Shown: in pieces, positions 1 through 64,000 of the stretch
Position numbering within the stretch: position 1 is the first letter of the stretch
How the letters are laid out: every line of letters starts with the position of its first letter
From: Azolla caroliniana
Lineage: Eukaryota; Plantae; Polypodiophyta
Assembly (NCBI GenBank): GCA_043228905.1
Contig: JBHGNT010000018.1
Coordinates: 14,446,001-14,510,000 of the forward strand
DNA length: 64,000 nucleotides
Direction: 5' to 3'
The notes under the pieces: model-generated
What the model saw: only the letters and a program-made list of their open reading frames with translations
Database searches by the model: none
Told to the model about the DNA's origin: nothing
Program-made: the position numbers and the translations under genes

Positions 1-3000
1 GGATATTGGAGCTTCGTGGAAGGAACAAATGAAGTATCACTGAAGCCGTCACACAAAGACTTCCCGGTATGGGAGCAAGGAGTGAGTCGGGTACTGTACT
101 ATCTCGCATCCGGTGTGCATGATCAAATGCTCAACTACATCAAGGATGCAAAGACGCCGAAGGAGGCTTGGGAAAATCTACGGAAGATTTTCGCCACAAG
201 TACCATAGCTCGTAAGTTGTAGCTCCGGCAAGAGCTGAACAACATCAGGCAAAGAGACATGTCGGTTACGGACTACACCACCAAGATAAAGAAGATTTGC
301 GACGCACTCGGGTCCATCAACGTGATGGTGGACGAAGACAAGATGGTACAAATCTTCCTCGGTGGTCTAGCGCAAAGGTACGAGCTAATCTGGACAACAA
401 TCTGCACCCAGGAGAAACCATCGTCATTCTTCGACTTGCATTCGATGCTGTTGGTTGAAGAAAACCACGTGAGTGGGTCAAGGACCACTCAATCGGACGA
501 CCAGATGTTGTACATAGAGACAGATCAACCCCATGGACTTGGTGGACGAAGTGGGTTGGCACACAATGGAGGCGGTCGACAAGAGCAGGACCGAAGGCAC
601 AGAGGATGTGCCGACAATAGTTTCGGACCCTCCACAAGCAGGGGGAGTCAAAGCGGCGCCGAGAACCGACAAAGAAAGGCCGACACAGAATGCTAGTACT
701 GCGGCAAAAAGGGCCATAGGGAAAGCGAGTGATGGAAGAAGCACTCCGATTCGGACAAATCCGGATCCGACAAAACCGGTCGGGAGAACCGGCAAAGCTT
801 GCAGTACGCGAAAGGATCGGAAGGATTCGGAACTAGGAAAACCGGTAAATGGCCAGCCTTCGTGATGAAGCACAAGGCTAACTCGATGAACAAGACTACT
901 TCTGGATCAGAGGAAGTATGGTATGTTGATTACAGAGCGTCCAACCGCATGCCGAGCCATGAAGAGTGGTTCTCTTTTTTGGAGAAACCGGAACAACCAG
1001 GGATTGTCGAAACCAGAGACGACACCCCTCACTCGATTGTGCATGTTGGAGAAGTCCCTTTAAGCCATGTCGGACAAAAGGGGAAGTTGATTAACGTATT
1101 ACATGTTCCGACTATCACAAAGAACTTGGTGTCGGTTGGACAAATCGTCGACCAGGGGATGCAGGTGCGGTTTACGCACCTCGGGTGCTTCATCGAGGAA
1201 GAGGGTCGGATAATTGCGCAAGGGTGTAGAGAAGGGAGGATGTTCATCCTCAACACTAATGACATTGGCACTGCCATGTTTGCCAAAGGGCAGAAGGTCG
1301 AGTTGGACATTGACCTGTGGCACAAGCGGATCGGCCAAGTCAACTACCGGAGGCTTTAGGACCTGCAATCGAAACAAGTTGTCTTCAGTTTGCTGAAATT
1401 TAGCGATTGGAAGGCCGAAATTTGTGAAGCTTGCCAACTCGGGGAGCAATACTGGCTTCCATTCCCCACCGATCGAAACCGGAGCCATAACAAGCTCAAT
1501 TTAATCCATTTGGATGTATGGGGACCGGCACAAAACGTTAGTCTTGGCGGGAGTCAGTATTTCGTCTTGATGAGGGAGTCGGTATTTCATCTCCTTCATC
1601 GACGACTACAGCCGGCACACGTGGATCTACCTCATCAAGAGGAAGAGTGAAGTCTTCGAGTGTTTCCGGAACCTTCAAAGCTTGGTTGAACGGGAAATGG
1701 AGAGGAAGATCAAGTGCCTGCGGTCGCATGGCAGGAAAGAATACTTTTCTGGCCAATTCAATAGTTATCTATAGTAGAACGGAATTCGGAGAGAATTCAG
1801 CTGTAGGTACACACCGGAGCAAAACAGTGTGGCCGAAAGGAAGAACTGGTCAATTGTCGCGCGGCAAGGGTAATGCTAGAGGAGAAGAACATGCCCCATT
1901 TCTACTGGGCTGAGGCGGTCCAGACGACCATCTACATCCAAAACCGGATTGGTGACAAGGTGTTAGCACATGAGCTGTATTTCGGGCGAAAGCCGAATTT
2001 GAAACACCTTCGGATATTCGGTAGCATAGCATATGTGCATGTACTGGATGAGAAGCGGAGGAAGCTGGATCCAAAGTCGGAGAAGTGCATTCTAGTCGGT
2101 TACTCGCATGAGCAAAAGGGGTATAAGTCCTATAACCCCCGGACTAAGCAGGTCTAAGTAAGCCGAGATGTCGAGTTTGATGAGATGGCGTCATGGTACT
2201 CCTTACCGATTCCAACTCCCGACGAAGACCCGATTCCAGAAGATGAGGCTAGTGAGCCCGAGAAGGTCCGACACTCTAGAAGAGAGTCCGATCTCATTCC
2301 GGCTAAGTGGACCGAATGCGTGGCTGAGTCGGGATGACCAGTTAGATGAGGAACCAGCGAGTAGTGGAGACTCTGTCGTGCTCTCCCCGCGCAAGGAAAT
2401 GAGGAGATGGTTCATGCGCAAAGAGAAGGGGAAGAGGAAGATGCTGGAATACGAAACCGGCAACGTTGAGTCGGATCGGAGCGAATCCGACTTCGGAAAG
2501 GATGAAGGCGGATCTTTGGGAATGAAGTCCGACCTGGCCAAGAAGGGCCCCAAACCGGGTAATACCAAGTTACGCCGGTCTTCCCGCCTAAAGAGCCTTG
2601 TTACGTGGTACGGGTACAATGACTACATGCCGCATCATTATGCGTTCATGACTAAGGTGGTGGAAGTGGGTGAGCCGGGGAGCTACGTAGAAGCGGCAAA
2701 GGACGCAAATTGGCGTGTGTTGCTATGGAGGAAGAAATGCGGGCACATGATGCCAATGACACATGGGACCTCGTTGACCCTCCCTGACACTGTAAACCGA
2801 TTGGTTGCAAATGGGTGTACAAGGTAAAGTACAATGCCAACAGTTCGCTTAACTGGTACAAGGCCCGGTTAGTGGCGAAGGGATATGCACAGACCCAGGG
2901 AATTGATTACGACGAGACCTTTGCCCTGGTAGCGAAGATGACGACGGTTCGTGTGGTACTGGCGGTTGCTGCGGCAAGGGGGTGACATCTTCACCAAATG

Positions 3001-3566
3001 GACGTGAAGAATGCGTTTCTTCAAGGTGACCTTGAAGAAGGGGTCTATATGATCCAACGTCCCGGTTTTTAGTCGAAGATGAATAAGTCGACGGTGTGTT
3101 GGCTCAAGAAGTCGCTTTACGGTCTGAAACAAGCCCCCCGAGCTTGGAATGTGAAGATCACGCACCGGTTGCGTAAGAGGGGTTTGTGACCTCTAAATCT
3201 GACTCGTCGTTGTTCATCCGACAAGGTCCGGATGGTTCGGTTTGCATCCTACATTATGTTGATGATTTAGTCATTACCGGACCCCGACTCAATGTAATCG
3301 GCCGAGTAAAGTCCAAGTTGTCGAACGCATTTGAAATGCAGGACCTGGGGGACCTTTGTTATTTTCTTGGGATCGAGGTGATCCGAACCCCCAACGACAT
3401 ATTGCTCTCACAACAACACTATGTGTTGAATATGTTGTACAAGTTCGGTATGACGTAGTGCCGACCTGTCTCCACACCCCTAGACCCGAACCAGAAGCTT
3501 TGTCCCAACTCTGGACCAGCCTGCGATTAGAAACGGTTCCGACAAATCGTCGGAAGCCTTATATAC

Positions 3567-4829
3567 TTGACAATCACCCGACCCGGCCTCAGTTACCCGG
3601 TTGGAGTGATCAACCAGTTCATGGAGAAGCTGATCATCGAGCACCTTCAGTGCGCACACCAGATACTCCGGTATGTGAGCGGCACGAAGGACCGGGGATT
3701 GTTATACCAGCATGGTATAACTAAAGAACTAGTCGGATATACAGATGCCGACTGGGCCGATGATGCATCAGATCGCCAATCCACCTCCGGCTACATGTTT
3801 TCTCTGGGTAGTGCGGTTGTTGCGTGGAGCAGAAAAAAGCAGCCAGCAGTGGCTCTGTCGAGCACTAAGGCTGAATACCGGGGCGCTACCAATGCCACCT
3901 ATGAAGCCGTTTGGCTTCAGCGACTGCTACAAGACCTGCGGATTGAGGTCCCGACCCTGATCTTGATCTATTGTGATAACATGAGCAACATTCAGCTCGC
4001 CAAGAACCTCGTCTTCCATGCTCGGACGAAGCACATAGAAGTCCACTATCACTTTGTGCGTGAGCGGGTTTTGAGTGGTGAAGTAGAACTTCGGTATGTT
4101 CGGACGGATCGACAAATTGCCAATATCTTCACCAAACCGCTCGGATCGGACAAGTTGCAGCACTTCACCGGAATGCTTGGTGTTCAGCATCTCGATGTGC
4201 TGCACTTGAGGGGGAGAAAAGGAAAGGGAACGGATGGCACCGGACAAAGAGCCGGAGAGGAAGATAGAACCAACAAAGGGGGAGACAAGAGGAAAAAGGA
4301 AGCTGAGCCGACCGAAGGAGTCGGCACATCTGAAAAGGTCGGAACAAGCGGCAGAGGCGGCAAAGTCAAGAAGGACAGAGCCGACCGGAAGAAAACGGCC
4401 AAGACTCAGATGTGGTCCGGTGTGGTGAAGGGCCTGAAATCAGAAGACGAGTTGGAGAACACTGACTCGGACAAGAGCTGGAACGAATCAAAGGAAACCG
4501 ATTTGGTTCAAGATTCAGAGAAGCCGGATCAACAAAAGGCCAAGCGGACAGGGACGCAACGGAAGTCGACGCCAACACGAAGGAACCGACGGGTCGACAA
4601 GCGCCGAAGTCGCAGTAGCGAGGGAGCTGAAATGGGCCTATTGAGCAGACAAGCCGACCAAGGAGGTCGAAGTGCACAGAACCAGAAGGGTCGCGGCAAA
4701 CAAGACCGGACTGGACGAGGAACCCAAGCGAGGCGGAGCAATGCTAGAAGGAGCCGGGTAGAAGAACCGGCTGTCGTGGACGCTAACACCACGATCCGAC
4801 CTCAAGTTGAGCTTGAGGGGGAGTGTTGA
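3567..4829 (+). pseudogene. pol: Copia A RT end and RNase H with a ~200-aa charged in-frame tail
   Basis: 420-aa ORF with Copia RNase H motifs; the upstream pol is broken by stops and frameshifts. Confidence 0.85.
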
Positions 4830-5256
4830 GCGAGCAAGCTCAACCGGATCTGGATCGGCTAAATAAGCCTGAGCCGGATCGACATCCAAAAGGATGAGCC
4901 GGATTGGTATCCGGATGGTATCTGGAAACAACCAGCCAGATCGGGGAGCCGGATTCGAGTGGGAACCAGAAGCCTAGTAGTAGCCTAGAGTACTAGGTAA
5001 TCATTGTCTCGTAGTTAGTGTTAATCACACATGTGAGCATTGAAGTACCTGTCAGTACTTATGTCAATGCTTTATGGACTTGTATAAATAGTGATGTTTA
5101 GCACATTTTATGTACAGAGTTTTAGAGTTAATCTTTTGAATATAGTTTTATGTTTTGCTCTCTCTGTCTCCTCTGTGTTTGAAGCTTTTCCATTAAACCT
5201 TCATCTCATTTTCTATTGCTATCCGGCTGAGCCGGTTCTGTCTGACGCTTTCAACA
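4824..5256 (+). repeat. 3' LTR of Copia A
   Basis: Starts TGTTGA directly after the PPT and ends TCAACA (inverted termini); TATAAATA near 5083. Confidence 0.85.
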
Positions 5257-5404
5257 CATTAACATTCACAAACTTCTCGCTAGGGAGAGCGCTCCCCATT
5301 TGAGTATTCACGGTGTTCGATGTAGATTTCTTCTTTCTTCTTCTCCTTGAATACGAGCTATGTAGCCGCACTACGATAGCGATGAGCCAATTTTTGTTCA
5401 ACGT

Positions 5405-6189
5405 TATCGTGTTATTACGCACGTGCGTGTAGAAGGGGCGGGACCACGGGGGTCTCGGACGAGGGAGGAAGGGATGCCGAGAAACCAACACCGGACACGT
5501 CCCGGAGGCAACTAAACACGAGAGAGAGAGAGAGAGAAAAAAGAGAGATAGAGCATGCGCGCGACACCGACTCTTATGCACAGGAAACAAGGGCTATGCT
5601 CCTGACACCACCAAATGCACCAATATGCACAAACAGATATGAGTATGTATATTACAAGGGAAAAGATACAACCCCGGCTTCGAGCCGGACCAAGGTAGGG
5701 TAGGTTACAACGGCAGTCTGCTGCCAAGCCGCCGATCGGGGAGCTCTCGGGCTCGTTGCGCCGAGCAGGGTCTTGCACAGGAGACCGAGTAGAAGCAAAC
5801 CCTAAATATACACGAACTCTCAACCCACATGACGACGAAGAAGAAGAAGAAAGAAAGAAAGAAAACTACCAAGATGATACCCTAGAACGAAGCAAGAATA
5901 AGAGGAACTGCCTAACCCTAACTCTAACGGTATACCCTCCTAACTCAAAATGGGCAACCCCTCTACAAGGGACCCTCCCTTCGTTTTATAGAACAAGGAG
6001 AGGGATGCGTTACAATGTGGGATAAATCCCGATTTACATGGGATTCTCTGTCCCGACTTAACTCCTACTCGGCGCCATAAAGGCACCCCTATTATTCACA
6101 CGTTTTACAAGGGTAAGTGCACATGATGCACTCTGCCGATTCTTCTGATATTCCTCGGTTTCTCACTATGGCCCGCAATCTTCACGACA
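5405..6189 (-). repeat. 3' LTR of element B
   Basis: Direct repeat of 18654-19438; left flank is ACGT. Confidence 0.92.
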
Positions 6190-6925
6190 TCTGCCCCCAC
6201 CAAACCGCACGTCCACCGGTACGTGCCAAGTTGGGAGAAGGGGAGAGATTCCATCCAGCGAGAAACCGGTCTTTCGTAATCTGCATTCTGGCTGCGCATT
6301 GGCCTCGCCGGTCCGAACCGTCGGCTGCGATTCCTTTTTCGCGTTTGCCTTTCCGTAGGTTGGTTCGACCCGTTGATAGGTCATTCGCCGCGATCCCGTA
6401 GTGCACGTGCTTCCTGTTGGCCCTTCTTTCGACCGCATGCACGCTTCTCGTCCCTTTTGATACGCAGTGCCCTCCGTTCGAGGAGCACCCGTGTTGGCCC
6501 GCTTGGCCTCCGTCGACGGGTTAGGCAGCCTCACTGGCTTGCTTCTGAAACTGTAACCGGCCGATAAGGGTTCGGCCCTCGTCAACTTCGGCCTTGCCAG
6601 CCCCCGGCCCGCTCTTCTTGCATCGTCGGTTCCCGTTTCCTGCCGCCACCTTCCTTCTCACTCGGTCTCACGTTGCCATGTCGGCTTGAACTGCCGGTGT
6701 CTCCGGATCTGTGTGAGGATCCCATAGGAACGCCCATCCGCGCTGCCCGTATCGCCGGTTCCTATTTCCCGCCGCCAGCATCCTTCACACTCGGGCTCAC
6801 GTTGTCGTGATGTTCTGTGTCCAATGGGAGAAATTGTGAAATAGTGTGGCTTCACACACATTATACACATGATTATAAATATGAAAATTAGTCTAGGGTC
6901 TGATGACATTCAAGTGCATATAGAA

Positions 6926-6992
6926 GGGTGCAAGCAAGATTTGAACCTTGCACTTCTAAGATAGGAAGCAATTATCTTACCACTAAAGCTAC
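6926..6992 (-). promoter_or_regulatory. tRNA-like Pol III A/B-box module in the C LTR (second copy ~9562-9628)
   Basis: Minus strand reads TAGCTTTAGTGGTAAG..TTCCTAT..GTGCAAGGTTCAAATC with tRNA-like spacing. Confidence 0.6.
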
Positions 6993-7513
6993 TACTAAGT
7001 GCTTTAGATTATGTATATTTCCTTCTCATATTTAGTATTCCATAGGAAACAAACATACAAAACCGTGTACACAAAACCATGGTTTTAGCCTATGGTTTTG
7101 TGCATGCCACAAGGAAAACCGTGTGCCTGAAAACCATGGGTTCAAGCCCATGGTTTTGTGCATGTTAGAAGGATAGATAAACCTATAAAAACCCTCGAAA
7201 GGCTTGTGTAATGGGGGGGATCAATCAATGGATGAATCAAACAATCTATGAATCAATCTATGTATCAAATCGAAAATTAATAATAAGAATACTTAGTTAT
7301 CTTATTGGTGATGTGTATATATCTACCTATCTATCTTAAAAACTTCCTCAAATTTTGTTTCTCTCTCTCTCTCTCTCTCTAACCACATTAGTGCGTCATT
7401 TCAGCCGCCCATCATCCATAACCGCTAGCGGATAGAGGCCCGGTGCTTGTTTGCGCTTGTGACGCGCACATTCCGACGTTTGGCACATGTGTCACGCGCC
7501 ACACGACATCTAT

Positions 7514-7531
7514 TGGTGAACCCGACGTGAA
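7514..7531 (+). promoter_or_regulatory. Primer-binding site complementary to the tRNA-Trp 3' end (also 18632-18649, 34012-34029, 55421-55438)
   Basis: TGGTGAACCCGACGTGAA is the reverse complement of the plant tRNA-Trp(CCA) end ..TTCACGTCGGGTTCACCA; it lies a few nt inside a 5' LTR in four elements. Confidence 0.85.
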
Positions 7532-7540
7532 CAACACAAG

Positions 7541-9340
7541 GTGGTTATGGGGGCATTACGAATGGAGGATGTGATCTTGGCAGCGTACGACTTAGAGGTG
7601 TCGATAAGAATACAAGGTGGTCCGAGGTTCGAGATGCTTCCATTGGTAAGGAAAGCCATCGAAATGATGTTGCATGATGAAAAGGGTAGAGCGTTGGAGT
7701 ATCTCAAGATGGCAAATCAAATTGAAAGACTATATCAAGAAGTTCCGGATTTGTACGAAGCGGTTCTAACATCAATTTTCGGGCCTCAACCTTTTCATGG
7801 TTTGCTCGACGGTGACGACGATGAAGATGATCAAGATCGGCGTAGTTGCAGTCGTGAAGGGACATGTGATGAAGAACAAGGCTTTGAAGAGAGATATCAA
7901 GATCAACATGCCTATGGTCGTTGCGAGGATCGTTGCAAACTCGACAAAAGAGAAACATGTGACGAAGAACGTGATCTTGAAGGGAGGGAATGTGATCAAC
8001 ATGCCTATGGTCATCATGAAGATCATTGCAAACTCAAGACAAGAGAGAGATGCATCAAAGAAGGATGCAATTGGGAAGAGATGTGTGATGAAGAATGTGG
8101 GCTCAAGAGGGAAGATCGAGAAGGATGCAATCATAAAGAGACAAGCAATGAAGAACATCAATTCGAGGGGAATGACCAAGATACTCAAGGATGCGGTCAT
8201 GAAGAGACTTTCAGCGAAGAAAGTGAGCTTGTAAGGAAAGATGAAGATACTCAAGGATGCAATGGTGAAGAGACATCTGACAAAGAATGTGGGCTTGAGG
8301 AGACCGATCAAAATCTACACGGTCATGACAAAGACAAAGATCATTACAAACTCACAAAGAGTGCTCGAGATCTACAAGGTTATGATCGTGACAAAGATTA
8401 CTGTGAACACAAGAGGAGGAATCAAGCTCTTCATGGTTGTGCTAATGAAAAAGCACTCAACGAAAGTCGTGACAGTGAGAATAGTTGGGATCAAGACTTT
8501 CATGGTTTAAAATCTTATGACAAGTATGATAGGTTTAATGAGAGCCACAAACAAGAGAAGAAGTTAGGAAGGGATAAAAACTTTACATTTAAAAGTAATG
8601 ATGATGATGATTTAGGGCTTGATGATAGTAAGGGAGAGTGTATTATTGATGGTAAGAGTGAGTGCCATAAGAAGAATGAGGGTTATGATGGTAAAATGTT
8701 ATGCACTTTTTGTGGATATGGTTATGATAAGCGTAATGATGAGGGTGAGAGTGATGAAGAGGAATTCTGTGTTTTAGGTTGCCTTGGTTTTCTTTGGGAT
8801 AGATTTTATAAGAGTTTCACTAGATCAAATGGTGACATTCATGAGGACATCCATTATGAAAATAGAATAGGGATTTGTGATGATGAGGACATTCTACAAA
8901 AATATGTCCATGATCACGTGGGGTTACATAATGATTACAAGGGTATAAGTATGGAAAATCTAGAAAATGTTATTTGGGATGAGTATCATGATGATGTTGA
9001 TGTTGTGAGTATGTGTGGGAAGGACAAGATTAAAGTTGATAGTATTGAGGATAATCTACAAAATGTTAGGATGGTTTGGGATGTGTCTAATGATAATGTT
9101 GATGTTGTGAGCATGAGGAAAAGCAAGCATAAGATGAGAAAAGACGATCCGAGGAAGTTTGACCAAGGAGATGGTCGAGATGAAGGCGACACATGTACGA
9201 TGCATGAAGAGTTACGCTCAAGAGGAGCAAAAGGGGCTACGACAAGTGGTCATGGAAATGCGAAAGGCGATCGAATGATATGGTTGATCGGGTGGAAGGA
9301 ATGCATGTACTCAAAATGGAGAACAAAGGACAATGCGTAA
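7541..9340 (+). CDS. 599-aa protein of unknown function with acidic, Cys/His-containing repeats (first ATG 7547)
   Basis: Uninterrupted ORF filling the interior of C; repeats such as ETCDEE, DQHAYG and QGCxxEET; no gag, PR, RT or integrase motif recognised. Confidence 0.7.
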   Translation: MVMGALRMEDVILAAYDLEVSIRIQGGPRFEMLPLVRKAIEMMLHDEKGRALEYLKMANQIERLYQEVPDLYEAVLTSIFGPQPFHGLLDGDDDEDDQDRRSCSREGTCDEEQGFEERYQDQHAYGRCEDRCKLDKRETCDEERDLEGRECDQHAYGHHEDHCKLKTRERCIKEGCNWEEMCDEECGLKREDREGCNHKETSNEEHQFEGNDQDTQGCGHEETFSEESELVRKDEDTQGCNGEETSDKECGLEETDQNLHGHDKDKDHYKLTKSARDLQGYDRDKDYCEHKRRNQALHGCANEKALNESRDSENSWDQDFHGLKSYDKYDRFNESHKQEKKLGRDKNFTFKSNDDDDLGLDDSKGECIIDGKSECHKKNEGYDGKMLCTFCGYGYDKRNDEGESDEEEFCVLGCLGFLWDRFYKSFTRSNGDIHEDIHYENRIGICDDEDILQKYVHDHVGLHNDYKGISMENLENVIWDEYHDDVDVVSMCGKDKIKVDSIEDNLQNVRMVWDVSNDNVDVVSMRKSKHKMRKDDPRKFDQGDGRDEGDTCTMHEELRSRGAKGATTSGHGNAKGDRMIWLIGWKECMYSKWRTKDNA

Positions 9341-10158
9341 GGAAGGAGGAAATCAAAGACAAACCACCTTTTGACTCTGCCACATCACTCTTTTCTTCTT
9401 GGCACATGCCGGAGGATGTGCGGTTTGGTGGGGGTGGATGTCGTGATGTTCTGTGTCCAATGGGAGAAATTGTGAAATAGTGTGGCTTCACACACATTAT
9501 ACACATGATTATAAATATGAAAATTAGTCTAGGGTCTGATGACATTCAAGTGCATATAGAAGGGTGCAAGCAAGATTTGAACCTTGCACTTATAAGATAG
9601 GAAGCAATTATCTTACCACTAAAGCTACTACTAAGTGCTTTAGATTTTGTATATTTCCTTCTAATATTTAGTATTCCATAGGAAACAAACATACAAAACC
9701 GTGTACACAAAACCATGGTTTTAGCCTATGGTTTTGTGCATGCCACAAGGAAAACCGTGTGCCTGAAAACCATGGGTTCAAGCCCATGGTTTTGTGCATG
9801 TTAGAAGGATAGATAAACCTATAAAAGCCCTCGAAAGGCTTGTGTAATGGGGGGGGATCAATCAATGGATGAATCAAACAATCTATGAATCAATCTATGT
9901 ATCAAATCGAAAATTAATAATAAGAATACTTAGTTATCTTATTGGTGATGTGTATATATCTACCTATCTATCTTAAAAACTTCCTCAAATTTTGTTTCTC
10001 TCTTTCTCTCTCTCACTCTAACCACATTAGTGCGTCATTTCAGCCGCCCATCATCCATAACCGCTAGCGGATAGAGGCCCGATGCTTGTCCGCGCTTGTG
10101 ACACGCACATTCTGACGTTTGGTACGTGTGTCACGCGCCACACGACAATGTTGCAATG

Positions 10159-13100
10159 TGTTGGGATTGCGGTCCCTCCGGATGGGATGTCCGGAGATGA
10201 ATGACGGCAAGCCCGGAGACCGTTACGGAGCCGGATGATGAAGAGTACCCGGCTACGGAGCCGGATGATGAAGAGTACCCGGCTACGGAGCCGGATGATG
10301 AAGACCCCGGCTACGGAGCCGGATGATGTATGTACCCGGAGCGAGATCCGGATGCGGGGACATATTTGTGAATATGTTTGCCAAGGGCCCTTGAGGCTAT
10401 ATTTGTAAATAGCCCGAAAGTCATATGCGTATAAATATGACTTAGGGCAAACAGTTTTACTGTTGTTGCTCATTTTCTGTTTTTCCACTTAGAGGGAGCG
10501 AAGTGAGAGCAGCCGAGAGAGAGAGAGAGAGAGAGAGAAACGAAGAGGTCGACGCCTCTGTGTAATACCGCCGCCTGTGGCGAGGACAGCGAGCTCAAGG
10601 TCGTCGCCTTGCAGCTCGCCATTGTATGTTCCAGTGTATAGTGGTAGTTGGAGTCGTGCACTCCCGTGGTTTTTCCCGTTTAGGGTTTTCCACGTTATAC
10701 CCTGTGTATTCATCTCTCTGTGTCTTTGTTTTTATTTTTCTGCTGCATTGATCCGTGTTGTCTCGGTTGTGGCCGAGAGGCGAAAGATTTGATAGCGTCA
10801 ATTCTTTACAAAGTGGTATCAGAGCGACGATAACACAGAAGATGGAAGGCGGCGGTAGCGGGCAGCCGGGAATGATGGTGCTGAATGCGCAGAATTACGC
10901 CGACTGGAAGATCAAGATGGAGGATCTTCTGATTGTTCGGGACCTGTACGAACCGATTGACAGGTCGGAAATACCGAAGGGAGTACTTGAGTCGGAGTGG
11001 AAGCTCCTGAACCGGAAAGCAGTAGCGACGATCCGGCAATATGTCGATGTAAGTGTCCTGCAACATGTGGCGAACGATACGAACGCCTATGAGATGTGGA
11101 AGAAGCTGTCGGGCCTCTATGAGAGGAAGAATGCGTTGAACCGGACCTCCCTGATGAGAAAGATAGTGAACCTCAAGTACCGGGACGGCGAGAGTATGGT
11201 GGAACACGTAAGCACGTTCATGGGATTCGTGAACCAGCTTGCGGCGATCAAGTTCCCGTTGGAGGATGCAATGCAAGCCATCATCCTGATGTGTACATTG
11301 CCGGACAGCTGGGAGAATTTGGTGGTGACTCTCAGCACCTCCTGCACGGAAGACAACTTGTCCCTACAAACGGTAAAGACAAGTATTCTAAATGAAGAAG
11401 CGCGTCGGAGAGATAAAGAACCGGCCTCCGACTCGAAGGCGCTGCTTACCGAATCGGAACGGGGAAGACACTGGAACCGGAGTCCGCAAAGACGGGAGAA
11501 GTCGGGGACCCGGTCGCAGTCAAGAGGAAGACCCATTTGCTTCCACTGTGGGAAGCCGGGGCACTTCCGGAAGAATTGTCGGCATTACCGAAAGGACAAC
11601 GGAGCCGACGACGCCGATTCGAAGAAGTCACCGGAGAGAAACGGTGCATACCGGGGAGCCACGGACCGGAGAGGTCCGGATCGGCGAGGGCAGGACCGGA
11701 AAGGAACGACGGCACTCGCGGCAAGTGAAGAAGAGATAATGCTCATTACCGAAGAGAGGGAGCTGAACCTTGCCGGCGTAGAGATGACCTGGGTGGTCGA
11801 TTCCGGAGCGTCGTTCCACCTGACCCCGGAGAAGAAATACTTCTCATCCTACACAGCCGGTGAACATGGCTGTGTCCGGATGGGAAATGAAGGCACATGC
11901 CGGATTGCCGGCATAGGAGACGTGTGGCTGATGACATCAACCGGATGCAAGATGCTGCTGAAGGATGTGCGACACGTTCCGGAGGTCCGATTGAACCTGA
12001 TCTCGGCCGGGAGGCTAGATGATGAAGGCTACACGGGTAGCATCCGGAACGGTGTCATGAAGTTCAGCAAGGGGAGCCTGATAGTGGCTCGGGCCCGGAA
12101 GGTCAACACACTGTACCTGATGAATTCCCGGCTATGTCCGGAGGAGCTGAACGTGGCAGCCGACACTGCCGGTGAGCTGTGGCACAAGAGACTGTGCCAC
12201 ATGAGTGAGAAGGGGATGAAGAGGCTTGTAGAAGACAACCTCATTCCAGTGAAGCATGTGCACCTGGAGAAGTGCACCGATTGCCTGGCCGGTAAGCAGA
12301 ACCGAACCTCCTTCCACTCAAGGCCACCGACGAGACGTAGCGCACCCTTGGAGCTGGTGCACACTGATGTGTGTCAGGTAGAAACGAAGTCACATGGCGG
12401 AGCCCAGTACTTCGTGACATTCATTGATGATCACAGCCGGAAGCTGTGGACGGCACCGTTGAAGACAAAGGACCAAGTGTTGTCCGTCTTCAGAGAACTC
12501 CACGCGAGAGTGGAAAGAGAATCCGGCAAGAAGCTGAAAGCGATACGAGCGGATAACGGAGGGGAATACCGGGGGCAGTTCCAGGAGTACTGTCGCTCGA
12601 AGGGAATCCGGCTCGAGTTTACTGTGCCGAAGACGCCGGAACTGAACGGGCTGGCCGAGAGGATGAACCGGACCATAATGGAGAGGGTCCGGAGTATGCT
12701 AGCGCATGCGAAACTACCCAAGGGATTTTGGGCTGAGGCAATGTCGACGGCGACGTATGTGATAAATAGATCACCCTCAGTACCTTTGGACGGAGACACG
12801 CCGCAGAAAGTGTGGACCGGTAAGGAAGTGTCCTACCGGCATCTGAAGGTGTTCGGGTGTCTCACATACGTGCATGTGGCAAAGGACCGGAGAGGAAAGT
12901 TAGATCCAAAGACCCGGCCATGCATATTCCTCGGTTACGGCGACGACGAGTTCGGCTACCGAGTATGGGACCCGGTCGACAAGAAGATATTCAGGAGTCG
13001 AGATATCATTTTCATGGAGGACAAGACGCTCGCCGACTGGGAGTCGGAGAAGAAGATGAAGAGCTCCAAGTCGACCGGTGAGGATAAACTCTACGAGGAG

Positions 13101-15550
13101 CAGTCCCGACCGGCAAGGGACCGGTTAACACTCGAAGACCCGGCCGAAGACGGTGAAGAAACAGAACCGGCTGAAGAAGATGAAAATGATACCGGAACCG
13201 GCCCCGATCCCGAAATGGATTCGGATGAAGAAGAAGAATCGGAAGAACCGGTTACCGAAGCTCCCGAACGGAGATATCCTCTAAGAGAGAGAAGGGCCCC
13301 CCGGAGATTTCCGGAACCAGAGCACGTGCTGCTAACCGACGAGGGGGAGCCGGAGAGCTTTGAAGAAGCAAAGCACGACACCCAGAGCCGCAGGTGGTTA
13401 AGTGCCATGCAGGACGAGATGGATTCCCTGCATGAGAACCACACATATGAACTTGTGGAGTTGCCGAAAGGAAAGCGGGCACTTCGAAACAAGTGGGTGT
13501 TCAAGCTGAAACCGGGAGATGCCGGAAACCCCCCGAGATACAAAGCCCGGATCGTGGTGAAGGGGTTTCAGCAGAAGAAGGGCGTCGACTTCGACGAGAT
13601 ATTTGCCCCGGTAGTGAAGATGACCTCCATCCGGACGGTGCTGAGCATAGCGGCAAGCATGGACCTCGAGGTAGAACAGATGGACGTGAAGACGGCATTC
13701 CTTCACGGTGACCTCGAAGAAGAGATCTACATGCAGCAACCGGAAGGATTCGAGAAGAAAGGGAAGGAGCACCTGGTATGCCGGTTGAAGAAGAGCCTTT
13801 ACGGACTGAAGCAGGCTCCCCGGCAATGGTACCGGAAGTTCGACTCCTTCATGACCGACGAAGGGTACCTCAAAACGCAGTCTGACCACTGCGTGTTTGT
13901 GAAGAAGTTCGAAGGAGGAGACTTTCTAATACTCCTCCTGTACGTGGACGACATGTTGATCGTCGGACGGGACCAGGTAAAGATACGGATGCTGAAGAAG
14001 GCTCTTCACCGAACCTTCTCAATGAAGGACCTGGGTCCGGCGAGGCAAATACTAGGGATGCACATCATCCGGGACCGGAAGAAGAAGCAGTTGTGGCTGT
14101 CACAGGAGAAGTACGTGACGAAGATGCTTCACCGGTTCAACATGTCGGAAGCAAGACCGGTCGGATCGACCCTCCCGGCAAACTGCAAGCTGTCCAGCAA
14201 GCAATGTCCCAAGACAAAAGCTGAAAAGGAGGATATGATGAAAGTACCGTATGCCTCAGCCGTCGGGAGCTTGATGTACGCCATGGTGTGTACGAGACCG
14301 GATATAGGATATGCAGTCGGAGTGGTGAGCCGGTACATGAGCAATCCCGGCAAAGAGCATTGGAACGCGGTCAAGTGGATACTCCGATACCTGAAGGGCA
14401 CAGCGAATGTGTGCCTCCGATTCGGCTCCGGTAAGCCCGAACTCGACGGCTTCACCGATTCGGATATGTCGGCTGATGCAGATACCAGCCGGTCCACATC
14501 AGGGTATGTGATGACGTATGCAGGGGGAGCCGTTTCGTGGCAGTCGAGGCTGCAGAAGACGGTTGCGTTGTCAACCACGGAGGCGGAGTACATGGCAGCT
14601 GTTGAAGCCGGCAAGGAAGTAATATGGATGAAGGACTTCATTAGAGAGCTCGGTATCCGGCAGGAGGAGTACCGACTCTACTGCGACAGTCAGAGTGCAA
14701 TCCACCTTGCGAAGAACGCGGCCTATCACTCCCGGACGAAGCACATCCAGCGAAGATATCACTGGATCCGGGAAAGGATAGAAGACAAGGAGTTCGTGCT
14801 GACGAAGGTCCACACGGACGAGAACGGGTCGGATATGCTGACCAAGGTGCTCACACCCGACAAGCTGGAAGCATGCCGGAAGAGGATCGGATTGGAGAGA
14901 CATCCCATGCCGAAGTGAAGGGGGAGTTTGTTGGGATTGCGGTCCCTCCGGATGGGATGTCCGGAGATGAATGACGGCAAGCCCGGAGACCGTTACGGAG
15001 CCGGATGATGAAGAGTACCCGGCTACGGAGCCGGATGATGAAGACCCCGGCTACGGAGCCGGATGATGTATGTACCCGGAGCGAGATCCGGATGCGGGGA
15101 CATATTTGTGAATATGTTTGCCAAGGGCCCTTGAGGCTATATTTGTAAATAGCCCGAAAGTCATATGCGTATAAATATGACTTAGGGCAAACAGTTTTAC
15201 TGTTGTTGCTCATTTTCTGTTTTTCCACTTAGAGGGAGCGAAGTGAGAGCAGCCGAGAGAGAGAGAGAGAGAGAGAGAAACGAAGAGGTCGACGCCTCTG
15301 TGTAATACCGCCGCCTGTGGCGAGGACAGCGAGCTCAAGGTCGTCGCCTTGCAGCTCGCCATTGTATGTTCCAGTGTATAGTGGTAGTTGGAGTCGTGCA
15401 CTCCCGTGGTTTTTCCCGTTTAGGGTTTTCCACGTTATACCCTGTGTATTCATCTCTCTGTGTCTTTGTTTTTATTTTTCTGCTGCATTGATCCGTGTTG
15501 TCTCGGTTGTGGCCGAGAGGCGAAAGATTTGATAGCGTCAATTCTTTACA
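10159..15550 (+). mobile_element. Element D: intact, recently inserted Ty1/Copia retrotransposon
   Basis: LTRs 10159-10810 and 14929-15550; PBS TGGTATCAGAGC (tRNA-iMet) at 10814-10825; PPT GAAGGGGGAG; perfect 5-bp TSD CAATG; single open gag-pol. Confidence 0.98.
10842..14918 (+). CDS. gag-pol: Copia Gag-Pol polyprotein (Gag, CCHC knuckle, protease, integrase, RT, RNase H)
   Basis: Motifs CFHCGKPGHFRKNC, WVVDSGAS, LWHKRLCH, VHTDVC..ADNGGEY..AERMNRT, YVDDML, FTDSD and YCDSQSA. ATG at 10842 follows the PBS; the track ORF begins at 10755, inside the LTR. Confidence 0.97.
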   Translation: MEGGGSGQPGMMVLNAQNYADWKIKMEDLLIVRDLYEPIDRSEIPKGVLESEWKLLNRKAVATIRQYVDVSVLQHVANDTNAYEMWKKLSGLYERKNALNRTSLMRKIVNLKYRDGESMVEHVSTFMGFVNQLAAIKFPLEDAMQAIILMCTLPDSWENLVVTLSTSCTEDNLSLQTVKTSILNEEARRRDKEPASDSKALLTESERGRHWNRSPQRREKSGTRSQSRGRPICFHCGKPGHFRKNCRHYRKDNGADDADSKKSPERNGAYRGATDRRGPDRRGQDRKGTTALAASEEEIMLITEERELNLAGVEMTWVVDSGASFHLTPEKKYFSSYTAGEHGCVRMGNEGTCRIAGIGDVWLMTSTGCKMLLKDVRHVPEVRLNLISAGRLDDEGYTGSIRNGVMKFSKGSLIVARARKVNTLYLMNSRLCPEELNVAADTAGELWHKRLCHMSEKGMKRLVEDNLIPVKHVHLEKCTDCLAGKQNRTSFHSRPPTRRSAPLELVHTDVCQVETKSHGGAQYFVTFIDDHSRKLWTAPLKTKDQVLSVFRELHARVERESGKKLKAIRADNGGEYRGQFQEYCRSKGIRLEFTVPKTPELNGLAERMNRTIMERVRSMLAHAKLPKGFWAEAMSTATYVINRSPSVPLDGDTPQKVWTGKEVSYRHLKVFGCLTYVHVAKDRRGKLDPKTRPCIFLGYGDDEFGYRVWDPVDKKIFRSRDIIFMEDKTLADWESEKKMKSSKSTGEDKLYEEQSRPARDRLTLEDPAEDGEETEPAEEDENDTGTGPDPEMDSDEEEESEEPVTEAPERRYPLRERRAPRRFPEPEHVLLTDEGEPESFEEAKHDTQSRRWLSAMQDEMDSLHENHTYELVELPKGKRALRNKWVFKLKPGDAGNPPRYKARIVVKGFQQKKGVDFDEIFAPVVKMTSIRTVLSIAASMDLEVEQMDVKTAFLHGDLEEEIYMQQPEGFEKKGKEHLVCRLKKSLYGLKQAPRQWYRKFDSFMTDEGYLKTQSDHCVFVKKFEGGDFLILLLYVDDMLIVGRDQVKIRMLKKALHRTFSMKDLGPARQILGMHIIRDRKKKQLWLSQEKYVTKMLHRFNMSEARPVGSTLPANCKLSSKQCPKTKAEKEDMMKVPYASAVGSLMYAMVCTRPDIGYAVGVVSRYMSNPGKEHWNAVKWILRYLKGTANVCLRFGSGKPELDGFTDSDMSADADTSRSTSGYVMTYAGGAVSWQSRLQKTVALSTTEAEYMAAVEAGKEVIWMKDFIRELGIRQEEYRLYCDSQSAIHLAKNAAYHSRTKHIQRRYHWIRERIEDKEFVLTKVHTDENGSDMLTKVLTPDKLEACRKRIGLERHPMPK

Positions 15551-15760
15551 CAATGTTGGCTCGAACTGCTGGTGTCTCCGGATCGGTGTGAGGATCCCAT
15601 AGGAACGGTCTTTGTTCCTCCTCTTTCCATCGACCTTGCCGAGAGGTCCAGTTGCAGTTTGTGGCCGCCTCGCCGGCCCGATACCTCCTTGCCGCTCTGC
15701 CTTCGTCATCTAATCACATTCACCTGCCGCCACCGATCTCTCCTATAGGACTCATGCCGG

Positions 15761-16415
15761 TGTCGTGAAGAAAACCGGCCATAGGCGGATTCGGGCAAAA
15801 AGGCGCATGAACCGGCTCTTACACGGATGGACGCCTGACTTGATATTTTTGATATTGATTCCGAAATGGATCAACTGATTTAAATACTAAGTAGTGCACA
15901 TTTATTAGGAGGGATTGTGCGTATCTCTGTCAGAAGGGACAGTGAATAAAGCGATTTGACTAGGGAAAGGGGCACCCCCTTTTAGGGAACTATTTAAAGA
16001 GAGGGGGGTCGCGCGTTAAGGGGGGGGGGGGGGGGGGGGATGAAGTGCTGCAGGACCGGGGGCTGAACTCTCTCTCCTCCTTCGACCGTCATTCTCTGTG
16101 GGTGTGGGGAGTTCGACGCCTCTGCTTCGTGGGTAGCCCGTGCGCTGCCATCAGAGGCTTTTCCTTCAGCGTTTCTCTGTGTCCAGTGTGTTCTGTCTGT
16201 GTGCGTGAGTAGGGTCCCCGTGTCGGGCCCATCGCCGCCTTGCCGGTTGTAACTGTCGGAGTTTGTAATCTCCTGTTATTGTAATTAAGTGTTCTGTTCT
16301 ATATCTCTACTTCTTGTTTCTGTGTATTTGGTGATTCTCTCTCTCTCTCTCTCTCCTCGGTCCAAGACCCCCGTGGTCCCGCCCCTTCTACGTGCATGCG
16401 CGTAACAACGCGACA
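15761..16415 (+). mobile_element. S1: solo LTR of the tRNA-Trp Gypsy group
   Basis: TGTCGTGAAGAAAACC..GTAACAACGCGACA; ends match the G LTR ends; flanked by 4-bp TSD CCGG. Confidence 0.88.
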
Positions 16416-17611
16416 CCGGCACTCGGGCCGACCGCCGGATCGGTGTGAGGATCTCCATGGGACTCCCCCGCCCTTTTGCCGTCTCAGTTGCCCGCCTTGC
16501 CGCCGCCACCGTTCTTCCCTCTTGGTCTCACACCGGCTCTCGGGCCGACTGCCAGAGTGTCTAGAACCAATGTGTGTAAGGTCATAGCAGCACCTCGGTG
16601 TGAGGATCTCCGCAAATCGCCCATCCTCAGTCATTTGCCTTTGTCCCCTCACCGCCACCGTTCGATACTCTAGGTCTCACGCCAGCTCTTGGGCCGACCG
16701 CTGGAGTCTGTAGAACAGGTGTGAAGGATCCTCCTCGGGCTTGTCGTATTTCAGACCCTTATCCTGGGTCTTCCTTCTCCGCATATCGAGAGGGTGGCTT
16801 GCTCCACACCCTCTCCCGTGGTACCGATGTACTGTTCTCCCGACCTCTTCGTAGGCCTGCTCTATCCTCCCTCCCGAATCGGTTATCCGGAAGTCCGCTT
16901 CGCCATTATCTGGATTGCTGGGTCCCGTTCTCTTGACGCCACCGTTCTCTCCTATAGGACTCACGCCGATCGGTGTGAGGATCTTCGTAGGACCAGTCTT
17001 CGTTCTCCACTTCGTCCCTTGTACTTTTCCCAAACTCGTCGTCGCTGACCTTGCTGTGCTCCTGCCTCCATCTTCCATCTCTTTCGGTCTCACGTTGCCA
17101 CGCTGGCCGAACTGCCAAAGTCTCCGGTCAAGATGTGGGGACACCGATTTCGTAACAACTCCCGACGACTCATCCGAGCCGCTGACCCTTTTTGTGGTGT
17201 CGGTGGAAAGCATCCACTCTATGATCGATCAAGCCCGCTTAGGCTTGATTCTCCAATGTCCGGAGTTTCGGCTCCGATGCCGACCCCGCCGGACTCGTTC
17301 CGTACCCTCGATCATCTTCTTCCCGATTCCCGACCTTCGCCCGACCAGTCTTTCTCCTCATGTAAAAGAGGGCGGCTCGTCCGGCACCCTCTTCCGTGTC
17401 GGCACCTTCATGCCGAACCTTGCCCTAGTCGCGCGATCCACGTCCGGATTGTGCTCCACCCGAATCGGGACACCGACCAATCCGATCCCCGGTCGGTTCG
17501 ACTTCCGATTCTGCTCCCCTCGGCACCGACTCTCATTTCCTCCTTCTCTGCCGCGGCTCCGTCCTCGACCTTCTCTTAGGCCGTTTCCCGTCCATCTTCG
17601 CTGGCATTGTG

Positions 17612-18616
17612 CTAGGACTCCTCACTTGCGCCTTCCATCTCTTCGGTCTTATGTCGGCGAACGGGCTCGATTGCCAGAGTCTTTGGAATCCGCGTGGAGG
17701 GCTCTTCTCCGCTTCCGACCTCCTCCTTGGCCGGTCTTTCTCCGCAAGCTGAGATGGCGTTTTGTTTTGCACCCTCTCCCGTGGTACTGTCGTTCCGATC
17801 TTCTGCCATCTTGTGGGGTAGGTCCGTCTCCTCGGCATCGGCTTGTGGCCTCGATCTTTCCTTTTCCTCGAGCATTGCCTCGAGAGTGGCGTACGCCTCC
17901 GTAATCTTGGCCCCGAAGCCGAGCCTTGCCGCCTCTCTTTGCCATTCGACCTCTTCCTGTTGTGATGGCGCGCCGTCACGCGTCTTCCTCCTAGCCTTCT
18001 CGGCTCGCTCATCATCTAGTTGTTGGCATACCCTTCTGACCTTCGACCAGGCCTCCGTAAGGCCATTCGCTCCGTCCTCGTCTTCGAGCTCAATCCCGAT
18101 GGCCTCCCGTTCCCATCGGTCGATCGACCTAACAAACAACAGGACTTTGTCCGCCCCCACCAAACCTTGCTCCCGCTCCAGGAGCCGAGCAAGTTGTCGC
18201 TCGAACTCTCGGAACGCCTTCATTGCGCCTCGGTGGGTCTTCGCCGATGCCACCCACTGGTCGAAGCTGCGTCATCCCTGGCTTTTCCGCCGTCCTCCAT
18301 ATGCCTACAGGAGCCCCTCTTCGAAGGCCTCCCACGAACTATGAGCTTCTCGGAGCTCCTTCACTTCCACGTGCATGCGGACAGGGACGACTCGACAGAA
18401 GAACCCCAGCCTCAATGCCTCATCTACGTCTCGCTCCTCCATTTCCGCGTTGTAGGCTTCCAAGTAGAATGGGACTTTGTCCCCGTTGAAACGACCGACT
18501 CTTTTGACCACTCGCTCAACAGCTTGTTGCGCCGCCTCCCTTCTTGTTGTTGCTCGTCCAAATTCCCTCACCACTTCGACAAAAAGTTGCGTGAAGTCAT
18601 CTTCTTCCAACTCCAT
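17612..18616 (-). pseudogene. gag: gag-like remnant of element B
   Basis: Two in-frame ORF pieces split by a stop, similar to the gag of G (34051) and H (55385). Confidence 0.75.
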
Positions 18617-18653
18617 TCTCCCTTGCCTCCCTTCACGTCGGGTTCACCAAAGA

Positions 18654-19438
18654 TGTCGCGTTATTACGCGCGTGCGTGTAGAAGGGGCGGGACCACAGGG
18701 GTCTCGGACGAGGGAGGAAGGGATGCCGAGAAACCAACACCGGACACGTCCCGGAGGCAACTGAACATGAGAGAGAGAGAGAGAGAAAAAAGAGAGATAG
18801 AGCATGTGCGCGACACCGACTCTTATGCACAGGAAACAAGGGCTATGCTCCTGACACCACCAAATGCACCAATATGCACAAATAGATATGAGTATGTATA
18901 TTACAAGGGAAAAGATGCAACCCTGGCTTCGAGCCGGACCAAGGTAGGGTAGGTTACAACGGCAATCTGCTGCCAAGCCGCCGATCGGGGAGCTCTCGGG
19001 CTCGTCGTGCCGAGCGAGGTCTTGCACAGGAGACCGAGCAGAAGCAAACCCTAAACATACACGAACTCTCAACCCATACGACGAAGAAGAAGAAGAAGAA
19101 AGAAAGAAAGAAAACTACCAAGATGATACCCTAGAACGAAGCAAGAATAAGAGGAACTGCCTAACCCTAACTCTAACGGTATACCCTCCTAACTCAAAAT
19201 GGGCAACCCCTCTACAAGGGACCCTCCATTCGTTTTATAGAACAAGGAGAGGGATGCGTTACAATGTGGGATAAATCCCGATTTACATGGGATTCTCTGT
19301 CCCGACTTAACTCCTACTCGGCACCATAAAGGCACCCCTATTATTCACACGTTTTACAAGGGTAAGTGCACATGATGCACTCTGCCGATTCTTCTGATAT
19401 TCCCCGGTTTCTCACTATGGCCCGCAATCTTCACGACA
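18654..19438 (-). repeat. 5' LTR of B, shared with an adjacent tandem unit
   Basis: PBS on its left side and the PPT/3'-internal sequence on its right side (19439-19573 repeats 6190-6324). Confidence 0.9.
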
Positions 19439-22023
19439 TCTGCCCCCACCAAACCGCACGTCCACCGGTACGTGCCAAGTTGGGAGAAGGGGAGAGATTC
19501 CGTCCAGTGAGAAACCGGTCTTTCGTAATCCGCATTCCGGCTGCGCGTTGGCCTCGCCGGTCCGAACCGTCGTCTATTTACAAATATAGCCCCGATGGAC
19601 TCTCAGAAACATATTTACGAATATGTCCCTTCATTCGGTGAGCACTCCTCACCGGGCCTGCATCATCCAGCGCTTGCGGAGTACTCATTCGGTTCTCACT
19701 GGGTCTTCCGTTTTCGGGTACTCCTCATCCGGTTCTCACCGGGTCTTCCGTTGCCGGGTACTCCTCATCCGGTTCTCACAGGGTCTTCCGTTGCTGGGTA
19801 CTCCTCATTCGGTTCTCACCGGGTCTTCCGTTGCCGGTTACTCCCTATCCGGTTCTCACCGGGTCATCCCATCCGGAGGGACCTGTTTCCTAACAAACTC
19901 CCCCTTCACTCCGGCATGGGATGTCTTACTAGTTCGATCCGCTTCCGGCATGCTTCTAGCTTGTCAGGTATCAGTACTTTGGTCAGCATATCTGACCCGT
20001 TCTCGGGCGTGTGGATCTTCGTCAGCGCGAACTCCTGGTCATCTACTCTTTCCCGGATCCAGTGATACCTTCACTGGATATGCTTCGTCCGGGAATGGTA
20101 GGCCGCATTCTTAGTAAGGTGGATGGCACTTTGACTGTCGCAATAGAGTCGATATTCATCTTGCCGGATACTGAGCTCTGCGATGAAGTCCTTCATCCAT
20201 AATATTTCCTTGTTGGCTTCGACAACCGCAATGTACTCCGCCTCTGTGGTTGACAATGCAACCGTCTTCTGCAGCCTCTACTGCCACGAAACAACTCCCC
20301 TTGCATATGTCATTACATACCCAGATGTAGACCGACTGGTATCCACATCAGCCGACATGTCCGAATCGGTCGTCAAGTTGAGGTTTTCTGGAGCCGAATC
20401 GGAGACACATATTCGAAGTGCCCTTCAAGTACCAGAGTATCCATTTGGCCGCGTTCCAGTGCTCCTTGTCGGGATTGCTCATGAACCGGCTCACCACTCC
20501 GACTGCATATCCAATATCTAGTCGAGTACACACAATTGCGTACATTAAGCTCCCGACAGCAGAGGCATATGGAACCTTCATCATATCCGCCTTCTCTGCT
20601 TTCGTCTTCGGGCTTTGCTTACCGGATAACCTGCAGTTTGCCGGAAGTGTCGATCCGACCGGTTTCGCATCTGACATGTTGAACCGCTGAAGCACCTTTG
20701 TCACGTACTTCTCCTATGACATCCACAATTGCTTCATTGACCGGTCCCGGATAATATGCATTCCCAGCATCTGTCTTGTCGGACCCAAGTCTTTCATTGA
20801 GAAGGTCCGGTTGAGAGCCTTCTTCAACATCCGTATTTTGGCTTGGTCCCGTCCGATGATCAACATGTCGTCCACGTACAGAAGGAGTATCAGGAAGTCG
20901 CCTCCTTCGAACTTCTTCACAAACACGCAGTGATCGGCCTGTGTCTTGTGGTACCCTTGATCGGTCATGAAGGAGTCTAACTTCCGGTACCATTGCTGGG
21001 GGTCCTGCTTCTACCCGTAGAGGCTCTTCTTCGACCGGCAAACCAGGTGCTCCTTCCCTTTCTCCATGAATCCTTCTGGTTGCTGCATGTAGATCTCCTC
21101 TTTGAGGTCACCGTGAAGGAATGTCGTCTTCACGTCCAGCTGCTCTACCTCGAGGTCCATGCTTGCCGCTATACTTAGCACCGTCTGGATGGAGGTCATC
21201 TTTACTACCGGGGCAAATATCTCGTTGAAGTCCGCACCCTTCTTCTACTGGAACCCCTTCACCACGATCCTGTCTTTGTATCTCGGGGGGTTGCCGGCAT
21301 CTCCCTGTTTCAACTTATACACCCACTTATTTCGGAGTTCCCTCTTTCCTTTCGGCAACTCCACCAATTTGTACGTATGGTTCTCATGCAGGGAATCCAT
21401 CTCATCCTGCATTGCACTTAACCATTTGCGGCTGTGGGTGTCATCCTTCGCTTCTTCGAAGCTTTCCGGCTCTCCCTCATCGGTCAGCTGCACATGCTCT
21501 GAATCTGGAAATCTTCGGGGGGCCCTTCTCTCTTTGAGAGGATATCTCCGTCTTTGGCCTTCGGCAACCGGCTCCACTATTTGATCTTCATCCGAATCCG
21601 ATTCGGGGTCTTGGCCGGTTCCGGTTTCAGCTTCCTCTACATCTTCTTCTGCCGGTTCGGTATCCTCACCATAACCGCTGGTTCCTCGAGTGCTAACCGG
21701 TCTCTTGCCAGTTGGGTCTGCTCATCGTAGAATCGATCCTTACCGGTCGACTCGGAGTTCATTATCTTCGTCTCCGACTCCCAGTTGGCGAGCGTCTTGT
21801 CCTCCATGAAGATAATATCTCGACTCCGGAATACCTTCTTGTCAACCAGGTCCGACACTCGGTAGCCGAACTCATCGTCGTCGTAACCGAAGAATATGCA
21901 TGGCCGGGTCTTCGGATCTAGTTTTCTTCTCCTTTCCTTAGCTACATGCACGTACGCAAGACACCCGAATACTTTCAGATGCCGGTAGGACATTTCCTTA
22001 CCGGTCCAGACTCTCTGTGGCGT

Positions 22024-22909
22024 TGTCGTGCCTTTCGGCTCCAGATCGTTGCGTGACTCGGGTGGGAACCACTGGGGTTTTGGACTAAGAGGAAAGAAAA
22101 TTCTAAGGCAATTAAGAATGTGAAATATATTGTAGGAAAGAAAGATATGAAAAACTCGTGAATCCCACGAGTATAGTGTATTAGTGAGTACTCAAATTAA
22201 GAGAGAAAAATAGTTAGCAAATTCGTGGATCCCACGATTATATTATATTAATCAACCCTTGTAAAATAATCAACAACCTCTATACATCTTTCTCTCTTCC
22301 TTATATAGTGTTGGAAGAGTCTAAGTTTATCACATGCAAGCATCATGCTTTTCCTATCTTTAGTTTTCATGCACACTGCACGTGCATGATTAGCTTTCTA
22401 TCTCATCTTTTCTTTTAACTCGAGTGTCTATGCATGAATAACTTTTTGTACCATGCATGTTTAGAAATTTTACATGGGATAAAGTTTAGTATAACTTAAA
22501 AATTCATAATACACTAGATAAGGCTTAACATTATTAACATGGAGGTGCAAGGTTCGAATCTTGCCCTATGCATGTAATATATGATTTTATACTCTCTTCT
22601 ATTTACAAATATGTCTCTTCATCTGGTGAGAGACTCTCACCGGCCTTCTTCATCCGGCTCTCGCTGGTTCTGCTTCATCCGGTTCTCGTCGGTTTTCTTT
22701 ATTCGGTTCTTATCAGATCCTTCTTACCGGTCCTCTTCGTCCGTTTCTCACCGACTCTCACCAGCCTTCTTCATCCAGCTCTTGCCAGTCTCCTTACCGG
22801 TTTCGGTCCTCACCGGTTCTTCCTTCCGGTTCTCACTGGGTACTCCATATCCTATCCGGAGAAACCAAAAATGTAATTTTTCACGTAGTGTGCGAATTAC
22901 ACTACGACA
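22024..22909 (-). mobile_element. S2: solo Gypsy LTR inserted in the integrase of E
   Basis: TGTCGTG..CTACGACA; 4-bp TSD GCGT/ACGT; E sequence is continuous across it; shares GGAACCNC..GGGGTT..GAC and B-box motifs with the H LTR. Confidence 0.85.
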
Positions 22910-24010
22910 ACGTGTCTCCGTCCAAGGGTATTGAGGGTGATCTGTTTATCACATATGTCGCCGTCGACAGTGCCTCAACCCAAAACTTCTTGGGTAGTTT
23001 TGCATGCGCCAACATACTCCGGACCCTCTCCATTATGGTCTGGTTCATCCTCTCGGCCAACCCGTTTAGTTCCGGCATCTTCGGAACAGAAAATTTGAGC
23101 CAGATTCCCTTCAAGCGACAGTACTCCTCGAACTGCCCCTAGTATTCTCCTCCGTTATCTGCTCGAACCGCCTTCAGCTTCCGGCCGGTTTCTCTTTCCA
23201 CTCTCGCGTGGAGCTCTTTGAAGACGAATAACACCTGATCCTTCGTCTTCAACGGTGTGGCCCACAACTTCCGGTTGTGGTCATCTATGAACGTCACGAA
23301 GTACTGCGATCCTGCATGTGACTTCGTGTCCACTTGACACACATCCGTGTGCACCAACTCCAGTGGCGCATTACGTCTCATCGGTGGCCTCGATCGGAAG
23401 GAGGTCCAGTTTTGTTTACCGGCCAGACAATCAGTGCACTTCTCCAAGTGCACATTGTCGTGAAGAAAACCGTCCCCTGGCACAAACTGTGTATAATGTG
23501 TGTTAACAGGCCCTTACACGTGGGCACGCCCCTTGTTGTGTTACCGGCCGGCAAGGAGTCCAAAATACGGAGTGAAGGAATTAATTAAGTATGGTTGTAA
23601 ATAAGCATAGTATGGACGGACGGACTGGAAACGGTATGCCGTTCCAGATCCGGACGGATCCCGAATAGGTGCGATAGGCACCGTTTTGTACTACGGGCCG
23701 GAAACCTATTTAAAGGCCCGGACCCCATTGTAATCGCAGCGGATAATTAATAGAGCGTATGGTGTTTATACTTCTGTGTTGATTTCCGTTCTGTACTTAC
23801 TGTTATATCTTACGCGTGTAATTAACAAAAGCGCTCTAATCGTGTAACCTACTTAGGTCGGTGTAATCGTTGAGTCATAATCCTATGCCGTAATCACCCT
23901 TTGGTGAAGTGTCTCCGTGACACCTTGTGTTAGGCCTTGTCCGGTCAGAGAACAACACAGTTTTGGCGACCACGATTCCTGCTTTCTCGCAGAGAACGAC
24001 GGCTTAATGG

Positions 24011-25105
24011 ATGACGAGACCAACGCACGACCTGGTTACAGACCGAGCTCGACGCCTCGCCGAACGGCAAAGACGGCGTGAGACTTTCCAGCAAGCAGCG
24101 CACGAAATTCGCTCGGATCGTTCGTTCTCCAACGAGATCCGGAGAGTCGCGGAGGAATCTCTTCGGTTACAGCAAACTCGCGACCAGGACGACGGAAGCG
24201 GTCTAAGTAGTCTCCGGGAAACCGAACGGCTCCTCGAGGCGCTGGCAAGCGGAGAAAACGAGGCAGAAGCCTTTTCAGCCTACGAATCGGATTCCGAAGG
24301 GGGATACAGCGTGCACACGAATTACCGGAGCAGCAACGATACTCCCGGCGGCCCGGAGGACGACGGGTCGGATACCGTGCCGACTCCAGAACCGGAACCG
24401 TTCGACCAGGGCTATCCGGAACCGCAAACGGAAGCCGTTAACCCACCAACACCGGAAGTGGAAGAAGCAAAGCCACCGACACCAATGAAAGAGCCGGCGA
24501 AAGAACCGGACGAAGAGCCGGTGAAGGAACCGGAAAAAGAACCGGAAGAGGAACCGGAAAAAGCACCGGCAAAAGAACCAGAAGTGGAACCGGAGAGAAA
24601 ACCGGAAAGATATCAACAAACGCCACTAAACCGCGGCCTAATATTGGACGATGACATGCCGTTCCAATACTCAAAGTATCGCGATGATCTGGACGCGGAA
24701 GCGCATGTTCATGCCTTCGAGCAGACATGGGAAGCAAATCACGCGTCCCAGCGATTGACACCGGAGGAAGAAGAACGCTCGAAGATAGCGGAATTCAGGG
24801 TCACGTTGGAAGGACCAGCGGCACGATGGCGGCGGACGCAGGACCCGGCGACCATCACAACCTTTGCAGAATTAAAAGCAAAATTCTTGCATTTTTTCCA
24901 CAAGGAGGTCGACCAGACGATAATGGTGGGCCTGTTTTATACGATCCAACAGGAGGCAGGGGAAAGCATTCCCCAATTCGTCATCCGTTTCCAACGAATG
25001 CATAGCCAGCTTGCCCGTGCACCCTCGGAGGAGGAATTACGGACGATATTTTTAAACGCACTCCGGGAACCGTTACGCACGGTGTGTACGGTGATCCACT
25101 TTTGA
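24011..25105 (+). CDS. gag: Gag N-terminal/capsid part of F
   Basis: Retrotransposon-gag-like LEGPAARW..IQQEAGESIPQFVIRF; acidic proline-rich KEPE repeats; in frame with the next ORF across a single TGA. Confidence 0.85.
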   Translation: MTRPTHDLVTDRARRLAERQRRRETFQQAAHEIRSDRSFSNEIRRVAEESLRLQQTRDQDDGSGLSSLRETERLLEALASGENEAEAFSAYESDSEGGYSVHTNYRSSNDTPGGPEDDGSDTVPTPEPEPFDQGYPEPQTEAVNPPTPEVEEAKPPTPMKEPAKEPDEEPVKEPEKEPEEEPEKAPAKEPEVEPERKPERYQQTPLNRGLILDDDMPFQYSKYRDDLDAEAHVHAFEQTWEANHASQRLTPEEEERSKIAEFRVTLEGPAARWRRTQDPATITTFAELKAKFLHFFHKEVDQTIMVGLFYTIQQEAGESIPQFVIRFQRMHSQLARAPSEEELRTIFLNALREPLRTVCTVIHF

Positions 25106-25144
25106 GGAAGCACCATTGACCAGGTCATTGACCGGGTCAGAGAA

Positions 25145-28100
25145 ATGGAAAAGTCAAGCTTATGGCTTACACTGGGAGCACTGCAACGGGCGTTACCCAC
25201 AGATGAAGATCTTCGGTTCCGGCAGGCAATTCAATGCACAATCTGCTTGAATGCCGGACACTCGGCAGTGGAGTGCACCATGCGAACCCAATGTGTGATT
25301 TGTCAATCCAAGAGTCATACAACGGACCGGTGCGAGTATAACCTGCTAAACCGACAAGCACCACCCGTCCGACGGATCGAACCAAGAAGCAGCGGAGACG
25401 AAGATGAAGATCGTTGGCAAAGAATGAACCGGTACCGATCGGCACAGGATGTCCGGTACGGAGATAGACAAGAGAATGATGGCCGGTACGGGGATCGGCA
25501 TGATAACTACGACCGGTATGAGCGATCGGACCGTTATCGGGAGTCCAACAGACGACACGAGCAATACGATAGAGATCATTCCCCTGGTTACCGAAGGCAC
25601 CAGGAGGACTACGGCCGATTTTACGATCCACCACGACAGGACTACCGAAATAAAAATAAGAGTAATAAGAAACGTAATTTCAAGAAAGGTGGTCACACTA
25701 GGGACCCGGAACATGGAACCCCAAGGAGCCAACCGACACAGAACGCACCACTCACTACGGGACCGACTCCGGCTACCAGCAATGCTGAATCCAGCAATAC
25801 CCGTAAAGAGTACTGCTACTACTGCAGGCAGGAAGGCCACTACAGTAACCAGTGCCCGGCAAAGAGCTACGATAAACGACCAGCAGTTAATATGGTGGTT
25901 CCGGAAGTGGCGGATGTACAACAAGTAACCACACGGTCGAAAGGCATGGCCAAAGAGTGGGAAACACAAGAGGCCATACGAAAACAGGCAACGGAATGGG
26001 TGAAGGAAGCCAATGAAAGGAACGTCGCGGACACGGAACGGCAAAAGGCGAATACCATAGGGAGTGCCGGCGGTAGCCACGCAGAAAACGAGACATGGCA
26101 AGCACTGCAAGAATGTCAGATCACGTTGCCATTAGGAAGACTCTTGCAGCTCGTGCCGCAATTTACGGAAGGACTAAAAACGGTCATGACAGACGGTATA
26201 GCCCCACCGGCACCAGTCCTCTTCTCGAATCCGGAGGAGGGACCGACGGTGGTGGACACTAGTAGTCCGGTGATTACAGCTATTGTCAAAGGGCACGAAC
26301 TTCCCGGCACAGTAATCGATGGAGGTTCCGGGGTGAACGTAATAAGCCTCCGCACGTGTGATGCCTTGGGTATACATGAATGGGAGCCATGTCCGTTCTG
26401 GCTACGGATGGCGGATACGAGCTCTGTACGGCCGACGGGCTTAATACGGAAATTGGAAGTCACCATAGGAGGTCACACATTTCACATCTCGGCTATAGTG
26501 CTGCAGCTACAGGCGCAAGGAGCGTACCCACTGTTGCTGGGCAGACCATGGTTGAAAACAACACACATCAAGCAAAATTGGCGGAAAAATATGATTACCT
26601 TCCGGCGCGGAAAAGCCAAGGTCCGGGTACCGACACAACCACGGACGAGCAACGGTAAGGAATGCACACCGCTATATGCGGAATGCGTGAACATGCTTGA
26701 AGGGTTGGCAGACGACGAAGAAGCCCAGTACTTGGAGGAACACCCGAAGATCGTACCGCTCTTCGAGATTGACGTAGCTAAAGCCGTAGCGCCATACTTG
26801 CCGCAGCGGGACGAAACCGAAGCCGAACCAGACAAAGATTCGATTCGGGAATTACGGCAAGCACAGGAAGCGTTGGAACGGGAAATGGCCGTTTCCCAAC
26901 GGGTAAAAACATCCCAGCTCGACGAAGTGAACCTAGGAAGCAAGGACGAATCAAAGCCGGTACACATCGCCAAAGAAATGAAGCCGGAAGATAAAGCGGC
27001 GATGATCAAACTTCTCACGGAGTTTCGCGACGTATTCACCTGGTCATACGAAGACATGCGAGGGCTGGACCCTCAATTATATCAGCATCAGATCCACTTA
27101 GGCAAGGACGCGAAACCAGTGGCGCAAAGACGTTACCGAATGAACCCCAACTACGCCGCCAAAGTGAAGGAGGAAATCGACAAACTCCTAAGAGTGGGCT
27201 TCATCCGGCCGGTAAAGAAAGCGACGTGGCTGAGCCCCATCGTCGTCGTCCCAAAGAAGAACGGTAAAATCCGCGTGTGTGTAGATTACAGGAAACTAAA
27301 TGCAGCCACAATTACGGATGCATTCCCTCTTCCGTTCACGGATGGAGTACTGGATGCCGTCGCCGGCCATGAAGTTTATAGCTTTTTAGACGGGTTCAGC
27401 GGATACAATCAAATCCGGATGCACCCTGACGACCAGGAGAAGACAGCGTTCGTCACCGAATGGGGGGTGTTTGTGGCCGTAGTAATGATGTTCGGACTAA
27501 AAACGGCACCAGCAACTTTCCAGCGAATCATCATGGAGATCTTCGGCGAATACATTCCAGCCTTCATGCAGGTTTTCCTGGATGACTTTGCAGTCTATAG
27601 CCGGGAAAAAGACCATTTGCAGCACCTACGGTTATGCCTTGAAAAGTGTAGGTTATACCGGCTAAGCTTAAACCCAGCAAAATGCATCTTTGGGGTTTCA
27701 AGTGGAATATTACTGGGACACATTGTAAGTAAGGAGGGCATTGCGGTCGACCCGGACAAAGTAAACGCGATACTAGGGGCACCGGCGCCGAAAACGGCCA
27801 AAGCACTAAGCCGATTCTTAGGACAGATCCGGTGGCACAGCCGGATGCTCCGTCACTTGGCTGACTTGGCTACACCATTACACACCGCGGTACATCGGAC
27901 ACCGTTCCAATGGACGGATACGGAGGATAAGGCATACAATGCCCTGAAGGTACTTTTGTCACAAGCACCCGTCGTGCAGCCTCCGGATTGGAGCAAGGAA
28001 TTTCATGTGTTCGTTGACGCTTCCGACATCGCTATCGGCAGTGCCTTAATGCAACTTACGGAGCCTAAATGGTACCGGCCGGTATATTACGCCAGCCGGA

Positions 28101-29881
28101 AGCTGTCCCAAGGGGAGAAGAACTATTCGACGACGGAACGGGAGGCCCTGGGCATGATCTACAGTGTAACAAAGTTTCGTCATTACCTATTGGGAAGGAA
28201 GTTCTCCTTTCATGTGGATCACTCGGCGCTCCTGTACTTAGTGTCCAAGGCGTCCCTGACCGGTAAGTTGGCCCGTTGGACCTTGCTGTTGCAGGAGTTC
28301 GAATTCGAGATCTTCCACCGGCCCGGTATCCAGCATGCCGTAGCAAACTACCTGAGCCGGTTAGAATCCGGAGAATCAGGCGACGGAGTATCGGATGAAT
28401 TCCCGGACGCAGAGTTATTCCGTATCACCCCGGAAACGGCAGCGGACGACACGGTGGCATCAGAAGATAGGTGGCTGACAAACATGCACCAGTTCCTAAG
28501 CACGGGCCTGCCACCGGAGGAAATGAACCGGGACGAGAGGAAACGACTGGCGGTGCAGAGCCGCAATTTCTGTCTGTTACGGGGCACTCTCTACCACAAG
28601 GGAGCAGATGGAATATGGAGACGGGCAGTCCGTAGTGACGAGAAACAAGTAATCTTACGGGAAGCACACTGTGGGGTTGCCGGAGGACACTATGCCGGGG
28701 AAGCGACGGCAAGGAAAGTATGGCAGAGAGGCTTATGGTGGCCCACGACGTTAAAAGACGCCGTCAAGTATGCTAAGGAATGTGACCTATGCCAACGAAT
28801 GGGCCAGCCTACGGAGCAAGCACGGATGCCACACCAACCGGTACTTCCACTAGAGCCATTCCAGAAGTGGGGGTTGGATTTTGTCGGACCGTTCAAGCCA
28901 CCGGCAATGAGAACGGGTAATCGTTATGTCATCGTGGCAACAGATTATTGCACTAAATGGGTGGAGGCTAAGGCCTTGAGAGACAACACCGCGTCATCCA
29001 CAGCAAAATTCCTGTACGAAAACATTTGGTGCCGATATGGATGTCCGATTGAATTAATCAGCGACCAAGGAGGGCACTTTCTCGGCCAGGTAGTTGAAAG
29101 CTTAACAACGTTCTATGCCGTGGTCCATAAACGGAGCACACCGTACTACCCACAAGCAAACGGGTTAGCAGAGTCAACCAACAAAACGCTCCAGAACATT
29201 CTCCGCAAAATCGTCAATGAAAACCGGACGGACTGGGATACAAAGCTCCATAGCGCGCTATGGGCGTACCGAACGACATACAAAACAAGTATCCGGACAA
29301 CGCCGTTCCAGTTAGCGTTCGGCTTAGAGGCGGTCATGCCGGTGGAATTTCAGGTACCAAGCTTACGGATCCAACTACGGGAACGGCTGAATGAAAAGGA
29401 GTCGGAGGAAATGCGGCTAGCAGCACTATGCCAACTGGAGGAGCAACGGCTGGCCAGCATCCTACACATGGAACTGGAGCAACGACGACGGAAAGCGTTC
29501 GTTGACCGTCACCGGAAAGGTAATGAAAAGATGTTCGAAATCGGAAAGCCGGTGCTAGTATTCCAAACGAGGATGGGCAAGATGCCGGGTAAACTCCGGT
29601 TTAGATGGACAGGCCCGTATTGGCTGACACGGGAATACAACGGGTCCTATCAGTTAGGGACACTTGCCGGTGAAGTGCTAGGCAAGTGGGTCAACGGATT
29701 TAGACTAAAGCCCTATAAAGGACCGATGCCAAATAACCCGTTTATGCAGCCCATCGGCACTATACCGGGAACGGGACGGATGGAAGAAAAAGACGACGGG
29801 GAACTCGTAGCAGAGGCGAAGGAAGACACGGCAACCCGTAAGGAAAACGGTAAGGGTCCGAAGGGACCTACGGATGTGTAA
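25145..29881 (+). CDS. pol: Gag C-terminus plus Pol of F (zinc knuckles, protease, RT, RNase H, integrase)
   Basis: Motifs CYYCRQEGHYSNQC, VIDGGSGVN, LDGFSGYNQI, FLDDF, FVDASD, GGHY..CDLCQ, WGLDFVGP and ISDQG. Confidence 0.96.
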   Translation: MEKSSLWLTLGALQRALPTDEDLRFRQAIQCTICLNAGHSAVECTMRTQCVICQSKSHTTDRCEYNLLNRQAPPVRRIEPRSSGDEDEDRWQRMNRYRSAQDVRYGDRQENDGRYGDRHDNYDRYERSDRYRESNRRHEQYDRDHSPGYRRHQEDYGRFYDPPRQDYRNKNKSNKKRNFKKGGHTRDPEHGTPRSQPTQNAPLTTGPTPATSNAESSNTRKEYCYYCRQEGHYSNQCPAKSYDKRPAVNMVVPEVADVQQVTTRSKGMAKEWETQEAIRKQATEWVKEANERNVADTERQKANTIGSAGGSHAENETWQALQECQITLPLGRLLQLVPQFTEGLKTVMTDGIAPPAPVLFSNPEEGPTVVDTSSPVITAIVKGHELPGTVIDGGSGVNVISLRTCDALGIHEWEPCPFWLRMADTSSVRPTGLIRKLEVTIGGHTFHISAIVLQLQAQGAYPLLLGRPWLKTTHIKQNWRKNMITFRRGKAKVRVPTQPRTSNGKECTPLYAECVNMLEGLADDEEAQYLEEHPKIVPLFEIDVAKAVAPYLPQRDETEAEPDKDSIRELRQAQEALEREMAVSQRVKTSQLDEVNLGSKDESKPVHIAKEMKPEDKAAMIKLLTEFRDVFTWSYEDMRGLDPQLYQHQIHLGKDAKPVAQRRYRMNPNYAAKVKEEIDKLLRVGFIRPVKKATWLSPIVVVPKKNGKIRVCVDYRKLNAATITDAFPLPFTDGVLDAVAGHEVYSFLDGFSGYNQIRMHPDDQEKTAFVTEWGVFVAVVMMFGLKTAPATFQRIIMEIFGEYIPAFMQVFLDDFAVYSREKDHLQHLRLCLEKCRLYRLSLNPAKCIFGVSSGILLGHIVSKEGIAVDPDKVNAILGAPAPKTAKALSRFLGQIRWHSRMLRHLADLATPLHTAVHRTPFQWTDTEDKAYNALKVLLSQAPVVQPPDWSKEFHVFVDASDIAIGSALMQLTEPKWYRPVYYASRKLSQGEKNYSTTEREALGMIYSVTKFRHYLLGRKFSFHVDHSALLYLVSKASLTGKLARWTLLLQEFEFEIFHRPGIQHAVANYLSRLESGESGDGVSDEFPDAELFRITPETAADDTVASEDRWLTNMHQFLSTGLPPEEMNRDERKRLAVQSRNFCLLRGTLYHKGADGIWRRAVRSDEKQVILREAHCGVAGGHYAGEATARKVWQRGLWWPTTLKDAVKYAKECDLCQRMGQPTEQARMPHQPVLPLEPFQKWGLDFVGPFKPPAMRTGNRYVIVATDYCTKWVEAKALRDNTASSTAKFLYENIWCRYGCPIELISDQGGHFLGQVVESLTTFYAVVHKRSTPYYPQANGLAESTNKTLQNILRKIVNENRTDWDTKLHSALWAYRTTYKTSIRTTPFQLAFGLEAVMPVEFQVPSLRIQLRERLNEKESEEMRLAALCQLEEQRLASILHMELEQRRRKAFVDRHRKGNEKMFEIGKPVLVFQTRMGKMPGKLRFRWTGPYWLTREYNGSYQLGTLAGEVLGKWVNGFRLKPYKGPMPNNPFMQPIGTIPGTGRMEEKDDGELVAEAKEDTATRKENGKGPKGPTDV

Positions 29882-30260
29882 GATCACATAACGTCATTTA
29901 TAAAAAAAAAGAAAAAAAAAAAGAAAAAGAGAAATCATTAAAAATCGAGGTATGAACGGACGTGAAAGGAAGGAGCGAAAAGGTACGTAGTGGGCATTTA
30001 AGAGCCGCCACATCACTTAATACTAAATTGGTACACGACGTGCGCATGCTCGAAAAAGGCGCCAAGACGCACAGAGAAAAAGCTGAACGCATGGAGACCT
30101 TTTCATTTCGCGAGCCAAGAAGCACAGAAGCACCAAGGCGGTTGAAGCTTATCAGACGCGAACCTGCACTCAGAGAACCCCCACGTTCGGAACTCTCTCT
30201 CTCTCGCTCTCACTCTCATCACCACTCTACCTCGCCATCTTTCCTCGACCTCGAAGCAGA

Positions 30261-32929
30261 CATGGACCCACAAACGCTGTCGGAAGCTGCCAGGAAATGG
30301 CTCAGGCAACACGGACTGGATGGGTTCTTGACCATCATGGAGGCACCACCGCACAAAGAAGCCGACCGGGTCATCAAGGAGCTCGACACAGAAGTCATCA
30401 CCGAGGAAGCGATCCGTGCGCTAACAGGCCTTCCGGAGGGAGGTATTTTTCAGATCGATAACCCAACCTCGGAGCAACTCATCCGATATTTCGGTGAGTA
30501 CTCTCTAGCCGGCAAAGGCTATCGAATGCAGGGCGGCGAAGATCCGCTATTTAGGGAGATAGCTCGAGTGCTCCATGAGTACGGCCACGTGTACCCCCGA
30601 CCCCCTGTCATGCCAAAAAATCAGGCAGGGATGATCATAGCCACCTATGAAGGGATCAAGGTGGATTGGCCGGTGTTGATTGCAGACGGTTTGTGCGCGG
30701 CAATCGACACGGTACGAGGAAAGGACGGCAAGGAGGGCCGGAAGCTGTGGCATGCCGTAGCTCAGTGGATAACATTGCTCGCGCCGCCGGTCGAGACCGT
30801 CCAGCCAAAGAAGCGGCCAAGATTATCGGAAGGAAGCACCTCGAAACCCGTGTCCAAACGACAGCAGCTGCTGGCGTCGAAGGCGACGAAAGGGAAGAAA
30901 CGGCTCCCAGAACCGGAGGAGGTGTCACCGGTCCGACCCGTTAAGATAACCATACGGCGACCGGGACAGAAGGAACCGGAACCCTTGACGGCACAGATAC
31001 ATGCCGTTACCCAGGAAGAGGAAACGGAGGAGCCAGTAGAGCACCTCCAACGACGGTCAAGAAGTAGGACCGCCGGGACAGCGGGGGAGCGTTCGGACCC
31101 GCAAAAGGAAGAAACGCCCCCAACTCAACCTGAGCAAACCACAAGGGAGGAACCGGAACCGGTGCGTATAGAACCGGCCTTGTCGACTTCTGTACAAGAA
31201 GTCATTCTAACGGCTCCGGAGACGGCGAGAACCGGAACTCAACAGCCGGCGAGCCCTGCCAGCACACACAGCGGCCAAGGAATAGAACCAGAACGGCAGA
31301 TACAGGCACTCAGGCCAGACAATTCCACAGTGAACGAGCCGACCCGACCAGTACAGCAGCAAGGCACCAGTAGCATGTGGCTACGGTGGGTAGGCGAGCA
31401 GATCGCCGGAGCGGTCGAGTACATAGAGGCGGAGGAGAGAGCGCACCACGAACGGTTGCTCGTCACAACCGTAGATCTAGAGACGGCCTGATCCAGAATC
31501 CGGAGCCTTGAACAAGACTTGGACAGGGTCACAAGGGAAATGGCTCAATTGGCTTTGACAACACAAGTCCAAGCACCGGTGACTCCGGGCAATGTACAGA
31601 ATAAAGCGTCAGATCAACCTGTACATAGCAATCAGACCCCGGCAATGGAAACCGTTCCGGAGAAATGCGGCACAAGCCCAAGAGCTTGCGGACTTAAAGG
31701 ATGAGCTAGCTGCCCAAGAAGCGCTGAGGAGCCGCGAAAGAGAGTTGAAGACGGCAGCGGAGGCAGAACTCAAAAAGACTGCTGAGAATCTACGCTGGGC
31801 CGAGGAGAGCTTACGAAAAGGCCACCAAGCGTACGACCGGCTCAAGGAGGAGAAGGAGAAAATGCTGCAAGAGAAGGACAGGCTCCGGAGAAACGCCGAA
31901 ACAGAAGTAGAGCGCCTGAAAGAGGAACTCCGGCAGCTAAAGGACCGGGAGGACCGGAACCATCGCCAGATCAACGGCAAGCTCAAACAAAAAACGGAGG
32001 AATTTGAGCACTTGCACCGGGAGTATAAACGGTTGCAAACGGAGCACAAGGAATGGACGGATGAGCTCCGGCAAGCAGTTGATCGGACCGCAACGGCATA
32101 CGCTAATGAACAAGCGGAAACCAGAAGACGGTTGGAAGAGGCGGAGAAGGTTCGGACAGAGCTCCTCAGGCAACAATAGGCGGAAAGAGAAAGAGCGGCG
32201 GAGGTACTGCAGAAGCTGCAAACAACATATCAAGGGCAGCTGACACGCTACAGAGAGCAGGCGGAGGATATGGCTAATCTCATCAAGCAGTTGAAGGAGG
32301 AACGACACGTTGTGGAAAGTAGAGCGCAAATGGGAGCAAGTCGCATCCAGGATATCATGTGGGCCTGGTTGAACCAGACCAAGAGCTTGATTGACAACGG
32401 TTCCGTCAAATGGTGGACCAAGTGGGCCCCGAACGCGGCGGAACTCCAATTGCTCCGGGCCGACGTAGAGAACCGGCGGAAGGAGGGAGATGATTGCTAT
32501 ATGCTGACTTCCGAAGACTTCACCGGCATAAGAGATGAGCTGGCCGAAGACTTTCAAGCCTTGGCAGAGGACCAACTAGGGCAAGTCCGGCAACTTGTAG
32601 CTCAGCTGGACGACGACAGGCTGGAGGCGCAGATCCAGTTTGAAAGCTACGAGAGGTCCCGGATCCGGGAAGAGAAAGCACGAGAACCAGTAACGGTCAA
32701 CCTCAGTGATGAGGAACCGTTACTGGAAGGAGACCGGACCGAAAGCAGTCAAACGGGGATGCCGGAGTCAGAGAAACAAACGGAGCAGCCGCCTATAGAG
32801 CAGCCGGAGCAGTCTCAGTCCCAACCACAACCACAGCAGCAGCAGCAAGCACAACCGCAACAACCACAACCGGAAGAACAATTGGAAACTCTGGAACAAA
32901 GTATTTTGGACAATTTGGGTGAACAATGA
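30261..32929 (+). pseudogene. Extra ORF3 of F: globular N-terminal domain, low-complexity linker and long coiled coil; disrupted
   Basis: Track ORFs 29962-31491, 31519-31704, 31592-32179 and 32270-32929 join through two in-frame stops and one frameshift; likely start MDPQTLSE near 30261. Confidence 0.7.
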
Positions 32930-33897
32930 AGGGGCCGAGAAGGGTTCGACGTACAAGGTACTGTCCCACGGGCGTGCCATGTGTTACCGGCCGGCAAGGA
33001 GTCCAAAATACGGAGTGAAGGAATTAATTAAGTATGGTTGTAAATAAGCATAGTATGGACGGACGGACTGGAAACGGTATGCCGTTCCAGATCCGGACGG
33101 ATCCCGAATAGGTGCGATAGGCACCGTTTTGTACTACGGGCCGGAAACCTATTTAAAGGCCCGAACCCCATTGTAATCGCAGCGGATAATTAATAGAGCG
33201 TATGGTGTTTATACTTCTGTGTTGATTTCCGTTCTGTACTTACTGTTATATCTTACGCGTGTAATTAACAAAAGCGCTCTAATCGTGTAACCTACTTAGG
33301 TCGGTGTAATCGTTGAGTCATAATCCTATGCCGTAATCACCCTTTGGTGAAGTGTCTCCGTGACACCTTGTGTTAGGCCTTGTCCGGTCAGAGAACAACA
33401 TGTTGTATAGTAGATAGGTAGGCACAAAGGTCAAATCTTGGGTAGCAATATTCTATAGGGGAAATCGAGGAGTATCTCTGTCCGAAAGGACAGAGAATTA
33501 ATGTGATGTAAACGGGTGAAACGGCCTCCCTCCTTGAGCTATAAAAGAGAGGGAGACGAGGGGGAGAGAGGGAACGAAGTGCTGTCGGACTGGGACCGAG
33601 CTCTTCTTCTCTGTCGTTCTCCATAGCTTTCTTTTGCGCAAGCTCTCAAGAGGCTGATTCTGCTCTATGGAACGCCCGTGTGCTTCCGACAGAATCTCCA
33701 TCTTGCTCTCTTGTGTGCGTGGGTGATCAGGCGTCAGCATCCACCTCGCCAACCTAGTCGGCTGTAACCATTCGAGTCGTCTGCATACATACAAATACAT
33801 GCCTATATTTACATACACACTCTAGTGTTCTCAACTCGCGTCTCCTGTGTTGTTGTGACGCGTCCCCGTGCGCTTCTTTGTCTATACGTGAGTGAGC

Positions 33898-33934
<37 letters not shown>

Positions 33935-34050
33935 CCTCACCTATTCCTCGGTCCAAGACCCCAGTGGTTCCGCCTTGTTCTCCACGCACGCGCGTAACAA
34001 TGCGACATATTTGGTGAACCCGACGTGAACAGGCGGTAGAGGAGTAGAAG

Positions 34051-36181
34051 ATGAGGGCGTCGGACCTTGCAGAAGCCATGGCTTCGGCTGTAGACCTTAT
34101 AGTGAGTGCGCGTGAAGGCACCGGCGCCCTTGATAGGGCTATCGAGGCGGTTGTCGGTACGATCGGCCGGTTTAGTGGAAAGGATGCCACGAGCTACTTG
34201 GCGTCCTACCGGGCTGAGATGGTAATGAGGGACATTCCGGAAGAGAGGCGTCTAGCCGGATTCCCTCGAGTGGCGATGCCGGGCATCCATACGGAGGTAC
34301 TCGAGGTACGGGCCGAGAGCCGAACCTGGGAGGAGTTCAAAGGTCGGCTCCTCGAAAAATACGGGCTTGAAGATGCGCTTCGACTTTCGAAGCGGGACTT
34401 TATGGAGTGGGTGGAGACCCCCGACAAAGGAAGGAACGCGTCAGTGCTCCTCCGGGAGTTTGAGGAACGCTTCGGGCGCCTCTCGGTGCTTGACCGGACC
34501 GTTCTGGACACAAGCCGTGTCCTATTGTTTGTTAAGTCAGTTGACGAGCGGGATCGGGAGCAGGTAGGCCTCCTATTGGAGACTGATGACGGGCTGACGA
34601 GTGGGATCGGGAGCAGGTGGTAAAGAGGGTCTGTGGCCGTTTCGACAAACGGCGGGAATGGGTTGACAAAGGATCGATAGGGGCAGGCTCTGTCGCAGCA
34701 AGGAAGCTCGAGCCAACACCACCAGCGCGAAGGGAAGAGACCCGAGATTGGCTCGAGACCGGATCGGCTTCGACCGGCATGGTCAAGGGCTCGTTCGGGG
34801 GAGCAGCTCTGGAGGAGCTGACGCAGAGGGTAAGGGATCTCCAGATCGCCCAGGCACGGAGGGATGGTGGCGAACAGGCCCGTGACCGACGACCTCTGGC
34901 TGAAAACAAGTGCATGTGGTGTGACGTGGTTGGGCACATCTGGAAAGACTGCGGGGACTTCGCCGAGGCGATGAGAAGCAACGTGGTGTACCTGTGGAAC
35001 GGTCGGGTGCACGCCAGAGAGACCCGAAGGGCCCTGAACCTGAACGTCGGGCAAGGGGGTATGAAAAAGTTGATGGAGGAGGCGGCGGCTCGTCACGCGG
35101 AGACTGTCCACAACTCGGCGTCAGCTGGTATTCGGGTCGGAGGTGGCGAGGCCCCGAAGACGAACAAAGCCGGGTTCTGGCCGACGATGCTAGAAGGCCT
35201 CGCCGGCGCACGACTAAGGAAAGAAGAGGCGGACCGCATAGAAAAACGGGTCAGGGAGGTAACCGGGTGGAGTGACCCGGTGGAAGAAAAGACGGGCTTC
35301 GTCGAAGCCGCTTGTCAAAACTACGAGGCTCTGGTGGAGGACAAGCGGGTAGGGAAAACCGGAGGGGTCGAGCCCTCGCAACGATATGAAACTCGGTTCA
35401 GGCAAAGGCGGAATGAGGCCGGTGTACCCGGTGCCCAGGATAATCCCAAGAGGGCGGGTACCGGCTGGGCACGGAAATCGAAAGATCCACGGACCTGTGA
35501 AAGGTCTTGGAAGAACGAATCCTCGACAGTAAGGTGGAACTGTCGGTGAGGGAAGTGCTTGGGATCGCCAAGAAGGAGTTCCACGACTCCATCGTAGACT
35601 TGGTGAAGAGGAAGAGGCTGTCGACGGAGACAGAACCGGAGAAGCCGGTGGAGGTGCGGACGACGCACATAGAGGACATGGCGCTGGAAGACGAGTTGGC
35701 GGAGAGCCACTATTCGAGGCCGCACTGGGCCAGAGCGACCACGAAGACCCCCGTGAAAATCGGAGATGTTAATGAACCGGTGGTGGCGTTGGTGGACCAC
35801 GGTTCAGAAATCAGCTTGATGTCCATGGACTTCTATAAGAAGGGGAAATGGCCGATCAACACCAAGCACGGGTGGAAAATACGGGCAACGACGTGTGCCA
35901 CCGAAGAACTGCATGGAGCCTGCCCGAATGTACGAGTAAAGATCGGCGATGTCGAGATTGACCAGCACTTCTTCGTGCAGGAGACGTCCTCACATCCGGT
36001 TATACTAGGAGAACCGTACATCACGACAACATGGATGGAGACCAAGGTGCTGGCCAACGGCTCGGCCTATGCAAGGGTCAAGAGCCAGGATGGGTGTCAC
36101 TCGGTCCAGTTCCTGACGGTGAGACCGAACCATGAGCTGAACCGCGAGACCCTCGGGAGCGAAAGCCGAGAGGATTTTTAG
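34051..36181 (+). pseudogene. gag: gag-protease of G, frameshift-damaged
   Basis: CMWCDVVGHIWKDC knuckle and DHGSE protease motif; colinear with the gag-PR of H. Confidence 0.85.
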
Positions 36182-36240
36182 AGAGGGCTATCAAGGCGTG
36201 GGGCTGCGATAGTCCGGACACTCCGGGAAAACCCCACAAG
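36172..36240 (+). promoter_or_regulatory. Predicted -1 ribosomal frameshift signal of G
   Basis: G_GAT_TTT_TAG, then stem GGGCTATC/GATAGTCC with loop GTGGGG complementary to downstream CCCCAC; the -1 frame is open into pol. Confidence 0.75.
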
Positions 36241-37162
36241 TGTACGATAGCGAAGAAGACCTGTACTATAAGTAGGAAATTTTGGTTCTCCGACAACGGA
36301 GGGTGTACGATAGTCGACGTTGTTGGATGGAAGAAGAAAAGGGCGGAGGAGCGACTTCGGGCATGTGGTATCCTCGGCCTCGGAGAGGAAATCAGCGAAG
36401 CCGTGGAGGCGATCTCTTTCGACGATACCTTGGGGGAGCTGCGAGAGGTAGTCGGAGGAGTCCTTAAAGAGGACCGGACGATTCCGGTATGTTCGGAAAG
36501 GATGTACGAAGTCATCGCCGACTTCAGTAGAGGGCTCGAGTCGGATCGGACGGCCCGGGTGGACACGAGGTACAAGACTGTGGACCGGAAGGTGAGGCCA
36601 GTCGCGGCTCCCTTGCCGGAGGGCAGCGAGTTGCGAATAAAGGGGGTTGCGTCAGACCCGAGTTTATGAAATCCGGCCCGCATAGGACACACGTTCACCG
36701 ACATAACGCTGCGCGAGCTCAAAATCGGTGGGGGCGGCTTCCTACTGCTGGCGGAAGAGGACCGTTTTCGGGGAATGCTCGGAAGGCATGGGAAGGCTTT
36801 CGCATTCTCATCGGAGGAGATCGGGTGCGTAGACCCGACAGTCGTGGAACCGATGGTGATATTCACGATACCGCATGTGCCGTGGAGTCTCAAGCCGATT
36901 CCAGTACCCAGAGCTCACATCCCGAAGCTGATGGAGCTGTTAAAGCAGAAGGTCGAGATGGGAATCCTCGAACCGTCGAGTGCCCCATACTCGAATCGGT
37001 GGTTTACCGTGCCGAAGAAGGACGGCACGCTGCGCTTTATTCAAGACCTGCAGCCGTCCAACAAGGTGACCATTCGAAACGGAGGAATCGGACCAACAAT
37101 AGACGAGTTCGCGGAGGCCTTCGCCGGAAGGTCGATTTACTCGGTCGGTGATCTCTACTCGG
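36181..37162 (+). pseudogene. pol: pol (RT N-terminal part) of G, truncated
   Basis: YKTVDRKVRPVA..KPIPVPRAH..FIQDLQP matches the pol of H. Confidence 0.88.
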
Positions 37163-39009
37163 ACATCCTTCAGTAGCAGCTTGCATCCGGTTGGTGTTGA
37201 CAACCACACGTCTCCTATGCCGACAATTCGGTATGTACCTTCATTCCCCATCCGAACACAACCGTGATCACCGGCTGAGTAGGATGAGAAGCATTTCCGG
37301 TTCGGGGTAAGGTGGAACGACGCTCCGGAGTCAACCACCCAGGTCATCTCGTCGCCGGCAAGGTTTATCTCACTCCCCTCGGTGATGAGCATCAACTCTT
37401 CTTCACTTGCCGCGATTGCCGTCACTTCCTTCCGGTCCGTTCCCCTCCTGTCTTTACCGTTCCGGTTCGTTGTCCGCTTCAAATCGGTACCGTCAGTTTC
37501 CTTGTCTTTTCGGAAATGCTGATAGTTCTTTTGGAAGTGTCCCGGCTTGCCGCAATAGAAGCAAGTAGGCCTCCCCCTTGACTTTGACCGTGTCCCCAAC
37601 TTTTCCCGGTTCTGAGGACTACGGTTCCTTTGTCTTCCGCGTTCCGATTCGGTAAGGAGCGCTTTGGAGTCGGAGCTCGTATCCTTATCTTTCCGACGTG
37701 CCTCCTCATCTAGCAAGCTCGACTTCACTCTTGCTAGGGATAACCGTTTCCCTTCCAGCCCGGCGTTGCCCAAAGTGACAACCAACGTCTCCCAGCTATC
37801 TGGGAGGGAACCGAGCAGAAGCAGTGCTAGTACCTCATTGGCGAGAGGTACTTCCAATGATGTTTCCTGGTGGATCAGCCCCTGGAAGGCATTCATGTGC
37901 TCCGCCATGTTGGAGCCATCTTGGTACCGGAGTCTTACTAGCTTCCGGAATACCGAAACCTGATTAACAACATTTTTGTTCTGAAACATAATGCCGATCT
38001 TCTCCTAGAGCTCATGAGCCTTGCTCTCTTCATTGAAGTTGTTGTATAGAGTCATGTCGATGAAGCACTGTATGTACGCCGTTGTCTTCATATGCATCAC
38101 CTCCCATATCGTGGCGTCGATTTTGTCCGGTCTCTTGTCCCCGAACTGAACCGGAAACCAAAGACCTTTAACCACGAGCATGTCCCTCATCTTCGACTTC
38201 CACACCGAATAGTTGGAGCCGGTGAGCTTGAACATGCCTCCCAACGAATCGTCCATTTTTCTGTGTTGCCTCGCTATGATACCACTTTGACAGGAACTAC
38301 ACGCTCCGATGAACAACACTCGGCCACAACCGAGTCTAAAATCAAACACAGAAAACGGATAATGAACGCACGACACAAAGGAGAGAAGAGTACACATGAT
38401 GTTTTACGTGGAAAACCCTGAGAGGGAAAAACCCTGAGAGTTCACAGACTCCAAACTATCACTATATCACAATGAATACAATAGTGAGCTCACGGAGGCA
38501 ACGACCTTGTGCTCACGATCTTCGCCATAGGCGGCAGTTACAACAGAGGCAACGACCTCTTCCTCTCTCTCTCTCTCTCTCTCTCTGCACACTGTTATGT
38601 GCTCTCTGATCTAGCGCCAACAAGAATGACAACCACTTCATTAAGTTTGCCCTAAGTCATATTTATACTAAGATGACTTTTTGGCTATTTAAAAATATAG
38701 CCCCGATGGACTCTCAGAAATATATTTACGAATATGTCCCTTCATCCGGTGAGCACTCCTCACCGGGCCTACATCATCCGGCGCTTGCCGGGTACTCCTC
38801 ATCCGGTTCTCACCGAGTCTTCCGTTTTCAGGTACTCCTCATCCGGTTCTCACCAGGTCTTCCGTTTCTGGGTACTCCTCATCCAGTTCTCACCGGGTCT
38901 TCCGTTGCCGGGTACTCCTCATCCGGTTCTCACCGGTTCTTCCGTTGCTGGGTACTCCTTATCCGGTTCTCATCGGGTCATCCCATCCGGAGGGACCTGT
39001 TTCCTAACA

Positions 39010-39257
39010 TTGAGCAATGTCCGGCAGAAAGACATGTCAATGGCCGACTACACAACCCGGATCAAAGAGATATGTGACTCCCTTGCCTCCATCAACGTGA
39101 CCATCGAGAAGGATGAAATGGTGCAGGTTTGCCTCGGGGGCTTGGCATCGAAGTTCGGAGCATTCCAAACGACGGTTTGTTCAAGGGAGAATACGACTTC
39201 GTTTTTCAACTTACAATCGACGCTCCTTGTAGAGGAGAACCATGCGGGTGCATCAAT
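39010..39257 (+). pseudogene. Fragment of an A-family Copia gag (insertion target of E)
   Basis: RQKDMSMADYTTRIKEICDSL..LLVEENH parallels the ORF at 259-696. Confidence 0.8.
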
Positions 39258-39386
39258 GAGAAGGAAATGGCCGTTTCGTAGTGCGTAAAAGCATCCACAT
39301 TGGAGGAAGTCAATCTCGGCACGGTCATGAAACCACGGCTGGTAAAGTGGTAAAGGAAATGCCATCGGAAGAGAAGACGATGATGG
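39258..39386 (+). pseudogene. Fragment of an F-family Gypsy pol (pre-RT region)
   Basis: GGAAATGGCCGTTTC..GAAGTCAATCTCGG..GGAAATG aligns by eye with ~26880-27005. Confidence 0.65.
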
Positions 39387-42214
39387 TGTTAGGGATATGT
39401 CCCTCATATGGGAGTGGTCGTCTGGTCAGGTCGGGAGCCGACAATCGAAGACAAGGAGGTGTCGACATAGAGAGTCGACATGAAGAGTCAACATCATACG
39501 ATCCAAGTCGAAGACAAGACCAACTAGTCGGGCCAACCAGAGTGTCGATGACAAGGCCGACTAGTCGGGCCGACTCGATAGTCTACATTGGAGTCTGTTG
39601 ATCAACTGCTATTCGTATTAATATAATAATAGAAGTGAGAGTAGTAGGGACTACATTTTGTAAATAGCCCATAAGGTGTATAAGTATAAATACACTTAGG
39701 GAAAAGCTTTAGATGGAGAGCAGTGTGTAGAACAGAAAGAGTAGAATAGTGTAGAGTTCTTGTAACTGTTTGTTATAGAGAGAAGTGAGAGTGCATGACA
39801 GAGATAGCGACGCCATAGTTGTGTGAGCATAGACGCCAAGAGACCTGCGTGGCTGATACACTATGTGCTGAGAGAGTGTTGTATATTGTCTCCGTTTGTA
39901 TTCTCCATTGTATAGTGAAGATTTGTTTCTCCTGTGGCTTTCCCCGTTTAGGGTTTCCACATTAAACATTGTGTACTGTGCATTTTTTGTTTTTTGTGCC
40001 CGCGTTATTGTGTATTTCATAGTTGTTCTTCCTCATGATTCATAGGGATCAGATCCCATCAAACTGGTATTAGAGCTTGAGGTGCAAACATGGAAGGAGG
40101 TGTGAGTGGTTTCCTAGGTATGATATTTCTAAACTCTCTGAACTATGCAAACTTGTAGATAAAGATGGAAGACCTTCTCATAGTCAAAGACCTGTATGAG
40201 CCCATCGAAAGAGCAGAAATACCCACGGGGGTATTAGAGTCGGAATGGAAACTTCTGAACAGAAAGGCGGTGGCCACCATCAGACAATGTGTCGATGTAT
40301 GTGTCCTTCAGCATGTGGCGAACGATACAAATGCCAACGAGATGTGGCAGAAGCAGTCAGGCCCATATGAGAGGAAGAACGCCCTCAACAAAACATCTTT
40401 GATGAGAAAGATTGTGAGGTTAAAATACAGGGACGGAGAACACATAGTTGAGCACATAAGCACATTCATGGGGTATGTGAACCAACTTGTGGCAACCAAG
40501 TTCCCCCTTGAGGATGCAATGCAGGCCATCCTACTACTGTGTACCTTGCCGGCAGCTGGGAGAATCTGATGGTGACTCTCAACACCTCGTGTCAAGAAGA
40601 GAACTTGTCTCTTCAAGCGGTAAATACAAGTATCTTGAACAAGGAGACAAGAAAGAAAGACAAGGGTGTCCTATCCCAATTGGAGTTAAACGTGACTCAA
40701 CATACGGGCATAGGAAGGAATCGACAAAGAAGTCCACAAAGAAAGGACATGTCCCAAGCTAGGTCCAAGTTCAGAGGCAAATTGACATGCTTTTATTGTG
40801 GAAAGCCTGGACACTTCCAAAAGGACTGTCGACACCTCAAGAAGGACAAGAGTGTCGGTAATAATGTCAAACACAAGAAGATTCTTGATGAAAAGGGCAC
40901 ATCAGTCGTAGCTACGAGTGTAGAGGAGATCCTGTTCATTTGTCAGCAAGCAAGCACAAATCTTGCAAGTGAAGAGTGCACATGGGTGATTGACTCTGGT
41001 GCATCTTTCCATATAACTCTGTCGCGAGAGTGTTTCTCAACTTACATAGCCGGGGATCATGACTATGTAAAGATGGGAGATAATGGGGAATGCAAGATAG
41101 CTGGCATAGGAAGTGTAAGCTTGATGGTGTCGACAGGTTGTCGACTGAGTTTGAGGGAAGTTCAACATGTCCCCGATATCAGATTAAATCTGATATCGAC
41201 TGGAAGGTTGGATGATGAAGGCTACCTTGGTAGCTTTCGAAACGACAAGTGGAAGTTCTGCTAAGGAAACCTCATTTTGGCTTGAGCACAAAAAGAGGGC
41301 ACACTGTGTATGATGCATGCCCAACTGTGCAAGTCGGAAGTGAATGTGGCAGCCAACCCAAGTGGAGAGTTATGGCATAAGAGACTATGCCACATGAGTG
41401 AAAAAGGGATGCATATCCTAGCCGACCAGGAACTTCTCCCAGAAGTGAAAGGTGTACACTTGGAGAAGTGTGTCGACTACTTAGTCGGAAAGCAGAACAA
41501 GACAACATTCCACTCAAGCCCACCGAGAAGAAGAGAAGTACCATTGGAACTGGTACACACGGATGTGTGCTATGTAGATGCTCCATCACATCGAAGGGGA
41601 CAATACTTCATGGCCTTCATCAACAACTACAGCCGGAAGTTGTGGGATTTCATACTAAAGTCTAAGGACCAAGTATTGTCATTCTTTAAGGAGTTCCAGG
41701 CTAGCGCCGAAAGAGAGTCGGGTCGGAAGATGAAGGCTGTCCAAACCGACAATGGTGGCGAATATAGAGGGCAATTCGAAGAATATTGCATGGCCTAAGG
41801 TATTTGAATCGAGTACACAATGCCAAAGACCCCTGAGTTCAACGGGCTTGTAGAGAGGATGAATCAAACAATCATGGAGAGAGTATGCTCTCTCATGCTA
41901 AACTGCCGAAATCGTATTGGGCGGAGGTGATGTATATAACTATCTATCTGATCAACAAGTCTCCCTCAGTACCATTGAAAGGTGATGTTCCACAAAGGGT
42001 GTGGACAAGAAAAGATGTCTCCTACCAACACCTACAGGTGTTCGGAAGCTTAGTGTATATGCATGTAGCTAAGGATCAAAGGTCGAAGCTCGACAGTAAG
42101 TCGAAACCATACATTGGCCCATGCGTGATATTCTTGGTATTCGCCATCCGTAATGTTCGTCATATTCGAGAATACAAAATGACCCCAAGAATATTACAGA
42201 ACCATTCGTTTTAA

Positions 42215-42600
42215 ATTTACATAATAAAAAATAATTAATTTACTAAAAAAATAATTAATTCACTAAAATATTAACCAATTCACTAATAATGAATTAATTT
42301 ACTAAAAATATTAATTAATTCATTAATAGTCAATTAATTATGGTTCCTAATTTCAACCAAAATTAGGGTTTTAAAAATTAAAATATTAATTAATTCACTA
42401 ATAATGAATGAATTAATTAGGGTTCCTAATTTCAACCAAAATTAGAGTTTTAGGAATTAAAATATTAATTAATTCACTACTAATGAGTTAATTTACTACA
42501 ACATTAATTAATTCATGAATGATCAATTAATTAGGGTTCCTTGTTTTACATAAAATTAGGGTTTTAAAAATTAAAATAGTAATTAATTCATTAATAATTA
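42215..42600. repeat. AT-rich degenerate tandem repeats (AATTAATTCACTAA) with ATTAGGGTT motifs
   Basis: Units are directly visible; related copies at ~43695-43785. Confidence 0.8.
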
Positions 42601-42717
42601 TAGAACGTAATATTTGTGTTCGTGCAAGCATTCAAACGTTTGGAAATGAACACGTTTGAAATGGGAAAAATATGTGATCCTTTTCTTTTATTTTCTTTTC
42701 ATTTATTCTCATTACAA

Positions 42718-43345
42718 TTTAGCTCACCCTAGTGGTAAGGAGTCATGCTATTGTTGTCTATGTCTTGGGTTCGATTCCCAATTTTCTTATCTCTTTCTCT
42801 CTCTTACTCATTAGTACCTACTACCATGTCATAGCAAAATTTTATGTTAGTGTTATAATAGTTTTTTTCTTTTATTTTTTTATCATTAGAACTAAGCACA
42901 ACCTAGTGATAAGTTGATGTGCTACTATTACTTGTGTCTTGGGTTCAATTCCGAACTTTCTCATGTTCTCTTGTTAGTGTCATGTTCCTTTTTCTTCTTT
43001 TTCTTTCTTTCTTTTGTTATTAGAAATTAGCTCACCTGAGTGGTAAGTTGTTATGCTACTACTGCCTATGTCATGGCAAAATTTTAAGTTAGTGTCATGT
43101 TCCTTTTTCTTTCTTTCTTTCTTTGTTATTAGAAATTAGGTCACCCCAGTGGTAAGTTTTATGCTACTACTGCCTATGTCATGTTTTCTTCATATTCTCG
43201 AATGTACGTTTTATGAGTTTTTGATCGTTTCTTTTTTTCTTTCTTTGTTATTAGAAATTAGGTCACCCTAGTGGTAAGTTGTTATGCTATTACTGCCTAT
43301 GTCATGTTTTCTTCATATTCTCGAATATACGTTTTATGAGTTTTT
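42718..43345 (+). repeat. Five degenerate units beginning with a tRNA/SINE-head-like motif
   Basis: TAGCTCACCCTAGTGGTAAG..ATGCTA(C/T)T..TATGTC repeated; the first two units keep B-box-like GGTTCGATTCC and GGTTCAATTCC. Confidence 0.6.
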
Positions 43346-46300
43346 GAACGTTCGATTATAATTTATAATGACATATTTTGATTCAATCTCTATAGTTCAT
43401 ACTCATTTGTTTTGTAAAGTTCTAAAGTGAGGATGATAAAGATATCTTGCTTCGCATCCCAAAAGTATGCATGTGATACAATGCAAATATTGCAACCATA
43501 CTTATGTTGGTGGTTCACAATGGATTAGAGTCCACTTATTGGGATTGAGAGTGAATCAATATATAATATAGACCCTAGTCAATCTAATCCAACTTGTCAA
43601 TCCAATCCAACTTTGAGATGATTTACCATACACGTTTGATTGAATCATTCTCGAATGAGAATGCACATATGATACGTATGTTTCATTCTATGTTAATAAT
43701 GAATTAATTTACTAAAACATGAATTAATTCATGAGTAATTAATTAACTAGGGCTCCTTATTTCAGCCAAATTTAGGGTTTCAATACCACCCTAAGTTTGG
43801 AGGTCGAGAATAATATGTAAGTGATGCTCAGAGGATGAGGGGGAGGCGAGGATGTAGGCCGAAAAGAAGAAATATGGTTGAAATTAGGGTTTCGACTGAA
43901 ATTACGGTTTTCAGCCGAAACCCTAGTTTGCAGGCCGAGAATAGGATGCAAGGTAAGGTGAGGGTGTAAGAATCAAGTACAAGATGTAGGGTGTGGCCTC
44001 TTTGGTCACTATTCTGTGTTGCTCACTCACTAGCTAGCGTTAAAAAAACGTTTTTTTTTCAAAAAAAAAGGAAAAGACAAATAGTATTACTTGTATTCGT
44101 ATGCATTCCCGGGGGAGGCCCCATGAATGCGAATATGTCAATCTATGGTCGAAACCATGCATATTCATGGAATACTCGGAGGACGAGTTCGGCTATAGGT
44201 TGTTGGGCTTAGTCGATAAGAAAGTAGTGAGGAGTCAGGATTTAGTCTTCTTGGAAGACAAGACAATTGAGGATTGGAAGCAACAGAAGTCAGAATCGAC
44301 TTCCCAGTCAACTCCCACTACTACCGACTTAAGGCCAAGTGAACCGACACGGTCGGTTGTTCAGAGACAACCAGTCGACATCGACAAATACAGATGAGTC
44401 AGAGCCGACAAAGCTATTGAAGTCGATCGCGGAATACGAGTCCGAGTTGGTTAACCCCCAATGAACGATAGACGCATATGAACCCGAGTCGAGAGAAGAG
44501 TCACCAGAGACATTCGACTAGAGCCGACAATGGGTGGAAGGAGATACCCACTCAGAGAAAGAAGAGCATCGACTACAGATGTCAGTCAATACATCCTCTT
44601 GACTGATGACGGTGAACCTGAGTGCTATGAAGAAGCCATGGTCAATGACCACAAATAGAAATGGTAGAGTGCAATGCAAGATGAGATGGACTCCTTGCAT
44701 GAAAATTATACCTACGATATGGTGGAGCTACCAAAAGGTAAGAGAGCACTTAGAAATAAATGGGTCTACAAGGTGAAGACTAGAGAAGTTGATACTACAC
44801 CCAAATATAAAGCCCGCATTGTGGTGATGGGGTTTCAACAGAAAATGTCGGGAAATCGGTCTCTCCGGATGGGATCCGATGATGAATAAAGAGCACCCGG
44901 TGAAAACCGGAAGAGATCCGGAAACCAGATCGGTGGACCCGGTGAGAACCAGAAGAGAAGACAGATTTGTAAACATGTCTTGAATAAGCTCATTGAGGCC
45001 ATATTTGTAAATAGCCCTAAGTTCATATAACTATGAATATGACTTAGGGCAATCACTTTAGCATGTGTGATTGTGTTGTTGTCATATTGTTGTAACTGTT
45101 GTACAGAGTGAGAGGGAGGGAGAGAGAGAGATACAGAGTGATACTCTGTTGTAACCGCCATTGTGCGTAGAAACATAGCTCAAGGTCGTTGCCTCCAAGT
45201 CTTTGATTGTACCCCTTCTCTTCATAGTGATAGTTCGGAGTCTGTGGGCTCCCATGGTTTTTTCCTATTAGGGTTTTCCACGTAAACATCCGGTGTCATT
45301 TTTCTTGTGTATTATCCACTTCCCATTTCTGTGTTTGATTCTTATAGAAGTGACTTACTACTCGGTTGTGGCCAAGTGATATTCTGTGCATTTCTTTACA
45401 AACTGGTATCAAAGCGAACAACACTGAAAATGGAAGAATCTTTTGACGGCATGTTCAAGATCACCGGCTCCAACTACTCAGTGTGGAAGTCGAAGATGAG
45501 GGACATGCTGGTGGTTAAAGATCTTTAGTTGCCGGTTCAGTTCGGGGACAAGAGACCGGATAAAATCAACGCCACGGTGTGGGAGGTGATGCACATGAAG
45601 ACGACGGCATACATCCGGTGCTTCATCGACATGAGCTTGTACAACAACTTCAATGAAGAGAGCAAGGCTCATGAACTCTAGGAGAAGATCAACATCATGT
45701 TCCAGAACAAGAATGTCGTTAATCGGGTTTCGGTATTTCGGAAACTAGTGAGGCTCCGGTACCAAGACAGCTCCAGTATGGCGGAGCACATGACTGCCTT
45801 CCAGGGGCTGATACACCAAGCAACTTCCTTGGAAGTACCTCTCGCCGATGAGATACTTGCTCTACTCCTACTCGGTTCCCTCCCGGATAGTTGGGAGATG
45901 TTAGTTGTCACGTTGGGCAACGCCGGGCCGGAAGGGAAACAACTATCCCTAGCAAGGCTCAAGTTGAGCTTGCTAGATGAGGAGGCGCGTCGGAAAGACA
46001 AGGAGGTAATCTCCGACACCAAAGCCCTCCTTACCGAATCGGAACGCGGAAGATAAAGGATTTGGAGTCCCCAGAACCGGGAAAAGCCGGGGACACGGTC
46101 AAAGTCAAGGGTAAGGTCCACTTGCTTCTATTGCGGCAAGTCGGGGCACTTCTAGAAGAACTGTTGGCATTTCTGAAAGGACAAGGGAACCGACAATACC
46201 AATTCGAAGAAGTCACGGGACCAAAACGGTTCGAATCGGTGAGGCTCGGACCAAAAGGGAACGACGACGATCACGACAAGTGAAGAAGAACTAATGCTTA

Positions 46301-47931
46301 TCACCGAGGAGATTGAGCTGAACGTTGCCATCGACGAGACAACGTGGGTTGTCAATTCCGGAGCGTCGCTCCAACTTACCCCGGACCGGAAATGCTTCTC
46401 ATCCTACACAGCCAGTGAGCACGGCTGTGTCCGGATGGGGAATGAAGGGACATGCTGAATTATCGTCATAGGAGATGTGTTGTTGACGACATCAACCAGA
46501 TGCAAGTTGTTGCTGAAGGATGTCCGACACGTTCCGGAGGTTTGACTGAACCTGATATCAGCAGGTTGGCTAGATGATGAAGGCTACACATGTAGCATTT
46601 GGAACAGTGTCATGAAGTTTTGCAAAGGGAGCTTAATAGTGGCTTGAGCCCGGAAGGTCAACACACTGTACTTGATGAATGCCCGGATATGCCGGGGAGA
46701 AGTGAACGTAGCATCCGACACTGTCGGTGAGCTGTGGCACAAAAGACTGTGTCACATGAGTGAGAAGGGGATGAAGAGGCTTGCCGAAGACAACCTCATT
46801 CCGGTGAAGGACGTGCAACTTGAGAAGTGCACCAACTGCCTGGCCGGCAAGCAAAACCGCACCTCCTTCCGGTCAAGACCACCGATGAGACGGAATGCAA
46901 CACTGGAGCTGGTGCATACCGATGTGTGTCAAGTCGACACGAAGTCACATGCTGGATCGCAGTACTTCGTAAAGTTCATAGACGACCACAGTCGGAAGCT
47001 GTGGGTCTCACCGTTGAAGACGAAGGACCAAGTGTTATCCGTCTTCAAGGAGCTCCATACGAGAGTGGAAAGAGAAACCGGTCGGAAGCTGAAGGCGGTT
47101 CGAGCAGATAACGGAGGAGAATACCGGGGGCAGTTCAAGGAGTACTACCAGTCAAAGGGAATCTGGCTCGAGTTTACTGTGCCGAAGATGCCAGAACTAA
47201 ACGACATGGCCAAAAGGATGAACCGGACCATAATGGAGAGAGTCTGGAGCATGCTCGCACATGCCAAGTTACCCAAGACATTTTGGGCTGAGGCGCTGAC
47301 AACAGCAACCTATGTGATAAACAGATCACCCTCAATACCCTTGGACGGAGACTCACCACAGAAAGTATGGACCAGTAAGGATGTGTCTTACCAGGATCTG
47401 AAGGTGTTCGGGTGTCTCGCATACGTGCATGTGGCGAAGGACAAGAGAGCAAAGCTAGATCCAAAGTCCCGGCCATGCATATTCCTTGGATACGACGATG
47501 ATGAGTTTGGTTACCGGGTGTGGGATCTGGTCGACAGAAAGGTGTTCCGGAGTCGGGAGATAGTCTTCATGGAAGAAAGGACCATTGCTGACTGGGAGTC
47601 GGAGAAGAAGGTAACGAACTCCCGATCATCCATTGAAAACTGGCTTGAGGACAAAAGGATATACCCGGTTGAAAACCGGATGACACTCGACGAACCAGCC
47701 AGATACGTATAGGAAACTGAACCGACCGAAGAAGAAGAAGAAGAAGAAGAAGAAGAAGAAATCGGAACCAGACAAGATCCCGAATCGGATTCGGATTAAG
47801 AACACACAGAGGAACCGGTAGTCAGAAACCAAGGATGGAGATATCCTCTCCGGTGTTGGGAACAAGGTCGTCAATGTGGAAGAACAAACAACATCTATGA
47901 TGGTGAAGAACCTGCGTATGTGAATGAAACA

Positions 47932-47964
<33 letters not shown>

Positions 47965-49070
47965 TAGGCACAAAGAAACGTTATATTGCTCAATAGCAAC
48001 AGTTACAAATGACAACTAACCACCAACTAAAGGTTACAAAGTCACTTTATATAGTGACTATCCTAGGGCAACTGCCCTTTATGCTATTTACAAAAATAGC
48101 CCAACCTTGGGCTGTCCAAAGGGACAGTATGAATACGGCCATTATACACTCATATTCGACACTCCCCCGTAATGGGCGTATACATGGGTTATCTGAAATT
48201 ACAGGTATATACAACTAGGTTTATCGGACAGATCGGTTTTGTTCGAGTTGGCAAGATATGAAGACAGAAGACCGAACCGGTCGGGTTAGAAGAGCTAAAG
48301 CCGATTCTCAAAGAACCGATGTCAGTTGTCTGATACCATCCTATGCTGTGTGTCCGACTTTTTAACCAGACCGATTTTTCGTTACGCCCATCTGGTGTCA
48401 AAGGGACCGGAAGCGATCCGCCGAAAGACACTTGGTCATTCCATCTGAGACATTATCGGTTGTGGATATCTTCTCGAGACCGAGTTTCCCTGAAATGACG
48501 CAGCCCGAACAAAGTGATATCGAATGTCGATATGCTTAGAGGCATTGTGGTGAACCGGATTTTTTGACAAAGCAACAACACCCTGGTTGTCGTTGTAGAC
48601 AACTGGAGCCGAGTCGAGGTCGACTTGTTGAACGTGTGCGCCAGCCGACCAAGCCATAAAGCTTCTTTTGCCGCTGTCGTGAAGATCCGTCACTACGCGC
48701 GGATCGTGAGGTGGAACCGCCGGGGTTCTAGACCAGAAGGATTTAGAGTCGATACAAGCTTTGGCGAGAAAGTACTTAAGATAGATTGGGAAAGAGAGAA
48801 GTTGAGATTACACGATTGATTTGAAAACGAATTTCTTCCTCTTAATTTTCATAAAAAAAAACCGTCTTTTTCTCCTCCCCCTTCCCTCTTTTATAGATGC
48901 TCTCATGCATATGATGCATGTGAGGGTACAAGACATGCATAAATTGCATGTTTGCAATTTGGCGCTTAAGTATTACATGTGGTGCATGCTAACCATGTCA
49001 CTCATTTTAGCTCTCATGGATGAGAATTTACATGTAAAAGTACAATGATAGAAATATAATTTCAACTAAA

Positions 49071-49139
49071 TACCATGGCTTAATGGTAAGCCAATTGACT
49101 CCTAACTTGGAGGTGCAAGGTTCGAATTCGTACTTGCCC
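49071..49139 (+). promoter_or_regulatory. tRNA-like Pol III A/B-box module in the H LTR (second copy 55843-55911)
   Basis: TGGCTTAATGGTAAG..CTCCTAA..GTGCAAGGTTCGAAT(T/C)C; the B box is a perfect GGTTCGAATCC at 55891-55901. Confidence 0.65.
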
Positions 49140-49730
49140 TCCTTGTATATATATTTATATATTTATTTTATCTAGTCGCCGGACACCGTCGCCGAATACC
49201 GGTGCCTCGCCGGATGCCGCCGCCGGATACCGGATACCGGTGCCGCATGCTGCCGCCGGATCACCGGCTCCATCTCCGGTCCGGTTTTGGTTGGCCAAAA
49301 CTCTTTTCGAGTAGCTAGCCACCTCCACTCTTAGTTCAAGTTACCTTGAACTCTCTATGCTCCACACATAGACACAAAGATAATATCTTTTGCTCCACCT
49401 TATATATGTTGAGAGCTGTATTTGTCGTGCCTATGTGGGATATCTCACAATTTTCTCCTTTCCTTTTATAAACTTTATACCCTCATATCTTGACATTTAG
49501 TTGTCCGTTTCTCGTGTAATAAAGTGCATTCGAAACCTCCATCATTTTGTACTTAGATATTAAAAATGTTATCTTCACAATTATTGTATTACGTGATTCA
49601 TACTCGATTTCGTACGTTTTATGGGATTTTCACACTATTGCCGAAAATCTTCACGACATCCACCCCCACCAAACCGCACGTCCTCCGGTACGTGCCAAGA
49701 AGAGAAGAAGTGAGATTTCGGCTACGATGA

Positions 49731-52700
49731 TCAATTAGATTCCTCCATGTCTTCATTTTTATCCGGCCTATTATGTTCATCGTCGACGTATTCGAGGTCA
49801 GGATCCTTGTCTTGTCTTTTCTTGAAAAGCTTTACTCTTTTTCCCGCAATGGGTACGGCCAACCTTGATCCGTCTAGTTCCGCAAGGTGGTATGTGGCAT
49901 TATCGTTGGCACTTGTCACCACATACGGCCCGAACCATCTTCTTGCGAACTTCCTTGTTGTACTATGTTGATTGTCAAGGGTGCTGTCGTAAACCAAAAC
50001 CCAATCCCCTTCTTCAATCTTCTTGGGACGAAGTCGATGCGTGTTGTCGAACCGAACTTTGTTCTTTACTCGGGCTGCCTTCATCATCTTTCGCGCTTTT
50101 TCTAAATCTTCAGGTCTTCTTTCAAGTTGCCTTATCCGCGCCGCTAATAACTCTTCTCGGCTCATCTCGTTCTCCCACGGTATCGCTACCCATGAGGCGA
50201 TCGTCCTTTCGATGGGCATAATCGGCTTTTGTCCATACATAAGCTCCGTCGGCATATACCCTGTCACCGAGCTATGTGTCATTCTATCGGCCCACAAGGC
50301 ATAGGGTAATAGTCGTGGCCAATTCCCGACTCGACCGTTGCATGCCCGTACGATGGCTTTAACGATAGGTCCATGCCCTCGCTCGATCTTCCCATTTGCT
50401 TCCGGATTGTAGGCAGTCGTGAGGGAGAGCTTCACGCCTAGTCTTTCGAAGAGCTCCGTCGCTTCGTGCACGTCCAACTCCCCTCGGTCGGCCACTATCT
50501 TCCCTACACATCCATATCGGCAAACAACATCTTCAAGTAAAAATTTACAAACGGCTGAAGTCGTCTTATTTGTCAAGGCTCGTCCTTCCACTTGATTTGT
50601 CAAGTCTTCCCTTGCGAGCGCTAAGTACTTCATTTGTCCCACTCCCATTGGCATCGAGACCAGATCCACCATCCATTTGAAGTGAATGGTGAGTGGGTAT
50701 GTCGGCTTTAACTCATCACGATGACGTATATTTGAATATATTTGGCAAGTTTCACATGTGGACACGAAATGGAGTACATCTTTGTACATGCTTGGCCACC
50801 AGTACTTCTCCTTCAATTTTTCAAACGTCGCCCATGTTCCTCTATGACCTGCCCAAGCACTCTCGTGGAATTCGGTCATCAGCGTCTCTTGCTCTTCTTT
50901 CTTTACCACCACTCGACGTGGTATTCCTATCCTTCTTTTTGGATGTCGCCAAAGGAATCCTCCCTTCAAGAAGTATCGGTAAGCTTTCTTTCGGATTCGT
51001 AGGGCCTCCTCCTTTGTTAACGAAGCATCTGTCGTCAATGTTCTTAGGAATCTACCGATGAGTAACCACTCTCCTTCGTACTCGTTCTCGTTGAAGGTGT
51101 GGAGGGTTTGCGTGTCCTGGTCTTCCGCCGACAATCGAGCCATCTTGAAGAAGTCGAGGGCGACATCTTCATCTTCCGAAACCATGTTACTTTCATTTGA
51201 AAATCTTGCCCTCGACAGCATGTCAGCCATGGCGTTCTTCTTCCCTGCGATGTGACGGATCTCTGGGTTTAAAGATTTGATGTAGGCGATCCACCTTAGC
51301 ATAGCAAGATCTGGGGTCGCACATCCCGAGACCATTCCGAGAATTGGGAGACAATCTGTCTCTATTATCACTTCTGACCCGATCAGGTAATCTTTGTCCG
51401 TCTTCACTACCGACACAATACCCCAAAGTTCCCGCTTGACTTGGGCATATCTTTGTTGCCGTTCGCTGAGAACCTTTGCTCCGAACCGGACGGCATATCG
51501 CGCATTATCTTCACCTTCTTGATTGATGACCCACCCAATTCCGGTTGGGCTCGTATCTACGGTCACATAAATTGGTTTCCCTTCGGCATAGTCGGCCTTC
51601 CTTAGTGCCGGAGCTTCAAGAAGCAGTTTCTTTAATCTTCGCATCGCCTCTGTGTGCTCATCTCGCCATTCGAACTTTATTCTTTTCTTTAGTAGTCCAT
51701 ATAACGGTTCGGCGACATGAGCGTAGTGAGGAATCCATATATGATAAAACACGCACGCTCCAAGGAACCTTCGAACCTCCGTTTGGTTTTCGCATTCTTC
51801 TTTCATGTCTTGGATTGCGTTCACTTTGGATGGCGAGGGCTTCCGGCCGTATGCTCCACACAAGTGACCTACCACCAAGATCTCCGGTTGCCCGAATGCG
51901 GATTTTTCTCCCGAAAATGTCAAATTTGCATCTTCGAGCCTTTGAAGCACCTTCTTGCAATCTTTCATATGATCCGCAACGAACTTTCTACAACCTTCCT
52001 TATCTTTCGATTCATCTTTCTCCTCATCCGAACATCCTTTTATCGGAATATCATCCAATAATGGCATCGTGATGTCCGGAATGCAATCCTTCAAGACTTT
52101 ATTCATGGCATTCACCATATGAGCCACCGAGTTCGCTGCACCTTGGGGTAAGGTACACATCCGCACAAGCCCGATCGGAGTCCTCATGGTTGTAATGTCC
52201 CGACTGTCGATCACCAATTGGAATTGGTCATATCCGGAATAGAGATCGCCAATGGAGTAGATGGACCGGCCCGCAAACGCTTCGGCAAATTCGTCCACGC
52301 TCGGACCGATTCCGGCATTTCGAATTGTTACATTGTTGACGGGTTGAAGATCTTGGATGAATCGCAATGATCCATTCTTCTTTGGCACCGTGAACCACCT
52401 ATTGGAATAAGGAGCATTCGACGGTTCTAGAATTCCCATACTCACCTTCTCCTTTAAGAGCTCGATCAGCTTTGGAAGGTGTGCTCTCGGAACCGGTATC
52501 GGTTTCAAATTCTAAGGCACATGAGGCACCGTGAAGATCACCATTGGCTCTATAACCTTTGGGTCGGCGCATCCGATTTCTCGTGGGAAGAATGCGAAAG
52601 CCTTCCCATGTCTCTCAAGCATATCGCGAAACATTCGCTCCTCTTCAGGGAGAAGGAAATCCTCCTTTCCAACTCGTAGCTTCCCCTTCGTCTCTTTGGT

Positions 52701-53216
52701 GAAGTCATGACCTATCTTCTTCGGATCTCTTAAGCTTGGATCATTAGCGACTTCCTTCATCTTTTGCCAGCTATCTTCCGGTAGCGGAACCGCAACTGGC
52801 TTGATCTTCTTATCCACCGTTTTATATTTCGTGTTGATGTCAGCTTCCTTCATCGAGATGCCACGATGGTATTCATCGATGATAGCGTGCATGTTGATGG
52901 AGTTAACCGAAATCACGCATTGGTTGTGAAGATAGCTCAAGTCCACGACGTCCTCGATTTCGCCGATGGTGTCGTTAAATGAGGCTTCTTCCATAATATG
53001 AGTCACGAACTCTCCTTCTTCTATTATGTTCTCTTCTTTTAGCATCTTCTCGAATTCTTGTATCCGGCGCTTGTGCTTCTTGTCGGGTAGTACTAGTTTA
53101 CATGCGCCACTAGGTGCGACACATGTTGCTTCTCCTTGCAATCCACGCACTCTTCTTTCTTGTGGGGTCTTCTGATTGCTCGGACTATTTGTGCCCCATG
53201 CTTCAATAGTCCGCTC
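49731..53216 (-). pseudogene. pol: pol of H (RT, RNase H, integrase) with one in-frame stop near 52512
   Basis: Motifs DLYSGYDQF, LLDDI, VDTSP, AGHRG..CETCQ, MVDLV and VADRG; ORFs 52512-53150 and 49731-52508 are in frame across a TAG that corresponds to Trp in G. Confidence 0.93.
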
Positions 53217-53225
53217 TAAAAATCC
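53160..53225 (-). promoter_or_regulatory. Predicted -1 ribosomal frameshift signal of H
   Basis: G_GAT_TTT_TAG, 5-nt spacer, perfect stem CGGACTATT/AATAGTCCG, loop TGGGG complementary to downstream CCCCA; the -1 frame is open into pol. Confidence 0.78.
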
Positions 53226-55385
53226 GAGGATTCGCCTCCGAGACTATCTCGATTCCTTTCATGATTGGCTCGCACCGTTAGGAATTGGACCGATCTTTGG
53301 TTGTCAAGACTCTTTATTCGTGCGAAGGCTGCTCCATTATCGAACACTCTGGTCTCCATCCGAGATGATGTGATATAAGGTTGCCCTAGGATGACAGGAT
53401 GCGACGCCGATTCTTGTACGAAGAAGTGTTGATCCATCTCCACATCCCCGATCGTGACTTTGACATTGGGACAAGCTCCGTACAAGTCCTCCGTAGACTT
53501 TGTTGCCGCGCGAATCTTCCATCCGTGGTTTGTATTGATTGGCCATCTTCCCTTTTTGTAGAAGTCGGTGGACATGAGGTTGATCTCCGAGCCGTGGTCG
53601 ATCAAGGCTACGACGGTCTCTTTCTTCTCCCCGATCTTCACCGGCGTCTCTGTTGTCGCTCGTGCCCAATGAGGTCGAGTGTAGTGGCTGTCCACCATAT
53701 CTTCATCGATTTCGTCTCTTGCCATCGTTATGGCATTCGTTTTTGCTTTTTGCGGCTTCTCTTCTTCCTCGTCCGATTGTTGTCTCTTTCTCTTTACAAG
53801 GTCCACGATCGTGTCATGGAACTCCTTCTTCGTAATGCCAAGCAATTCCCTCAAGGACAAAGTTACGTGGCTATCAAGAACTCGTTCTTCGAGAATCTTC
53901 TTTAGGTCCGTCGTCTGCTCTATGTCCGACCTTAGCTTATAGGTAGGTATAGTCCTTGTCCTCCGAGTGGGGTCTTCGACACCAACCTTCACGGGCCGAA
54001 CCGTTTCTTCAACTCGTATGCTTGGCTCCCCTTTTCGGCTTGATTCTCGTTCCTCCGTTTGTAAAGGTCGACTCGTCTCCGTATCGTCCTTCTTTTTCGC
54101 GTTCCTTGTTTCATGTCTTTTTGATGGGCCTTGCTCTTCTATTCTCTTTCTCTTTTCTTCGACGAACACCTCGTGGTTGTCGCACATCACCTCTGCGAGT
54201 ATGGTGTTGTCGTCCACCGGATCCGACCACCCGGTTATGCTTTGCACGTTTCGGTCCGCAAGCTCTACCTCGTTCGATGTGACTTTTCCCTTCTTCTCAT
54301 ATTCGAGAACGGAAGTCCAAAACTTTGCTCCCGCTCTAGCAGCTTCAGTCTTGTCTTTCCCGACTCTTATTCCGACCGACGCAGCATAGTGCATCGCATC
54401 CACATGAGTCGCATCGGCATCCTCCATAGATTTCTTCATTCCTCCTCTTCCGAAATTCACCCGTAGGCTCTATGTATACGATATTCTGTCGAATCGCCTC
54501 TCGAAGGCTCGCACAATCCCTTCTCATGTGGTCCATACTATCGCACCACACGCATCTAAAGGGTTCTTTTCCTTTAGGGCCCCGACGATTCATGTTGGCT
54601 AGCGTGACCTTCTCGAACTTCTTCGCTAGCTCTTCGATGATGTCGTCATCAATCTTCTTTCCTTCCACGTTACTTTGTCTCAGCGGCTCAGCTACTTTCG
54701 GCGGTCTTGCTTTCTCCGTGGTACTCGGTCCCGTCAAGTCGGTGTCATCAACCCATTGGCGACGCTTGTCGAGCCTATTGCATGCCCGCTTCACCGCGAT
54801 CCAGTCCGCTACGAGCCCATTTGCTTGGGTATCACCTTCGAGAAGAGTCCCCAACTCCCGTCTATCCTTTATGTCCACGGCCTTCAAGAAGTACAAAGTC
54901 TTGTCCTCTTCAAGCAACACTTGGTCCGTATTGGGGAGACGACTAAACATCTGGTCGAATTCGTCGTACACCCTCGAGACGCTCATCTTCTTATTCTTCT
55001 TCTCTATCCACTTCATCAGGGCATGTCGAGTCATCCTCGTTGAGTCTTCAGTCACGAACTCCGCTAGTATCGTTTTCTCGAACTCGAACCATGTTGTCTT
55101 TCCTTCTTGAAGCTCGATGACGCGTCTTTGGATGTTGTTGGCGACAACTCTCTTGAAGCTTGCGATTTGACGTGCCTTGGACACGTCCCTTTGATTCATC
55201 TCCCTCTTATATGCATCAAGGAACTTCGTAACGTTCCTTCCATCGAATTGGCCCTCGAGCTCTACGACACGATCGACAGCCTTCTCCACGCTCGTGTCGT
55301 TGTCCCGAGATCTCATCATTTGCTCGACGATTAGCATCATCCTTTCGAGCTCTCCTGCTTGGTTGCTTAAGGACGCCATCTCCAA
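53216..55385 (-). pseudogene. gag: gag-protease of H, with a small frameshifting deletion near 54465
   Basis: CVWCDSMDHMRRDC knuckle; ALIDHGSEIN protease motif; ends in SDF*. Confidence 0.9.
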
Positions 55386-58300
55386 GTATTAATCTCGACT
55401 TGATCCTTCCTACCGCCTCTTTCACGTCGGGTTCACCACTTAATTATGTCGTGAAGATCTGTCACTACGCGCGGATCGTGAGGCGGAACCGCCGGGGTTC
55501 TGGACCAGAAGGATTTAGAGTCGATACAAGCTTTGGCGAGAAAGTACTTAAGATAGATTGGGAAAGAGAGAAGTTGAGATTACACGATTGATTTGAAAAC
55601 GAATTTCTTCCTCTTAATTTTCATAAAAAAAAACCGTCTTTTTCTCCTCCCCCTTCCCTCTTTTATAGATGCTCTCATGCATATGATGCATGTGAGGGTA
55701 CAAGACATGCATAAATTGCATGTTTGCAATTTGGCGCTTAAGTATTACATGTGGTGCATGCTAACAATGTCACTCATTTTAGCTCTCATGGATGAGAATT
55801 TACATGTAAAAGTACAATGATAGAAATATAATTTCAACTAAATACCATGGCTTAATGGTAAGCCAATTGACTCCTAACTTGGAGGTGCAAGGTTCGAATC
55901 CATACTTGCCCTCCTTGTATATGTAAATATGTATATATATTTATATATTTATTTTATCTAGTCGTCGGACGCCGGTTCGCCGGATGCCGACGCCGGATAC
56001 TGGTGCCGCCGCCGGATACCGATGCCGGATACCGGATACCGGTGCTGCATGCCGCCGGATCACCGGCTCCATTGTCGGTCTGGTTTTGGTTGGCCAAAAC
56101 CCTTTTCGAGTAGCTAGCCACCTCCACTCTTAGTTCAAGTTACCTTGAACTCTCTATGCTCCACACATAGACACAAAGATAATATCTTTTGCTCCACCTT
56201 ATATATGTTGAGAGCTGTATTTGTCGTGCCTATGTGGGATATCTCACAATTTTCTCCTTTCCTTTTATAAACTTTATACCCTCATATCTTGACATTTAGT
56301 TGTCCGTTTCTCGTGTAATAAAGTGCATTCGAAACCTCCATCATTTTGCATTTAGATATTAAAAATGTTATCTTCACAATTATTGTATTACGTGATTCAT
56401 ACTCGATTTCGTACGTTTTATGGGATTTTCACACTATTGCCGAAAATCTTCACGACACCGCGTCGGACGCAGCTACATATTCCGCATCGGTCGTTGAGGT
56501 GGTTGTGCACTCCTGAAGTTTCGACTTCCACGAGATTGCTCCATTGCCGAATTTGAAACAATATCCGGTTGTTGATTTCCGTCTGTCCACGCAGCCGACG
56601 AAGTCCGAGTCGGTGTAATCGACTACGCCTGAGGTTGAGTTCGGGCCAAAAAGAATGTCGTGGTCTTTTGTGCTAGCTAGATATCTGAACACATGCTTGA
56701 TTGTGTTCCAATGTGATCGGCCTGGGTTGTGCATGAATCTGCTGACGACTCCTACGGCGTGAGCAATATTATGTCATGTCGCGACCATCGCGTACATAAG
56801 GGAGCCGACTGCCGGTGCATACAGTACCGACTTCATATCTTCCCCCTCCGGACCGGATGTCAGGTAGTCTCGTTGAGACAGTCGAAGGTTAATGGGGAGC
56901 GGGGTCGAAGCAGACTTGGCTGAGTGCATGTTGAAGCGTTCCAAGACACGTCCAATGTAGTCAGTTTGAGAGAAGAAGATTTGTTGTTTATCACGATGCC
57001 GACTAATCTTCATACCAAGTATGTGTCTTGCCGGACCGAGGTCCTTCATGGCAAACTTCAACCGCAGTTTCCGAACAAGTTCGGTGAGCTCTCCGGCATG
57101 TCGGCCGGAGAGTAGCATGTCGTCCACGTAAATGATGAGGAAGACGGGAGACCCATCTTGAGCTATTTTGGTGAAGAGACAGTGGTCCTCATTGCTCTTG
57201 GAGAAGCCGACCGACTGGATGAAGTCGTCGAACTTCTTGTACCACTGTCGGGGTGCCTATTTTAGGCCATATAAACTCTTCCTGAATTGGCAGACTAGAT
57301 GTTCCTAGCCAGATGCCACAAAGCCTTTCGGCTGCTCCATATAGATTTCCTCCTGTAGGTCACTATGGATGAATGTCGTTTTTACATCTAGCTAAATCAA
57401 CTCCAAGTTTTCGGTGGCCACAACGCCCAGTATGAAATGAAGGGTTGTCATTTTCACCACTGGTGAAAAGATTTCGTTGAAGTCAATGCCATATTCTTGT
57501 CGAAATGCCTTCGCAACTAATCTAGCCTTGTACTTTGGGTTGGTCGAGTCGAACGTCTCTCTTAGTCGATAGACCCACTTACACGGAAGAGCATGTCGAT
57601 TCTTCAGTAATTCGACCAAGTCCCAAGTCTTGTTTGCGTGAATTGACTGCATTTCAGACTCCATCGCCAGATGCCAGGTGGTTGAGTCGGCAAATGTCGA
57701 TGCTTCTTCGTAAGACATCAGTTCGCCGGCATCGGTAAAGAAAATTCCGAGAGAGTACCTTTCCGGAGGTTGCGACAATCTCTCGGATCTTCGAGGTATG
57801 ACTGGACTGGTTGCATTGGGTATATGTGTCGGATGGTCGGAAGCCGAGCCACTTGGCTGTGCTGAATCGGTTGATTCAGTGCGGGAGGTGTCGGTTACCC
57901 ATGAAACCAATCTCGTGTTGTGGGTTGGGCCTTCATGAAGGGTTGGCACTTCGGAGAATATTATGCTTCGGACTTCAATAGGCCTTTCGGTTGTTTTATG
58001 CATAGCCGACTCGTTGAACACGACATCCGAACTTCAGACGATTTGTATGTGCTCAGGGTCCCAGAGTCGATATCCGATCTCGCCGTCGGGTCCATATCCA
58101 AGGAAAATGCATTTCCTTGATCTTGGTTCGAATTTCCGGCGGTAGTCTTTCGGTATGAGAGCATACGCCTTGCAGCCGAAGATCCTCAGCTTGTCATAAT
58201 TCGGCTTACTGTCGGTCCATGTTTCCTGAGGTATTTTAAGTCCTAGAGGTCTACTTGGCAACATATTGATTATGTGTACTGTCGTAAGTAGAGCCTCAGC

Positions 58301-60178
58301 CCAGAAGCCATCCGACAGTCCGGAGAGTTGGAGCATGGATACTGTGCGTTTTTTAATCGCTTGATTCATGCGTTCAGCAATTCCGTTCTGCTCCGGACTA
58401 TAGGGTGCCGTATATTCACGTCGAATGCCATGTTCCTGGCAAAATTTGACGAATTCTTCAGACTTGAATTCTCCTCCGTTGTTGGTTCGGAGACATTTCA
58501 GTTTCCGACCGGTCTGATTTTCGACCATTGCAAGCCATTCGGAGAAGATCGAGAACACCCGATCTTTGGTTCTGATGGGGTAAGCCCACACCTTCTGAGT
58601 CGAGTCGTCAATCAAACTGATGAAGTAAGAAGCACCGCCAAGAGACTGATGTGGCATCGGGCCATAGACAGTCGGCTTTGATGTGTCCTGGTTTCTTGCA
58701 GTAGTTGCAGATTCGGTTGTCCTGGGACTTGCTCCGGCTTCGCTGATTGTTCGGCAATCGGGAAGAACTTCTTCCCCGGTTGTTCGATCGGTCGCTCGAA
58801 CCTTGTACTATGTAAGCTTCATCTTCCGAGTCTTTGGCGAAAGATTTTCTCCAAGCTGCTTCAATCAGGATTGCGCTCATGACTTCGGAGTATTTAACGG
58901 CAGCGGTTGAAGCATTGCACACGGTTGTAATGAAAGTTTCCCATGAAGAGGGGAGACTACTCATGAGTATCATTGCTCTGAGTTCATCCTTGATTGCCGT
59001 CCCCTGAGACGAGATTTGGGAGTTTATGCTTTCGTACTCATTGAGGTGTGCATGAACCAAATCAGATTCTTTCATCCACAAGTTGTCGAGGCACCGGATC
59101 AGATACATCTTCGTTGCGGCGACCTTCTTTTCATAAGTTTCCAACAGTGTTTTCCAAAGTTCAAAAGTTGTTGTGCATGATTGCACTGTGAAGTACACTG
59201 ACTCCGACAAGTGCATCCGAATCGTGGCACGGACAATTCTGTCTAGCTTTAGCCACTTGTTTTCCTTGTATGCTTCTGGAGGATTTTCATTCTCAATCAG
59301 GTCTATCTGACCCTTGACTATGATATAGTCCTGCATTTGTTCCTTCTAGAAGTTGAAGTTCGAACCGTCGAACCTCCTTAGACTCATCTCCGATGAGCCG
59401 GATGTTGATGCCATCTAATTCGGTTTCGGTTGGTAAGTCTCTATTCGGAGTTGACTAGGAACCTTAGTGGGGTGCAGTTGGTTGGCTCACCTGATATCAT
59501 TCTAGTCGGTTTTGAACCTGAGTCGGTTTGGTTTCGGATACTTGTTGCTGAACTTGCTTGGAGTGACTCCGATAACTTAAGGGACAGAACCGGCTGGTCT
59601 TCCCGAATGTTGCCGAGTCGGAGTGAGCCCGGTTAGCTTCCGGTTGTATGCCGAATATCGATTACAAGAAACCGATTGTTTGGGTTGATTCTACTTCGGA
59701 TGACTGCAACAATGGGAGGGACGGATCCAACTGATCCTCCCGAATGTTGATCAGCCGAATGAAGCACGAATTCGGTTGTTGCCAGGAGACCAATCTGCAG
59801 CGGGTGGTTACAACAAGCGGGTGAATAGCGTCTGATGACCTATTCGGATGTTGTTTAACCAAATGAAGCACGATTGGGTCGGGTGTTGCACAAGGAGCTC
59901 ACCTCAAGTGGTTACAATCATAGGAACAGAGTACAGCCTACTGGCTTACTCCAATTAGTGATTTAACACAGTGAGATGCAAACTTCTTGTTTGTCTTCTC
60001 TCTTCTCTGTTCTTCAAGAAGTTACAGAAAAGAGAAAGTTGTTGTGTACGATGATGGCCGACAGCGGGTTGAAGAACCTCCAACGCTCTGATACCAAATG
60101 TTGGGAACAAGGTTGTCAGTGCGGAAGAACAAACAACATCTATGATGGTGAAGAGCCCGCGTATGCGAATGAAACAAT

Positions 60179-60210
<32 letters not shown>

Positions 60211-62311
60211 GCACAAAGAAACGTTATATTGCTCAATAACAACAGTTACAAATGACAACCAACCACCAACTAAAGGTTACAAAGTCACTTTATATAGTGA
60301 CTATCCTAGGGCAACTGCCCTTTATGCTATTTACAGAAATAGCCCAAACTTGGGTTGTCCAAAGGGACAGTGTGAATACGGCCATTATACACTCGTATTC
60401 GACATCCGAGAGAGAAGAGCCCCCCGAAGATTTCCAGATGCAGAGCATGTGTTGCTAACCGATGAGAGGGAGCCAGAAAGCTTTAAAGAAGCAAGGGGAG
60501 ACACCCACAGCCGCAAGTGGTTGAGTGCCATGCAGGATGAGATAGATTCCTTGCATGAGAATCACACATACGAATTGGTGGAGTTGCCGAAAGGAAAGAG
60601 GGCACTCCGGAACAAGTGGGTGTACAAGCTAAAACCGGGAGACGCCGGAAATCCACCAAGGTATAAGGTCCGAATCGTGGTGAAGGGCTTCCAGCAGAAG
60701 AAAGGAGTGGACTTCGATGAGATCTTTGCCCCGGTAGTAAAGATGACATCCATCCGGATGGTATTGGGCATAACAGCAAGCTTGGACCTCGAGGTAGAGC
60801 AACTGGACGTGAAGACGGCATTCCTCCATGGTGACCTCTAAGAGGAGATCTACATGCATCAACCACAAGGATTTGAGAAGAAAGGAAAGGAGCACCTAGT
60901 GTGCAAGCTGAAGAAGAGCTTATACAGATTGAAGCAAGCTCCCCGGCAATGGTACCAGAAGTTCGACTTCGTCATGACCGACCAAGGGTACCACAAGACG
61001 CAGGCCGATCACTGCGTGTTTGTGAAGAAATTTGATGGAGAAGATTTCATGATACTCCTCCTGTATGTGGATGATATGTTGATCGTCAGACGAGATGAAG
61101 GCAATAATCGGACGCTGAAGAAGGCTTTGAATCAGACCTTCTCAATGAAAGACTTGGGACCAGCAAGACAGATATTGAGAATGCACATCATTCGGGACCA
61201 ATCGAAGAAGTTGTTGTGGTTGTCACAAGAGAAGTATGTGACAAAGGTGCTTCAACGATTCAACATGGTCGACACTTCCGGAAAACTGCAAGCTATCTGG
61301 AAAACAAAACCCGAAGACAAAGGCGGAGAAGGCGGATATGATGAAGACACCATATGCCTCTGTCATTGGGAGCTTGATGTACGCAATGGTATGTACCCGG
61401 CCGGATATCGGATATGCAGTCAGAGTGGTGAGCCAGTTCATGAGCAATCCCGGCAAAGAGCATTGGAACGCGGTCAAGTGGATACTCCGGTATGTGAAAG
61501 GCACTTCGAGTATGTGCCTCCAGTTTGGTTCCGGTAATCCCCAACTTGACAGATTCACGGATTCGGATATGTCGGTTGTTGTGGATACCATCCGATCTAC
61601 ATCCGGATATGTAATGACTTATGCAAGGGGAGTTATATCATGCCAGTTGAGGCTGCAAAAGACGGTTGCGTTGTCAACCACGGAGGCGGAGTACATGGCA
61701 GTTGTAGAAGCCGGCAAGTAGATAATCTAGATGAAGGACTTCATCTGAGAGCTAGGGATCCAATAGGAGGAATACCGACTCTATTGCGATAGTCAAAGCG
61801 CCATCCACCTTGCAAAGAACGCGGACTGCCATTCAAGAATGAAGCACATCCAGCGTAGGTACCATTGGACCCGGGAGTGAGTTGAAGATCGAGAGTTCGT
61901 GTTGACGAAGACCCACACAGAGGAGAACGGATCGGATATGCTAACCAAAGTGCTGACACCCGACAAGCTGGACGCATGCCGGACGCGGATCGGACTTACA
62001 AGACATCCCAAACCGGAGTGAAGGGGGAGATTGTTGGGAAATCGGTCTCTCCGGATGGGATACGGTGATGAATAAAGAGGACCCGGTGAGAACCGGAAGA
62101 GATCCAGAAACCGGATTAGTGGACCCGGTGAGAACCGGAAGAGAAGATAGATTTGTAAATATGTCTTGAATAAGTTCATTGACGCTATATTTGTAAATAG
62201 CCCTAAGTTCATATAACTATAAATATGACTTAGGGCAATCACTTTAGCATGTGTGATTGTGTTGTTGTCATATTGTTGTAATTGTTGTACAGAGTGAGAG
62301 GGAGAGAGGGA

Positions 62312-63550
62312 GATAGATAGATAGATAGATAGATTATATTATCGTCTTCGGAGGTCAAATATGACCTATGAGACCAAAAATATTACATTTCACGTGATAC
62401 GTGTGAAAGTGAGTAGTGACTCTCGATGTTCAAGAACTTTACCAATGAATGTTGCAATCGAGAGTGCACATTGTGGTTGTGAGAGGAATTCATGCAAAGA
62501 TTGGGCTCGATTGAAGAGATGTGGAAAGCATGGTCGAATATGATCAAAGGCAGAGCATTGTATCAAAGTGTGATACTCAGACTCGCGAACTTGTTTAGGG
62601 CAAAGTGTGCATAGCCGACCACTCTCATCACTTGTACCCCAACGCCCTGTTTCACATCGTAATGCATGTGAGCTAAGTCGCATGGAAGCAATGGTTCGAA
62701 TGGAAGATAACGGTATGGGCTCTAACATGTATGGATGTGTACGATTTCCCCGTTCCACAAAGAATATGGTTTTGTAATTAGGTGCAACATGTGTAGTATA
62801 ATGTGTGAAGCGTGAGCCTCCAAATTTGTCCCATGTCATGATACATTGGCATTGCAAAAAGGCCTCATTTACAGAGGAATCTAATGATGCATCATGAAGC
62901 AAGTGTCTTGCATCCCATCTACCAAACCAAATTTCTATATCTTGCATCCAACCGAAACACAAAATTTTGCTTTTATGCGTCTTTTGTATCTTTTTGCTTG
63001 CTTCCCACGCAATTCTAGGAAGTCGATGTGAGGGACTTTTTTGAACCTTAAGCATGTACTCAACAACCCTTTCCATGGCCATGATCTCAATGGGAAGCGA
63101 TCCCGTCTCAAGGAGGAGGAGGGTGTAGGGCGTTTGTTTCTTAACTTGTAGAAACTTGGTAAGAAAATGCTTTTGGACATTTTCAAACTCTTTCCACATA
63201 GATTTAGGGATGCTACCGCCCCATACTTCCACCCCATAGAGAAGAACCGGTGTCACCAAAGTGTCGAAAAGATATTTCTTGAGGACCCAACACTTAATAT
63301 CTCCAAGATTGCATGTGTTCTCAAATGCATAGTATGCTCGCTTGCCCGCCTCTAAACGGCGTGTAGCACATTCATTCCATCTATGATTTGAAGGAACTTC
63401 AAGGCCAAGATATTTGAAGCTTTCCACACATTCAAGTGGCTCATTGTTGTACATAATGCATGGTTTATCTCTTTTTTGGCTCTTCACAAGCATAATCTTT
63501 GTTTTAGAGCTATTGAGACTTAATTTAGTATGCATGCAATTAACATGCAT
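62312..63550 (-). mobile_element. Element L: 5'-truncated non-LTR retrotransposon (LINE) with an (ATCT)n tail
   Basis: RT C-terminal motifs LNSSKTKIM and FKYLG; terminal ETGRW..CTLC..EYHTLIQC; short 3' UTR and tetranucleotide tail at ~62312-62334. Confidence 0.88.
62390..63550 (-). CDS. C-terminal part of the LINE RT protein with a CCHC-type finger
   Basis: 386-aa open frame; the N-terminal RT core and endonuclease are missing. Confidence 0.8.
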   Translation of the reverse strand: MHVNCMHTKLSLNSSKTKIMLVKSQKRDKPCIMYNNEPLECVESFKYLGLEVPSNHRWNECATRRLEAGKRAYYAFENTCNLGDIKCWVLKKYLFDTLVTPVLLYGVEVWGGSIPKSMWKEFENVQKHFLTKFLQVKKQTPYTLLLLETGSLPIEIMAMERVVEYMLKVQKSPSHRLPRIAWEASKKIQKTHKSKILCFGWMQDIEIWFGRWDARHLLHDASLDSSVNEAFLQCQCIMTWDKFGGSRFTHYTTHVAPNYKTIFFVERGNRTHPYMLEPIPLSSIRTIASMRLSSHALRCETGRWGTSDESGRLCTLCPKQVRESEYHTLIQCSAFDHIRPCFPHLFNRAQSLHEFLSQPQCALSIATFIGKVLEHRESLLTFTRIT

Positions 63551-64000
63551 GTATGCATGCAGGCTTGGCTACAAAACTCTTTTGAGGGTGACCATTCAAT
63601 CGTTCTGGTAGTGAAGTCAAAGTTGTCACAGACTAAATGGAGAATACTAACCATAATTTCCTCTAAAATTCATCACTCAATAAAGTCACTAAGGAAATTA
63701 CTTAATTGATTTTTCAGGTATTAACTCTTTTGAGAAGGATTATTCAATCTTTCTTGGTAGTGAATTCAGAGTGTTGTAGCATAGGTTCACATAACGTACT
63801 AAATTTATTCACTTGGGAAAGCATGAAAGGAAGGATTTATATGTGGTATTTGTAGTAGGTATCATTTGGCAAATTTTTTGAAGGAAGTCCCAAAAATCAA
63901 GAGGTTGAGCTTGCACATCTAAAGAAAGCATTGTCTCTTGCAAACAACAAGAAAACTCAAAGAGAATACAATGTATCTATATTTGATGATTTATAATAAT

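Follow-up and report, generated by a model that had tools for sequence, protein, structure and literature searches.

The window, by which we mean the whole stretch of 64,000 nucleotides of Azolla caroliniana DNA that was analysed (contig JBHGNT010000018.1), holds two decayed copies, G and H, of a Phygy-like clade of Ty3/gypsy retrotransposons, matched to the Phygy lineage of REXdb via its described features. Their main parts are the following:

34012..34028, plus strand: primer-binding site (PBS) of G, a motif common to H and 39 of 80 loci from outside the window
34048..36181, plus strand: gag-protease region of G, in three pieces through copy-specific indels, with the Asp protease motif DHGS
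36136..37160, plus strand: start of the G pol in the -1 frame, with one premature stop, its 3' end abutting a Copia piece
48675..56457, minus strand: whole element H, 7783 bp, with LTRs at 55447-56457 and 48675-49658 and TSD GCGG
55438, minus strand: PBS of H, 8 nt behind the LTR end
53216..55388, minus strand: gag-protease of H, two ORFs with a copy-specific deletion near 54470, with DUF4100 and Asp_protease_2
49731..53243, minus strand: pol of H (linker, RT, RNase H, integrase) in the -1 frame, with one premature stop

The domain order is PR-RT-RH-INT, and a Pfam scan of the H pol matched no chromodomain or extra domain. The PBS motif is common to four elements of the window and to the same 39 of 80 outside loci, and it may be a match to tRNA-Trp. 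The length of H falls inside the size range of Phygy, and its 4-bp TSD, found on both flanks of this one element, fits the Phygy motif. REXdb gives Phygy a 4-bp NCGN TSD, a PBS mostly for tRNA-Trp, a length of 7656-9968 bp and an ORF organisation marked 'ND' (PMC6317226). The elements studied here share with it the TSD type, the size range, one conserved PBS motif and homologs in Physcomitrium, with no extra domain found; they differ in that their layout is resolved as Gag-PR overlapping RT-RH-IN, and in having relatives also in a liverwort and a fern.

Several bases separate the PBS from the LTR end (8 nt in H, 55447-55438; 4 nt in G, 34007-34012; variable among loci), and the protease motif is D-H-G-S throughout the clade instead of D-T/S-G, its H residue being nearly invariant (35501-36181 and 53216-54469 in the window). 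Two further elements carry the same PBS motif. That at 5399-19575 (PBS at 18649, minus strand) has a gag match only (18574-18005), and that at 6803-10147 (PBS at 7514, plus strand) holds an unrelated acidic ORF of 606 codons (7520-9340); no PR or pol match was obtained in either, and both are likely non-autonomous passengers of the Phygy-like clade. A different and young gypsy element (LTR identity 99.8%) lies at 23537-33400. Its gag-PR-RT-IN occupies a single frame, interrupted by one stop at 25103-25105, and long extra ORFs follow pol (29956-32929).

Over the PR region, G and H are 68% identical at the nucleotide level, and most of their damage is private: gag indels near 34605-34615 and 35452 in G and near 54470 in H, and premature stops in the pol ORF at 36669 (G) and 52512 (H), both before the RT core. 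The similarity of G to its relatives stops at 37160, next to the Copia piece. The sole break at a position common to both copies is the PR/RT junction, which has this composition:

36172..36178, plus strand: G slippery heptamer G_GAU_UUU (GGATTTT), identical in 67 of 76 sites
36179..36181, plus strand: stop TAG of the G Gag-PR, directly 3' of the heptamer
36185-36192 with 36208-36215, plus strand: predicted stem 1 (S1) of G
36198-36203 with 36232-36237, plus strand: predicted pseudoknot stem 2 (S2) of G, GTGGGG/CCCCAC
53225-53219 and 53218-53216, minus strand: H heptamer G_GAU_UUU and its TAG
53163..53213, minus strand: predicted pseudoknot of H, with S1 at 53213-53205/53189-53181 and S2 as TGGGG 53198-53194 / CCCCA 53167-53163

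The first-pass annotation of this DNA, made from its letters, had reported that both Gag-PR ORFs end in G_GAT_TTT_TAG, and each letter and position was found to be correct. The same holds for a stem beginning 5-6 nt past the heptamer (the spacer is 6 nt in G and 5 nt in H), for the -1 frame peptides FLERAIKAWG (G) and FLERTIEAWG (H), for a compensatory C-G to U-A swap between the two stems, and for a TGGGG loop with a downstream CCCCA in both elements, whose letters fall at the S2 positions listed above. Its description of the -1 frame as open straight into pol applies to the first 133 codons, up to a conserved YKT motif, but not further, as the premature stop of each copy comes before the RT core. 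Each element has the segment GGATTTTTAG once, and the window has no other copy of it.

The PR/RT junction in related elements

The outside loci are the best 80 of 158 confirmed loci (from 201 pattern matches) and were selected on protease peptides, not on the heptamer motif; together with G and H they form a set of 82 sequences. Since most loci stem from one series of related assemblies, families (29 at 88% nucleotide identity, with a median identity of 67%) and not loci are the counting unit. A heptamer stands at the end of the PR frame in 76 of the 82 sequences, eight of the sites having been located by motif search on account of a broken frame or a lost anchor. GGATTTT accounts for 67 of them, GGATTTC for five, and GGGTTTT and GGTTTTT for two each. 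Of the six sequences without it, L015 is a point mutant, L030 meets a contig end, and the other four diverge past PR. At a fixed place, GGATTT[TC] would be expected by base composition with p ~1e-4, and it is observed at 72 of the 76 located sites. Within 15 disjoint pairs of sequences, the heptamer columns differ at 1 of 105 positions, compared with rates of 0.28-0.43 in loops and flank. A stop codon follows the heptamer directly in 68 sites (TAG 30, TAA 27, TGA 11).

The Gag-PR ORF overlaps the pol ORF, which is in a different frame. The longest frame of at least 100 codons open from the site is the -1 frame in 62 of the 76 sites, the -2/+1 frame in two and the 0 frame in none, this length not being reached in 12. 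From the site to the YKT motif, no stop interrupts the pol frame in 47 of 48 cases, with 3-26 stops in the other frames. On the 5' side, the open part of the pol frame contains no in-frame AUG in any of 46 loci of the -1 type. Both ORFs are intact in 25 loci from 15 families, of which 24 have pol in the -1 frame and one in the -2/+1 frame. None has PR and RT in one frame, the arrangement that the first-pass annotation had named as counting against its proposal. In contigs of the H family from four runs, no indel reaches a share of 10% or more.

Predicted proteins extend this picture. Among 92 metagenome-called Gag-PR relatives, none continues for over 70 further aa. The end is [DGN]F in 61; another 26 belong to a class that ends 5-6 residues later (one of them, P0032, really has a VF end), two end in VF and three otherwise. 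The same ends are found in gene models of Riccia, Physcomitrium and Adiantum, which are the named homologs of G and H (liverwort, moss and fern), the Physcomitrium patens proteins matching the PR region at ~50-65%. DF, GF or NF ends persist at 28-47% PR identity (P0253, P0266, P0271, P0214, P0219). Annotated gene models run on in 34 of 65 cases, with joins at varying places, and 15 of 49 unlabelled representatives do so, most of them resembling the run-on gene models. A distant relative called from an ENA contig, P0225 (PR identity 48%), has PR-RT-RH-IN in one frame, including the integrase zinc domain, and the signal is therefore not universal in the wider group. A hunt for other long in-frame fusions gave one further Riccia gene model only, which is weak evidence. 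No relative was found among viral contigs with PR or RT queries.

In some sub-groups (L054, L066, L077, L079, L080) the 0-frame stop comes six codons past the heptamer, inside stem 1, which is longer there (9-13 bp); two of them have G_GGU_UUU. Proteins that end in DF or GF plus 5-6 aa, as in these late-stop sub-groups, are known from Adiantum and Physcomitrium. In PEMV-2 any stop after the site works and a sense codon does not, according to a review passage (PMC5009743). We think that the late-stop sub-groups offer a natural test of whether the heptamer-adjacent stop matters. For P0005:480-728, the look-alikes in the ESM Atlas from Basidiomycota and Mucoromycota are short protease-only proteins, and fungal relatives may also end their ORF after PR.

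Predicted stems and constraint on the RNA

Covariation was counted on a structure-blind MAFFT alignment of 30 sequences. Stem 1 is paired in 91% of cells, with double changes in 7 of 9 pairs, and stem 2 in 70.5%, with double changes in 6 of 7. Taken together, 82% of 480 cells pair, against 74% in shuffled and 36-44% in slid alignments, and 13 of 16 pairs show double changes; the covariation score was reached by none of 500 shuffles, which ignore relatedness. Stem 1 is also what RNAalifold predicts, and 6 of its 8 pairs there have double changes. When each strand is paired with its own or a foreign partner, the z value is 5.6 for S1 and 6.1 for S2, two non-partner controls being null. In the 15 disjoint pairs, S1 pairing is kept at 23 of 28 changed positions, against 5-8 of 26-42 when the strands are slid, and S2 pairing at only 8 of 14 (or 9 of 16). 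S1 double changes by themselves show no excess in these pairs (6 vs 3.7, P 0.10), and a swap test between nearest relatives gave a null result for each stem (S1 11 wins to 9 losses, S2 12 to 8). An alignment-free search finds knot-like pairing in 27 families, and in 23 of them its score is higher than at any of 40 control positions within the element; in a 28th, decayed family (L069) it finds none. The spacer from heptamer to stem is 4-7 nt in the 27 families scored (4 nt in three). An Rfam search had nothing matching the cassettes of L058, L001 and L027; its 14 weak miRNA matches sit in a repeat of L001.

We consider the predicted stem 1 to be strongly supported by this covariation. The predicted stem 2 is less firm, resting on compensations across deep clades and on conservation of its 5' strand, and being weak between close relatives; this is also how the junction alignment with covariation test that the first-pass annotation had suggested turned out, favourably for S1 and, in deep clades only, for S2. 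It is possible, yet in our opinion rather improbable, that frameshifting is driven by the S1 stem-loop alone, with the GGGG/CCCC match having no function as a second stem. In addition to the weak S2 covariation between close relatives, the register of S2 shifts by 2-3 nt between families, and RNAalifold displays only S1, which is the only stem reportable by that program. Against this, distant families have changed both S2 strands and yet keep 5-8 bp at the same place: GAGGG/CCCUC in L058 and L061, GCGAGA/UCUCGC in L073, GCAGGGA/UCCUUGC in L064, CAAGG/CCUUG in L054 and GGCGGGG/UCCCGCC in L066. Moreover, the S2 cross-pairing value quoted above speaks for a real partner, and the 5' strand of S2 changes at a rate of 0.08, compared with 0.28-0.32 in the flanking loop bases. 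As for geometry, the gap between the stems is 4 nt in G and H, which exceeds that of a classic H-type knot, and ViennaRNA, by which knots are not foldable, places the CCC of G in another hairpin.

The coding side was compared in eight pairs of sequences. In all eight, pS is 0.15-0.47 in the cassette and 0.57-0.80 in pol, and pN is below pS over codons 25-100. Low synonymous divergence in the cassette, together with amino acids that vary freely, is the signature of constraint at the RNA level.

Frameshifting as the probable reading of the junction

We think that programmed -1 frameshifting between PR and RT, with a predicted H-type pseudoknot, is very probably the right reading of the junction in Phygy-like elements, judging from comparative sequence evidence. 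A canonical -1 signal is described as a heptamer, a spacer of 5-9 nt and a 3' structure (PMC7618472), and the Phygy-like loci fit it with heptamer, spacer, covarying stem and constrained -1 ORF; G_GA is listed as an accepted exception to the X_XXY_YYZ heptamer (PMC5009743). In this proposal, the Gag-PR frame would be read up to the conserved G_GAU_UUU and its stop, with RT-RNase H-integrase kept in the -1 frame, and the predicted pseudoknot 5-7 nt downstream would stall the ribosome at the heptamer. Most ribosomes would then stop and release Gag-PR, and a minority would slip, tRNA-Asp and tRNA-Phe re-pairing on GGA and UUU, to yield Gag-PR-RT-RH-IN. The share of slippage would set the ratio of structural to enzymatic products. 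The earlier suggestion that this lineage makes Gag-PR by default and RT-RH-IN through recoding is thereby supported as the best reading.

Access to pol by splicing, with TTTTTAG as acceptor or the cassette inside an intron, is very unlikely. Ogre does have an intron between Gag-PR and RT (PMC6317226), G and H do read TTTTTAG, and gene models of Physcomitrium and Riccia join PR to pol over the junction region. The first AG past the heptamer, however, is at offsets of 0-5, and 4 of 26 families have none within 12 nt; there is thus no common acceptor frame. The candidate donor at a Val codon is not conserved, the -1 frame is open from the heptamer onward with the constraint over codons 25-100 given above, and the gene models join at differing places, which we read as ab initio introns. 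The frameshift is likely part of the reason for these varying joins in Physcomitrium, Riccia and Adiantum.

We give equally little credit to a separately made pol, started at a downstream AUG through reinitiation or on a subgenomic RNA, with the structure serving packaging or dimerisation. In loci where the pol frame is open through the site, a stop 10-121 nt before that of Gag-PR bounds it on the 5' side, and Met codons exist downstream, both of which would suit such a start. But the first Met falls anywhere from codon 3 to codon 111, with no fixed place, and it would be left unexplained why a near-invariant heptamer keeps a fixed distance of 5-7 nt to the stem. Mutational decay, by which two dead copies share a frameshift by chance, can be practically dismissed: G and H are both broken elsewhere, but those breaks are private to each copy and none of the 25 intact relatives is in frame. 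Transcriptional slippage was rejected, the run being 5 T, and 3 T in the GGATTTC families.

Several known systems resemble this one in part. In Ogre and Retand (Tat lineage), Gag-PR also forms one ORF and RT-RH-INT a second (PMC6317226). Between the two ORFs there is a spacer or intron in Ogre and a single stop in Retand, both lineages having aRH, whereas the G/H clade has an overlap in another frame (same source). The first-pass annotation had remarked that retroelement shifts usually fall between gag and PR; this needs tempering, the Gag-PR/RT boundary itself being not unusual in plants, as Ogre and Retand indicate (PMC6317226). Tcn1 and Selgy likewise have overlapping frames in gypsy elements of seedless plants, but between Gag and PR, and an overlap of Gag-PR with RT is listed for no lineage in the organisation entries of REXdb (PMC6317226).

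Among viruses, the pro-pol -1 shift of MMTV and HTLV also gives access to RT after the protease, stimulated by a 3' structure; it differs in that two shifts are needed, in its heptamers, and in serving infectious viruses of animal hosts (PMC5009743). The umbraviruses and dianthoviruses (PEMV-2) share the heptamer G_GAU_UUU, plant ribosomes and a nearby 0-frame stop of free type, but their stimulator is a long-distance pairing, whereas the knot predicted in the G/H clade is local, at ~55 nt (PMC5009743). The parallel drawn earlier with these viruses is correct for the heptamer and fails for a local H-type knot; because their stimulators are long-range pairings, only the heptamer is common. The gag-pro/pol of alpharetroviruses provides another comparison. 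There, the protease lies inside Gag, which a review passage words otherwise, and a -1 shift after the protease likewise opens RT, with other heptamers, animal hosts and infectious particles.

The Gag-PR/RT split and retroviral pro-pol -1 shifts were known before; new here are the proposed frameshift in Phygy-like elements and the AG_GUU_UUU sister families described below. In the literature we found no description of a PR/RT frameshift signal in such elements; subscription journals, Repbase entries and bioRxiv supplements might mention the two-ORF layout. Plant LTR retrotransposons are characterised as mostly single-ORF and free of recoding (PMC5580714), and the plant layouts of a 2003 survey, as summarised in PMC5009743, were all of the +1 type. 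To these would be added a -1 signal of the classical kind in a plant clade of high copy number, in mosses and other seedless plants, with some 29 natural variants of one frameshift knot for structure-function work on plant ribosomes. The junction likely explains part of the 'not determined' organisation of Phygy, and annotators should not count the PR/RT break as decay.

Two sister families with pol in the -2/+1 frame

The families L058 and L061 are sisters with a support of 100 in both the pol and the PR trees; in the former, the row for the H pol (wrong frame) and L054 (frame-broken) were ignored and only the L058 and L061 pairing was used. Their cassettes are:

L058, 2835-2900, and L061, 2497-2565: AG_GUU_UUU cassette with the same predicted knot, pol lying in the -2/+1 frame

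In both, the A of GG(A)TTTTT is missing, which gives AG_GUU_UUU, with the stop one codon later. S1 is kept, S2 is compensated (GAGGG/CCCUC), and the conserved stem begins after a spacer of 5 nt instead of 6. The pol is open for at least 1101 codons in the -2/+1 frame, and the -1 frame soon hits a stop. Between the two families pol is 81% identical, with a dS of ~1.2 and a pol dN/dS of 0.08 (0.07-0.13 outside the cassette). The L058 gag has one internal stop, and five cluster members have the full Gag-PR of 724 aa with the same end. The L058 family is covered in four of four runs (three studies), the junction having no listed indel, and one contig, at a depth of 705, spans that junction without gaps.

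We lean slightly towards -2 slippage as the way in which these two families would reach pol. The site equals the PRRSV -2 motif AG_GUU_UUU (PMC7618472), and -2 slippage is reported to be optimal at spacers 1-2 nt shorter than those for -1 (PMC3458567), the 1-nt shorter spacer being in the direction that favours -2. A different entry into pol, through a +1 slip on UUU_U/G or through reinitiation at an AUG shortly before the stop, is a serious possibility that falls a little short of probable. On -2 slippage, re-pairing of the P-site tRNA-Val on AGG would be poor; +1 shifts, too, can be stimulated by a 3' pseudoknot, as in antizyme (PMC5009743); and each family has a pol-frame AUG upstream of the site. 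The two AUGs, however, are at non-homologous codons, and such an upstream AUG is also present in 9 of 27 canonical families.

The arterivirus nsp2TF -2/-1 site has the same 8 nt, AG_GUU_UUU (PMC7618472, the account of the PRRSV site). According to that account, the PRRSV site has no RNA structure and needs nsp1beta/PCBP on CCCANCUCC, whereas in L058/L061 a pseudoknot is predicted and the product is the essential polymerase. Unstructured 3' RNA with the protein-binding motif CCCANCUCC ~10 nt downstream was not found in L058/L061, stem 1 of the predicted knot being there instead. The junction may work like the arterivirus -2 system but is not that system.

The wider picture, in which a pseudoknot-driven PR/RT frameshift runs through the clade and one lineage switched from -1 to -2 by loss of a single base, staying active under purifying selection at dS >1, we hold to be evenly balanced. 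If true, L058 and L061 would present a natural -2 frameshift that depends on RNA structure only and is essential for the polymerase, and their switch would be a natural test of the spacer-tension model. Spacer-driven conversion between -1 and -2 was found reported only in engineered reporters (PMC3458567), and the two families make it testable whether a spacer shorter by 1 nt turns -1 into -2 in nature.

Two proteins first grouped with the VF families, P0034 (ending in WVFP) and the Riccia protein P0152 (ending in RVFPDSLL), are separated from them by the PR tree. P0034 and the Riccia proteins P0152, P0170 and P0175 stand in clades apart from L058/L061 and, judged from their protein ends, may possess independent G_GUU_UUU sites.
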